Virus record (IMG/VR): IMGVR_UViG_3300030376_006642
Span: 1 to 43,329 of that record
Strand: one strand, 5' to 3'
Source: a virus
Lineage: Duplodnaviria > Caudoviricetes
Length of the DNA stretch: 43,329 bases
The notes beneath the pieces were generated by a model. The model saw nothing but the letters and a program-made list of their open reading frames with translations, did no database searches and was not told where the DNA came from. Positions within the stretch are counted from its first letter, which is position 1, and each line of letters opens with the position of its first letter. The position numbers and the translations under genes were made by a program. Shown one piece after another: positions 1 to 43,329 of the stretch.

Positions 1-77
1 TATATTAACTTACATTTAATATATTTTCTACTTATCCATAAAATCGCGTTGCCGTCTCTCAGTTCGGGACACTATCC
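1..77. repeat. Terminal direct repeat (left copy); circular-assembly overlap
   Basis: 1-77 is identical to 43251-43327; the next base differs (T78 vs C43328). Typical of a k-mer overlap on a circularised or circularly permuted phage contig. Confidence 0.95.
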
Positions 78-81
78 TAAT

Positions 82-110
82 GTGATAATTACTCCCGTTG
101 GCTATGTCAA
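82..110 (-). promoter_or_regulatory. Sigma70-like promoter driving the large ncRNA across the contig junction
   Basis: Minus strand TTGACA(110-105)-N17-TATCAC(87-82). Predicted start ~76-77 coincides with the first strand of the RNA's closing helix. The -10 is imperfect. Confidence 0.5.
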
Positions 111-237
111 AAAACTTTCTACTCCACTCTGCCCCACTCTTTGCCGTTCCGTCTGCCGTTGCAATATATTAATAATGTTGATAGCACATATACAAGCTTT
201 TTTTAAAATAAATGAAAATAAATTTTGCTAATAATAG

Positions 238-349
238 GCACGCACATGCACGCACACGCGTACAAGGCTCTCCTACGCACACACGCGCGCGTACGGGTAA
301 CGCGAACTCAACGAAAAGCTCGAACGCGAACGGAGCAAGAGGGGGGTGG
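238..349. other. GC-rich alternating purine-pyrimidine tract plus G-run upstream of terS; candidate pac/terminus region
   Basis: GCACGCACATGCACGCACACGCGTAC and TACGCACACACGCGCGCGTACG followed by GAGGGGGGTGG, in an otherwise AT-rich genome, between divergent early and late arms. Confidence 0.4.
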
Positions 350-413
350 CTTCTATATATAGTACTACCCACAGATTTTTCAGCTAATTTTCAAAACAAG
401 GTATGAGGGAGGC

Positions 414-455
414 GGGGGAGCTATTGGGCTATACGGATGTTGGGGCTGCTCCCCC
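414..455. other. GC-rich hairpin with 26-nt loop
   Basis: GGGGGAGC(414-421)/GCTCCCCC(448-455) perfect 8-bp stem; no clear U-tract on either side. Confidence 0.6.
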
Positions 456-477
456 TTGGGACAAAGCTTAATTTTAT

Positions 478-504
478 TAGGTATACATCTTTTTAGGTAT
501 ACTT
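478..504. repeat. Remote copy of the replication-origin iteron
   Basis: TAGGTATACATCTTTTTAGGTATACTT matches 35654-35680 TAGGTATCAATCTTTTTCGGTATACCT at 23/27 positions, same orientation. Confidence 0.7.
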
Positions 505-789
505 GGTTAACTGATACTTGGTGAGTTTTCGATGGTTTAGATAGAGACTACCCTACCCCTATAATAAGAATAAGGTTCGTCTCTAATCTGATACCTGGAG
601 CCGTTTCCTGATAAGATACAATCCTCAAGTATAGTTGGAATTGCGGATAGTTTTATTTATAATCTATACATTACAAGGCAACCTTTACTATCTTCGACAT
701 GGCTTCTCACTGTGCCTTAAACCCCTTTTAGTAGTGAGTTTTAAATCTAAGTGCTAAAAGTATCAAACCAACCCACTTAGATGTCAAGC
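503..789 (-). ncRNA. Large structured ncRNA candidate A (~290 nt, two pseudoknots)
   Basis: ORF-free. Helices 745-753/774-782, 706-711/733-738, 542-548/579-585, 550-561/565-576 (12 bp, 4 G.U only on minus), 613-618/689-694 and 619-628/635-643. Loop pairings 758-771 with 503-519 and 713-718 with 675-680. Confidence 0.7.
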
Positions 790-824
790 AGCTTAATTTA
801 TAACCTTTTCTTTTAAAGTTCCAA
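759..824 (-). promoter_or_regulatory. Tandem leftward promoters for ncRNA A
   Basis: TTGGAA(824-819)-N18-TAAATT(800-795) and TTGACA(787-782)-N17-GATACT(764-759). Confidence 0.5.
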
Positions 825-844
825 ATTTTTTTTTATATTATATT

Positions 845-1675
845 GTGGAAGTTAAATGTAGAAATATAGTATTTGACGTTTTTACAAAAGAAGAAGCCAC
901 TACTTTGGGGATTAAATACAAAAAAGACTGGCGGAATGCTGATAAAGGCGACTGGATACTTACATCGGACAATAAAGTCCTACAAGTCCTTAAAAAACGA
1001 CAAGAAAACAAGAAAGATAGAAAGAAACCTGTTGTTTATATAAGAACTGGGTATGGCGAAGTTCCTACTTACAAGTCTAATATATATGCATATAAATATA
1101 ATGACTACTGGGAAAAGGACTGGAACTATGATTTAGTGCGAGATGTAAAGCCTACTGTAATGCAAACCGAGTTTGTACGCAAACTTGTTAAGTATGGAGA
1201 ACTTGATGGGGTTGGAGAGTTTACACAAGAAAGTATTGTAAAGGCATACCAATCTATTTATAGTGATAATAACCCTACGATGGCACTAAAACGTGGTAGG
1301 GCAGTATTGAAGAAAAAAAGCGTAAGGAATCTTATGAGTGAACTAATGAAAGATAAATTTGATAATATAGGTGTTGATGATGATTATATTGCAGATACCT
1401 ACAAAGAATTTATAGAAAACACAAAAATGCCACCGAATGTTAGATTAAATGCATTAAATAGAGTAAGTACGCTTAGAGGGCATGACGATAAAAAAATAGA
1501 ACAAATAGAAGGTTCTACGTTAATTGCTATGTCTGATGGAGATAAAAAGCTACTTGCAGAAGTAAGGAAGACATTATCAGATGATGAATTAGATAAATTT
1601 ATGCAGAAAGGAGAATTTGATGGCATCACTGTTCGCAAAACTACCAGCAATCAGAGAAGTGGAAGTAAATCTTGA
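845..1675 (+). CDS. Putative terminase small subunit with N-terminal extension
   Basis: 276 aa, upstream of TerL. C-terminal half has TerS-like features (AYQSIY...GRAVLK, VRLNALNRVSTLRG). GTG start with no SD, possibly leaderless. Confidence 0.6.
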   Translation: MEVKCRNIVFDVFTKEEATTLGIKYKKDWRNADKGDWILTSDNKVLQVLKKRQENKKDRKKPVVYIRTGYGEVPTYKSNIYAYKYNDYWEKDWNYDLVRDVKPTVMQTEFVRKLVKYGELDGVGEFTQESIVKAYQSIYSDNNPTMALKRGRAVLKKKSVRNLMSELMKDKFDNIGVDDDYIADTYKEFIENTKMPPNVRLNALNRVSTLRGHDDKKIEQIEGSTLIAMSDGDKKLLAEVRKTLSDDELDKFMQKGEFDGITVRKTTSNQRSGSKS

Positions 1676-1826
1676 CGTGTTAGAGGGTATTTTACATGTA
1701 GGAGATAAAAGTTATGAACTTGAAGGTGATGTTCGTGACGTTATGGACGCTATGCTTGCAGAGGTAACATTCTTAGAAAACGTAATAGAACAAATACAAG
1801 GACCTATAGACCGAGAAAAAGTATGA
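1617..1826 (+). CDS. Hypothetical acidic protein
   Basis: 69 aa, AAGGAG upstream, ATGA overlap with terL. Confidence 0.6.
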   Translation: MMASLFAKLPAIREVEVNLDVLEGILHVGDKSYELEGDVRDVMDAMLAEVTFLENVIEQIQGPIDREKV

Positions 1827-3457
1827 TAAACTACGATTTAAGTCCTGAAGAAAAAAAAGATATAGTAAAACGGATGTATCTTGATGTATTTTTCTTTGCT
1901 AAAGTTATATTAGGCGACAAAAACTACCCAATGCACTACCATGTTCGTAGTAAAAGCCCTGCATTTCACAGGGAAGTTATAAATAACTTACTACATTTAA
2001 AAGAAGGGCAAAAAATGGCGATAGTTGCGCCTAGGGGACATGCAAAATCAACGCTTGTTTCGTTAATATACCCATTACATCGAATATTGTTTGCTGAAGA
2101 GCGATTTATATTATTAATATCAGAATCTGAAATGCAGTCTAAGTATTTGTTAGAAACAATAGGTGACGAAATAGAGTATAACGAAAAATTACAATTTTTC
2201 TTTGGTAAACGTATGGGCGACGTTTGGGGTAAAGAAGAAAAAGAAATTATAACAGAATTTAATCCAGATGGAAGTCCAGCAGCCTCATGTAAATTAATGG
2301 TTAGAGGTACTGGTCAAAAAGTTAGGGGTCTTAAGTATGGTGCTTATAGACCTACATTGACAATAATAGATGATGGTGAAGGTGACGGAAACGCACAAAC
2401 TCCAATGGCACGAGAAAAATTTAGACGGTGGATAGATACGTCAGTAGTACCTGGTTCTGATGACGGTAAAATAGTTTTTGTTGGTACAATTGTAGATGAA
2501 GACGCATATTTAAACACTGTAGCTGGCTCACGAGCCTTTAATGCCCATGGAGAAAAAAAGATTAAAGGATGGAAGTCATTATTTTACCAATCAATTTTAC
2601 AAGATACAGAAGCACATGAGTTTTTAGCTTCTGGAAAGGAAATTAAAGATGAAAATAACGAACCTAAAGTTCTTTGGGAAGACAGGCGTCCTTACAGCTG
2701 GCTATTGGAGCGGCGTGAGGAAGCGCAAGCAAAGGGAGATGTTGGATACTTTTTCCAAGAGTATCAAAATGTCCCAATGGATGACTCTTTTCGTGTCTTT
2801 AAGCGCGATGATGTGCAGTATTACGATGGTTATTATTCTCGTGATGGTGAGATTGACACTTTGGTTATTAGGGACGGTGAGTCGTCTCGTAGAGTTCCCG
2901 TTAATATTTTTATGGGAGTTGACCCTGCGTCTTCTGAGAACATTAAAGCGAACTATACAGTAATAATGATAGTGGCAGTCGATGCCGATTTCAATATTTA
3001 TATAGTTGACTACTTTAGAGGCCAAGTATCTCCAATGGATGGAGCAGATAAACTATTTGAACTAGCAGATATGTATAGACCTAAAGGTATTAACATTGAG
3101 GAAACAGGACATGTTATGTTAGCTGACTATGTTCAAAAGGTATCTAAAAAAACTGGAAGATACTTGAATATATCTCCAAAGAAAGCAATACAAAAAAAGT
3201 TTTACAGAATCAAATCAATGCAACCAATGTTTGCATCTAAGTCTGTATTTTTAAAAAATGACCAAACAGAGCTTCTGCAGGAGCTTTTAGGGTTTAAAGA
3301 ACATGCATTAACTACTAAAGATACACTTGATGCATTAAAATGGGCAACTGAAGATATTTTCTCTCCGCTATTAGAATATGACGATAGCGGAGAGTATTAT
3401 ATGCCAGATTCTACTCCTATGTGCGACTGGGAAACAGGGGAAATAATATACAACTAA
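1823..3457 (+). CDS. terL: Terminase large subunit
   Basis: Walker A APRGHAKST, Walker B TIIDDGE, motif III FVGT, FFQEYQN, RNase H-like nuclease MGVDPA and DTLDAL. Confidence 0.95.
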   Translation: MINYDLSPEEKKDIVKRMYLDVFFFAKVILGDKNYPMHYHVRSKSPAFHREVINNLLHLKEGQKMAIVAPRGHAKSTLVSLIYPLHRILFAEERFILLISESEMQSKYLLETIGDEIEYNEKLQFFFGKRMGDVWGKEEKEIITEFNPDGSPAASCKLMVRGTGQKVRGLKYGAYRPTLTIIDDGEGDGNAQTPMAREKFRRWIDTSVVPGSDDGKIVFVGTIVDEDAYLNTVAGSRAFNAHGEKKIKGWKSLFYQSILQDTEAHEFLASGKEIKDENNEPKVLWEDRRPYSWLLERREEAQAKGDVGYFFQEYQNVPMDDSFRVFKRDDVQYYDGYYSRDGEIDTLVIRDGESSRRVPVNIFMGVDPASSENIKANYTVIMIVAVDADFNIYIVDYFRGQVSPMDGADKLFELADMYRPKGINIEETGHVMLADYVQKVSKKTGRYLNISPKKAIQKKFYRIKSMQPMFASKSVFLKNDQTELLQELLGFKEHALTTKDTLDALKWATEDIFSPLLEYDDSGEYYMPDSTPMCDWETGEIIYN

Positions 3458-3467
3458 ATAAAGTACT

Positions 3468-3496
3468 TTGAAACGTATTAAAAAAAGTATTAAAAT
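3468..3496 (+). promoter_or_regulatory. Promoter upstream of portal
   Basis: TTGAAA-N17-TAAAAT in the terL-portal gap. Confidence 0.55.
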
Positions 3497-3510
3497 ACGA
3501 GCATAAAACT

Positions 3511-5532
3511 ATGATAAAAATCCAAAATTTAGAAATTCCAGAATTAGAAGCCGAAGACGTCAGAAATGAATATACTCAGTATGACCATGAAGGCGATGAA
3601 TTTCGTTATCAAATGGCAGAAGATTATGATTTTTATTTAGGCAAACAATTAACCGAAGCTCAAAAAGAATATTTAATGAGCGTTGGTCAACCTCCAGAAT
3701 CTAATAACAAAATAAGACCTGCAGTAGAACAAGTCCTATCTAACATGGCATCAACAAAACCAGAATGGGATGTCGAGGGAGTAGGGTCTGACGATGGCAG
3801 GATAGCTGGTATATATAATAAAATCTTAGATGAAATATGGTACAGCTCTAAAGGAGATACTCAATTTAGAACAGCCTGTAAAGATTTTATTGTTAAAGGC
3901 CTATGTTATTTGTATGTATATCCTGACTACCAGGCAGACAATGGATTAGGGGGAATAAGATTTAAAAGAATTAAACCTGAAGCAGTATTTGTAGACCCTA
4001 ATTCATCACTCCCTGATTTTTCCGATGCGTCTAGTATAATTTATACTGATTTACATACAAAAGAATCGTTAAAAGTTTTATTTCCAGATATTGCAGATAA
4101 AATTGACGATTTAAAAGAAGATTACGATACTGACGAAGAAACTAGTGGAAACTATAATAGAGATGACATATATACAAGAGGAGATGCAACTCACGACCAG
4201 CAACCTACTGTTAGAAAATTTGTGCGTTTTGCCAAGGTTAGCATTCCAAGTGTTTTAGTTACAGAACTAGTTACAGGAAAAAGTCAAATATTTGACAAAG
4301 AAGCATATGAAGAATTACAAGCAGACAAGAAATATCAAGAATTAATTGACCAAGGGTCTGTAACAGAAAAAATTATTTATACAACTAAAGTAAGAGAAAC
4401 GTGTGTTGTAGGAGATTTAATATATTATGATGAAATTTTACCAATAGATTCATACCCTATTATACCAGCATGTAATGAGCATACTGGAACTCCTTATCCA
4501 TCAGGAGATGTAAGACACGCTAAAAGTCCTCAACGAATGTTAAATAGAACAGAGGCATTATTAATATCGCATACATCAGCAACTACAAATTTTAAATTAG
4601 TTGTAGAAGATGGTGCAATTGACCCTAAAGAATTACAAAAATGGAATATACCAAATGCTATTATAAGAGCAAACCCAGGTGCGCTAAGAGATGGTAAGAT
4701 TAAAGAATATGCACCTCCTGCAGTATCTAGTCAATTATTTACAGAAAAATCTAGATACGAATTAGATATTGAACAAGTATTTGGTTCTTATAAATTTTTA
4801 CAAGGATACGGAGAAGGCTCACCAGGAACAGTAGGTGAAGCACAAATTATAGAAGAATCTGTATCAAAAAAACAGGGATGGAAAGTTATGCCTGTTTATG
4901 ATATGCTAACAATAGCAGGAAAAATTATATCTGCATGGATACCTTTTGTGTACAACCAAGAAAGAGTTGTAAGAATAACAAGTCCAAATGGAATGATGGA
5001 AGATGTAAAGGTAAACGAAGCAGTAATGAATAAAAATGGAGAAATTGAAAGATTATATGATATAACTACTAACTCTATAGATATAAGAGTAGTTGTAGGT
5101 TCTACAAGAGCTAAATCTCCAATGGCTGACCTACAAAGAGATATACAATTAATGGGAGCTGGTATTTACGATAAAACACAAGTTATTATGAATATGAGAA
5201 CAGATGACGATAAAGCAAACCTTATTCAACGTCATGGAGAAATATCTCAATATCAGCAAACTATACAAGGTTTACAAGAGCAGGTTAAAAAACTCTCAGG
5301 TGACTTGCAGACAAGAGAACGTGAGTTGTTCCATACTAAGATGCGTGCAGAAGTATCAGAAGCTACTAAAAATGTTTCACAAGCAGTTTCTAATATAAAA
5401 GCAACAAGCAAAATAGAGGAAGAACGTCAACGTAACAAGACTCAGCAAGTAGCGAGTGATTTAGCCAATGCTGCAAATTCGGTTAACTCAGAAAAACAAG
5501 CCCCTGAACCAAAACCATCGGTAATAGGGTAA
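3511..5532 (+). CDS. Portal protein (P22-like)
   Basis: 673 aa after TerL. DYDFYLGKQ, NKIRPAVEQVL, VFVDPNS, GDVRHAKSPQRMLN motifs; long C-terminal coiled coil (barrel). Confidence 0.9.
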   Translation: MIKIQNLEIPELEAEDVRNEYTQYDHEGDEFRYQMAEDYDFYLGKQLTEAQKEYLMSVGQPPESNNKIRPAVEQVLSNMASTKPEWDVEGVGSDDGRIAGIYNKILDEIWYSSKGDTQFRTACKDFIVKGLCYLYVYPDYQADNGLGGIRFKRIKPEAVFVDPNSSLPDFSDASSIIYTDLHTKESLKVLFPDIADKIDDLKEDYDTDEETSGNYNRDDIYTRGDATHDQQPTVRKFVRFAKVSIPSVLVTELVTGKSQIFDKEAYEELQADKKYQELIDQGSVTEKIIYTTKVRETCVVGDLIYYDEILPIDSYPIIPACNEHTGTPYPSGDVRHAKSPQRMLNRTEALLISHTSATTNFKLVVEDGAIDPKELQKWNIPNAIIRANPGALRDGKIKEYAPPAVSSQLFTEKSRYELDIEQVFGSYKFLQGYGEGSPGTVGEAQIIEESVSKKQGWKVMPVYDMLTIAGKIISAWIPFVYNQERVVRITSPNGMMEDVKVNEAVMNKNGEIERLYDITTNSIDIRVVVGSTRAKSPMADLQRDIQLMGAGIYDKTQVIMNMRTDDDKANLIQRHGEISQYQQTIQGLQEQVKKLSGDLQTRERELFHTKMRAEVSEATKNVSQAVSNIKATSKIEEERQRNKTQQVASDLANAANSVNSEKQAPEPKPSVIG

Positions 5533-5554
5533 CTTAAACACAAGGAGCATCGTA

Positions 5555-6421
5555 ATGGCAGACGACCAAACACAACAAGTAGAAACTAAAAGCGAAGATA
5601 ACCTTAATATGATAGACGTTTTAGACGACTTCAATCAAGGCTCTTCTGAAGAACCTCAAGCAGAGGAAGTTCAAGCTGAAGAATCTAATGTTGAAACCCA
5701 ACCTGAAGAGGTAATAGAAAATACTAAAGAAAACGTACAATGGCTTATTGACAACAAGTTCAAAAATGATGAAGAAGGACGTGAAAATCTAGCAAAATCA
5801 TACAGAGAACTTCAAAGTAAATACGACAAAGATTCTAATAGGTCTAAAGAAGACCAAGAAAAATTTGATAGGCTTGAAAAGCTTGACGGATTTTTAAAAG
5901 AGAATCCAGAAGTTGTAAAAACTATGAAGGAAAAAGTAGATACAATTGCTAAAAATGAATCAGGTCCTCCTAAAAAACCAGAAGACTATGATATTTTAGA
6001 TGAGTCTATAGACGACACATCTTCAGCAAAATGGAGAGCTGAATATGATAGTTGGTTAATATCTCAAGGACAACAAGCTGCTAAAAAAGAGCTTGAGTCA
6101 TATAGAGCTGAACGAGAAGCTGCAGAAAGACAAGCACAAGAAGTATTAGAATTAAAAAAGATGGGATTATCTGATGAAGAAATTCCAGATTATTATAATT
6201 TTGTAACATCTGATGCTAATCTTACTACAGAAAATTTAGTAAAAATATATCGTTACCTTAAGGTTGATGGCAATGATACTAAACCAGAAGAAAAACAACA
6301 GCCAGTTGAACCTAAGCGTACATCAGCTGCAGCAGCAACGGGGTCTACTCCGCCTGCAAAAAGTAGTGAAAAAAAGGTTGTTGAAGAATTTTGGGATGGT
6401 ATTATGAAGTTCAATAGATAA
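5555..6421 (+). CDS. Capsid scaffolding protein
   Basis: Acidic, helical 288 aa between portal and capsid; LAKSYRELQSK motif; AAGGAG RBS. Confidence 0.75.
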   Translation: MADDQTQQVETKSEDNLNMIDVLDDFNQGSSEEPQAEEVQAEESNVETQPEEVIENTKENVQWLIDNKFKNDEEGRENLAKSYRELQSKYDKDSNRSKEDQEKFDRLEKLDGFLKENPEVVKTMKEKVDTIAKNESGPPKKPEDYDILDESIDDTSSAKWRAEYDSWLISQGQQAAKKELESYRAEREAAERQAQEVLELKKMGLSDEEIPDYYNFVTSDANLTTENLVKIYRYLKVDGNDTKPEEKQQPVEPKRTSAAAATGSTPPAKSSEKKVVEEFWDGIMKFNR

Positions 6422-6449
6422 TAATAATACTTAAGGAAAGGAGCCAATA

Positions 6450-8021
6450 ATGGCTAATACAACTTATGGAACAGGAACAGCGTTACAGTTTACTGATGCT
6501 TCGCAACGTCAGGTACTGGAACTCGGTTCTAAAATCCATTACTACAACCCTTCCGTTACACCCCTATTGACACTTATGGGTCGAATGTCAACGTCAGTGA
6601 CCCCAGTGCCAATTTTTGAGTGGATGGAAGATGAATACATGATGCAAAAATCAATAAAACAAGCATGTCCTACAATTGGAACAGATACAACAACAGCAGT
6701 AACTACATCAGCATATGAAACTACTGATGGTGTTAATGGAACAGGAGTAATTATAAACTTTGATAAACAAGCAGCTTTAGAAGTATTTGAAGTTGGTGGA
6801 GTTTATGCAGCTACTGAATCAGAAACATCTGAAGGTGGAAGTGCGATTGCTTCGAATGTTACACACGTTCTTTGTATAGCAATAGGTCAAAATGTAGATA
6901 CTGCTTCTCCACTAGATAGGTCAGTACAGTTTGTTGGATTGCATACAGGTACTGCATCTAATGGTGATGCTATATGGTTACATGAACCCGTAGCAGATGG
7001 AACCGCACTATTTGCAATTGACGCAAGTAATGATGATACATTTTATCAGTTTGACTACGTTGGAACAGCAGGCGTTTTTTATGATAATGGCGTAGCTACA
7101 AGTTATACTGGTGCAACTATATCTCCATCAGGTGGTGCTTCAGGCTTTGGTGTTCACAATCTTGCTAATGTAGACTATTTTAAAAAAGAAGGTGGTATTG
7201 CTGGACATGCAGAAGGTGCTGCAATTGGTGTTGCTACTAGTAAAAAAGTAAGACGATTAAAAGGTTGTACACAAATCTTTAGAGAGCCTTATGCAATTAC
7301 TGGTACTGCTAATGCATCAAAGCATTATGGTGGTTCAGAATTAGCTAGATTACAAGCAAGAAAACTTGCTAAAATCAAGTCTGATATTGAATTTGCTATG
7401 CTTACAAATGGTGATTATAGTTTAGATTCATCATCTGAAAATCCAAAAAGAGCTATGGCTGGTTTTGGATTAGGTGGTTCTGCTGGTACAGGTGTTATTC
7501 AATCACTTGATGGTAGAGACAATTCTAACCTTCAATTAACATTTGCAGGTTCAGACCTTGATGATATGGATGCAGCTGTAGAATATATCTTTTCAGATAT
7601 GGTAGAAGGTTCTATGGAAAAAACAGTTCTTTGTTCTAACAAATGGCTAAGATTTATTACGGCCCTTGGTAGACAAGGAGTTGGACCAACCGCAACTCCT
7701 GTAGCAAACATTTCTGGATTAGTAATGAATCAAGACGCTGGAGCGTCTAATGCTACAGCTGGCTTGCAAGTTACTCAATATCAAGGACCAGTAGGAAAGC
7801 TTAACTTTATACCGCATCCTTTATTAAAAGGTGCATATGAAGATTTTGCTCTTGCTGTAGATATGTCTAATGTTGACTTAAGACCTCTTGCATCAAGAGA
7901 CATGCAGCTTAGAAGCGATGTCGTTAATGATGGTAGAGATGCTAGAGTTGATGAGTGGCTAATGGAAGTTGGTATGGAAGTTCGTAACGAACAAACACAC
8001 GCAATCCTAAAGCTTACTTAA
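6450..8021 (+). CDS. Major capsid protein (HK97 fold) with large insertion domain
   Basis: TPLLTLMG...FEWMEDE N-part, CTQIFREPYAITGT, IEFAMLTNG, EWLMEVGMEVRNE C-terminus; strong AAGGAG RBS; followed by a hairpin. Confidence 0.88.
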   Translation: MANTTYGTGTALQFTDASQRQVLELGSKIHYYNPSVTPLLTLMGRMSTSVTPVPIFEWMEDEYMMQKSIKQACPTIGTDTTTAVTTSAYETTDGVNGTGVIINFDKQAALEVFEVGGVYAATESETSEGGSAIASNVTHVLCIAIGQNVDTASPLDRSVQFVGLHTGTASNGDAIWLHEPVADGTALFAIDASNDDTFYQFDYVGTAGVFYDNGVATSYTGATISPSGGASGFGVHNLANVDYFKKEGGIAGHAEGAAIGVATSKKVRRLKGCTQIFREPYAITGTANASKHYGGSELARLQARKLAKIKSDIEFAMLTNGDYSLDSSSENPKRAMAGFGLGGSAGTGVIQSLDGRDNSNLQLTFAGSDLDDMDAAVEYIFSDMVEGSMEKTVLCSNKWLRFITALGRQGVGPTATPVANISGLVMNQDAGASNATAGLQVTQYQGPVGKLNFIPHPLLKGAYEDFALAVDMSNVDLRPLASRDMQLRSDVVNDGRDARVDEWLMEVGMEVRNEQTHAILKLT

Positions 8022-8038
8022 TAGTAATAGCTAAATAA

Positions 8039-8070
8039 ATATAAGGGAGGATTTTTTTCCTCCCTTATAT
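8039..8070. terminator. 13-bp stem-loop after capsid gene (terminator or mRNA stabiliser)
   Basis: ATATAAGGGAGGA-TTTTTT-TCCTCCCTTATAT; no plus-strand U-tract, so termination on + is uncertain. Confidence 0.6.
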
Positions 8071-8100
8071 CACAAAAAAACACTAAATTATAATAATATT

Positions 8101-8391
8101 ATGACGCAAAAAAAAGATTCAAGATTAAAAAGAGCAGGAGTATCAGGATATAATAAACCTAAAAGAACTCCAAGTCACAAAACTAAATCTCATGTTGTTG
8201 TTGCAAAAGTAGGTAGTAAAATAAAAACTATACGTTTTGGACAACAAGGAGTTAAAACAGCTGGAAAGCCTAAAAAAGGAGAATCTATGAAACAAAAAAA
8301 TCGTAGAAAATCTTTTAAAGCTAGACATGGAAAAAATATTGCAAAAGGAAAAATGTCAGCAGCATATTGGGCTAACAAAGTTAAATGGTAA
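8101..8391 (+). CDS. Small highly basic protein
   Basis: 96 aa, K/R-rich; KTIRFGQQG...RRKSFKARH...SAAYW pattern common in aquatic phages. Confidence 0.85.
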   Translation: MTQKKDSRLKRAGVSGYNKPKRTPSHKTKSHVVVAKVGSKIKTIRFGQQGVKTAGKPKKGESMKQKNRRKSFKARHGKNIAKGKMSAAYWANKVKW

Positions 8392-8395
8392 ATAA

Positions 8396-8569
8396 ATGAA
8401 AATAAAAAATATAAATATTTCAATGTTAAATAAAAGACAACAAACAGCTATGAAAAAACATAGTAAACATCACACAGCTAAACATATAAAAAGTATGGTT
8501 AGCATGATGAAAAAAGGAAAGACGTTTACTGCTTCTCATAAAGCTGCTATGAAAAAAGTAGGTAAATAA
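8396..8569 (+). CDS. Small basic His/Lys/Met-rich protein (not in ORF track)
   Basis: 57 aa, MKIKNINISMLNKRQQTAMKKHSKHHTAKH...KKVGK; fills the gap exactly. Confidence 0.75.
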   Translation: MKIKNINISMLNKRQQTAMKKHSKHHTAKHIKSMVSMMKKGKTFTASHKAAMKKVGK

Positions 8570-8580
8570 GGAGAAATAAT

Positions 8581-8709
8581 ATGCCATACGGTAAAGGAAC
8601 ATACGGTAAGAAAAAAGGTAGACCATCAAAAAAAGCTAAAATGGCTGCAAGAAAAAAGATGTCACCTGCAAAGAAAAAAATGATGAAACTTAAAAGAAAG
8701 AAAAAATAA
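8581..8709 (+). CDS. Protamine-like Lys-rich peptide (not in ORF track)
   Basis: 42 aa, MPYGKGTYGKKKGRPSKKAK...KRKKK; AAGGAG RBS. Confidence 0.8.
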   Translation: MPYGKGTYGKKKGRPSKKAKMAARKKMSPAKKKMMKLKRKKK

Positions 8710-8834
8710 TGGGAAAAGTTAGTTGGTTATGGGGCGGCAAAAGATATTATGGGACTCTTATTAGAGAGACTAAAACTCATAAATTTGCTCGTACTCATAA
8801 TGGTAAAATAAAAAAAATTAAAAAGAAAAAATGA
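8709..8834 (+). CDS. Small basic peptide (not in ORF track)
   Basis: 41 aa, MGKVSWLWGGKRYYGTLIRETKTHKFARTHNGKIKKIKKKK; TAATG and ATGA overlaps at its two ends. Confidence 0.75.
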   Translation: MGKVSWLWGGKRYYGTLIRETKTHKFARTHNGKIKKIKKKK

Positions 8835-9769
8835 GATATCAAGAAGCATATGAATTAATACAAGTAAGTCTAGACAATACGCTAGAAGTACCTTTTCCTG
8901 TAAGTGAAAAACTTAAATCTCAATTATTTGACAACATAGTTAATGATATAGCTTTAAGAATTGTTAGAAAAGTTAACAAAGAAGAATTTACTGCAGGTGG
9001 CGATAATTTTGTATTTACTAATGCAGATTATAGTAAACAAATATATAAAGTAGAATTAATTAGTTCTGACTCTGCTTCTTCTAATAGTAAAAAAATAATA
9101 CCATTTGTTCCAGAGTCAGCAATGATAGACAATGATGATGACAATGTATCGCATGTAGGATATTTTATTAAAAATGATACAGCTAGTGGAACAATAGATG
9201 TAGATTCAGTATTTGGTGCAACCACAGGATGTGAAAATACATTAACAGTAGAAACAGTAGCAGCACATGGATTGTCTACAGGGGATTATGTAAGATTAAC
9301 AGAAATAGTAGCAGTTAATACAGCTGGGAATCAAGCATACTATGATGAATTTGTAAGCAATAAAAGATTTGCAGTAACAGTTACAGATACAGATACGTTT
9401 ACAGTTTCAGTTGATAGTACGACAACTGCCGCAACAGCAATGGATGCAGATACAATATCAGGAAAATTTACAAAAGATTCAGATAAAATTTATTTTACAA
9501 AAGATGTTTCGGGTACAGTAAAAGTATACTATTATGCATTACCTGAACCCAAAGAAGATGTAACAAGTAAAATTGATTTGCCAGACCAATTGCTCACAGC
9601 AGCAATACATCACACAATAGCAGATTTATTAAATTTATCTGGAAAACTACAATTAGGCTCAGGGCATAAAGGTGTGGCATATTCAATAGAAAAAGAATAT
9701 ATAAATACATCTAGAGCAAAAGAGCCAATGCAAGACATTATACCTTTACCATTGCAGGATTTTATTTAG
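8831..9769 (+). CDS. Head-tail adaptor/ring protein 1 with inserted beta domain
   Basis: Position after head genes; helical termini (IDLPDQLLTAAIHH); internal AHGLSTGDYVRL...VTDTDTFTV resembles the E1-FCCH-like domain seen in phage tail proteins. Confidence 0.6.
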   Translation: MRYQEAYELIQVSLDNTLEVPFPVSEKLKSQLFDNIVNDIALRIVRKVNKEEFTAGGDNFVFTNADYSKQIYKVELISSDSASSNSKKIIPFVPESAMIDNDDDNVSHVGYFIKNDTASGTIDVDSVFGATTGCENTLTVETVAAHGLSTGDYVRLTEIVAVNTAGNQAYYDEFVSNKRFAVTVTDTDTFTVSVDSTTTAATAMDADTISGKFTKDSDKIYFTKDVSGTVKVYYYALPEPKEDVTSKIDLPDQLLTAAIHHTIADLLNLSGKLQLGSGHKGVAYSIEKEYINTSRAKEPMQDIIPLPLQDFI

Positions 9770-10654
9770 ATGTCAACATTTCAAACACGAATAGAAGATT
9801 TAATACAAACTCCTAGTCAAGGTGTTGATACTACATTTATAACTGATTCATTAAATGATGCAATTAAAGATGTTATTAATCTAGCTCCTAAAGAAATGCT
9901 TTGGTCAGTTGGAATAGAATCATCTGAAAAAACATCAAACGGAGAAGAAGTATCAAATACAAAAATATTAAATGTATTAAGAGAAAATGGAACAAATGGC
10001 CAATTCGTTGTATGCAAAGAAGTGCCGTTTTCATACGAAAGAAAATTACAAGATGTAAATAGTATGTTTTATCCTTCTAAAACAGAGCCAATGTTTTTTG
10101 TTAAAAGTAATAAAATATATGTATATCCAGAGCCAGGTGTAAGCCCTGATGCTTACAAATACAATCATGTTGGTTACCCCACAACTGCATATAATGGAAC
10201 GACAATAGGAGCTTCTCATAAAATTCATACAGCAGTAACTGTAACAGATACAGACCCAGCAGTATTTACTTGTGGAGAAACAATAACTTTTGCTAATGGT
10301 GATATTGTTACTTTGTCTAATTTTGAAACATCTACAGATTATAATGGCGTAACTACAACTGTAAATAATGTAGGAACTGATGGAACAAACAAATTTAGAT
10401 TAAATGGTTTATCTAGTAGCGGTGCAGGTACAGCAGGTACAGTAGAAACAGCTTCTTCAGGATTTCCAGATGATTGGGTAATTGCAGTAGTATATGGAGC
10501 AGCATTAAAAGTATGTGCAAGATTAATTTCAGATTGGGTATTTGATGAAGACCCAGAAATGGTGCAAACAACTACAGCTATATATAACAATATAAAAGAA
10601 TTATACACATTACAAATACAAACAATCTTTCCTAAACTCCAAGCAGGAGGTTAA
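9770..10654 (+). CDS. Head-tail adaptor/ring protein 2 with inserted beta domain
   Basis: IYVYPEP and FPDDWVIAVVYGAA ring-protein motifs; internal FANGDIVTLS insert similar to the previous gene. Confidence 0.6.
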   Translation: MSTFQTRIEDLIQTPSQGVDTTFITDSLNDAIKDVINLAPKEMLWSVGIESSEKTSNGEEVSNTKILNVLRENGTNGQFVVCKEVPFSYERKLQDVNSMFYPSKTEPMFFVKSNKIYVYPEPGVSPDAYKYNHVGYPTTAYNGTTIGASHKIHTAVTVTDTDPAVFTCGETITFANGDIVTLSNFETSTDYNGVTTTVNNVGTDGTNKFRLNGLSSSGAGTAGTVETASSGFPDDWVIAVVYGAALKVCARLISDWVFDEDPEMVQTTTAIYNNIKELYTLQIQTIFPKLQAGG

Positions 10655-10656
10655 CG

Positions 10657-13600
10657 ATGCCAAAGAGAGTTTTAGATTTAAGGGACTTCTCTGGCGGTAT
10701 AAATTCCAGAATAAATAAAACCGAATTAAACGATAATGAGGTTACAAAGTCAGTTGGATTAATGTACGACGTTCCTGGTATTATAAGAGGAATGGGAGAA
10801 ACAACTGTATTAAAATACGATGAAACAAATGTAGTCCCAACGCTTTCAAGCCAAACAAATTATACAGTAGGACCAGAAAATGGATATGGATTAGGGTTTG
10901 TATCATTTGATGCCCCATCACAAATATATGTAATTCAAACTGGTGCAAATATATCAGCATTAACTATTGGAAATTATTTATCTAATAGTAATAGTTCTGA
11001 TTGGGATACAACAGTAGATAATTTTGTTCTTCAAATATTTGCAATTGATAATACAGAAGATGGCTATAATGCTAGACAAATATTTTGTTATGTAATAAAA
11101 CCTGGAAAAGATAGTACTTCATTGTTTGCAGTCGCTAAAGGTATAGAAACAAGTGATAAAACATTATATGAATCTGCAAATGCAGATGGAACTAGCCCTG
11201 ATACAAGAACCAATATTTGGTCAGATACAGGGTTTATAAATTTATTAAACACAAATAATCATCAACTTGACGCCCCTAATGATTGGCAATTCCATAAACC
11301 TAATCCTAATTTTACGCAACCGTGGAATATTACAGGAGGTGAATTAGTATTAACGACTGCTAATAATTTTGCTCCAGGATGCGCAGCATATTTAGGAACA
11401 TTTGAAACACCTGGAATTACATCTGGAAAATTATATAGACTAACTCTTGATTTTTCTGCAAATTTAACAGGAGGAGATATAATAATATCTTTAAACGGTC
11501 AAAATACAATTATATCGCCTACTGGAGCAAGTTCTATTTCAGTTGTAATAAGAGCAGGCAATGTAGAATATCCTTCTGTATTAGGAGGGCTATGGCTTAT
11601 AACTCCAGGGCTTGCAGGAATTACAGCCACAATAACAGATGTTACTTTAGTATTACATCCAGCTCAATATGGTACATTAAATGATTTAAATGCATCTACA
11701 ACATCTCAAAATGCATTAATATACACAGATTCGTATGACCAAAAAGTAAAATATTTTAGTTATGAAATGGGAGCATTTGGCGACATTTTAGTAGATTCAG
11801 CTACAGATGGGAATTTAAAAGAAGCTTTAGTGTTAAAAGATGATAATGGCTCTGTTACTTCTGAAATATCTCCTATAATATATTCTATAGAAGGAGCAAT
11901 ACGATTAATAGAAGCTAATTTTAAATCATTAAAAAAAGGAACGTCTACAGCAAGAGCTCCTTTTGAAAGCAAATATTTAACATATATAGATAGAAAATAT
12001 TTTAACGATAGAATACAGTATTTAGAATGGATAGCTGAACCAGCAGATATAGATGAACCTACTAATGGCGTTGTTAAATTTGATGGCTCTCCTTTATATA
12101 CAAATCAAATGGAAAATGGTTTTATTAATATGTTAGCATATAAAGGTGAAGCGTCTAAAAATAGAAAATTATTTAAAGAATTTATAGGTGTTGATGGATG
12201 TTATTCAGGCTTTAAAGAACAGCAGCATGAAAATCAACATTTTCCAATAGTAGCAAGTAAATGGGATATTATATCAAATTATACAGCACCAATACCGCTA
12301 TTACCTGATGGTAGCCCTGCTAAAGGGTGTGTAGGTTTTTTTAAAAGAGATTTACAGCAAGGCAACGTAACATTTCAATATCATAGTGGATTAGATGGAA
12401 CATTAGGCCCGACAGAAGCATTTGATAAATCAATTGATTTAACAGCTTCTGATAGTGGAGCTTTATTAGTAACATTGTATATAAGCCCAGATGCATTAAC
12501 AAATTTAAAAGAAGAAAATCCGTTAACAATATATATAGGAAATGCAGGAGATGCTCCAGGCGATACAGGTGCAGAATTTGACGAAACATTTGATGGTAAT
12601 TTTGATGACGGAGCTAATGTAGCATTTGCATATTATGATTATCCTAAAAGCGAATTAGATTCTGGATGGACAACATTTAAATTAGAAAAAAATAAATATA
12701 GTGGTTTAAGGGGTGCATATGATGCTAAAAACATTAAAGATGTATTTATAAAATTTAGACAAAAAGAATTCTCAGACCATTATTATGCAGGAGAAGGAGT
12801 TAGTGTAAATGAACAATATTTATTTTATTTTGTAGGGTCAGATGGAGGAGATGAAGTAGGTAAAACAGTTAATGATAATGATTATGACAATTCAAGCTAT
12901 ATAGATTTAGTTTATCATTTAGGAAGTACCAATAATGATACTCAACCTTCAGTTAGACGAATATTTCTAAAAAAAGGCGACCATTATGATATAAAATCAA
13001 TAACTTATCCAGATGGAAATTTTACAGGAAGCGGTAATGCAAGATGGTATCGAAATAAAGCTGTTATTGATGTAGAATCTCATGATGATGCTGAAATTAC
13101 TGTGTCACAACATTTTCAGCAAGGTGATTTAGTATTAATTAAAAGAAATAGCGATAGTGGCTCAAGTTATACAACTTATACTGAAAATAAAGAAGGTTAT
13201 TTTTGCGCTTGTGTAGATTCTGTAGATGATGCTAATGATACTATAACTGTAACATTGCCTTCTCAAAAACAAGAAATACTTGGAACTAAAATAAGTGATA
13301 GTTGGTTTGATATAACTGATTTTAATACAAACGCAACATTATATAAACATCCTAATTTGCCAGAAAATGACAATCAACGTGCATCAATTGCTTTTTCTTC
13401 AAATAATGAAGGGAATGAAACACCAAGTGGAGTAATAACAGGAATAGGAGATAATTTTACGTCAACTCCTGTTCCATTTGCAATATCTGCAATAGAGTAC
13501 GAAAAAGCTGTAGAAGGAAATTGGAATGGTAAATACACATTTTATTATAGTTTTGTTTATGATGATAAACAAGAATCTAAAATGTATGAATTTAAATCAT

Positions 13601-15819
13601 TATCAAATAAATTTGGAGATGGGACATTACCTTCTAATGAAATAGAATTAAAAGAAGAAATGTTATATTTATCTTTTTGTTTAAAAGAAGCTAGTATAAC
13701 AGGTGGATGGAATCATTCAACTGCAGGAAGAAAAAGAATAAGTGGTGCAAATATATATTATTCTAAAATATTAGAAGATGCAGAAACAGGCGATACATCA
13801 TATTATTTCTTAGGAGAATTAGATTTAAACAAAGGATTTAGATTATCAGGGACTACAAAGTACAATTTATTTCAAGAAGTAAATGCAGGTAGTTTTGAAA
13901 ATTCAAGTTTAGTATGCGCAGCAGCAGATATTAAATATGCATCTGGTACTAATGATACTATAACAAGTGTTTCTGAGTTAGATTTTTCTAAGTTTTTTAA
14001 AGTTGGAGATAGAATAAAAATTGTTACAGAAACTACTGCATTGACAGGAGCAACATTAACAAATAATGGATACGAAAGAGAAGTTACAATAAAATCAATA
14101 GCAAGTAATATATTGACTGTTAATGAAGAAATTTATGGCTCTTCAGCTACAAGTGGAGAATCTGCAACATTTACTTTTATGGGCGTTTATGACTCATTTA
14201 AAGCTATAGTATCTGCAGAACCAGTTAAATCTACAGCAACATTAACATTTACAGATGTACCAAGTAACGGTGAATTATTAACTTTATTTGATGCAGATAA
14301 TAATACAGTAGTATTTAAAATAGCTAGCAACACAACTTTAACTGGAGATGTTATTGGTGGCGGAGATACTAGTATAAACGTAGGAACAAGTGGTTTATCT
14401 ACAGCAAAAGAAATAGCTGATGCGTTAGCTAAGGTTATCAACAATGTAACTTCGTTTAATAATTCTCAAACATTACATATTACAGCAGATAGTAATCAAG
14501 CAACAGATGGTCAAATAGTATTAACTCAAGATATTGCAGGTCCAACAGGAGATAATGTTATATATCATACTATGAGTAATTTAACTGCAGATGCAGGATT
14601 TACTGGGAATACTAAGGCTCCAGTAGATTATAATAATTTAAAACCATTACAAATAGAAACACCTCCAATGGTAGAAATATTTGAAACTAGAGCATTATAT
14701 AGAAATGATGTAGAATATACAAGCGCAAGATACAAAACTCATACAATAAACAATGGTGTTGTATATGCTGGGAATGTTATGCAAGGTAATGTTATTTATA
14801 CAGACAGAATATTAAAATCATTACCATCTAGACCTGATTTATTTCCTAGTGATAATTTTATAGAAGCAGCAGTTAATGATGGAGATGAAATTATAGTATT
14901 AGAATCTTTTAATGACAGAATATTACAATTTAAAAGAGGAAGTTTAAGTATTATAAATGTAGCGGGTTCAATAGAATACTTAGAAAATACATACCAACAT
15001 TTAGGTGTTAAAAGTACAATGGCAGTATGCAAAACAGATAAAGGTGTAATATTTGCAAACAAAAGTGGTGTATATATATTTATAGGCGAAGGTGAACCTA
15101 CTAAACTAACTAGCAAATTATCTGATTCAGATTGGAAAACTTTTGTTAATGGAGAATCTGAAAAATTAGCACTTTTATATGTCCCTTTAAAAGACCAGAT
15201 TATGGTAGGTCATACAACTACAGATGATGCTTATATTTTAGATTTACGAACTCAATCTATATCTTTTGGAGAAGACGTATTTTTATTTGGAAGCCAAACA
15301 ACAAATATTGTTAATGATACAGTAAATAACCAACCTGTATATCTTTCAAAAGATGGAAGTAATAATTTGAAATTTTATACAATGTATAACAGTGAAGATG
15401 ATACATATTTAGCAAGTATAACTCATGGAACTTCTACAGTAGCTACTTCAAGTGACATACAATCTTCAACAGGAATTGGAGTGGAATTTAAACATTTAGA
15501 TTTTGGAGCTCCAGAAGTAAGAAAAAAAATACATAGCATTACAATTACTTCTAAAGACTCTGATGGTGATTTAAAATTACAATATTCATCTAATATGGGT
15601 AATTCTTGGGTAGATGTAGGAGCTGACGAAGCTGCTTCTACAATAACAAATTACGATGGTAATAGAGGAAGTTATTCTAGACAAAGATTTAAAGTAAGTA
15701 TTAATAATATATATACATTAGGGCTTAGAATAGTTCCTACTACTGGTACTTCAAGCATAGAAGCAGATTTTGGTATTCAAGATATATCCATAGTATATAG
15801 AATGAAAAATGTCAAATAG
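10657..15819 (+). CDS. Tail nozzle/stabilisation protein (P22 gp10/T7 gp12-like) with accessory domains
   Basis: 1720 aa. N-terminal DFSGGIN; C-terminal beta-propeller repeats, HLDFGAPEVRKKI and ISIVYR terminus typical of podovirus nozzles. Confidence 0.7.
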   Translation: MPKRVLDLRDFSGGINSRINKTELNDNEVTKSVGLMYDVPGIIRGMGETTVLKYDETNVVPTLSSQTNYTVGPENGYGLGFVSFDAPSQIYVIQTGANISALTIGNYLSNSNSSDWDTTVDNFVLQIFAIDNTEDGYNARQIFCYVIKPGKDSTSLFAVAKGIETSDKTLYESANADGTSPDTRTNIWSDTGFINLLNTNNHQLDAPNDWQFHKPNPNFTQPWNITGGELVLTTANNFAPGCAAYLGTFETPGITSGKLYRLTLDFSANLTGGDIIISLNGQNTIISPTGASSISVVIRAGNVEYPSVLGGLWLITPGLAGITATITDVTLVLHPAQYGTLNDLNASTTSQNALIYTDSYDQKVKYFSYEMGAFGDILVDSATDGNLKEALVLKDDNGSVTSEISPIIYSIEGAIRLIEANFKSLKKGTSTARAPFESKYLTYIDRKYFNDRIQYLEWIAEPADIDEPTNGVVKFDGSPLYTNQMENGFINMLAYKGEASKNRKLFKEFIGVDGCYSGFKEQQHENQHFPIVASKWDIISNYTAPIPLLPDGSPAKGCVGFFKRDLQQGNVTFQYHSGLDGTLGPTEAFDKSIDLTASDSGALLVTLYISPDALTNLKEENPLTIYIGNAGDAPGDTGAEFDETFDGNFDDGANVAFAYYDYPKSELDSGWTTFKLEKNKYSGLRGAYDAKNIKDVFIKFRQKEFSDHYYAGEGVSVNEQYLFYFVGSDGGDEVGKTVNDNDYDNSSYIDLVYHLGSTNNDTQPSVRRIFLKKGDHYDIKSITYPDGNFTGSGNARWYRNKAVIDVESHDDAEITVSQHFQQGDLVLIKRNSDSGSSYTTYTENKEGYFCACVDSVDDANDTITVTLPSQKQEILGTKISDSWFDITDFNTNATLYKHPNLPENDNQRASIAFSSNNEGNETPSGVITGIGDNFTSTPVPFAISAIEYEKAVEGNWNGKYTFYYSFVYDDKQESKMYEFKSLSNKFGDGTLPSNEIELKEEMLYLSFCLKEASITGGWNHSTAGRKRISGANIYYSKILEDAETGDTSYYFLGELDLNKGFRLSGTTKYNLFQEVNAGSFENSSLVCAAADIKYASGTNDTITSVSELDFSKFFKVGDRIKIVTETTALTGATLTNNGYEREVTIKSIASNILTVNEEIYGSSATSGESATFTFMGVYDSFKAIVSAEPVKSTATLTFTDVPSNGELLTLFDADNNTVVFKIASNTTLTGDVIGGGDTSINVGTSGLSTAKEIADALAKVINNVTSFNNSQTLHITADSNQATDGQIVLTQDIAGPTGDNVIYHTMSNLTADAGFTGNTKAPVDYNNLKPLQIETPPMVEIFETRALYRNDVEYTSARYKTHTINNGVVYAGNVMQGNVIYTDRILKSLPSRPDLFPSDNFIEAAVNDGDEIIVLESFNDRILQFKRGSLSIINVAGSIEYLENTYQHLGVKSTMAVCKTDKGVIFANKSGVYIFIGEGEPTKLTSKLSDSDWKTFVNGESEKLALLYVPLKDQIMVGHTTTDDAYILDLRTQSISFGEDVFLFGSQTTNIVNDTVNNQPVYLSKDGSNNLKFYTMYNSEDDTYLASITHGTSTVATSSDIQSSTGIGVEFKHLDFGAPEVRKKIHSITITSKDSDGDLKLQYSSNMGNSWVDVGADEAASTITNYDGNRGSYSRQRFKVSINNIYTLGLRIVPTTGTSSIEADFGIQDISIVYRMKNVK

Positions 15820-18652
15820 AAAAATAGATAATTTAAGAGAACCTTCTAACCTCCAATTAAAAGTAAAAACTGGATACCCTACTGCTATTGACGCAAAAGA
15901 AGGCGTAGTTACACTTCGATATATTCCAGGAACAGGTTTAGCATTATTTGCATATTATGCTAATAAATGGAGTATGACAAAGCTATCAAATATGAATGCT
16001 AAAGATGAAAGCATTGTTGAAAATTTAAAAGTTAAAAACTTAGAAATAGATAAAAGTGCAAAGTTTAATGCATCGTCTGTTAATATATCAGAAAAAAATA
16101 TACCTTCTATAAGAAAATGGGATAAATCATATAATGATATAAGAAGTGGAGAAATAGAAGCAAACTTTAAAAAAACTAAAGTTAAAGAAGATTTGCAGAT
16201 TGGCCCTGATAATAATAAAATATTATTAAAAAATAATAGTGGTGCGTTAAATATTAGAAATGCTGCTGACGATGGAGATATAACATTAGCAACTACATAC
16301 ACTGCAGCTAAATGTACTGATGCTACTGCTAATAATACAGCAACTGCACTTAAAACTTTAGTAGGAGAATCACCTGTTGCTATAGATATAGCAAATGATA
16401 GTATTATATTTGGAGATGCCGATGGAGTAAGTGCAGGTCAACCTGAAAGAACTGTATTTAAATCTATTAGTACGGCTATGGCAGGAGATGGTCTAGCAGC
16501 AGATGGCACAACAGGAGTGTTGTCTGTCGGAGTAGATAATTCTACAGTAGAAATTAATAGTGATGCACTTAGAGTAAAAGCTGGTGCTATTACAACAAGT
16601 CAAATTGCCGCAGGTACTTTAGTTGCTGAGTTAGAAGGAATTGGTAGTAATGACAATGATACTACGATACCTACATCAGCAGCTGTAAAAGATTATGTAG
16701 ATAATAATGCAGGCGGTACGTTTAGTGGAAGTATTACTACAAATCAAATAGCTCATGGCTCTGGAACTAATGCTTTGCAAGGAACTGATAATTTTTCATT
16801 TTCAAATGGTCTTTTATCAATGACGACTTCAGATGCCTCATCTCAAAAACCTCGTTTAACATTTTTAAATTCTAATGCAAACGATGAATCTGGTACAATA
16901 TATTTTAATAACACCTCTGCATCTCCTGCTATGAATGATAAATTAATGCAAATATATATTACTGGAAAAAATAATGCAGGAACTCCAGAAGATATTACAT
17001 ATGCAACTATTAAAGCAAATATTTTAAGTTTTGCAGATGATAATGAAGCAAGTTATATGGATTTTAAAACTATGGCAAACGGCAGTGAAAGAACTTTATT
17101 AAGTTTATATGGTGACGCTATGCTTGTACAAGGTACTGATGGAAATACAGCATTTAAAATAAAAAGTTCTGCAGATGCAGGTGATTTTTTTGGAGTTACT
17201 GTTGATACTCATGGAGCTACAACTATAGCAACTGAGGATGATGATGCTATAGCTGCTAATCTTACATTAGATATAGATGGAGACATAGAGCTTAATGCAG
17301 ATGGTGGAGATATAGTATTTAAAGATGATACTGCTTCATTAGCTACAATAAATAGTGATGGATTAACTATAAATAATATATCAAGTGGTGATGGTTCTGG
17401 AGAAAACTTTTTAGTTGAAGAAAGTGGAGTTGTTAAAAAAAGAACAGCTGCTCAAACATTAAATGATATAGGGGCAATGCCTGATTCTGGAGATATTACT
17501 ATAGCAGGAACATTATCTATAACTGATACTGGGAGTCCTCCTCTAAAAGTAGCTTATGATGCAAACCATTTTGCTACATTTGATATGGATACTAATGGAG
17601 TATTAGAAATTGAATGCACAGATGGTGGTTCAGCAGAGTCTAAATTACAATTAAAAAATGGCGGTACTACTAGCGACCAATATTTAGTGTGGGGAAACAG
17701 TAGTGAAACAGCAAGAATTACATCTAATGGAGCTCAAAATTTAGTTTTAAATACAAATGAAGGAACAGATTCAGGATATATAGAATTGCAAGATGCTGCT
17801 AATGGAGACATAAGTATTATTCCTAACGGAACAGGAGATGTTATATTAGGTACTAGTACTGGAAGTGTTCAGTTTGCTACTACTACATTTTTAGATGGTA
17901 ATGGCAATGCAATGTTTGGTACAGCTGTTGCTTCAAGTGCTGTTAATAATGTGGAATTAGGTAACGCAGCTACAGGTAATGCTGCTACATTAAAAGCTAC
18001 AGGAACAGATACTAATGTACCGCTTACGGTTTCTACTAAAGGAACAGGTGCAGTAACAATTGATTCTGGTGGAGATATTGCATTAGATGCAGCAAGTGGT
18101 AATTTTACAGCTAAAAAAAGTGGTGTAGAATTTAGTGCAGCTAATAGTGCTTATGCTGGCATGGTATTAGGATATACATATATACAGCCATCATCAACCG
18201 TATTAAGTTTTGAAATACAAAATGCATTAACAGTAGAAGATGATGGTCATAAAATAACTTTTAAAACACCTCCTAGTCAAAAAGTAGAAATAGAAGTTAC
18301 CGCAATGATAAATTGTTCGTCTAGCGATACAAGAATTTCTGTTGGATTAAGTTCAGCAAATGCAACAGATGGATATAGTTCAGTAGCTGGTCAATTTGAA
18401 TATGATAGCAGTGGTATATTTTTTACTGATGATGAAGTAGATGACCACGTCAAAACATTTAAGTTTGTAGTTGAAGCAGCAAATTTAGCAGCTGTTGGTT
18501 CTGATAACACATTTTGGATAGGATTTTCAACATCTAATTCTACTAAAACAGCTTATTTAACATATGGATATAGAAGTACCCATGGCATAGCAAATCATCC
18601 ATTTATAATAAAAGCAACAGCATTACCTGCAACTATATATGATGGGTCATAA
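15809..18652 (+). CDS. Tail fibre protein
   Basis: 947 aa, G/S/T/N/D-rich; DTTIPTSAAVKDYVD; repeated DGDIELNADGGDI/GGDIALDAASG and IIPNGTGDV/STKGTGAV modules. Confidence 0.75.
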   Translation: MSNRKIDNLREPSNLQLKVKTGYPTAIDAKEGVVTLRYIPGTGLALFAYYANKWSMTKLSNMNAKDESIVENLKVKNLEIDKSAKFNASSVNISEKNIPSIRKWDKSYNDIRSGEIEANFKKTKVKEDLQIGPDNNKILLKNNSGALNIRNAADDGDITLATTYTAAKCTDATANNTATALKTLVGESPVAIDIANDSIIFGDADGVSAGQPERTVFKSISTAMAGDGLAADGTTGVLSVGVDNSTVEINSDALRVKAGAITTSQIAAGTLVAELEGIGSNDNDTTIPTSAAVKDYVDNNAGGTFSGSITTNQIAHGSGTNALQGTDNFSFSNGLLSMTTSDASSQKPRLTFLNSNANDESGTIYFNNTSASPAMNDKLMQIYITGKNNAGTPEDITYATIKANILSFADDNEASYMDFKTMANGSERTLLSLYGDAMLVQGTDGNTAFKIKSSADAGDFFGVTVDTHGATTIATEDDDAIAANLTLDIDGDIELNADGGDIVFKDDTASLATINSDGLTINNISSGDGSGENFLVEESGVVKKRTAAQTLNDIGAMPDSGDITIAGTLSITDTGSPPLKVAYDANHFATFDMDTNGVLEIECTDGGSAESKLQLKNGGTTSDQYLVWGNSSETARITSNGAQNLVLNTNEGTDSGYIELQDAANGDISIIPNGTGDVILGTSTGSVQFATTTFLDGNGNAMFGTAVASSAVNNVELGNAATGNAATLKATGTDTNVPLTVSTKGTGAVTIDSGGDIALDAASGNFTAKKSGVEFSAANSAYAGMVLGYTYIQPSSTVLSFEIQNALTVEDDGHKITFKTPPSQKVEIEVTAMINCSSSDTRISVGLSSANATDGYSSVAGQFEYDSSGIFFTDDEVDDHVKTFKFVVEAANLAAVGSDNTFWIGFSTSNSTKTAYLTYGYRSTHGIANHPFIIKATALPATIYDGS

Positions 18653-18658
18653 TTTTAA

Positions 18659-18688
18659 TTGGAAAAATAGTAATTAAAATGATATATT
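18659..18688 (+). promoter_or_regulatory. Promoter upstream of ejection-protein module
   Basis: TTGGAA-N18-TATATT. Confidence 0.5.
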
Positions 18689-18720
18689 ATATTGACAAAA
18701 AGGATTAAAAAACACAAAGT

Positions 18721-20115
18721 ATGTCAAAAAAAATCAGCGCAAAAGCATTAGCCTCATTATACCCATCTAATAGATGGAAAACTCGTAGCGTTATAAATTC
18801 TGCTGTATCAAAAGTACAACAAGCTTATGACGAAGAATTTACGCGTTTACAAAGCGTTCAGCAAACATATCAATCTATTATGAATTTTGGTAAATTAGCT
18901 ACAAATGCATATGGTAATTTTAGAGAAGCTAAACTTGCAGGATATGATGGTAATTTAAAAGATTATGCTATGCTTGATTCGCAGCAACAAGGTGCTTTTA
19001 AAGATAAATATAAAACACTTAATAATGATGTTATGGAAAAAACAAATAACGAAATGACATTAGGTGATTTATATAAGTCTACTACTAAAAAGTTTAAAAA
19101 AAAAGGTAGATTAAATAGTTTTAGTAAAAAAATAAACGAACAAGATGTAGATACTTTGTTAGAATGGCACAATAAATCAATGAAAGAAGCACCAGTTCCA
19201 ACAAAACCATTACCTGAAATTGCAGAAGATGATTTTGATAATAATGCATATGAAACATCTGCTGAGTTTATTTATCCAGGAAATTCTAATTTAGAAGATA
19301 TAGACAAATTTACTATTCTTGACAATGGTTTATTAACATCAAAATCAATAAAAAAAGAAGAAATGGAATTTGAATCATATTTTGATAATCAAGACCAAAA
19401 TGATAAGTATTGGGCAAAACATCAAGAATATGCAACAAATAGAAATTTAGATTTTAATTTTGAAAATTCAGAAGATAGACTTAAATATATGGATAGAATA
19501 TTAAATATGCCTAAAGAAGACAGGGAATTAATATTTGGCGATATGCGTAAATATGACGAGGAACAAGCAAGAAAAAAAAGCAGAGCTGAATTAGCTGAAA
19601 AAGAAGGCGTTGAATATTTTCCTGAATTTGATGAAATGTATGATGTAGTAGAAAGCACAAGAAAATCTCCAGGATTACAAGGGTTAATGCAAAGAGCTAT
19701 ACCAGGTGGTGAAACAGGATTTGAGCCTACAGCTACATTTGATTTACCTTATGGAGGAATAACTTCAGACAATCAATATATATCTAAACCTACTATGCCT
19801 TCTACAGCAGTATCAGAAGATGAAAACTTTGGGGACTTTAATACATTATATCCTAATGCAGAAATGGGAAGTATCCCATCACCTAGTAATAATATGCAAG
19901 GACCTAATGTGCCTATAGAATTTTTTAGAGAAAAATCATCTGATGTAGATTATAGATTTGCTCCAGTAGAGCGTAATTTTGAAGTTTCTAGCACATATGG
20001 AGTGCCAGAAAGAACTACAATAGACAGAGGATTAACTCCTAGTGTAGGAGGATTTATGAAACAATATCAAGATAGCATAAGAAAAAGAAAAGAATTAGAG
20101 GAGCTTATTAGGTAA
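18721..20115 (+). CDS. Putative internal virion (ejection) protein
   Basis: 464 aa, helical/low-complexity; position after tail genes. Confidence 0.5.
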   Translation: MSKKISAKALASLYPSNRWKTRSVINSAVSKVQQAYDEEFTRLQSVQQTYQSIMNFGKLATNAYGNFREAKLAGYDGNLKDYAMLDSQQQGAFKDKYKTLNNDVMEKTNNEMTLGDLYKSTTKKFKKKGRLNSFSKKINEQDVDTLLEWHNKSMKEAPVPTKPLPEIAEDDFDNNAYETSAEFIYPGNSNLEDIDKFTILDNGLLTSKSIKKEEMEFESYFDNQDQNDKYWAKHQEYATNRNLDFNFENSEDRLKYMDRILNMPKEDRELIFGDMRKYDEEQARKKSRAELAEKEGVEYFPEFDEMYDVVESTRKSPGLQGLMQRAIPGGETGFEPTATFDLPYGGITSDNQYISKPTMPSTAVSEDENFGDFNTLYPNAEMGSIPSPSNNMQGPNVPIEFFREKSSDVDYRFAPVERNFEVSSTYGVPERTTIDRGLTPSVGGFMKQYQDSIRKRKELEELIR

Positions 20116-20705
20116 TGGCACAAGGAGAATACACAAGTAACGCAGCAAGTAGTACATTCCAAGGAGCTGCTAGTGGAGCTGCTATGGGAGCAACTATAGG
20201 AACATCTTTAGGACCTTTAGGCACTGCAGGCGGTGCAATTATAGGTGGTCTCATAGGTCTAGGAAAAGGGTTAGTAGAAAACTCTGCTGCAAAAAAACGT
20301 GCTAGAAAAGTACAGAAACAAAAAGATAGATTAAAAGATGCAAGAAATAAAATAAAAGGAACTTTACAAACAATACCTGATATATTCCAAGAATCTCAAA
20401 ATATACAAGAACAGCAAATAGATAAAGAATCTCAGTCAATTGTAGAAAATTTTATAGAACAAACAGTTGGCCAAATATCAAATTTAGAAGACGTGCAAGC
20501 CAAAACAGGGCTTACTTCTTCAAATGTTACAAATCAAATTACATCAGCACGAGAAAAATCAGGAAAAACATTTCAAGACTTAACAGCCGATATTAAGGAC
20601 AAAAAAGAAATGTTAGACTATGACACGGAACGACAAAAAACTGCTGCAATACAAGGCATTTTAAGCGAAATGTACGATATTGACACAACAATAGAGAGTT
20701 TATAG
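20115..20705 (+). CDS. Ejection protein with glycine-zipper membrane segment
   Basis: GAASGAAMGATIGTSLGPLGTAGGAIIGGLIG followed by coiled coil. Confidence 0.7.
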   Translation: MAQGEYTSNAASSTFQGAASGAAMGATIGTSLGPLGTAGGAIIGGLIGLGKGLVENSAAKKRARKVQKQKDRLKDARNKIKGTLQTIPDIFQESQNIQEQQIDKESQSIVENFIEQTVGQISNLEDVQAKTGLTSSNVTNQITSAREKSGKTFQDLTADIKDKKEMLDYDTERQKTAAIQGILSEMYDIDTTIESL

Positions 20706-20706
20706 C

Positions 20707-21363
20707 ATGGCAATAGATAATGAACTAAGAAAAATACTATTAAGAGAACAAGATTTGCGTTTTGTTACTGACACTTTAGGTGAATACTTAGGAAAAAAAG
20801 ATGAAGAACGAAAGTATTATGCAGAAGAAGCGCGTCAAGAAAGATTGAAAAAAGAAGAATTAGCACAAAATTTAGAAATTGCAAAAATTAAAGAGAAAAA
20901 ACCTACAACTACATCTCAAATTACACAAGTAAATTTTATAAAAGATACAACAATAAATGGTAGAAAATATAAAACAGGAGATGTAGGTACATTTAAAATA
21001 GATAATGCAATAAATCTTCAAGATAAAGGGTTTGCAAATATTGGAAGTCTAGACAATGTTGATGATGAAGGATATAAATTACGTTTAAAAAAATATACAG
21101 ATACAAAAAAGAAAATACTTGCTGATTTAGGTATATCAGTTGAAGAAATTAGTGGTAACCCATTTTCAGTAATGACTAAATTAAGAGATACAGCAAAAAA
21201 AGCAAATTTAAATTTAAATGACGATGAAATAATTAAACAATACATATTTGCAGGCAATGAAGAAGAATACAATCAATTTAAAGGTTATGAAAAAGAATTT
21301 GGCGATTTATTTAAATCTCCTAAAGAAACAAATATAAGTAAAAAAACAGATTTTGAATGGTAA
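20707..21363 (+). CDS. Putative internal virion protein
   Basis: 218 aa, coiled-coil N-terminus, within the ejection module. Confidence 0.5.
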   Translation: MAIDNELRKILLREQDLRFVTDTLGEYLGKKDEERKYYAEEARQERLKKEELAQNLEIAKIKEKKPTTTSQITQVNFIKDTTINGRKYKTGDVGTFKIDNAINLQDKGFANIGSLDNVDDEGYKLRLKKYTDTKKKILADLGISVEEISGNPFSVMTKLRDTAKKANLNLNDDEIIKQYIFAGNEEEYNQFKGYEKEFGDLFKSPKETNISKKTDFEW

Positions 21364-21367
21364 ATAA

Positions 21368-24300
21368 ATGAGCAATGAAAACTTAAAAAAAGTTTATCAA
21401 ACTGTTTTAAAAGATTTTCCTGAGCATAAAGATACATTTGGAGATTATGAATTTTTTCAGGAAAAAATGAAAGACCCTGAAAGTGCAGAAAAATTAAGAA
21501 AATTATTACGCACAAAATATAATCGAGAAACATTAGGAGATTCAACAGAATTTTCTAATAAAGTAAAAATATCAGAAAACGATATTGAAAAATCAGAAGA
21601 AAAAATACATCAAAATATTACAAGTAAACCTGCAGAAAAAATATTAGCTGAAGAAATCTTAAACATAAATGATAATCAAACGCAAATATTAGACCAAAAC
21701 ACAACCGAACAAAATAATTTTAAAAAAATTAATCCTATACAAGAGTCTATTGAAAAAGATGTAGATAGCCAAATTGACCCTGTAATACAAGATACTATAG
21801 AACCAGAAATAGATACAAAGGTATTAGAAGACTCTAAAGTTGATACTAATCAAATTGCTTCAACTATGTTCAAGTTTGAAAATATAAATGATAGTACAGA
21901 ATTAGGAAAAACATTAATACAGTTAAAAAATTTATGGGCTTTTAAGTTTGGAGAAAGAGCAGCAAAATATGGAGCTGTAGACTCAGGAGTTAAAGCTGCA
22001 GATGGTGGGACATGGGCGCAATGGCCTGATGAAGAAAGCATGCAAGAAGGTGCAACAAAAATAATTAATGAAATGCTTAATATTGACGCTAAAGGTGATT
22101 TAAAAGAATTTATAAGTAATTATATAAATAAACCAATTGATGATGAAGAAGTTTTGTCTAGATATAATGAAATTACAAGCAAACAAAAAAAAGAAACTAA
22201 ACCCAAAACATCATTAGATATAGCATTTGAAGAAATGCAAAATAAATTTAACGAAAAAATAGATTTAAATTCAGATATTTACAAACCAGACGAACAAAAA
22301 TTTCAAGGGGAAAGTGTTGACCAATCAGCTTTTCCGCAAGAATTTGAAGATAATATTTTAGAAAAAGCAGTTAAAGATACAGCTGGAGATATTGCTGGAG
22401 CTGTTGAAATACCTTTGGCGATGGCAAGTTCTTTAGTAGGGTTTGGTGCATCGGGAGTTACTGCTATTATTGAAAGAGCTTTTTCTGGAGAAATGGACAG
22501 TGAAAATCTTGAAAATATGATGACTGAAATACGAGAAAAAATAACGTATGAGCCTAAAACAGAATCTGCGCAAGAAGGTTTAAAAATTATATCATATCCT
22601 TTTGAAAAATTTGTAGAAGCTACAGATGAATTAGGAGAAATAGTATATGATTATACAGGAAGTCCTGTATTAGCAACTGCAGCTAAAACAATATCAGAAG
22701 GGTCATTATATTTATATGGACCCTTAAAAGCAAAATACAATAAATATAAAACAGCTAATAAAAATAAAAATGCTGTAGCCATTAACGATATAGCAGACAT
22801 GAAAATGGATGCAAAATTAATGCGAGATTTAATTTATGATGACGTAATTGTTAATAATATGTCATTAGATGCGGTTATTAAAAAATATAATATTCCTAAA
22901 GACAAAAAACCTATGGCAGGTTTATTGGTTAAAGAAATAAAAGATAGTTGGGCAGCAGAATTAAAAGAAATACCATATGAAATTGTTACAGAAGGTAATG
23001 TTGTAAATGCTTTAAAACCAAAAACATCTATAAAACCAGAAAATATTAAAGAAGTTAAAATATCTACAATGTCTGAAAACAAACATGTAGTACAAGTAAC
23101 TGGAAAAAACAATAAAGCATTAGATGTAGAAATATTTCCTACATTAGAAGCCGCTAAAGCTTCAACAGAACAATTTGTAATTACAGCAACATTAAGTTCT
23201 AAATCTAATTTAAAACTTAAAAAAGATGTTAAAAAAACTAAAGAAATTGAAACTAAAGTACCAACTAAAGAAAAAGTAGTCGCTGAAACTTTGCCTGATA
23301 AGTTAGTAGTTTTAAATAATACAATATCAAGCTTACAAAAAAAGAAAGAATTGGGTCCTTTAGATGACAAAGATAAGAAAAAATTAGGTCAATTAGTTAT
23401 ATTAAGAACTAGAGTTCAAAATAAAATAAGAGAAACTAAAAAAGAATTATTAGACAAAGAAACAGAACTTAAAGAAACAACAGGATTTTTTAATAAAAAA
23501 CAAGAATCAATTGATTTTCAATTATCATCTTTAAAAGCAAAACAAAAAGAAGGAAAAATTACACCAAGTGAAAAGATTGATATACGAAGATTAGAAAAAG
23601 AAAAAAAAGATTTAATACAAGAGCAAAAAAATTACGAAATTAAAGTTAAAAAAGATGTTGTGACAAGACTATCTAAAACTAAAACAGAACTAGAAAAACA
23701 AATTAGATTTGCAAGTAGAAAAGGTTCGCAATCTACACCTTTAGAAAAAAAAGAATTAAATAGAAAAATATCAAAAGTACACAAATTAATTTCTAGATTA
23801 GAAAGTGAAAAAGGTGTGTCAATAGCATCAGAAGTATATGGTCAAACTTATTCTACTATTATTCCACCAGGATTAATACATGTATTTAAAATTATAGAAA
23901 GAAAATTAAAAGCAAGAGGAAGTAAACCATTTACAGATGCAGATATAGAGCACATAGATTATATAATAAATCAATCAGGAGATATACTTCCTAACGATTT
24001 TGATATTAATAATAAATATTATGTCCAAGAAACAGGTCATAATGCTTTTTTAACAAAAGTAAGAAAAAGAAAATTAGAAATAGCAAAATCTAACAAAGAA
24101 GTTATGAAATGGAATGAAAAAGTTCCTGATGAGTTAGATAGAGCAGATATTGGAGCTTATGTTGAAGGTATAGGAAATATATTAATAGAAAACGATACAT
24201 TTGCTGATGTTAAAAAAAGAATGACTCCTAAAAAATTAGAAGTTTATAACCAATATAAACGCTCTATTGAAAAAGCCAGAGTCGATATAAATAGTTATTT

Positions 24301-26716
24301 AAAAGAATTTGCTGGAGCAAATCAAGATTATATAGGATTTTTAGAAAATTATTTGCCACATTTTTATGTTGATGTAGATGGAAAAGGTTATCAATTTGCA
24401 ATAGATAAATTAAAGTCTAGTAAAAATGCACAAAAAAGAAAATTGCCTACATTACAAGAAGCATTAGATGCAGGTCTTTCTCCTAAAAGTCAAGACCCAG
24501 GAGTATTATATAATTTATATACAACATTAAATTGGACTATGGCAACTAATAAAATGTTTTCACATGATTTGCATAAAATTATAACTCCAGAAGGTAATAG
24601 AGCTGTAATACCAAACTATAAAAATGTTGAACATCCTTCAGATTATATATATTATAATCATCCTATATTAAATAAAGCATATTCAATGCCTAACAAAAAA
24701 GGTGAATTTAAAGAATCTCACAATGGAGTTTGGGTTCATCCTCAATTAAAAGCTCCTTTAGATATGTTAAAACAATACAACCAATTTGGAATGCTTCCTG
24801 ATGAAACAAGTAAATTTTGGGAAACGTATGACATGTTTAATAATAGTGCAAAATCACTTTCATTAAGTCTTTCTTTGTTTCATAATATAGCATTATTTGA
24901 AAGCGCACAGTCTGTGTTTATGAATAAAAATCCAATAAGAGGTGTATTTTTATTTGGAGACAAAAGTCCATTAACAAGTAAAAGACAATTTAAATTAACT
25001 CATAGAGCTGGTTTAGATTTAATAAAAGATGATAAATATTTTGAAGATATGTTAATGGCAGGTCTTGAAATTTCACATCCAAGTATGGATAATCATAAAG
25101 GAACATGGGAAAAAATTAGAGATGGTCTTTCAGATAACGTAGGATATTACACTGGAAGTAAAAAAGCAAATAATTTAATTAAAAAAGTTTTTGACAAAAC
25201 TATAATAAAACATCAAGATTTATTATGGAATCATTATCATTCTGGATTAAAAGCTTATGCATATGTTGATATAGTAGAAAAATCTAAAAATTTGTTTCCA
25301 GAATTATCATTAACTGAAATTAAAGAAATAACAGCAAATAATGTTAATAATGCATTTGGTGGGCAAGAATGGGAAAGTAAATTAATTTTAGGAAATCCAG
25401 AAATTTTAAAATGGACTAGACGAGGATTATTATCACCAGATTGGACATATAGTTCTGCAGCAATGGGTGCTGGTGGTATAAATTCAATTTATAAAAAAGC
25501 ATCAGGCGGAAAAGATTTATTAGGAGAAAAGTCTAGATTTAAAGGCGACAAATATACAAAATACCAAAGTAAGTTTTATACTAATTATTGGAAAAATATG
25601 GCACTTACATTAGGTGGAACTGCTTTATTATCACAATATGCAATATATCAAGCATTTGGAGATGAAGAGTTAGATGAACCATTAACATATAACAATGAAA
25701 AAGGTAAACGATGGGAAATTGATATTACTCCAATGTTACGACATTTTTCTAATAAAAAAAATCCTGGAAGCTGGACAACAAAACAAAGATATTATACATC
25801 TTTAGGAAAACAAGCTAAAGAATTATTTGGATATATTGATGGTATATATGGCCCTAGAAATACATTATTGAGAAAATCATCACCTATGTTTCAATTTGGA
25901 TATGAAGCATTCGTTGGTGAAACAATATCAGGGTTTTCATCAGATTGGGCAAGAGATAATGCTAATACATATGATTTAATTACATCTGCAATGGGTAGAA
26001 TTGTTAAATCTTATATGCCTTTTTCATTACAAGGTAATAGTTTAGGGTTTGCTTTGCCTATTTCTAAAGGTAAAACTCCATTTAAAGCAGAAAAAGAAAT
26101 GGCAGAAATTATGCATGCTTATGTTGACCCAGGAATAGTACAAAGAATTAAAAATAAATATACGTCAGACCAAATATCAACATTGTTTGGAGTTCAAAAA
26201 TTTGACCCGTTTGTATATGAAGAAAAGTTTACAGAATTTTTTCCAGAAATAATTAAAGCTTTAGAAAGAAATGGTTATAATTCTGAATCTGTATTAAAAA
26301 ATGTTGTTGGAGGTTTAGCTACTCAATACAATAGAGAACTTATATCTATAGGTCTAGACAAAGATGGTAATTGGCGAAATCCAGAAGAATTGAGCGAAAA
26401 AGATAAATTTTTAATAGAATATGCTGCCTACAAGTTATTTAAGTTAAATAAAAATGCATCAAATTTTGCAAAAAGTTTAAAAGGTAAATTAAAATCTGGA
26501 AAACTTCAAGGTTATGACACAGATTATTTTAATAAATATCGTCAAATATGGCAAGATGCATACAATGTTTTACCAGACCCACAGAATGACCCAGAAAAGT
26601 GGTTAAGAAATGCTTTAAAAAATGATTATTTTACTAAATATCAAAAAGATATAGTTAATCTAGCAAGATTGAAAGTTGAAGCTTCTATACTTAAAGATAA
26701 GTTGATTAATAATTAA
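21368..26716 (+). CDS. Large internal virion/DNA-ejection protein with possible muralytic domain
   Basis: 1782 aa. Residues ~170-265 (NLWAFKF...WAQWPDEESMQEG...LKEFISNY) resemble lysozyme-fold virion hydrolases; C-terminal helical region typical of podovirus ejectosome proteins. Confidence 0.65.
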   Translation: MSNENLKKVYQTVLKDFPEHKDTFGDYEFFQEKMKDPESAEKLRKLLRTKYNRETLGDSTEFSNKVKISENDIEKSEEKIHQNITSKPAEKILAEEILNINDNQTQILDQNTTEQNNFKKINPIQESIEKDVDSQIDPVIQDTIEPEIDTKVLEDSKVDTNQIASTMFKFENINDSTELGKTLIQLKNLWAFKFGERAAKYGAVDSGVKAADGGTWAQWPDEESMQEGATKIINEMLNIDAKGDLKEFISNYINKPIDDEEVLSRYNEITSKQKKETKPKTSLDIAFEEMQNKFNEKIDLNSDIYKPDEQKFQGESVDQSAFPQEFEDNILEKAVKDTAGDIAGAVEIPLAMASSLVGFGASGVTAIIERAFSGEMDSENLENMMTEIREKITYEPKTESAQEGLKIISYPFEKFVEATDELGEIVYDYTGSPVLATAAKTISEGSLYLYGPLKAKYNKYKTANKNKNAVAINDIADMKMDAKLMRDLIYDDVIVNNMSLDAVIKKYNIPKDKKPMAGLLVKEIKDSWAAELKEIPYEIVTEGNVVNALKPKTSIKPENIKEVKISTMSENKHVVQVTGKNNKALDVEIFPTLEAAKASTEQFVITATLSSKSNLKLKKDVKKTKEIETKVPTKEKVVAETLPDKLVVLNNTISSLQKKKELGPLDDKDKKKLGQLVILRTRVQNKIRETKKELLDKETELKETTGFFNKKQESIDFQLSSLKAKQKEGKITPSEKIDIRRLEKEKKDLIQEQKNYEIKVKKDVVTRLSKTKTELEKQIRFASRKGSQSTPLEKKELNRKISKVHKLISRLESEKGVSIASEVYGQTYSTIIPPGLIHVFKIIERKLKARGSKPFTDADIEHIDYIINQSGDILPNDFDINNKYYVQETGHNAFLTKVRKRKLEIAKSNKEVMKWNEKVPDELDRADIGAYVEGIGNILIENDTFADVKKRMTPKKLEVYNQYKRSIEKARVDINSYLKEFAGANQDYIGFLENYLPHFYVDVDGKGYQFAIDKLKSSKNAQKRKLPTLQEALDAGLSPKSQDPGVLYNLYTTLNWTMATNKMFSHDLHKIITPEGNRAVIPNYKNVEHPSDYIYYNHPILNKAYSMPNKKGEFKESHNGVWVHPQLKAPLDMLKQYNQFGMLPDETSKFWETYDMFNNSAKSLSLSLSLFHNIALFESAQSVFMNKNPIRGVFLFGDKSPLTSKRQFKLTHRAGLDLIKDDKYFEDMLMAGLEISHPSMDNHKGTWEKIRDGLSDNVGYYTGSKKANNLIKKVFDKTIIKHQDLLWNHYHSGLKAYAYVDIVEKSKNLFPELSLTEIKEITANNVNNAFGGQEWESKLILGNPEILKWTRRGLLSPDWTYSSAAMGAGGINSIYKKASGGKDLLGEKSRFKGDKYTKYQSKFYTNYWKNMALTLGGTALLSQYAIYQAFGDEELDEPLTYNNEKGKRWEIDITPMLRHFSNKKNPGSWTTKQRYYTSLGKQAKELFGYIDGIYGPRNTLLRKSSPMFQFGYEAFVGETISGFSSDWARDNANTYDLITSAMGRIVKSYMPFSLQGNSLGFALPISKGKTPFKAEKEMAEIMHAYVDPGIVQRIKNKYTSDQISTLFGVQKFDPFVYEEKFTEFFPEIIKALERNGYNSESVLKNVVGGLATQYNRELISIGLDKDGNWRNPEELSEKDKFLIEYAAYKLFKLNKNASNFAKSLKGKLKSGKLQGYDTDYFNKYRQIWQDAYNVLPDPQNDPEKWLRNALKNDYFTKYQKDIVNLARLKVEASILKDKLINN

Positions 26717-26752
26717 ATTTGTTTTAAATTACATCAACAAATTTCGATAATA

Positions 26753-26806
26753 TGTGCCCATGTCAGCCCCCTCTGGGCGGTAAGGCACAATAAAAACAAG
26801 AGAGGG
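26753..26806 (+). promoter_or_regulatory. Cis-regulatory hairpin/pseudoknot occluding the RBS of 26811
   Basis: TGTGCC(26753-58)/GGCACA(26784-89); GCCC/GGGC inner stem; CCCTCT(26769-74) complementary to AGAGGG(26801-06), 4 nt before the ATG. Confidence 0.65.
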
Positions 26807-26810
26807 AAAC

Positions 26811-27131
26811 ATGGCAACAGTAGGAAACTTTCCTAGAATTAAATCTAGTTATTCCGTACAAAAAGCAAGCAATTTGTCACTAGGGCAAGGTGGCTGTTTA
26901 TTTGAAGACGGAACAAACGCAATTACAGGTAAAACAATAGTAGCAATACAATTCCTTACAGACTCAACATTTACTACACTTACTCCTATAGATAGTAACT
27001 ATATTGGTACATCTGGTGGTAATGGAGATGCTGTAGATAGCGGCAATACATTTCCAGCAGGAATGACTGTATATGGCCAATGGACTGCTTTTACTTTAGC
27101 TAGTGGTTCAGTTATAGCATATTTAGGCTAA
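26811..27131 (+). CDS. Small beta-rich virion/fibre-associated protein
   Basis: 106 aa, FPAGMTVYGQWTAFTLASGSVIAY; leads the LamG module. Confidence 0.65.
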   Translation: MATVGNFPRIKSSYSVQKASNLSLGQGGCLFEDGTNAITGKTIVAIQFLTDSTFTTLTPIDSNYIGTSGGNGDAVDSGNTFPAGMTVYGQWTAFTLASGSVIAYLG

Positions 27132-27132
27132 T

Positions 27133-28272
27133 ATGGCATTAGGATTAGGAGCAAGTTTAGGTAAAACAGGAGTTGTTACCCCAGGTGTCGTTACAGATGG
27201 TCTGGTTATGAAACATCTGTATCCTGCAGGAGCAGTACAGCTATTAAGTGATGGTGCTGCATATTTTGATAGTCATCCTATCACTGGTTCTTATATAAAT
27301 TGTGGTGCATCTAACAGTATTATAACAGGAACAAATGTTACATATTCTTGTTGGGTTAAATTATATGATACTGACCAAGCTCGCTTAATGAATGCTCAAA
27401 AAGGCTCAGGCTCAACAAACCTTGGTTTAAGAATAAATGATAATAGTGGAAGTCAATCAGCTGGATATATTAATTTATTAATTTATAATGGAAGTGGTTT
27501 TAATTCTATTGGTTACGATGGTTCATTAAATGATAATAAATGGCACCATATAGCTGCTACAACTACATCTTCAGCACAGAAGTTATATATTAATGGGGCA
27601 GAGGTAGCAGAAGGAAGCAATGGTTTTGCAAATGCAACAAGTACAAATATATTTACATTAGGCTCTATAAATGGTACAGGTGAATTTTTAGGTGGTTATA
27701 TGGCTAATGTAGGAGTATGGAGTAGAGTATTAACTCAAGCAGAAATAAAATCAATTATGTTTAAACAATATGCAGATTTAACAACTAGTGAAAAAACTAG
27801 CTTAGTATCATTTTGGAATTTAGATAGTACTGTAAAAGATGGCCTTAGTTTAGTTTACGATGAAAATAATACAACTTTAGGAGCTAATCTATGGGATGGT
27901 GGTGATGTTGGCCCAGATTCTTTAGGTGATGCAGATGGAAATCCATCACATTCAATGGATATATCTAATGTAGGGCTTGCTGCTGGAGATGTAGTAAAAA
28001 TATCTGGAACTGTTTCTGGCTCAAATGGAGGTAGAATAGTATGTCCAGATACAGGTGCTGGTTCTAATGGAGTAACTTTAATTACTGGGGGAGGTGATTC
28101 GTCACACACTGAGGATGGCAATATTGAAGTATATGTATATGTATCAGATGTGACAGGTAATTTAAAAATAAGAACTGATTTTGATGGTTCTGGTAATAAC
28201 CAAGATGATAGAACTCAAAAAATAACTAATATAAGTGTTCAAAAAATTACAAATGCAGGAAGGCTATTATAA
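27133..28272 (+). CDS. LamG/concanavalin-A-like domain fibre protein
   Basis: TYSCWVK, WHHIAAT, KLYING, GYMANVGVWSRVLTQAEI. Confidence 0.85.
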   Translation: MALGLGASLGKTGVVTPGVVTDGLVMKHLYPAGAVQLLSDGAAYFDSHPITGSYINCGASNSIITGTNVTYSCWVKLYDTDQARLMNAQKGSGSTNLGLRINDNSGSQSAGYINLLIYNGSGFNSIGYDGSLNDNKWHHIAATTTSSAQKLYINGAEVAEGSNGFANATSTNIFTLGSINGTGEFLGGYMANVGVWSRVLTQAEIKSIMFKQYADLTTSEKTSLVSFWNLDSTVKDGLSLVYDENNTTLGANLWDGGDVGPDSLGDADGNPSHSMDISNVGLAAGDVVKISGTVSGSNGGRIVCPDTGAGSNGVTLITGGGDSSHTEDGNIEVYVYVSDVTGNLKIRTDFDGSGNNQDDRTQKITNISVQKITNAGRLL

Positions 28273-31178
28273 TGCCAGCTACAATACAAAAAATATTAAA
28301 ACCAACTAAATACAGAGCAGTAGATACGTCTGGCAACAACAATCATGGACAGATATATTCAGGTAGAGGATTAGAGTTTGATGGTATTAGTGATAGATTT
28401 TCGGTTCCTGTTGTTGCAGATGTAACTTCATTTACGAATGGAGAACCATGGACTTGGGCTTGTTGGATGTATTTTAATAGCAGTGGAGCTACTCAATATT
28501 TTGTAGGAAATTACGACACAACTCATCCTCATTTTTTTAGAACTAGTGGTAGTTTCCCTGCAATGAGAGCATCTAATGCTAAATATTTTAGAACAAGTTC
28601 TACATTTAACCTTGAAAATAAATGGATAAGAGTAGTGTATGTAGCATCTAGTGATAATACTTTAACTACTTATATTAATGGAGAACAATATGGAGATGTA
28701 ATAACAACATCTACAGCTAATTTTGACCCTGGAGATGGAGTAACCTTCCCAGGGACTGAAATGAAATTTACTGGATGGGGGACTCCTTACGAATCTGGAG
28801 GGTTTAGTCAAGGTTTAAATGGAAAAATGTCTGATGGTCAAGTATGGGATGCAGCATGGTCAGCATCTGATGTAACCTTTGACTACCTTAACCCTGAATC
28901 TTTAGCATTAAATAATGGTGGCACTTCACTTACAGAGTCTAATTTAAAACTTTGGTATCCTATGCAAGATGGACATAGAGGTCAACAATCTTATATACTC
29001 GATGGAGCTAATACAGGAGTAGGTCCAGACTTATTACCTGTAGGACAATTTAATAGTAATTCTGGATTTGCAACAGTAGGAACTGGTTGGTCTATATCTA
29101 ATGGAATAGCTAGTTGTGATGGAACTCAAAGTGGTTCTAGTGACATACAATTTGAAGATAATACAAATTTTGTAAGTCCTGATGAAAATGGGCCTTGGAA
29201 AATAAATTTTACACTTAGTAATTATTCAGCAGGAATATTAACAGTAGGTATGGGTGGATATAATTTTTCTTCTAGCATAACAGCAAATGGTGATTATTCT
29301 ATTTTAACTACTCCAACAAATACATCTTCAAATAACAGATTATATTTAAGAGGAAATGCAGATTTTATAGGTTCTCTTAGTAATATTACTGTTCATAAAG
29401 TAAACGACAAACATCATGCAACTACTGTGTTTCATGGTGATGATTCTGCTGTTAATGGAACATTTGCAAGTTCTTTAGCTGTTGGAGATGCTGACGACCA
29501 ATGGGTTGATGATAATAATGGTGATGCAAGTAGTAATGTAGATTTGTCAATAGTTTCAACTGGAGGTAGAAAAACATCAGGCAGTGATGATGAGCCTTGT
29601 TTAAGGTTAACATTAGATGGTACTGCTGTGACAGGATATGTTAGTTATCGAAAAGATGATTATGTAATAGGTAGAACTTATTATGCAGAATGTTATGTTA
29701 ATGACCATAGCAATACAGGCGTTAATACACTTCAACTGCATGCAGGTGAAGCCAAAGGAGATGAGACTACATCAGGTAATTCAGCATCTGTTCCAAATGT
29801 AGCTTTTGATGGTACTTGGACAAATGCATATGTAGAATTTGTAGCTACTGCAACAACAATGTATATAAAATTTGAAATAGTTGCAGATGCTAATGATGAT
29901 ACATGTAGCATAGATGATTTTAGTATTAAAGAAGTAGGTGTAGCTACAGGCTGGACAGATGCAGACCAACAACTAGATATACCTCAAACAGCCCTGCAAT
30001 CTTATAATCAGTTAGCTTGGTTTAGTGGAGGCTCTACATCGCATGTTCAATTATCAGGAGATATACTTAAAAATCCTCATAATTCTAATGTATCATATTC
30101 TTTTAATGTTATGAGAAATATTACTACCGACCAACATATGGTATTTTGTGACGAAGATACTACTTCTTTAAGAAAAATTAGATTTACTGGAGATGGTAGA
30201 ATTTTAATAGAAAGCAATACAAATGAAAATAATGTTATAGCAACTTTAGCTGCTAATGATACTAATTGGCATCATTATGTAATAACATGTGCTTCAGGAA
30301 CAGTTAAATTTTATCAAGATGGTCAGCTACTAACAAATACAAATTCAGATACTTTAACTGATGCTATTAGACTTAGAAGAATAGGAAAAGGTACATCTAA
30401 GGGAATGGAAGGATGTATTACTGAATGTGCTATCTGGGATGTTACTTTATCTCAAGTAGAAGTACATGAATTATATAATAATGGTAAGACATTAGATGCT
30501 AGATTGCATTCTGAAAATACTAATTTAGCTCATTATTGGCAAAATAATGGAATAGCTATTTGGAAAGATTTAGCTGGAGATAAAGATGGAACTCCAACTA
30601 ATGTTACAGAAACCCTATTAATCCCAGCAGGAGTAGATGCTTCTAGAGATAATCAAGGTTTCTTAATGAATAGGCAAAAAACTACTAATAGTTTAAATTT
30701 ACCTTATTGTTTACATGTAGATGGTTATGTTGACTTGGGGTCTGTTACAACAGTGCCTGCAGGAGATGCTTTTAGCTTAACATTATGGCTAAAACCCTCT
30801 CAAGTTAGTAATAATAAATTTATAGCAGCTAGTGATTCAGATTATATAAGAATTAGAAGTACGAATACTATAAGAATTTATGCAAATAGTAACTCAGATG
30901 ATTTGCCTTTAGACTCAGGTAGTTGGGTTGCAGATGAATGGGTTCATATAGGTATAGTTAGAGATACAAGCAATGACACTACTCTATATATTAATGGGGA
31001 AGCACAAAGTACTACAAAAACTGTTAGTGAGGATATTAAATATAGATATATAGGTGCAACAGGAGCATCTACATATACTTATGATGGAGCAATTGATGAT
31101 GTTTGCATATATCACGATGAATTAAGTGCAACAGAAGTAAAAAGAAATTATAACGCAGGTAAAAGGAGTCATAAATAA
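28272..31178 (+). CDS. Multi-LamG receptor-binding/fibre protein
   Basis: Three LamG-like repeats (WIRVVYV..TYING; WHHYVIT..FYQDG; WVHIGIV..LYING..GAIDDVCIY) plus carbohydrate-binding-like inserts. Confidence 0.85.
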   Translation: MPATIQKILKPTKYRAVDTSGNNNHGQIYSGRGLEFDGISDRFSVPVVADVTSFTNGEPWTWACWMYFNSSGATQYFVGNYDTTHPHFFRTSGSFPAMRASNAKYFRTSSTFNLENKWIRVVYVASSDNTLTTYINGEQYGDVITTSTANFDPGDGVTFPGTEMKFTGWGTPYESGGFSQGLNGKMSDGQVWDAAWSASDVTFDYLNPESLALNNGGTSLTESNLKLWYPMQDGHRGQQSYILDGANTGVGPDLLPVGQFNSNSGFATVGTGWSISNGIASCDGTQSGSSDIQFEDNTNFVSPDENGPWKINFTLSNYSAGILTVGMGGYNFSSSITANGDYSILTTPTNTSSNNRLYLRGNADFIGSLSNITVHKVNDKHHATTVFHGDDSAVNGTFASSLAVGDADDQWVDDNNGDASSNVDLSIVSTGGRKTSGSDDEPCLRLTLDGTAVTGYVSYRKDDYVIGRTYYAECYVNDHSNTGVNTLQLHAGEAKGDETTSGNSASVPNVAFDGTWTNAYVEFVATATTMYIKFEIVADANDDTCSIDDFSIKEVGVATGWTDADQQLDIPQTALQSYNQLAWFSGGSTSHVQLSGDILKNPHNSNVSYSFNVMRNITTDQHMVFCDEDTTSLRKIRFTGDGRILIESNTNENNVIATLAANDTNWHHYVITCASGTVKFYQDGQLLTNTNSDTLTDAIRLRRIGKGTSKGMEGCITECAIWDVTLSQVEVHELYNNGKTLDARLHSENTNLAHYWQNNGIAIWKDLAGDKDGTPTNVTETLLIPAGVDASRDNQGFLMNRQKTTNSLNLPYCLHVDGYVDLGSVTTVPAGDAFSLTLWLKPSQVSNNKFIAASDSDYIRIRSTNTIRIYANSNSDDLPLDSGSWVADEWVHIGIVRDTSNDTTLYINGEAQSTTKTVSEDIKYRYIGATGASTYTYDGAIDDVCIYHDELSATEVKRNYNAGKRSHK

Positions 31179-31531
31179 TGGCACATTATGAAATGTATTT
31201 TTGTTTACCTAGCAGTGCATACGATAGTGCTGTTGGGACTAAAATTAAAGCACTATATCCAATAGTAGAATCAGTAAATGAAGATACTGGAGAAGTAACA
31301 TATAAATCAGCTCCTACATGGCATGATGTAATATTTGCAGGTAAAGTAGGTGCTCCACGATATTCACATGATAAGGCATATTGTATTATTAAAGGTGAAT
31401 GGTCTATGAAAGATGGTGTATTATCAGAATTAATAGCACTAGGTTCAGGCGTTGCATATCCAAACTTTAGTGTATTAACCAAGTCTGAAGCTCAGACATT
31501 AGCAAGTAGCTCAACCTTTACAGGTGAATAA
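31178..31531 (+). CDS. Hypothetical protein (possible fibre chaperone)
   Basis: 117 aa, translationally coupled to the LamG gene. Confidence 0.6.
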   Translation: MAHYEMYFCLPSSAYDSAVGTKIKALYPIVESVNEDTGEVTYKSAPTWHDVIFAGKVGAPRYSHDKAYCIIKGEWSMKDGVLSELIALGSGVAYPNFSVLTKSEAQTLASSSTFTGE

Positions 31532-31946
31532 TATGACTAGTAAATTATTAGAAGCAATTAAATTATCAGAAGGGTATCGTGCCAAAGTTTATAAATGTAC
31601 TGAAGGGTACGATACTATAGGGTATGGTTTTGCAGTTAAAGATTTAATTATGGATGAAGATATAGCTGAGATTATTTTAAAAAGAAAATTAGATAAATTA
31701 ATAGATAAAGCTAATAATAAATTTAATTTCTTAAAAGAAATGCCACATGAAATACAAGATGTTATATATGAAATGTGTTATCAAATGGGTGTCATTGGTG
31801 TTTCTAAATTTAAAAAAACATTAGCATATTTAGAAAACGAAGAATTTAAAAAAGCATCAATAGAAATGCTTGACTCTAGGTGGGCAAAACAAACTCCAAA
31901 TAGAGCAAGAAAATTAAGTTATATAGTAAAAAATGTCTCTAAATAA
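31524..31946 (+). CDS. Endolysin, GH24 phage lysozyme
   Basis: SEGYRAKVYKCTEGYDTIGYG, YQMGVIGVSKFKK, MLDSRWAKQTPNRA. Confidence 0.92.
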   Translation: MNNMTSKLLEAIKLSEGYRAKVYKCTEGYDTIGYGFAVKDLIMDEDIAEIILKRKLDKLIDKANNKFNFLKEMPHEIQDVIYEMCYQMGVIGVSKFKKTLAYLENEEFKKASIEMLDSRWAKQTPNRARKLSYIVKNVSK

Positions 31947-32028
31947 ATTTAAACTTCAAATGATAAAAACTACTATTTTATTTTTAGTTGTTTTATTTAT
32001 TGCAGGGCTATCAATTTATATAATATGA
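31933..32028 (+). CDS. Small single-TM peptide (not in ORF track)
   Basis: 31 aa, MSLNKFKLQMIKTTILFLVVLFIAGLSIYII; ATGA overlap with the next gene. Confidence 0.5.
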   Translation: MSLNKFKLQMIKTTILFLVVLFIAGLSIYII

Positions 32029-32270
32029 TAGATAAAAAAATATCAGTAGGAACTTTAATTACAGTAGCTACAATTATAAGTACATTTATATTTACGCAAG
32101 GTGCAACTTCTGTTAGATTAGGAGAAGTTGAATCAGATGCACAAGATGTTAGAAAAAAAGTAATGTCAAATAGAGAACGAATACAAAGTGTTCAAATTGA
32201 TGTAGCAAGAATTGAATCTAAGATTGATGAAGGTTTTAAACATTTAGAAAAATTATTAATTGAAAAATAG
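32025..32270 (+). CDS. Membrane-anchored coiled-coil protein (lysis-associated)
   Basis: N-terminal TM, then heptad repeats. Confidence 0.65.
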   Translation: MIDKKISVGTLITVATIISTFIFTQGATSVRLGEVESDAQDVRKKVMSNRERIQSVQIDVARIESKIDEGFKHLEKLLIEK

Positions 32271-32278
32271 GATTTACT

Positions 32279-33064
32279 ATAAAAACAAGAAAAAAAGACA
32301 AAGGAGTTGTTAAACGGGCAGTTGTAACACCCGATAAACATTTTCCTTTAGCAGATATGGATGCGATTAGTGTCCTTAAAAAAGCTATTGAAATAGTCAA
32401 ACCTGACATATATATAGATTTAGGTGATGTTGGCGAGTGGTCAGCATTTAGTGCCTGGAAATACAAACGTAAAAAAGCCCCTCCTTTAGAATTTATGATT
32501 CCCGACATGGAACAAGAAGTAAAAGAAGTTAATGTAGGAATGGATTGGATAGATGAATCTCTTGATAAAGTTAATTGCAAAGAGCGTTATATTACTGAAG
32601 GTAATCATGACAATTGGTGCAATATGGCTGTTGAAAAATATCCATATATTCCACAATATAAGTTTGCTAATGCTGTTGGTCTTAAAGACAGGGGATATAC
32701 TTACTATCCTTTTGGAAAGCATCTTAAGATAGGGAAATTATATTTTTATCATGGACATCAATTTGGTGGTCAATATCACGCTGCAAATCATTTAAGAAAA
32801 ATGGGATGCAATATAATGTATGGACATTGGCATGACCTTCAACAACATTCTATGACTCACATGGACGGACCTAAGTCTGCATGGAGTATAGGCTGTTTAA
32901 AAGATATGAGTCCTAGTGCTAATAATTGGTTAGAACATAGAAATATTAATTGGTCTCACGCATTTGCAATTGTTGATTTTTATCAAAAAGGCATGTTTAC
33001 AGTACATGTTATACAAATTATTAATGGAAAAACATCATTGTGGGGAGAGTTAATTAAAGGATGA
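32279..33064 (+). CDS. Calcineurin-like metallophosphoesterase, probably starting upstream of the first ATG
   Basis: Motifs PDKH (upstream of ATG 32357), LGDVGE, EGNHD, YHGH, GHWH; the proposed ATA start at 32279 has AGGA 6 nt upstream. Confidence 0.85.
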   Translation: MKTRKKDKGVVKRAVVTPDKHFPLADMDAISVLKKAIEIVKPDIYIDLGDVGEWSAFSAWKYKRKKAPPLEFMIPDMEQEVKEVNVGMDWIDESLDKVNCKERYITEGNHDNWCNMAVEKYPYIPQYKFANAVGLKDRGYTYYPFGKHLKIGKLYFYHGHQFGGQYHAANHLRKMGCNIMYGHWHDLQQHSMTHMDGPKSAWSIGCLKDMSPSANNWLEHRNINWSHAFAIVDFYQKGMFTVHVIQIINGKTSLWGELIKG

Positions 33065-33150
33065 TTAGTTGGTTAATTGGATTTTGTTTCTTTATTATCT
33101 TTGTAGTTTATGCAGCAAGTATAATAAGTGAAATTAAAAGGAAAAAATAA
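33061..33150 (+). CDS. Small single-TM peptide (not in ORF track)
   Basis: 29 aa, MISWLIGFCFFIIFVVYAASIISEIKRKK; ATGA overlap with the upstream stop. Confidence 0.5.
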   Translation: MISWLIGFCFFIIFVVYAASIISEIKRKK

Positions 33151-33152
33151 CA

Positions 33153-33458
33153 ATGGAGATGTTTGATTTACTTGAACGCTTTGGTTTACCAGTTATGATG
33201 GTAATAGCTCTTGGTTTATATGCAAAGCAACAAACGGCTTGGATTCAGAATGAATTGCAAAAAGAGTTAAGAGAATCTTTTGAAAGGCTAGAAGGTATTG
33301 TTATAAAGCTTATAGACGCTCAAAAACACTCTTTAATGGAAACAAAAGAGATTAAAGCTAGTTACCATGCCATTGTAGAAATTCTTGCCAGTTTAAGCGG
33401 AAATGGGCTTAAAGAAAAATTTGTAACCAGTAAAAGAAAACGTAATAATGATTATTAA
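33153..33458 (+). CDS. Putative holin (BhlA-like architecture)
   Basis: LERFGLPVMMVIALGLY TM followed by coiled coil and basic tail. Confidence 0.55.
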   Translation: MEMFDLLERFGLPVMMVIALGLYAKQQTAWIQNELQKELRESFERLEGIVIKLIDAQKHSLMETKEIKASYHAIVEILASLSGNGLKEKFVTSKRKRNNDY

Positions 33459-33467
33459 GGAGTTAAA

Positions 33468-33641
33468 ATGGTAGATATGATAATTGCTTACTTAAAAAGC
33501 AACAGAGAAGAAATAATTGAAGGTATTAATGAGAGAATAAATCTTCCTCTTATTTCTGAAGCTAAAGAAGAAAAAATATTTGCATCACTTTTTGATGCGA
33601 TGATGGAAGTACTTGAAAAAGTATTAAATAAAAAGAAGTGA
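33468..33641 (+). CDS. Hypothetical protein (not in ORF track)
   Basis: 57 aa, MVDMIIAYLKSNREEIIEGINERINLPLISEAKEEKIF...; TAAGGAG RBS. Confidence 0.75.
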   Translation: MVDMIIAYLKSNREEIIEGINERINLPLISEAKEEKIFASLFDAMMEVLEKVLNKKK

Positions 33642-33659
33642 AATAAGGTTTAGTTTAGA

Positions 33660-33971
33660 GTGTCTGAACTTGAATCAGAGTTAAAAATATGCGGTCATTA
33701 TTTTCTAGTTAGATTTATAGATAATTTAATGGCCGATGTAAATTCACATGCATGGGGTCGTATTCATATAGGAAAACAAATAATAGAATTAGAATTAAAT
33801 TGTTCGGATTCTAAAAAAGAAGAAACTATAGTACATGAAACGCTTCACGCTATTGACAATTCTTTAGGTATTGGGTTAGATGAGGGACAAATATGTTCTT
33901 TAGCCAATGCTTTGTTTCAGCTTGGCCTTGGAGAAAAGCTGATGTCTAAAATAGATATTCCTAATCTATAG
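33660..33971 (+). CDS. HExxH zinc metallopeptidase-like protein
   Basis: EETIVHETLHAID motif preceded by WGRIH strands. Confidence 0.7.
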   Translation: MSELESELKICGHYFLVRFIDNLMADVNSHAWGRIHIGKQIIELELNCSDSKKEETIVHETLHAIDNSLGIGLDEGQICSLANALFQLGLGEKLMSKIDIPNL

Positions 33972-34146
33972 AATAATCTATATTTCTAATTTCCGCTAAC
34001 GCTAGTTTTGCAATATCTGCACGTTTAGAGTCGTCTATCGCCTCTAATGCAGTTAATGCTAAAGATAGTTTCTTTTTCATAGCTTTAACAGCAGTATTTA
34101 AAACATTCTTTTCAGTTTCTAAATGTAAGATGTACTCTTGGTCCAT
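33961..34146 (-). CDS. Hypothetical coiled-coil protein
   Basis: 61 aa, last gene of the minus arm. Confidence 0.6.
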   Translation of the reverse strand: MDQEYILHLETEKNVLNTAVKAMKKKLSLALTALEAIDDSKRADIAKLALAEIRNIDYSID

Positions 34147-34242
34147 TTCATTTTCCTAACTGTTGATGTAGATACCCAATGTTTCCGAGGTATTTTAACA
34201 TACTTAGGGTAATTTAAAGTATATATATTACTTTTCCTAGTG

Positions 34243-34683
34243 TCATTGTTCATTATAACTTTCCCTTAAATATAAAGCTAAAAGAATTGCATCTGATGTG
34301 TACAGCGTCACTTTTGTAGATGGAAATGCTTTAATAGCTATTTCTTTTAATTCTTTTTTTCTTATTTTTTTTTCTTTTGACAATGGTTGAAATCGTTTTT
34401 GCCACATTTTAGGTGTAATTAAATCAAACTTTATTTCAAATGCTGACAATATTCCTTGCCATTGCCCGTAATTAGCTCCAAATGTAAATGTAGATACAAC
34501 ACCTTGACCAGGAAAGCTATGTACTTTTTCCAACAAAGCAACACAACTTCCATCTAAATGTTCTTTAATTGAATGTGCCATTTCTTGCGGTGATTTAGGA
34601 CATTTAAAACATGTTAATGAATAAAACTGGTCAATAATAGCTACACCGCCATTAATTCCTGGGTCAATACCTATATATTTCAT
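34243..34683 (-). CDS. RuvC-like Holliday junction resolvase
   Basis: YIGIDPGINGG, LLEKVH, TFTFGANYG, ITPKMWQK, SDAILLA. Confidence 0.85.
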   Translation of the reverse strand: MKYIGIDPGINGGVAIIDQFYSLTCFKCPKSPQEMAHSIKEHLDGSCVALLEKVHSFPGQGVVSTFTFGANYGQWQGILSAFEIKFDLITPKMWQKRFQPLSKEKKIRKKELKEIAIKAFPSTKVTLYTSDAILLALYLRESYNEQ

Positions 34684-34979
34684 TTTTTATTTTCTGGAGT
34701 ATTACGATTCATTTTTAACAAATCTTTTTTCGACATTCCTGTCCATTTTGTTCTAACTTTTCTTTCTAAATGAGAATAATTTGCCCAAGAAGGATATTTG
34801 TCTCTATCATTATCGCAACCTTTTGACCATATTGCATGTAATAAAACCATAGGTCTATTAATATTTCTATCATCTTTACCATAATTTTCGCTCCAAGCTA
34901 CAATACAATCACTCCCATCTTCTTTAAAAAAATCCCCACATTTACTACATCTCATTTTACATCCGATTTTAACTTTCAT
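34680..34979 (-). CDS. Hypothetical Cys-containing protein
   Basis: 99 aa, CSKC plus H...C possible zinc site; coupled overlaps. Confidence 0.6.
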   Translation of the reverse strand: MKVKIGCKMRCSKCGDFFKEDGSDCIVAWSENYGKDDRNINRPMVLLHAIWSKGCDNDRDKYPSWANYSHLERKVRTKWTGMSKKDLLKMNRNTPENKK

Positions 34980-35209
34980 TTATTACTCCAGTATTTAGCT
35001 CTATAATAAGCTTTTATTTTATTGTCTTTTTTACGTTTAGGTCTTAATATTTTTTTACCATTTACATTAGTGTAAAAATCATTTTCATCCCAGTCGCATA
35101 CATAATGCGGAATAATGCCAATTGTATTAGGATTGTTGCAATTATGTATTTCTTCTATTGGTTGTAATAATATTAACAGCATAAAATAATAAGATACTAC
35201 AGTTATCAT
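34976..35209 (-). CDS. Hypothetical protein with hydrophobic N-terminus
   Basis: 77 aa, ATGA overlaps on both sides. Confidence 0.55.
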   Translation of the reverse strand: MITVVSYYFMLLILLQPIEEIHNCNNPNTIGIIPHYVCDWDENDFYTNVNGKKILRPKRKKDNKIKAYYRAKYWSNK

Positions 35210-35967
35210 TTAACAGCCTCTCTAAATTCTTCTATTGTTTTGTAATTAGTCCCCATTCTTTCGTTATATGCTTTAAGCTTTTCTAATTCTACTTCAGGAT
35301 TTTTATATTCTTCCTTAGCATCATCGTAGTTACCATCTAATACTTTGTCCATATTAGTTGGTGATAACACCCAGTCTATAGTTGCTCTCCAGTCAGAGGC
35401 CCTACCAGATAAAAAGTCGGATGATTTAACTCTTGCAAAATAGTCTTCCCAGAACGCGATATCTGGATTCTCTTTTACTCTTACCTTTAAGGACCTCAAT
35501 CTGGTGTTCCTAATAGAGTTAACCATAGGAACAGAGGAGTTCTTAAATATTTTATTCCATAATTCCATAATCTCATCAGATGCGATAGCATCTTTATTGT
35601 TATTAGTATTCTTTTTATTATTCTTTTTATTATTATGTTCAGGTTTTTCGGTATAGGTATCAATCTTTTTCGGTATACCTACATGCTTTTTTAAGTATAC
35701 CTTTCTCAGATTTCCTTTAGACCTATCAACACTTATCTGTATATACCCTCTTTTTACTAGTGATGATACCCATGATGATACAGTATTCTTATTAACATTA
35801 TATAGCTCAGAGAAGTAGCTATTAGAGGCCCAACAATACCCATGCTTACTGCATAGGGCTGTTAGTTCCGCATATAGCAACTTCTCAGATGAGCTAAGAT
35901 TAGCGTCATACCTCACATCAGAAGGTAAGATTGCATAGTACGAAGGTGTATTCATACTATTTTGCAT
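35206..35967 (-). CDS. Phage replication initiator (N-terminal winged HTH)
   Basis: YYAILPSDVRYD...EKLLYAEL...YCWASNSYF...LVKRGYI; N/K-rich linker; C-terminal FLSG...WRATIDWVL...KVLDGNY. Confidence 0.85.
   Translation of the reverse strand: MQNSMNTPSYYAILPSDVRYDANLSSSEKLLYAELTALCSKHGYCWASNSYFSELYNVNKNTVSSWVSSLVKRGYIQISVDRSKGNLRKVYLKKHVGIPKKIDTYTEKPEHNNKKNNKKNTNNNKDAIASDEIMELWNKIFKNSSVPMVNSIRNTRLRSLKVRVKENPDIAFWEDYFARVKSSDFLSGRASDWRATIDWVLSPTNMDKVLDGNYDDAKEEYKNPEVELEKLKAYNERMGTNYKTIEEFREAVK
35607..35702. repeat. Putative replication origin: three iterons at 22-bp period plus AT-rich repeats
   Basis: TTTTTCGGTATA at 35644 and 35666, TTTTTAAGTATA at 35688; adjacent TATTCTTTTTAT x2 (35607-35630); lies inside the initiator linker, as in lambda O. 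Confidence 0.75.
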
Positions 35968-36628
35968 TATTCTCCTCCACCTTCCCTTGCAAATCAGTTA
36001 TTGAAGATGATTTCTTTATAGGCTCATCAGTCATCTTTGACTTAAGGCTATTAAGAAAACCATCTGCTTGACTTGCAGTAATTGTAGGTTTTTTCAGCCA
36101 ATCTAATGCGATTTTATGTTCCTTTTGTGTCATTACAATCTTTCCTGACTCTAAAAGTCCCATGATTTCCTTTAACTGACTTTCAGATATATACTTAGTA
36201 TTAAACTTAGTTTTCATATCAGATACATATCTATTGTCATCGAATTTACCCTCAAATATATCTGAGTTAAACCCTAGTTTACTTAATGCTTTAGTTAAAG
36301 CATCAGTTGTTACTTTTTTAGCGAACTCATCGTCAGGCCTACCACCTCGTTGCATTGCAATAGATGAGTTAATTGGAAATGACCCCTCTCCATCTTTTGT
36401 TTTATACCAAAACTCAGATTGATATAGTGCCATTCCATTAGCCATTGGTGTAAATACTTCATTCTTGACACCCCAACCAATTCCTATAGGCCCAAACATC
36501 TCTGTAGCTCTTTTAACTTGTTTCTGTGCATCTATAGCTGTAAAACCACCACGTTGGTTTACATACTTAGTATGCTCTGGATTAGTCTGAGAAACTTGTT
36601 CCCATATTTTCATGTTTTTGTTTGTCAT
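35957..36628 (-). CDS. Rad52/Sak-like single-strand annealing protein
   Basis: FTAIDAQKQVKRATEMFGPIGIGWG and KKVTTDALTKALSKLGFNSDIF. Confidence 0.75.
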   Translation of the reverse strand: MTNKNMKIWEQVSQTNPEHTKYVNQRGGFTAIDAQKQVKRATEMFGPIGIGWGVKNEVFTPMANGMALYQSEFWYKTKDGEGSFPINSSIAMQRGGRPDDEFAKKVTTDALTKALSKLGFNSDIFEGKFDDNRYVSDMKTKFNTKYISESQLKEIMGLLESGKIVMTQKEHKIALDWLKKPTITASQADGFLNSLKSKMTDEPIKKSSSITDLQGKVEENNAK

Positions 36629-37416
36629 TAGTCCCTTACCTTTCCACCAAAGTTCTTTTCACACTCGCTCCAAAAAGCACAAAACTTCTTAGAACACATG
36701 AAACTAGAACGATTTGGTATGTATGTTTCATTATCTATGCCTTTAGCTACATTTTCTATTAAGCTAAGAGCATATTTTTTGTCTGCGTTATTAGGTGTCC
36801 ATCTAACTTGTTGAATCTTTGGATTCTTATTTTTAATTAAATAGTCTAACCCTAATTCATTTACTTCCTCATCATGATTTTCTTTATATCCAATACCATA
36901 CATTGTTAATTGTAGCATATGGTCGTTAGATATTTTATACTCACCATCTTTTTGCGGTACACTTCTTCCCGCAGTTTTATTGTCTATAATAGTCTTATCT
37001 TCTGTAATAACATCTGCGAATTGCAGTATATCATAATTAAAGTCATCAAATTCTATAGCTAATTTTTCTTGTACAGATATAGGCTGTATTTTTTCTGCAA
37101 TTTCATCAGCCCATTTACCGACTGAATTTATACCAACCTCTCTTAACACATCTGGATTGTCATTTTTATGGAAAAGAGTTTCATCTTTATTGTTATCATA
37201 TTCAGTAACAAAAGCATCTTTAACATCATCAGATGGTAAGTTTTTTCTTGTAATAATTTTTTGTTCCATATCTACATTAATAGCATTATCAACAGATTTA
37301 CCATATAACAATGCAATTCCAGGTGGTTTCGGACCTAATTGTTTTTTAAACATATATTGTGCCGAACACTTGAGATATTGTGTTATAGATGATGGGCTTA
37401 AATGTGGTTTTTTCAT
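36628..37416 (-). CDS. PD-(D/E)XK exonuclease, Cas4/AddB-like
   Basis: HLSPSSITQYLKC, QEK, ADV...IIDNKT, QLTMY and C-terminal C-x4-C-x5-C (possible Fe-S staple with Cys17). Confidence 0.85.
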   Translation of the reverse strand: MKKPHLSPSSITQYLKCSAQYMFKKQLGPKPPGIALLYGKSVDNAINVDMEQKIITRKNLPSDDVKDAFVTEYDNNKDETLFHKNDNPDVLREVGINSVGKWADEIAEKIQPISVQEKLAIEFDDFNYDILQFADVITEDKTIIDNKTAGRSVPQKDGEYKISNDHMLQLTMYGIGYKENHDEEVNELGLDYLIKNKNPKIQQVRWTPNNADKKYALSLIENVAKGIDNETYIPNRSSFMCSKKFCAFWSECEKNFGGKVRD

Positions 37417-37438
37417 ATTATATATTTAGTTTTGGAAT

Positions 37439-37522
37439 GCCCAGTATCACAAAAGAGGCAAAAGGAGACGATAGAGTCTGAAACCTCTTGGCTACGCTCA
37501 CGCTAATAGCTCTCTACTGGGC
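37439..37522 (-). ncRNA. Structured intergenic element between ssb and nuclease
   Basis: GCCCAGTA/TACTGGGC closes two arms: AAGAGG/CCTCTT with AGAC/GTCT, and GCTA/TAGC capped by GC-GUGA-GC (GNRA on the minus strand). Confidence 0.6.
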
Positions 37523-37531
37523 TAGGACATA

Positions 37532-37768
37532 CTAAAATGGTATATCTTGTGAATCCGTTTGTGTATTTTGACTTGGTGCTGTGTCTTCTTTCTTAGTAAA
37601 TGATATTTTTAAATAACTTTTACCGCTTTTAGACTCATTAATCCAAGCTGACATATACTTATCTTCATTTTCTATTGTTGCTGTCCCTGTATAATCTGGG
37701 TGTTTATCTGTTTTTTTATCCGTATTCTTAAATAAAACACCTCTGTTATTGTTATCATATTCTGGCAT
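37532..37768 (-). CDS. ssb: Single-stranded DNA-binding protein (short OB-fold)
   Basis: GVLFKN...KHPDYTG...SAW...YLKIS and acidic DIPF C-terminus; TAAGGAG RBS. Confidence 0.75.
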   Translation of the reverse strand: MPEYDNNNRGVLFKNTDKKTDKHPDYTGTATIENEDKYMSAWINESKSGKSYLKISFTKKEDTAPSQNTQTDSQDIPF

Positions 37769-37792
37769 AATTACTCCTTATTTGTTTATTTA

Positions 37793-37890
37793 TATCTACT
37801 AGTCATAGGACTTATGCTTTATACTTAGTCTAGCATTCTTTTCGACGAGCACATCAACCCTGATGTACCTATGCCTACGACCAGTAGATA
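37793..37890 (-). ncRNA. Three-way-junction RNA in the 5' leader of ssb
   Basis: 17-bp stem UAUCUACUGGUCGUAGG/CCUAUGACUAGUAGAUA (2 G.U on minus) enclosing GUACAUCA/UGAUGUGC and AUGCU/AGCAU hairpins. Confidence 0.7.
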
Positions 37891-37896
37891 ATTCTG

Positions 37897-38262
37897 TTAT
37901 TTAGAGGATATTATTGTTTCCCTTAGTACAAACCTTTCTATTGGAGAAAGGTCTCTAATTTTATCTATTAAAGCCACAAAATCTACACTTTTAGATGCAA
38001 GTTCATAGTAATCACCTATTTCTGCTTCCCAATGCCTTCTAGATGCTAATTGTCTAGGTGAAATCTTACCATTATGACTTGCATTTTTTAAGAATCTAGT
38101 CTCTTGTGGTCCAAACTTGTCTTTTAAAAGAGTAAGTGCTTCTTCTCTTAGGTGTGGATAGCCCTCTACTGCAAGCACACATCCTGCATGATTAGATTTG
38201 TAGTTATCTTTGTAGTACTGGATAGCATTGTCATCTATCCTTAAAGTAGTGTTTACTTTCAT
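37897..38262 (-). CDS. Hypothetical protein (possible ribbon-helix-helix N-terminus)
   Basis: 121 aa, NTTLRIDDNAIQYY start. Confidence 0.6.
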   Translation of the reverse strand: MKVNTTLRIDDNAIQYYKDNYKSNHAGCVLAVEGYPHLREEALTLLKDKFGPQETRFLKNASHNGKISPRQLASRRHWEAEIGDYYELASKSVDFVALIDKIRDLSPIERFVLRETIISSK

Positions 38263-38298
38263 TATAAAACCCCTTGTTAAAATGTGATGTAATTTATA

Positions 38299-38520
38299 TT
38301 ACTTTTCTTCTTTGTCCAAACTTTTTTTACTTTTTTCTAATTCTTCAGCTTTTTTCTTCGTATGATTCTCGAATTTTTTTATATCTTTCTTAAAATCAAT
38401 GTATTCATTAATGGTATTCATTGTAAGATTTAAGTAGTGTCCCATTTTTTGCAACTCTATTACGATTGCTTTTATTTGTTCTTCTACTTTTTTTAGTCTT
38501 GATGGTTTGGTTTTAGCCAT
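38299..38520 (-). CDS. Hypothetical coiled-coil protein
   Basis: 73 aa ORF with AAGGA upstream. Confidence 0.65.
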   Translation of the reverse strand: MAKTKPSRLKKVEEQIKAIVIELQKMGHYLNLTMNTINEYIDFKKDIKKFENHTKKKAEELEKSKKSLDKEEK

Positions 38521-38729
38521 TTCTTTGTCCTTTCTTCTATTACATCATCTAAGATGTGTTTGTTTTTGCTACCATGCTCTCTGATAGCACACTTTCTACA
38601 TATTTTAAGCTCCTCAGATTTAGTAACTCCAATTTCATATGTTTTGTATATGTATTGGTGATGCCTCATCTTATATTCCTTGCACATATAGCAAGTATAT
38701 TCTCTCTTAGGTAGCTTTGCAACAATCAT
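38493..38729 (-). CDS. Zinc-finger protein
   Basis: CYMC...CRKC. Confidence 0.65.
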   Translation of the reverse strand: MIVAKLPKREYTCYMCKEYKMRHHQYIYKTYEIGVTKSEELKICRKCAIREHGSKNKHILDDVIEERTKKWLKPNHQD

Positions 38730-38863
38730 TTTTTAAGTTTTTTCCGTGCATTTTTACTTAAGTTTGTATGGATACTATTATATTCAGTACCTACTAACCT
38801 ATCATATGGCCATGGTAATTTTTTTCTCCAGTATTGTATTCTTTCCCATGTTTTTGAGTTCAT
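38726..38863 (-). CDS. Hypothetical protein (start revised to MNSKTW, 45 aa)
   Basis: AAGGAG RBS before ATG 38863; the upstream extension in the ORF track overlaps a structured element. Confidence 0.6.
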   Translation of the reverse strand: MNSKTWERIQYWRKKLPWPYDRLVGTEYNSIHTNLSKNARKKLKK

Positions 38864-38886
38864 TTTTTCTCCTTGTTTTAAATTAA

Positions 38887-38986
38887 TAGGGGCTTGACCC
38901 TCGTTAGTATTGCTTCGTCTCATCCAGATGAGTTTCTCCTTAGCACACTCGCCTGTCAATATCCCCTAGTTGTAAGCTGTCTTACA
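38887..38986 (-). ncRNA. Long interrupted hairpin plus small hairpin in intergenic gap
   Basis: UAGGGG/CCCCUA, UUGAC/GUCAA, AGUGU/AUACU (G.U on minus), GCU/AGC, CUCAU/AUGAG; preceded by UGUAAG/CUUACA. Confidence 0.6.
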
Positions 38987-38990
38987 GCAA

Positions 38991-39206
38991 TTATTCATTT
39001 ATTAATTTTAAAACTTTTATCATGTCTGGATTTATCATTATATCAGACTTTTGTAATTTTATTCTTCTACTTACAATAACTTTAAGTCCCTCTATAGTAG
39101 CTTTATGACTACCCCATACATATTTAACTTCACTTCCTATGTTTTTCATTAAGGCATTAATTAATTCATCATACAACTTAACTATTTCTGCTCTTGTTCT
39201 GCTCAT
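38991..39206 (-). CDS. Hypothetical protein
   Basis: 71 aa, AGGAG RBS. Confidence 0.65.
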   Translation of the reverse strand: MSRTRAEIVKLYDELINALMKNIGSEVKYVWGSHKATIEGLKVIVSRRIKLQKSDIMINPDMIKVLKLINE

Positions 39207-39249
39207 TGAGTCTCCTATGTTTTGGTGAATTTATTATGATAGCTAATAA

Positions 39250-39450
39250 TTACCTAGTATTTTTTACTTTTGGTATGTCTTTTGCATCATATAATTGTAG
39301 AAAAATCATCATTATCTCTGCATCGCTATCGTATTTATACCCGTTTAACCCATAGTATAAAATATTTTCTATTTCACTTATAGGTAGGTTTTCTGCTTCT
39401 CGCTGTGCAACCATTTGCTTCATTTGTTCATAGTCTGGTTTTCTACTCAT
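39250..39450 (-). CDS. Hypothetical protein
   Basis: 66 aa, GAGGAG RBS. Confidence 0.7.
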   Translation of the reverse strand: MSRKPDYEQMKQMVAQREAENLPISEIENILYYGLNGYKYDSDAEIMMIFLQLYDAKDIPKVKNTR

Positions 39451-39656
39451 TACTCCTCCTCATAACCAAATTTCTTCAAGAAACTTAGTATCTCTGTTCG
39501 TTGTGGCTCTTTACATTCTTTAAATAACCATCTCTCTATTAATAGTAATCGTTCTATCTCATCAATAGTGTCTTCATATTCACAATCTAACATCGTGCAA
39601 ACACCATCTAATATATCGCCTTTTGTTGTGTGATATTCTTTAATTAGTTCTTCCAT
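39450..39656 (-). CDS. Hypothetical protein (start revised to MEELIK)
   Basis: TAATG coupling with the upstream stop. Confidence 0.6.
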   Translation of the reverse strand: MEELIKEYHTTKGDILDGVCTMLDCEYEDTIDEIERLLLIERWLFKECKEPQRTEILSFLKKFGYEEE

Positions 39657-39928
39657 TAATCTACCTTCCTCATCACAACCCAATCTCCTACATAAAATAC
39701 ATGATTAATTACTTTGTCATATACTTTATTCTTTTTAAGCTCACCATCTTCAAACAACTCCTCATCTTCTACAAGCTCGTATTTGCCCGTATTTAGCTTA
39801 GAAATGAACTTATGGTCATCATTTATCATCCTTGCCCCTTTCTTTAGTTTTTGAGCCATTTTAAACTCATCTAATTCTTTTATCTTTATCCCTAGTTTTC
39901 TTTCCAATGAATCGTATTTATCTATCAT
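39656..39928 (-). CDS. Hypothetical protein
   Basis: 90 aa, AAGGAGGT RBS. Confidence 0.65.
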   Translation of the reverse strand: MIDKYDSLERKLGIKIKELDEFKMAQKLKKGARMINDDHKFISKLNTGKYELVEDEELFEDGELKKNKVYDKVINHVFYVGDWVVMRKVD

Positions 39929-39943
39929 TGTTACCTCCTTGTT

Positions 39944-40285
39944 TTATTTTTCTACATCCATGTAATAAACTCCATGTGTAGAGTTTGTCTTTTTATTTAC
40001 AACATTCTTTGTATGTATTTCGTAGCCTCTTTTTCTTAGTTCTCCGATAATTCCCCCTAATCTTATCGTGTTAAACTTACTCGGTGGATAACAATCTAAT
40101 TGACTGAGTGTTTTCCCCGATTTTAAGTGGTCTAATATCATTTTAGTTTTACTACCTTTTTGAAAGTACCCATTTGCCCTTAAACTTCCATCTTTATTGA
40201 TTAGTTGTGGCTTTCCTTTATATTTTAAGGTGTTATGCTGTAATTGCTTAATATTTTTAGGTCTGCCTCTTTTAGCTTTATTCAT
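39944..40285 (-). CDS. Winged-HTH DNA-binding protein with AT-hook-like N-terminus
   Basis: KRGRPK; ILDHLKSGKTLSQLDC...RLGGIIGELRKRGYEIHT...YYM. Confidence 0.75.
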   Translation of the reverse strand: MNKAKRGRPKNIKQLQHNTLKYKGKPQLINKDGSLRANGYFQKGSKTKMILDHLKSGKTLSQLDCYPPSKFNTIRLGGIIGELRKRGYEIHTKNVVNKKTNSTHGVYYMDVEK

Positions 40286-40463
40286 TCCAATACTCCTTAT
40301 GTTTTACTAGTTCACTTACTTTAGTTATGTCCTCTCTAAAAATGTTAAAACCAAATTCGTCTGAATCTATACAACTTTTTATTGCATCTTCTTTGTTTTT
40401 TGCTTTTACTATGGTGTCATCTTCTATTTTAATATAAACTCTGAATAGTTTTTCTTCATTCAT
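40278..40463 (-). CDS. Hypothetical protein
   Basis: 61 aa, VKAKNKEDAI motif; cassette RBS. Confidence 0.7.
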   Translation of the reverse strand: MNEEKLFRVYIKIEDDTIVKAKNKEDAIKSCIDSDEFGFNIFREDITKVSELVKHKEYWNE

Positions 40464-40740
40464 TTCTATCTCCTTATTAGTTAGTCGTTTATACGTCTGA
40501 GAAAATTGAGTCTTTCAGAACGCTGTGCATTAGTTTCCTTTGCTTGTTTTTTAGTTAGCATTGGCTTTTTCTTTGTGTTTTTTCTACTACTATCTATTTG
40601 GTTTTCAGCCATAACTGCTATAACTAATTTTTCTAGTAAAGTATTTTTAGTTTCTATGGACTTAGCTAATATTCCAATTTGCTCACGTCTAGTCATGTTT
40701 CTTAGTTCTTTTATAGTCATTTCTATCTCCTTATTAGTTA
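40460..40740 (-). repeat. 24-bp direct repeat flanking one early gene
   Basis: TCATTTCTATCTCCTTATTAGTTA at 40460-40483 and 40717-40740 (stop-RBS-start joint). Confidence 0.9.
40481..40720 (-). CDS. Hypothetical basic protein
   Basis: 79 aa between the two 24-bp repeats. Confidence 0.7.
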   Translation of the reverse strand: MTIKELRNMTRREQIGILAKSIETKNTLLEKLVIAVMAENQIDSSRKNTKKKPMLTKKQAKETNAQRSERLNFLRRIND

Positions 40741-41054
40741 TATTTTAGTTCTACATTAAAAGGCTCTACATCATTGCCTAAATCAAAGTTTTCTATGAAG
40801 TTCTTGATTTTATACCAATCTTCTTCATCTACTGGAAATAAATCAAATTCATCTTCACTTTCGTTAGCATCCCAAAATCGTATTTCATCATAATCGACCT
40901 CAACAGCTACACTATCCTCTACATCATCTCTACCGCCATCTTCTAGGTCTGCTATAATAGCACGTGTTAATGCTAATGCTATTGGACAGCTACACGCGTT
41001 TTTTCTTACTCCCTTTCTTATATCATCTTTAGTTACTTCAATTACAATACTCAT
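40734..41054 (-). CDS. Hypothetical acidic protein
   Basis: 106 aa, IEVTKDDIRKG...CPIALAL; D/E-rich C-terminal half. Confidence 0.75.
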   Translation of the reverse strand: MSIVIEVTKDDIRKGVRKNACSCPIALALTRAIIADLEDGGRDDVEDSVAVEVDYDEIRFWDANESEDEFDLFPVDEEDWYKIKNFIENFDLGNDVEPFNVELKYN

Positions 41055-41227
41055 TTACTTATCTCCTTTAATGTTTGTATTATATCTTCAATCCTCTTGT
41101 TTTCTTTTTCTGTTAAATTCCTTTGTTCAATATATTCTCTATCTATTATATCTTTATATTCTAATACTAATGTGTTTATATGTTCTCTTTTTTGTTTATG
41201 GTATATCTCATATTGTTTTGTAGTCAT
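41051..41227 (-). CDS. Hypothetical protein (not in ORF track)
   Basis: 58 aa, MTTKQYEIYHKQK...KEISK; AGGAG RBS; ATGA overlap. Confidence 0.7.
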   Translation of the reverse strand: MTTKQYEIYHKQKREHINTLVLEYKDIIDREYIEQRNLTEKENKRIEDIIQTLKEISK

Positions 41228-41420
41228 CGTATTATCTCCTATCTATATTCATTAATAAATCTAGTAACCGCCTCTTTTTCATTATAACCTATGTATCTTT
41301 TAATTATTATTTGATTGTCAATAATATCGCTTACGGCTATGCAACTATGATATTTTGTTATTGTTAAATCTTTATATCTCTTTTCTTCTATAATCATCGT
41401 ATTATCTCCTATTTATATTC
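41224..41420 (-). repeat. 27-bp direct repeat (1 mismatch) flanking one early gene
   Basis: TCATCGTATTATCTCCTAT(C/T)TATATTC at 41224-41250 and 41394-41420. Confidence 0.9.
41239..41397 (-). CDS. Hypothetical protein (not in ORF track)
   Basis: 52 aa, MIIEEKRYKDL...RYIGYNEKEAVTRFINEYR; AGGAG RBS. Confidence 0.7.
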   Translation of the reverse strand: MIIEEKRYKDLTITKYHSCIAVSDIIDNQIIIKRYIGYNEKEAVTRFINEYR

Positions 41421-41672
41421 GTGTATTTGCTTTAATTCTTTAGCTTTACAATTATCTATTACTATATATCTTTCTATGCCTTTATCTTGCATATACTCAT
41501 TTATTTCTTCTTTAAAAAGCTTTCTAAAGGTCTGTTCATATTGACTTCCATAGCCGTATGTTTTTCCACTATGATATACTTTACCTTTATGTCTAAATTG
41601 TACAGAATGGTAAGTATTTCCGTTTACTTTATCAAAATATTTCTTTACTAATACTATTAAATCGTTATCCAT
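41409..41672 (-). CDS. Hypothetical early protein
   Basis: 87 aa, FDKVNGNTYHS...YGYGSQYEQ. Confidence 0.75.
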   Translation of the reverse strand: MDNDLIVLVKKYFDKVNGNTYHSVQFRHKGKVYHSGKTYGYGSQYEQTFRKLFKEEINEYMQDKGIERYIVIDNCKAKELKQIHEYK

Positions 41673-41683
41673 AATTATCTCCT

Positions 41684-41893
41684 TTATTTGATTACTTTGT
41701 AGTCATATGTATATGCTACGAAATTTATATGTTTGCTTGTTGTTACACTCCACCATCCTAAAGGTTTAACTTGTCTTTTTTCATGGTCTATTTCTGCTAC
41801 TTTTGTTAAGTAACTGAATACAGAGTCATCACTTACCAACAGATTTTCTCTGTATCTTCCTAGCTTGGTTAATTCACTTAGTTCTACTTTCAT
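41684..41893 (-). CDS. Hypothetical early protein
   Basis: 69 aa, SYLTKVA...WSVTTSKHIN. Confidence 0.75.
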   Translation of the reverse strand: MKVELSELTKLGRYRENLLVSDDSVFSYLTKVAEIDHEKRQVKPLGWWSVTTSKHINFVAYTYDYKVIK

Positions 41894-41913
41894 ATTATCC
41901 CCTTTTTTGTTTG

Positions 41914-42132
41914 TTATTTGTTAGTTATCCAATTTTTATAAAATCTAGCTTGTTTTTCTCTCCAATTACGGACAGAATCACGCAACTCATCTAATTCTTT
42001 TTTTAGCTTTCTATTTTCTTCTTTTAATAATATGACTTTATCATAATTAATTTTATTATTTTCTTTAAGTTTATTTATTAAAGTTTCACCCGTTAGAGCT
42101 ACCTTTTTTGTGGTTGTTAGTTTTTTATTCAT
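41914..42132 (-). CDS. Hypothetical coiled-coil protein
   Basis: 72 aa, AAGGGG RBS. Confidence 0.65.
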   Translation of the reverse strand: MNKKLTTTKKVALTGETLINKLKENNKINYDKVILLKEENRKLKKELDELRDSVRNWREKQARFYKNWITNK

Positions 42133-42151
42133 TCCTACCCCTTTTTGCTTG

Positions 42152-42445
42152 TTATTTGATTATTTCGCTTAATGGTGTAGGCTTGAAAAACTTATCTCTT
42201 TCTATACCTAACCCAAACATTCCCTTAATACTCTTTAATTCATTAAGTGAAAAGTATCCAAATTCCTTTTCATGTCCCACTACATAGCCGAAAAATGTAT
42301 CTTTCCCATCATATTCACAGCCATACCACGTCCAACTATTCCATGGACAAAAATACTTGACATATGCCGTTTTTTTATCTCCTAGGTTTTCGGTGTCATA
42401 TAATGCTGGTATTTGATTTTCTATCTCTTTTGTCATTAGTTTCAT
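42152..42445 (-). CDS. DUF2958-like protein
   Basis: IPALYDTE...VKYFCPWNSWTWY..EYD...FFGYVVG.EKEFGYFSLNEL...IERDKFF. Confidence 0.8.
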   Translation of the reverse strand: MKLMTKEIENQIPALYDTENLGDKKTAYVKYFCPWNSWTWYGCEYDGKDTFFGYVVGHEKEFGYFSLNELKSIKGMFGLGIERDKFFKPTPLSEIIK

Positions 42446-42478
42446 GTTATCCCCTTTGTTTTGTTTGTTTGCCGTTGC

Positions 42479-42508
42479 AATTTATAATACAATTTATATT
42501 ACTTGCAA
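42479..42508 (-). promoter_or_regulatory. Early promoter for the small-gene array
   Basis: TTGCAA(42508-03)-N18-TAAATT(42484-79). Confidence 0.55.
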
Positions 42509-42636
42509 GGTTTACTTTATCTTTTTAATATCTTTTTTTATTTCTCCGAATAGATACCATAGTATTAAAATGCATATTATGTGCATCATTCTTATTGGAA
42601 TTAAATAATAAAATGGTTGATAATTTAAAAATTCTA

Positions 42637-42864
42637 TCATACTTCAAACCCCCATTTTTTAAGCTGTGTTTTTATTGTCTGCGGTAGTTCATAAACTCCA
42701 TCATAATCAATTAGCATACCATCAGCAAACCAGAGTCCGCCCTCAGTATAATAATTATTATTATTAGAGTAAATTTCAAAATATCCGTATTGTTTAATTA
42801 AATCAATCTTAATATTAATATTGATTTGTTTATTAGGTTTTATTATTGTTGTTTCTAGATTCAT
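42637..42864 (-). CDS. Hypothetical early protein (start revised to MNLETT, 75 aa)
   Basis: AAGGA RBS before ATG 42864; EGGLWF...LIDYDGVYELP; the longer ORF-track start lies inside the cloverleaf. Confidence 0.75.
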   Translation of the reverse strand: MNLETTIIKPNKQININIKIDLIKQYGYFEIYSNNNNYYTEGGLWFADGMLIDYDGVYELPQTIKTQLKKWGFEV

Positions 42865-42887
42865 TTTATCATCCTTGCTTTGTTTTG

Positions 42888-42955
42888 TTCTTGGTATGGG
42901 ATTTGAACCCATTACAATATTTTGTATTTATCCGTATGCCCTATAAAACCAAGAA
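42888..42955 (-). ncRNA. tRNA-like perfect four-way-junction RNA (not a functional tRNA)
   Basis: UUCUUGGU / UUUAU-AGGGCAUACGG-AUAAA / UACAA-AAUA-UUGUA / AUGGG-UUCAAAU-CCCAU / ACCAAGAA; canonical T-loop, no 7-nt anticodon loop. Confidence 0.8.
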
Positions 42956-42960
42956 ATAAG

Positions 42961-43327
42961 AAATAGTCTCTGTTGTTCTTAACCCGTTCACCCCTAACAA
43001 ATCCGCCAAAGCGTCTTTGGTTTGTCTTAGTGTATTATTTTACACTAGCGGTATAACTCCGCAACGTGTCTAAGTGTCTGTAAAATTTCTTCCATCTTCG
43101 ACGCTGTAAGACGCCATAAGCAGTTAAAACTACCTTGCTACTAGAGAAACCGAATTATATTGAGAAAGCGTCTGTCTGTGTATGTATACCCTCGTAAAGA
43201 TATAACTTCGTTTTAAGTGTTGCTTGTCGGTCTTTGGACTTACTCAAGCATATATTAACTTACATTTAATATATTTTCTACTTATCCATAAAATCGCGTT
43301 GCCGTCTCTCAGTTCGGGACACTATCC
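42961..43327 (-). ncRNA. Large structured ncRNA candidate B (~367 nt)
   Basis: ORF-free; ends pair (GGAUAGU/ACUAUUU); about 9 further helices, G.U pairs favouring minus; long-range GCAACG/CGUUGC pseudoknot and GCGUC/GACGC loop-loop complement. Confidence 0.7.
43251..43327. repeat. Terminal direct repeat (right copy)
   Basis: Identical to 1-77. Confidence 0.95.
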
Positions 43328-43329
43328 CA

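Follow-up and report, generated by a model that had tools for sequence, protein, structure and literature searches.

A conserved multi-pseudoknot phage RNA with a lineage-variable two-armed repeat

The RNA gene among described systems

The nearest described counterpart of the RNA treated here is RF02932, an orphan Rfam motif without an assigned function, in which two kissing hairpins and a further helix, P3, form three pseudoknots within about 120 nt (a topology checked by eye on six members). The motif, Betaproteobacteria-1, was reportedly introduced by Weinberg et al. (2017). Among phage RNAs, the pRNA of phi29 combines pairing between loops with a fixed link to the packaging module. An analogue in the way of working is offered by ColE1 RNA II and the R-loop origins oriF and oriG of T4, where a segment of the folded transcript pairs with its own template strand; according to PMC4412123 the ColE1 RNA keeps a persistent hybrid through a stretch of rG paired with a dC stretch of its template. 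Meanwhile, reverse transcriptase (RT) systems such as UG27 copy ncRNA hairpins located between conserved motifs (10.64898/2026.09.22.753630), and several orphan phage RNAs form cages via kissing loops (10.64898/2026.07.01.735769).

The DNA analysed here, 43,329 nucleotides in all and referred to as the window, represents a near-complete phage genome. Its ends (1-78 and 43251-43329) overlap by about 78 bases, so that the record, classed as linear, has the appearance of a complete circle. The RNA gene, of a long type and about 280 nt in length, was mapped to positions 506-783 of the minus strand, with its ends placed by conservation (88 related sequences). In agreement with the earlier note, which had described an ORF-free stretch, no ORF of at least 60 aa was found to overlap 503-789 in a scan of the window, and the minus strand of this region, the one proposed to be folded, folds better than shuffled sequences (z -2.0, versus -0.08 for the plus strand). 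The folded minus-strand RNA is borne out by covariation as well, and comparison of sequences supports the view that 503-789 is a real, conserved, multi-pseudoknot non-coding RNA.

No match to the window RNA was obtained from Rfam either at the gathering thresholds or at E values up to 10, with the exception of two chance matches, nor did the Rfam models of known ribozyme families (group I/II, RNase P, hammerhead, HDV-like, twister) match the window or the homologue loci searched. ARAGORN found no tmRNA in the window or in 25 related loci. A tmRNA identity was also rejected on account of the spacing of the repeat described below, which shows no bias towards multiples of three, and of a T-loop-like element located at the 5' end of the RNA, unlike the T-arm of tmRNA, which stands directly before the 3' strand of the acceptor. 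BLASTN searches with the window RNA or the L486 copy against annotated phages, and with the L431 copy against plasmids, returned short chance matches or none. The RNA is not described in the literature searched, and the name Betaproteobacteria-1 is absent from the main text of PMC5737381; the supplements of bioRxiv papers and of PMC5737381, which lie outside that search, could list the RNA.

The RNA shares with phi29 pRNA the loop-loop pairing near packaging genes in the window, but it has no Rfam match and belongs to a family without a fixed terminase link. As in the RT-associated ncRNAs (DRT2, UG27, retrons), a structured scaffold and a hairpin bounded by short motifs are present; however, an RT is neither encoded in the window nor common to the carriers, and the RNA occurs as a single copy, whereas UG27 is an array. 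manA, ROOL and GOLLD, which form cages, are likewise optional, structured and protein-free phage RNA genes, but their fold is different and no Rfam match connects the window RNA with them.

A candidate promoter of the sigma-70 type was read by eye on the minus strand at 797-824 (TTGGAA 824-819, a spacer of 16 nt, TATAAA 802-797), but it is weak in the window and absent from the promoter-scan list. The leftward promoter that the earlier note placed just upstream of the RNA was not confirmed: the best minus-strand match of the scan (TTGACA 787-782, GATACT 764-759) would start transcription inside the first hairpin. In many homologues TTGCA or TTGAC together with a TA-rich -10 box is located just before this hairpin. 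The gene is likely to have its own promoter, and the RNA is very likely made.

The divergent neighbour of the RNA, given for context only, is a 276-aa plus-strand ORF at 845-1675, which has no PHROG or Pfam match and is a putative terS, named only by its position ahead of terL (1823-3457); portal and capsid genes follow. The minus strand of the window carries an initiator-type gene (35206-35967), exonucleases and a resolvase, and no convergent gene faces the RNA. Just 3' of the RNA, a G/C-rich hairpin (GGGGGAGC / GCUCCCCC) is located at 414-455 of the minus strand. A similar GGGGAG...GGCUCCCC hairpin directly follows the promoter in relatives without the RNA (L130, L044, L135, L136), hence the RNA sits between the promoter and a hairpin of the 414-455 type. 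Positions 341-395 contain a motif composed of a G run, TATATA and CCCACAGATTTTT, which lies upstream of terS in most relatives, RNA-bearing or not, and is a candidate packaging-start or terminus signal.

Before the first early gene lies another long tract poor in genes (42915-43329 and 1-200); the minus strand of 42915-43250 folds no better than shuffles (z -0.31) and gave no Rfam match. Six RNA-less terS relatives (L122, L123, L130, L044, L135, L136) have other long, hairpin-rich and apparently non-coding tracts on the minus strand, about 400-900 nt upstream of terS, and Rfam searches of four such tracts at E up to 1 yielded only a weak tRNA-like match (L123, 1182-1249). An isolated T-arm-like hairpin with a weak tmRNA-model score (16.3 bits) was seen on the minus strand of L142 at 484-500.

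Fold and covariation of the core

Marine phages, prophages and satellite-like elements together supplied the 88 sequences of the final set. By size these divide into a short type (about 235 nt) and long types (275-325 nt). Loci around relatives of terS and terL contributed 17 distinct RNA copies. When viral contigs were scanned for patterns, 107 and 57 matches were obtained, and an iterated HMM kept 65 distinct cores, with 44 pattern loci left without a match; a looser viral scan gave 43 matches, 7 of them real. Three of 120 matches in GTDB contigs were real, namely L431 and L462 (titled Pseudomonadota) and L486 (Gemmatimonadota). Run on three families, a covariance model had matches in 1, 3 and 1 of 151 genomes, counts that include the central genomes; L555 and L556 were gained in this way. 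With a pattern of the GC type, 29 viral matches were obtained, ten of them real by eye; applied to one order, the same pattern matched 5 of 401 genomes and none of the controls, and in a class-wide sample it matched 1 of 401, the centre alone. The covariance model scored 9 of 35 GC-type loci at E up to 0.01, and visual inspection of motifs and repeat led to the acceptance of L572, L580, L584, L591, L592 and L594.

The fold was tested on a 32-row alignment built without structure. RNAalifold found P1, P2 and P3 unaided, with changes on both sides in 16 of 19 pairs. In the seven-helix model 90.2% of the cells are paired, compared with 70.6% after shuffling and 36-48% in slid controls; 30 of the 40 pairs changed on both sides, and the covariation score is 0.517 versus 0.182 for shuffled alignments. 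The core runs, in order, P1 kissing P2 (K1), K2, P3 with RGKC(C)GAA, and K3, to which the long types add P5 and K4. It contains four pseudoknots, not the two listed in the earlier note.

Hairpin P1 (745-782, minus strand like all helices below; 782-774/753-745) is 98% paired, with changes on both sides in all 8 pairs, in accordance with the hairpin read earlier at 745-753/774-782. Three elements lie in its loop: UUGG, which is invariant, a 7-mer resembling a T-loop, and an inner helix, which is a canonical GCG/CGC in one subtype and whose 17:23 pair covaries. In the kissing helix K1 (727-758), positions 758-754 of the P1 loop pair with 731-727 of the P2 loop (100% paired; both partners have changed in 3 of the 7 pairs counted), and an invariant AAG GGG follows. 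P2 (706-738; 738-733/711-706) corresponds to the second hairpin of the earlier note, 706-711/733-738, and is 96.7% paired, 4 of 5 pairs having changed on both sides. The pseudoknot K2 (675-718; 718-713:680-675) is 75.6% paired in the unrefined alignment, shows changes on both sides in 5 of 5 pairs and was also found sequence by sequence. P3 (681-703; 703-701/683-681; 94.7% paired, both partners changed in all 3 pairs) encloses the conserved RGKC(C)GAA motif at 699-693. K3 (646-692; 692-687:651-646) has changes on both sides in all 6 pairs and is 84.7% paired, 13-14 short-type rows being gapped.

The insert of the long types (618-669), missing from the short type of about 235 nt, consists of P5 (644-638/624-618) and of K4, which joins 669-664 to 634-629 in the P5 loop; of the 23 long-type sequences tested, 20 have a K4 of at least 4 bp, its sequence varying among them, a count that carries no shuffle control. 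P5 matches the helix read earlier at 619-628/635-643, and the long arm noted at 539-589 is present as the 3' hairpin P6 (540-587). P6 is 76% paired and covaries weakly, with both-side changes in 1 of 6 outer pairs; AGGGG and GUCYCUAU are conserved, while the inner register varies. A GGGG:CUCC pairing in the manner of an alanine-type acceptor stem was rejected, as CUCC varies and GGGG is constant. In the GC-rich L566, L569, L570, L486, L555 and L582, the AGCGA before the first repeat copy has, by eye, two alternative partners, UCG just after that copy or UCGCU before the second copy, a possible folding switch.

The earlier note had expected two pseudoknots to covary. The loop knot with 675-680, i.e. 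K2, indeed does so. The other, between loop 758-771 and positions 503-519, can be paired in the window, but only 47.7% of its cells are paired over 32 homologues, and slides by +1 and +2 give 45-47%; the bases of this rejected knot are one copy of the direct repeat. Two of the nested helices proposed there gave way as well: 704-701:599-602 reaches 74 paired cells of 126, while its competitor 703-701:681-683 reaches 90 of 95, and 694-689:613-618 (129 of 192 cells) clashes with the covarying knot 692-687:651-646. Missed at that stage were the kissing helix 758-754:731-727, the knots 692-687:651-646 and 669-664:634-629, and the repeat 608-588/530-511.

Six RF02932 members above the Rfam cut-off share, as judged by eye, the order of the 5' core with the window-type RNA: P1 with its inner helix, a loop-loop kiss to P2, GGG after the kiss, K2, P3, GKCGAA and K3. 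All six have GGG after the kiss and GGCGAAG before K3, and the three-pseudoknot topology was found by eye in these members and by covariation in the window-type RNA. Hence the statement of the earlier note that the RNA belongs to no recognised family stood as regards Rfam and ARAGORN matches and the exclusion of tmRNA, RNase P and introns, but it has to be amended for the 5' core, which has the RF02932 topology.

In the RF02932 search itself, the best of 12 GC-rich homologue loci, L591, scored 27.2 bits (E 0.21), against a gathering cut-off of 49.4 bits; there was no match in the window at E up to 10 and none in five AT-rich homologue loci. A reciprocal search of two of the six RF02932 member loci with a covariance model of the phage RNA, filters off, gave a best E of 1, not at the RNA. 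The two-armed repeat exceeded shuffles in none of the six RF02932 members, an 8-nt word being below the reach of this test, versus 7 of 8 window-type RNAs, where it beats all 25 shuffles. The window-type RNA is also longer (230-320 nt versus a model of 120 positions), and it adds K4, in long types, and carries the GGCU-CC/UCA-CC repeat. Since the topology is shared but the score lies below the cut-off, the two member loci tried were not detected reciprocally and no two-armed repeat rose above shuffles in the six members, the RNA was not filed as a member of RF02932. It may best be regarded as a divergent variant of this orphan fold with an added 3' module; the two-armed repeat would be the new feature with respect to the RF02932 family.

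The two-armed repeat and its partner strand

The repeat consists of two copies, both on the minus strand. The guide-like copy 1 (588-608) is composed of an arm (608-603), GGCU (602-599), CC (598-597) and a second arm (596-588), and the target-like copy 2 (511-530) of an arm (530-525), UCA (524-522), CC (521-520) and a second arm (519-511). They are spaced by 77 nt around the 3' hairpin in the window and by 72-120 nt in the family, in which the form arm-GGCU-CC-arm for copy 1 and arm-UCA-CC-arm for copy 2 is general. The gap triplet of copy 2 is UCA in 20 and UCU in 5 of 28 lineages. All four pairs between the GGCU of copy 1 and the RGUC of the core (699-696) are possible in 22 of 28 lineages, with no covariation. 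A CA dinucleotide recurs in the distal arm. In L565 an incomplete duplicate of each copy's core stands directly before that copy (GGCUCC-AGU-GGCUCC and UUCACC-AGU-UCACC), perhaps the trace of a concerted duplication.

The arms are wholly different between lineages, yet both copies change together. Across 28 lineage representatives, 7.0 of 8 downstream-arm positions are identical between the copies, compared with 2.9 when copies are swapped between lineages, and 3.1 versus 1.4 of 4 positions in the upstream arm (permutation p 0.0002 in both cases; the lineages are related and not independent, so these p values are optimistic, and the register is off by one in two divergent rows). The differences that do occur are strongly polarised: 24 of 28 in the downstream arm have a G in copy 1 where copy 2 has an A, and both arms taken together, position +1 left out, contain 17 such sites and none of the reverse. 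The remaining differences are 3 U/C, 2 C/U and about 11-12 other mismatches. U/C differences are rare, being found at 3 of 73 C sites, versus G/A differences at 17 of 124 A sites (Fisher p 0.048).

The 17:0 polarity is what a tolerated wobble intermediate, G-T or G-U, would leave behind were copy 1 to pair with the strand complementary to copy 2; such pairing is, on balance, probable. Within the RNA, no region pairs better with its own than with another lineage's repeat (19 lineages, swap control); no conserved complement was found in the flanks, and elsewhere in the window only degenerate matches at chance level were seen. Pairing of the UUGG of the P1 loop with the CC of the repeat was rejected, since UUGG is constant even where both copies have CU, AU or AC instead of CC. 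The repeat is not explained by a coding frame or a ribosome hop either, as the spacing of 72-120 nt shows no bias towards multiples of three and some stop codons occur.

As both copies drift freely together, the simplest partner would be the gene in another copy, be it its template DNA strand, a cDNA or antisense RNA. The rarity of U/C differences, which are no commoner than C/U, leans weakly towards a DNA rather than an RNA partner. According to PMC3185426, T opposite an RNA G is a main mispair of RNA-DNA hybrids. Antisense RNA or cDNA would, however, give a similar G/A polarity. The thermodynamic order reportedly given by Sugimoto et al. in 2000 puts rG-dT over rU-dG.

The best explanation, tentatively adopted and somewhat less than an even bet, would be an RNA-DNA hybrid formed in cis at the gene's own 3' end and working like ColE1 RNA II. 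That the complement is the DNA template strand, bound in cis as RNA polymerase passes, comes close to an even chance. The 3' hairpin would bring copy 1 near its target, GGCU would be held by the RGUC of the core, and three template bases would stay unpaired beside the core; the local hybrid would open the duplex. DNA opening or priming for replication, as by ColE1 RNA II, is conceivable as the outcome but doubtful. The feature of the ColE1 RNA, a segment able to pair with the template further downstream, is present here on sequence evidence only. ColE1 has a fixed G stretch, whereas the corresponding segment here is lineage-variable, two-armed and 15-20 nt long; no likeness in sequence or fold was seen, and the analogy would be one of function. 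Replication priming, one of the roles suggested in the earlier note, would fit the repeat.

The G/A polarity also fits pairing of copy 1 with a cDNA of copy 2, as would be expected if a host reverse transcriptase took the RNA as its template or were decoyed by it, the cDNA of copy 2 being passed to copy 1 and the hairpin skipped or circularised. The copying of ncRNA hairpins between conserved motifs by the RT systems mentioned above agrees with such a scheme. However, the linked RT gene that goes with retron, DRT, UG27 and DGR RNAs was not seen: the 46 ORFs of the window contain no RT domain, none was found among the neighbour genes scanned with PHROGs, and comparison of 12 RNA-bearing records, including three partial contigs, gave no protein cluster shared by all. 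In addition, hairpin-less copies are missing from the parsed homologues, and the polarity would point the wrong way for repeated copying of the DRT2 kind. This scheme is considered distinctly improbable.

That no partner protein was found, and that the RNA is a stand-alone gene in many contexts, would suit a trans-acting protein decoy or an RNA-only assembly, with the two copies serving as binding or cleavage sites for one host protein; the cage-forming orphan phage RNAs and the CA dinucleotide of the distal arm speak for it too. Yet phages whose terS genes are close have entirely different repeats, a fast change for a protein site, and protein binding leaves the G/A polarity unexplained. A decoy or assembly of this kind thus appears unlikely.

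Genomic context and meaning

The position next to terS led the earlier note to propose a role in packaging or in the early-late switch. In the terS tree the RNA, divergent from terS, occurs in two distant clades (54 of 144 rows), which together with the loop-loop pairing would be compatible with a pRNA-like packaging RNA or a switch of the terminase operon. This proposal was not sustained: the remaining 90 of 144 terS relatives lack the RNA, and at least 15 copies are located away from terS, with homologues found beside cI, initiators and integrases. A packaging or switch role is accordingly rated as highly improbable. The RNA tracks the terS tree with three changes, which rules out recent hopping, and it behaves as an optional stand-alone gene rather than a part of the packaging module. 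Of the other positions, one lies head-on just after a CI-type repressor (L431, L555, L565, L569, L570), others near an integrase and a tRNA (L462, L556) or divergent from a small HTH gene (L359, L381, L392, L397), and three copies adjoin initiator-like genes (L486, L566, L584).

Many RNA copies end head-on with a convergent gene, which bears on a guide-bearing ribozyme, whose arms would bind a complementary strand, either DNA or a convergent antisense transcript, while the core would putatively cut or join at the three-base gap, as the hammerhead does between its two arms. The conserved 3-nt gap flanked by two arms (UCA 20, UCU 5 of 28) and the compact knotted core with invariant unpaired bases agree with this possibility. 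On the other hand, no ribozyme family matches, the window has no convergent gene, and cutting its own locus would need a benefit, none of which is evident; such a ribozyme is quite unlikely. A comparably low probability is given to its protein-free, RNA-guided version, in which the guide would invade its own DNA and the core would nick the template or cut the RNA into a primer at the three-base gap. If true, the ribozyme would be reprogrammable via two short arms, and the whole Betaproteobacteria-1 fold would gain a catalytic function.

The cis RNA-DNA hybrid is favoured by the fold, the repeat, its concerted change, the G/A polarity and the finding of no internal or protein partner in the records tested, as well as by the three copies that adjoin initiator-like genes. 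Against it stand the 90 of 144 terS relatives without the RNA, the 11 other arm mismatch sites and the GGCU:RGUC pairing that shows no covariation. The window encodes an initiator-type protein of its own and so may not need an RNA origin, and the five copies just after cI and the two near integrases do not occupy a typical origin position. One must also bear in mind that six RF02932 members have the core with no two-armed repeat above shuffles, hence the job of the core need not involve the repeat.

Large orphan RNAs are common in phages, and almost none of them has a function. Here a variable two-armed repeat evolves like a base-paired helix whose partner strand lies outside the RNA, which makes the function directly testable. 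If copy 1 pairs with the gene's own DNA, the RNA would be a self-targeting guide that uses no dedicated protein. Such a guide would span lytic marine phages, prophages and satellite-like elements and would offer a handle on the RF02932 fold; and if the core is catalytic, it would constitute a small programmable DNA- or RNA-cutting ribozyme.

Follow-up and report, generated by a model that had tools for sequence, protein, structure and literature searches.

A conserved, solitary copy of the origin repeat beside a structured RNA in a marine phage genome as a putative optional control site for the replication initiator

Judging from sequence comparison, positions 481–502 (minus strand) of this marine phage genome hold a non-chance, conserved, iteron-like copy of the repeat found at the presumed replication origin. 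We consider it likely that the replication initiator binds this 22-mer, and we tentatively suggest, at not far short of an even chance, that it acts as an optional operator-like control site and not as a second origin. The whole stretch of DNA that was analyzed (43,329 nt, referred to as the window) is a circular phage genome of 43,250 bp, the ends of which overlap by 79 nt with one mismatch; its G+C content is 32%, and its source runs are marine metagenomes. Early genes run on the minus strand from 42912 to 33961, packaging and virion genes run on the plus strand from 845 on, and the site, together with a structured RNA, sits in the divergent gap that separates the two blocks. Neither an integrase nor a repressor was found among the 53 ORFs scanned. 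Cultured phages gave no DNA match to positions 1–850 and TerL matches of only 28%.

The initiator (253 aa; 35206–35967, minus strand) contains an N-terminal winged helix (HTH_36) and matches PHROG families of the replication initiation (E 4.8e-50), O-like (E 1e-17) and DnaD-like types; its structure model (pLDDT 62) gave weak winged-helix fold matches, and a Foldseek search with that model returned no match at E 0.001. Its gene belongs to a minus-strand replication-recombination module (34243–37768) that also encodes SSB, two exonuclease-annotated genes and a Holliday junction resolvase. Inside the initiator gene, three 22-bp direct repeats on the minus strand (35679–35700, 35657–35678 and 35635–35656), the presumed origin iterons, are followed by a minus-strand stretch of 80% A+T (35576–35635), the presumed unwinding element. 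The period of 22 is out of frame, so the repetition is at the DNA level. Both marks of a lambdoid-type intragenic origin, namely an initiator with an N-terminal HTH and in-gene repeats that precede an AT-rich stretch and vary between phages, are present here. The array at 35635–35700 is presumed to be the origin bound by the initiator, from which replication would start with the host helicase and primase. Across the wider family, 44 of the 87 distinct related initiator loci contain an in-gene repeat (period 22–24 in 43 of them), a count that includes a few mere AT-rich repeats; the repeats vary from phage to phage, as expected of initiator sites. Remote repeat matches were seen in 2 marginal cases among these 44 loci, which is a lower bound because the loci are partial and span 5–20 kb. 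One contig, L357, carries an AT-rich 16/18 copy of its own in-gene repeat 1.5 kb upstream of its initiator, possibly a second case of a remote iteron.

The preliminary description matched 478–504 with 35654–35680, within the origin array, and we reproduced this match on the same strand at 23/27; the next best match of 478–504 in the genome, at 18/27, falls within the same array. When 100 order-2 Markov genomes were compared with every 27-mer of the array, none reached 23/27, their best being 19–22. The unit proper is the single 22-mer at 481–502, not the 27-mer, and forms a near-palindrome, TATAC-N10-GTATA, with a central A-tract. When the genome was scanned with a matrix of the window's three origin units, this 22-mer ranked first outside the initiator gene, and its score of 18.5 bits was higher than any obtained in 30 random genomes; after symmetrization of the matrix, 1 of 30 random genomes attained its score. 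On a nine-unit matrix it scores 27.1 bits, compared with 19.3–29.3 for the matrix's own units. It combines features of origin units 1 and 2 and is a copy of neither. Round the circle, 8,029 bp separate it from the array, in agreement with the earlier figure of about 8 kb. The site is solitary, as a second half-site at 467 lies within the null (20/30 random genomes).

Comparison with relatives revealed an island of conservation amid drifting flanks. Between the window and the contigs L003 and L004, 21 of 22 site positions are identical, compared with 9/20 and 8/20 in the left flank and 13/22 in the right flank (40–59%), 112/175 and 113/177 at TerL four-fold sites (64%), and 89% for the presumed small terminase. 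Between L003 and L004 themselves, the site is identical (22/22) and the left flank agrees at only 7/16; sequence conservation ends at the palindrome edge. A further contig, L239, bears initiator, RNA and site together, and its site scores 19.0 bits beside own units of 17.5–23.3. Because the origin repeats of L003, L004 and L239 are nearly the same as those of the window, these cases demonstrate conservation, not co-variation. L238, which groups with the clade of genome G001 (100/100), is a divergent locus with a variant 22-mer at the homologous place, the right arm of which matches unit 2 of that clade exactly. The variant, which leans towards the repeats of its clade, scores 17.1 bits on the G001-clade matrix and 14.7 on the window-clade matrix (p 0.001 and 0.002), below the origin units of its own clade (19.7–30.9). 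With the initiator off this 1,580-bp contig and the score under the clade's origin units, co-variation is represented by one indirect case; the initiators of L224, L236 and L222 are likewise unlinked to these loci.

The site is missing in most RNA-bearing relatives. Of 16 RNA 3′ flanks, 5 that belong to the window clade carry it (one of these is identical to the window), L238 carries the variant, and the other 10, which include two near-identical pairs, have none (p 0.06 or more). L171 was left out of the 16; its true flank was checked crudely, with a best match of 16/22 to its replication gene, in which no clear in-gene repeats were seen. One arm of the palindrome, AGTATA/TATACT, is kept in 7 of 12 RNA homologues and the hexamer is absent from 5; four arm-bearing homologues (L035, L037, L223 and L176) lack the full site. 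The simplest history would be an older site retained in two lineages and eroded elsewhere, with the TATACT arm often surviving.

These distributions also bear on a reading in which the 22-mer is no initiator site at all and instead forms a hairpin at the RNA 3′ end, serves some other dimeric protein, or arose by a recent copying of origin sequence onto the TATACT element. We consider this reading unlikely, although it keeps an appreciable share of the probability: GTATAC is self-complementary, which lets the unit form a short hairpin in RNA; one arm turns up in RNA homologues irrespective of their iterons, the unrelated L176 included; and the 22-mer is missing from 10 of the tested flanks. However, a hairpin would have no need of the conserved loop, which corresponds to the central A-tract in the origin units. 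The stop of conservation at the palindrome edge and the mixing of units 1 and 2, in place of a copy of one, argue against it as well.

Regulation by the initiator of something at the site, offered in the preliminary description as an alternative, still appears to be the best reading, and we propose the following for an optional operator-like control site. An initiator dimer on 481–502 would cover the plus-strand hexamer TATACT (498–503), which resembles a −10 hexamer, and the dimer would sit just past the RNA 3′ end. It would therefore curb plus-strand transcription in the direction of the packaging genes and stop read-through of the RNA into the pac-like region, for as long as the initiator is abundant. 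This transcriptional role is, in our estimate, somewhat likelier to be wrong than right. The promoter consensus scan did not list 498–503, and the hexamer has no −35 partner. The presence of the TATACT arm in homologues without the full site is what one would see if an operator had been superimposed on an older element. Repression by an initiator through operator-type sites is described for RctB of Vibrio cholerae in the available part of PMC6090056. If the initiator does bind 481–502, the window would provide a one-site, gain-and-loss case in which a phage initiator works at the packaging end of the genome, a long way from its origin, and would offer an inexpensive test of the link between replication and late transcription or packaging; among phages, in the portions of the sources available, we found remote initiator action described only for SPP1.

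The first idea about this region was different: the RNA and the initiator site might together make up a second origin, primed by the RNA in place of a primase. The RNA 3′ end does point towards 481–502, the absence of a recognizable primase or helicase held up (zero DnaB_C or Toprim_2 matches across the whole genome), and structured pre-primer RNAs exist in ColE1 and MRB plasmids (available part of PMC6380287). Nevertheless, the relatives argue strongly against it. The preliminary description named beforehand, as the observation that would speak against the idea, relatives that keep the RNA with no site matching their own iterons, and G001 (99% complete) and G002 (100%) are such relatives. Away from the origin, the best match to each genome's own repeats was equalled by 24–30 of 30 random genomes, with less power in the scan of G002 because its repeats are weak. 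Conversely, G006 and G007 have a like initiator and no primase or helicase match, RNA or remote site. In L171, the RNA adjoins a primase-helicase gene (E 1e-70) of the same 62% G+C fragment, and in L176 it occurs in a phage with a different terminase; G003 was left out as its record ends before the RNA region. Taken together, these patterns indicate that the RNA, the remote site and the lack of a primase are separable.

Comparison with known RNA primers points in the same direction. The RNA II of ColE1 and the MRB pre-primer resemble the RNA of the window in being long, structured and ending by a replication-related site. However, as the available text of PMC6380287 has it, ColE1-type priming is an alternative to a Rep protein, the RNA and origin are inseparable, and control is by the antisense RNA I, whereas the RNA and the site of the window occur apart; an RNA that always accompanies the origin site, or that replaces primase and Rep, was not what we found. 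Additionally, no AT-rich unwinding stretch lies beside 481–502, where the A+T content past the site is 53% compared with 80% past the origin array. The lambda origin (pO, oop RNA) is closer in that its iterons lie within the gene for the initiator, it relies on DnaB and DnaG of the host, and a phage RNA was once the primer candidate, a proposal later dropped because DnaG suffices (PMC3985674, in the part available). In contrast with oop, a short antisense RNA near ori, the RNA of the window is about 280 nt long, pseudoknotted, 8 kb from the origin and overlaps no gene. We therefore regard the RNA-primed origin as highly improbable, and this negative result removes a tempting explanation.

The preliminary description knew of no phage system with such an arrangement; oriR of SPP1 is a precedent. 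According to the available portions of PMC6316719 and PMC3485210, SPP1 gp38 (G38P) has one binding region, oriL, within its own gene and another, the distant intergenic oriR, 12–13 kb away, where a fork block is proposed as the trigger of the theta-to-sigma switch. By analogy, an initiator bound at 481–502 might stall the fork by the packaging start, and the exonucleases, SSB and resolvase might restart it as concatemer synthesis. We give this reading a small share of the probability. Both genomes have repeats in the initiator gene and an intergenic site many kilobases off, exonuclease, SSB and resolvase genes adjoin the window's initiator as they lie near that of SPP1, and roughly 100 bp separate 481–502 from the pac-like element. 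However, oriR consists of several repeats plus an unwinding element (available part of PMC6316719), and SPP1 has its own helicase. The window has one unit with no AT-rich stretch, no helicase match, an adjoining structured RNA and a patchy presence, with G001, G002, G006 and G007 all devoid of a remote site.

P1 incA is a control site of an iteron replicon. Such control sites lie beside the origin or the rep promoter, whereas the site of the window is single and lies beside phage packaging genes. In an analogous manner, the extra iteron could damp origin firing by binding or bridging the initiator, and we consider this improbable. For RctB, titration, handcuffing and autorepression are described, and the ori2-inc, 39-mer and 29-mer sites of V. 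cholerae lie, like 481–502, outside the minimal origin, where they titrate, handcuff or repress (PMC6090056, as far as available); similarly, additional lambda iterons present in trans are competitors for O (available part of PMC3985674). Yet one site adds little against three, and its fixed position at the RNA end is left unexplained. The lack of an integrase or a repressor among the scanned ORFs also makes tight copy control seem less needed.

The structured RNA beside the site, which we call ncRNA A, is a more novel object than the site itself and the larger prize. It is predicted on the minus strand at 505–783 (about 280 nt, ends approximate) and covaries strongly as a whole; it comprises a first helix, helix 1 (780–747), with a T-loop-like motif, and a terminal hairpin (584–543). 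Four crossing pseudoknot helices are covarying or invariant, and a fifth of 5 bp is likely. Two loose viral patterns gave 55 and 90 stretches, mostly chance loci, which were then filtered by profile, and the profile search recovered ncRNA A in 16 distinct sequences; a pattern scan of genome contigs gave 53 loci, 0 of which contained ncRNA A at E < 0.9. In 12 homologues, 94.1% of 643 cells pair and 25 of 54 pairs are changed on both sides, counts that lean towards the structure because it was drawn from the same 12 homologues; 0 of 500 shuffles paired as well, and slid controls reached 38–51%. The covarying pseudoknots persist across 36% to 62% G+C. A plus-strand RNA was ruled out by 71 G-U versus 11 A-C cells and by energies of −30.5 versus −15.0. 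In the single RNA run (n=1, share 0.05), no contig covered 286–1368, and the contigs show neither ends nor strand.

Rfam gave no match in positions 1–900 and one elsewhere (12832–12910, E 0.31), and ARAGORN predicted 0 tRNA or tmRNA genes; identities as a tmRNA, a group I or II intron or RNase P were dropped accordingly. A promoter-like TTGACA-17-GATACT at 787–759 was also rejected, since it falls within helix 1 and is not conserved in relatives. We found no description of ncRNA A in Rfam 15, in the literature or in the available part of the supplementary files of PMC10690425, the remainder of which could hold one; bioRxiv 10.64898/2026.09.22.753630, in its available part, concerns other RNAs. 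The earlier claim that the site abuts the 3′ pseudoknot strand holds only for a long helix that reaches 503 and exists in the window alone, with 82 of 168 cells paired across the 12 homologues. It fails for the conserved 5-bp core (56/60 cells), the end of which, near 517, is separated from the site by about 15 nt.

Within the RNA, two direct repeat copies on the minus strand, R1 (588–598) and R2 (511–521, at the RNA 3′ end), flank the last hairpin and covary across homologues. In each homologue, 8–11 of 12 bases are alike at a period of 76–92 nt, and the sequence diverges between distant lineages while the copies stay alike (L004, L035, L040, L043, L171 and L176). Both copies start with CCAR-like bases, for which a conserved UUGG in the first loop is a potential pairing partner. 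No partner complementary to R1/R2 was found in the RNAs' own records beyond scattered 10/11 matches. A nearly invariant helix, GGGGUU/GGCUCC (725–720/602–597, minus strand), has an invariant G-U at pair 3; it presumably resembles an alanine acceptor stem, and ARAGORN classed it as neither tRNA nor tmRNA.

The DRT2 ncRNA, as the available part of PMC12039810 describes it, is likewise pseudoknotted and has a template segment flanked by a repeated motif, ACA. In contrast, we found no reverse transcriptase (RVT_1) match in 5 records (two of them fragments), and the repeat period of ncRNA A is divisible by three in no more than 3 of 12 homologues. A DRT2-type template RNA was rejected on these grounds. 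We speculate, as a long shot, that ncRNA A represents a new class of phage catalytic or template RNA in which the CCAR bases of R1 and R2 dock on UUGG and the hairpin between them is excised, circularized or recopied; in this lineage, an initiator at 481–502 would then gate the RNA 3′ end and tie the reaction to a replication-packaging switch.

ncRNA A was found in three unrelated phage types, and its presence in two unrelated fragments, L171 and L176, suggests that it moves as a unit. In L171 (6850–7140, minus strand) it lies beyond a repressor gene, and in L176 (890–1175, minus strand) it is divergent from an SSB-containing operon.

Other elements of the divergent gap occur independently of the RNA. 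A G+C-rich inverted repeat at 414–455, the arms of which change together, is retained, with altered sequence, in RNA-bearing and RNA-free relatives alike. Ahead of the packaging genes, the conserved plus-strand element TCAACG...G-run...TATATA...T-run (308–380), termed pac-like, is present in G001, G002, G006 and G007, with or without the RNA. The label 'pac' is presumed by position only, as is that of the small terminase (845–1675, plus strand), which is named for its place ahead of TerL and has no PHROG or Pfam match. On the plus strand at 10657–26716, three long ORFs (1720, 947 and 1782 aa) with no PHROG match and no Pfam match over the cut-off perhaps encode tail or injected proteins. In the window, no genes occupy 42912–43250 and 1–230, which separate the first early gene from the pac-like element and show lower conservation than the RNA. 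Stretches without genes, likewise on the early side of this element, are also found in L052 (8130–8630, G+C-rich), L042 (7930–8620) and L058 (2010–2400), and may hold other structured RNAs; the ncRNA A model gave no match in the L042 and L052 records. A more distant relative, G004 (L050:6029–10001), has neither an initiator of the window type nor the RNA, and carries about 3.2 kb between the presumed small terminase and TerL.

Follow-up and report, generated by a model that had tools for sequence, protein, structure and literature searches.

Covariation points to a family of large, structured and uncatalogued RNAs in phages, with a tRNA-like neighbour at a fixed distance

The structures of ROOL and GOLLD, two large phage-borne RNAs, have been solved, and to our knowledge neither their function nor the reason for their position near tRNA genes is known. 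Both form protein-free oligomeric particles in vitro according to the accessible parts of two reports (10.1101/2024.12.08.627333, PMC12990946), and the first of these, in the same parts, describes GOLLD as having conserved 3′ and variable 5′ parts (10.1101/2024.12.08.627333). RNAs of phage K were likened to ROOL and GOLLD by position only, in the available portion of a further report (PMC9241854). Irregular phage tRNAs have also been described, with anticodons retained in the examples given in the accessible text (PMC5389517). RNase P cleaves long RNAs at tRNA-like folds, and the sections available of one source name MALAT1, MEN-beta, t-elements, pre-tmRNA and phage-induced RNAs (PMC4919922). 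Here we describe a minus-strand element that, on comparison of related phages, represents an uncatalogued large structured phage RNA family with a fixed tRNA-like neighbour.

The window, that is, the whole stretch of DNA analysed (43,329 nucleotides), is a near-complete tailed-phage genome of 43.25 kb, in which the plus strand carries terminase, portal and capsid genes, while small genes for early functions and replication form a block on the minus strand. Its ends share a 77-nt overlap, positions 1-77 being duplicated at 43251-43327, so the element spans the assembly overlap, as the initial annotation had recognized; in the related contigs L001-L004 and L066 the region is one contiguous, unbroken piece. 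The two extra bases at the end of the window match the allele of L001, L002 and L066, and we read them as strain variation. Rfam gave no gathering-level match in the window, and a host lookup via the terminase yielded no related protein on GTDB contigs (0 of 78 candidates). Window positions 238-400, which separate the divergent gene blocks, contain GC-rich purine-pyrimidine repeats and a G run; these are kept in relatives and are likely genome-end or packaging signals.

The RNA region is non-coding. The longest stop-free run in the six frames is 40 codons, the homologues vary by 1-nt indels, and no conserved reading frame that could explain the region was found across them. Folded alone, the RNA of the window is no better than its shuffles (z −0.92); the evidence for the fold is comparative. 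Four clear homologues were present among 31 terminase relatives, and a metagenome scan returned 19 matches, eight of them real, by which one new type was gained. Five full-length RNA types, 61-90% identical, are known. We derived a fold model from an unbiased helix scan together with RNAalifold and scored it on the alignment A2, where 96.5% of the cells are paired and 54 of the 114 pairs show two-sided change; none of 500 shuffles scored as high, and slid controls reached ~42%. Because the model was derived from the very sequences on which it was scored, we added a second control in which columns could trade places only if their gap and substitution patterns were identical, followed by refolding. 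Under this pattern-preserving null, two-sided pairs numbered 9.6 ± 3.2 and at most 18, compared with 47 in the real alignment, and 0 of 200 shuffles came as high. The independent lineages number only about five, so that many two-sided cells represent a single inherited event. Judged by this covariation, the RNA element is real and related phages preserve its predicted fold through compensating mutations, which supports the earlier proposal of a large non-coding RNA with tertiary structure at the head of the early transcript.

The fold shown by covariation has two domains (Table 1). In the 5′ domain, two-sided change on A2 is seen in 2/4 pairs of h1, 3/7 of h2, 3/5 of P3, 8/8 of hairpin A, 3/8 of B and 7/8 of C. 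All sequences quoted in the initial annotation are found where it placed them, and the architecture that it drew from them is partly borne out. Its internal helix 43313-17/43150-54 is upheld by two-sided changes as 43317-14/43153-50, and its helix 43303-11/43161-70 is supported as a helix, 43308-01/43169-62, with a register that was off by two. Among its hairpins, those at 43274-50, 43249-22, 43135-18, 43047-28 and 43019-42998 carry two-sided changes in A2, and the one at 43062-48 is only 75% paired. The long-range contacts fared differently. The 7-bp helix proposed to close the ends forms 2/7 pairs in L003 and 1/7 in L004; the GCAACG/CGUUGC pseudoknot forms 3/6 pairs in both; and the GCGUC/GACGC kiss keeps two or three of its five pairs in four rows, with both of its "loops" sitting in stems. 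Taken jointly, these three have 72.5% of cells paired and two-sided change in 2 of 18 pairs, and between 34 and 190 of 500 shuffles scored as high, so that none of the three is supported. Instead of closing on the 5′ end, the 3′ end pairs internally through helix X (43091-85/42964-58), which has two-sided change in 4/7 pairs and no broken cell in A2, and which is retained with changed letters in the more divergent members L005 and L095. Helix X is one of four helices that the initial annotation did not contain, the others being 43284-80/43218-14, 43204-185 and 43074-63/42988-78.

Table 1. Positions of the RNA, its parts and its neighbours in the window.
Feature	Position	Strand	Evidence or remark
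Predicted sigma-70-type promoter (TTGTAT, 18 nt, TAATAT; start near 160)	166..195	-	recurrence in relatives
Invariant motif TTTTT(G/T)ACATAG, contains TTGACA	102..113	-	8/8 aligned sequences
5′ portion of the RNA, which crosses the contig junction	1..101	-	77-nt overlap; contiguous in L001-L004, L066
5′ domain: helices h1, h2, P3 and hairpins A, B, C	43150..43317	-	
Loop A (UGUAAG), first kissing half	43259..43264	-	covariation with loop E
Hairpin D with invariant U.G pair, and hairpin E	43100..43135	-	
Loop E (CUUACA), partner of loop A	43110-43105	-	
3′ domain: closing helix X, conserved internal loop, helix Y, hairpins F, G, H, AACA..ACU	42958..43091	-	
Anticodon-less tRNA-like element; predicted RNase P cut 42955/42954	42885..42954	-	z -2.67, covariation
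First ORF of the early genes (75 aa), with its start codon 23 nt past the tRNA-like element	42637..42864	-	differs between relatives

Comparison of the homologues shows complementarity between loop A and loop E. This kiss, which the initial annotation did not contain, is 100% paired, with two-sided change in 1/6 pairs within subfamily A, and when L005 and L095 (UUACAG/CUGUAA) are added the two-sided pairs rise to 3/6. The letters are UGUAAG/CUUACA in the group of the window and UAUAAG/CUUAUA in L003 and L004; no clear equivalent was found in L007. In the 3′ domain, helix Y encloses hairpins F, G and H, and AACA..ACU is invariant. From the invariant motif to ACU, five members measure 369-420 nt, and two others reach 507 and 585 nt; the 3′ domain is conserved, and the total length varies from ~370 to 590 nt via insertions. 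The 5′ UAG(U) could possibly pair with the invariant ACUA over three or four bases, and GGUUU/AAACC, GAAA/UUUC and GGU/ACC are candidate pairings among the invariant bases.

The 5′ boundary of the RNA appears to lie upstream of the place first assigned to it. A TTGACA promoter at 110-82 with a start at 77 had been proposed, which is doubtful, the −10 hexamer lacking A2 or T6 in nine of nine cases and the spacer sequence being conserved within subfamily A. A pair of hexamers, one of TTG type and one of the form TA...T, separated by 18 variable bases and found in the window at 195-166, recurs in 8 of 10 sequences with modest scores of 7-8 out of 12; a strict promoter scan of the window listed neither 195-166 nor 110-82. 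In L005 and L095 a variant of the invariant motif abuts the first helix. From the poor −10 hexamer, the conserved spacer, the hexamers at 195-166 and the abutting motif, we infer a start of the RNA between ~160 and 113 rather than at 77, and transcription of the motif, the motif itself probably lying inside the transcript as the 5′ boundary of the RNA. The 11-mer TTGCAACGGCA follows both predicted early promoters, at window positions 154-164 and 42470-42480 on the minus strand.

Directly after the RNA lies a degenerate tRNA-like element, which the initial annotation did not contain and which fits its remark on large RNAs beside tRNAs better than it had stated. The element is cloverleaf-like, with a 7-bp acceptor, a D-like arm with GG, a canonical T arm and a C-A-A end; in the window, a 4-nt stub loop takes the place of the 7-nt anticodon loop. 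Two-sided change is seen in 2/8 pairs of the acceptor and 3/5 of the T stem (A2). We read the geometry over 11 copies in 10 loci. The T stem has 5/5 pairs in nine copies and 4/5 in two, and the acceptor, which is the best result of a free upstream search, has at least 6/7 pairs in all 11. Beyond the T loop follow 5 + 7 paired bases, one discriminator and C74 in every copy; position 76 is A in 10/11 and position 75 is C in none. CCA and the anticodon loop are absent from 11/11 copies, and ARAGORN called no tRNA in the window or in 12 loci. RNase P is known to read the elbow and the 12-bp arm of its substrates. Position +1 of the element lies 10-11 nt downstream of the invariant ACU in all eight family members, and L095 has two copies in tandem after its RNA (1913-2085). 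The comparison thus shows a fixed coupling of the RNA to the tRNA-like element, and by analogy with known substrates, a cut by host RNase P at 42955/42954 would likely free the RNA as a stand-alone molecule.

To delimit the family, we used R1, a covariance model of the 3′ domain trained on six sequences, L007 included. Two members outside the training set, both with longer and different 5′ parts, were found with R1: L005 scored 43.5 bits (E 6e-8) in a search of 27 sources, and L095 scored 60.4 bits in one of 8 sources. It has no match on 66 flanks of more distant relatives, and in ten whole records the only real match is in G004 (L007), the best of the other nine having E 0.07. The family comprises ten records from about five lineages, with terminases at least 77% identical where seen. 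Since it is missing from most relatives (0/66 flanks; no real match in 9/10 records), the RNA is, by this sampling, accessory and confined to one narrow phage clade. A second model, R2, gave best E values of 0.16 for L095 and 1.4 for L022, whereas L028, L005 and L007 had no match. D/E-like motifs had been picked out by eye in L028 and L022; R1 reached only E 6 on L028, and both were left out of the family count. Pattern scans gave mostly chance matches (5/9, 5/8, 11/19 and 9/12). Among cultured phages there was no match to the RNA of the window, and only chance pieces of 27-48 nt for the L005 RNA; plasmids gave only such 27-48-nt chance pieces for the window RNA. The literature searched contains no description of this RNA. 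In six supplement files of an IMG/VR catalogue of structured RNAs (PMC10690425), four short motifs and two sample numbers were absent; its entries are of at most 151 nt and it has three further supplement files, so that the catalogue may list a fragment.

In relatives at 71-75% (L010, L028, L012 and L022), the corresponding position is taken by other long leaders. Non-coding leaders of 400-700 nt lie on the minus strand in L010 (2650-3260), L028 (1880-2400) and L100 (560-1260), and further ones in L012 (2900-3570) and L022 (3050-3600). A similar tRNA-like element terminates the leaders of L010 and L028, and repeated CUGAGA/CUGAAA motifs occur in several of the leaders. These leaders may be further RNA families sharing one slot. 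RNA1, a separate conserved non-coding element at window positions 400..800, occurs in at least 12 IMG/VR records, including phages without the RNA described here; its minus strand folds slightly better. We considered kinship between the two and rejected it, as they share only the short motifs GUCGAAG, AGAC.AACC and UAGGGG (z ~1). In the search for a host, an RNA1 pattern had six genome matches, of which none carries this RNA at E<0.2. A weak RNA1-like match (E 2e-5) lies in another phage, away from the terminase context (L196, 5151-5426), and in L016-L018, which have no copy of the present RNA, tandem AACGGTTACC-type repeats occupy the RNA1 position upstream of a small packaging-side gene.

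We favour, at about even confidence, the reading that host RNase P releases this early RNA, and that the RNA then works in trans, free of protein and perhaps self-assembling in the manner of ROOL and GOLLD. Transcription from the host-type promoter at 195-166 would yield a precursor containing the RNA, the tRNA-like element and the early ORFs. RNase P would then cut at 42955/42954, as the known substrate geometry suggests, giving an RNA of 373-456 nt with a 3-4-nt tail and leaving the tRNA-like piece to cap the early mRNA. The freed RNA would be stable, abundant early in infection and folded into a compact particle, which is the weakest step, and the kiss could form within or between molecules. 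The role of the particle would be to sequester a host factor, one that binds RNA or serves in defence, or to act as a decoy for it. Action in trans is consistent with a lack of ribosome-binding sites inside the RNA and with a next gene that varies. An RNA run (X1; oligo-dT, contigs, 12% of words) contains two 151-nt pieces at depth 2, only within 42582-42858 in the downstream ORF, and says nothing on the RNA. Pfam and PHROGs found no RNA-processing enzyme among the ORFs scanned. We considered as a dedicated partner the product of a 69-aa ORF (41893-41684, minus strand) that has no Pfam family and whose copies in RNA-bearing relatives are 64-86% identical. It accompanies the RNA in four relatives and is absent from nine RNA-less records. 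The ORF is common in other phages, and the RNA is present at only 3/80 of its loci and absent at 77/80, so this candidate was rejected; no dedicated protein partner was found.

The RNA could instead act in cis, the fold and the tRNA-like element staying on the early mRNA to stabilise it or to control read-through or translation of the first genes, which we consider unlikely while giving it appreciable weight. The RNA always heads the early operon, and in six of seven members the first start codon lies ~20-30 nt after the tRNA-like element. Apart from a weak match on hairpin H, there is no intrinsic terminator between the RNA and the genes, and the tRNA-like element never encodes CCA; all of this suits a leader. 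However, none of the conserved helices includes the ribosome-binding site, the downstream gene is different in every lineage, no conserved alternative pairing was found in the RNA, and relatives run the same operon without it. Two further readings have the position of the RNA in the genome-end region in their favour. A packaging RNA like phi29 pRNA, forming a ring on the prohead by loop-loop pairing, would suit the covarying loop-loop pair and the adjoining packaging genes and likely genome-end signals; we regard it as very improbable, because the large terminase and portal of this phage are ordinary ones and the RNA is missing from relatives that share its packaging genes. A DNA-level element, such as an origin or end-processing hairpins, would share this position and would agree with X1, where no transcript of the RNA was seen, although that oligo-dT run is uninformative either way. 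G-U types exceed A-C types 20 to 11 on the minus strand, and the canonical T loop, the loop-loop kiss and the long-range helices are features of RNA, which leaves the DNA reading scarcely credible.

A catalytic role deserves consideration as well. The RNA could be a derivative of a circularly permuted group I intron core working as a ribozyme, with D as P1 (U.G), E as P2 kissing a P9-like extension, X as P3, AACA..ACU as J6/7-P7 and the 5′ end as the S element. The order of the elements fits the group I layout, short motifs at both ends look like group I ones, the 5′ end of L003 (AUAUAGUC) resembles the Rfam group I consensus, and the U.G in hairpin D is invariant in 7/7 rows. Group I introns have an invariant G-C pair at the guanosine site in P7, whereas the corresponding position here is G in four of eight members and A in the other four. 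The P7-like pairing forms two or three of four pairs, with no covariation, and the P4-P5 domain is absent, a single helix Y enclosing F, G and H. RF00028 had no match on the element in five records, with the native order scored, and in the window reached only E 2.6 on the plus strand; the same model exceeded its cut-off in 2/14 controls. We therefore judge the intron derivative improbable. A new phage ribozyme class with a remodelled permuted group I-like core, released by RNase P and acting on RNA via the U.G of D and the AACA..ACU loop, seems to us just as improbable.

If the proposed cut by RNase P is real, the tRNA-like neighbour can serve as a processing signal in a phage, as mascRNA does for MALAT1. 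The layout, a non-decoding tRNA-like fold directly 3′ of a long ncRNA, is that of MALAT1/mascRNA, MEN-beta/menRNA and the plant mitochondrial t-elements, in which a long ncRNA is followed by a non-decoding tRNA-like structure cut by RNase P, as far as the accessible part of the source describes them (PMC4919922). The mascRNA-type systems are eukaryotic and shown by experiment, whereas here the carrier is a phage, the cleavage is predicted and there is no sequence relation.

The likeness to ROOL and GOLLD is one of kind, as first suggested. No other Rfam 15 family, RNase P RNA and tmRNA included, was found on the element (17 loci; also at E<=10 / E<=5). RF03087 (ROOL) has no match at E<=10 in the window region, in L005 or in five of five records, the positive control on a known carrier giving 130.4 bits, and local alignment to the control ROOL reveals no sequence similarity (z ~1). 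RF02032 (GOLLD) exceeded its cut-off in 0/5 records, a search with no over-cut-off positive control, and gave one match at E 2.9 elsewhere in the genome. By these models the RNA is neither ROOL nor GOLLD nor a group I intron, and it belongs to the same kind of ornate phage RNA. Within the available descriptions of ROOL, both are large multi-junction phage RNAs that show loop-loop pairing, contain variable inserts and are not known to have a protein partner, and ROOL measures 550-660 nt against 370-410 nt for the RNA in the window. ROOL adjoins tRNA genes, whereas this RNA adjoins a degenerate tRNA-like element that is not a tRNA. GOLLD, in the accessible accounts, is likewise phage-borne and next to tRNA-type genes, and its plan of a conserved 3′ and a variable 5′ part is matched here, a likeness of plan and not of sequence; the present RNA is half the size of GOLLD, with the tRNA-like element downstream at a fixed distance. 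The family is smaller (370-590 nt) and modular, with natural length variants, and its tRNA-like piece has given up decoding while keeping the features that RNase P reads. It offers a compact target that is open to direct test by cleavage assays, probing and cryo-EM.
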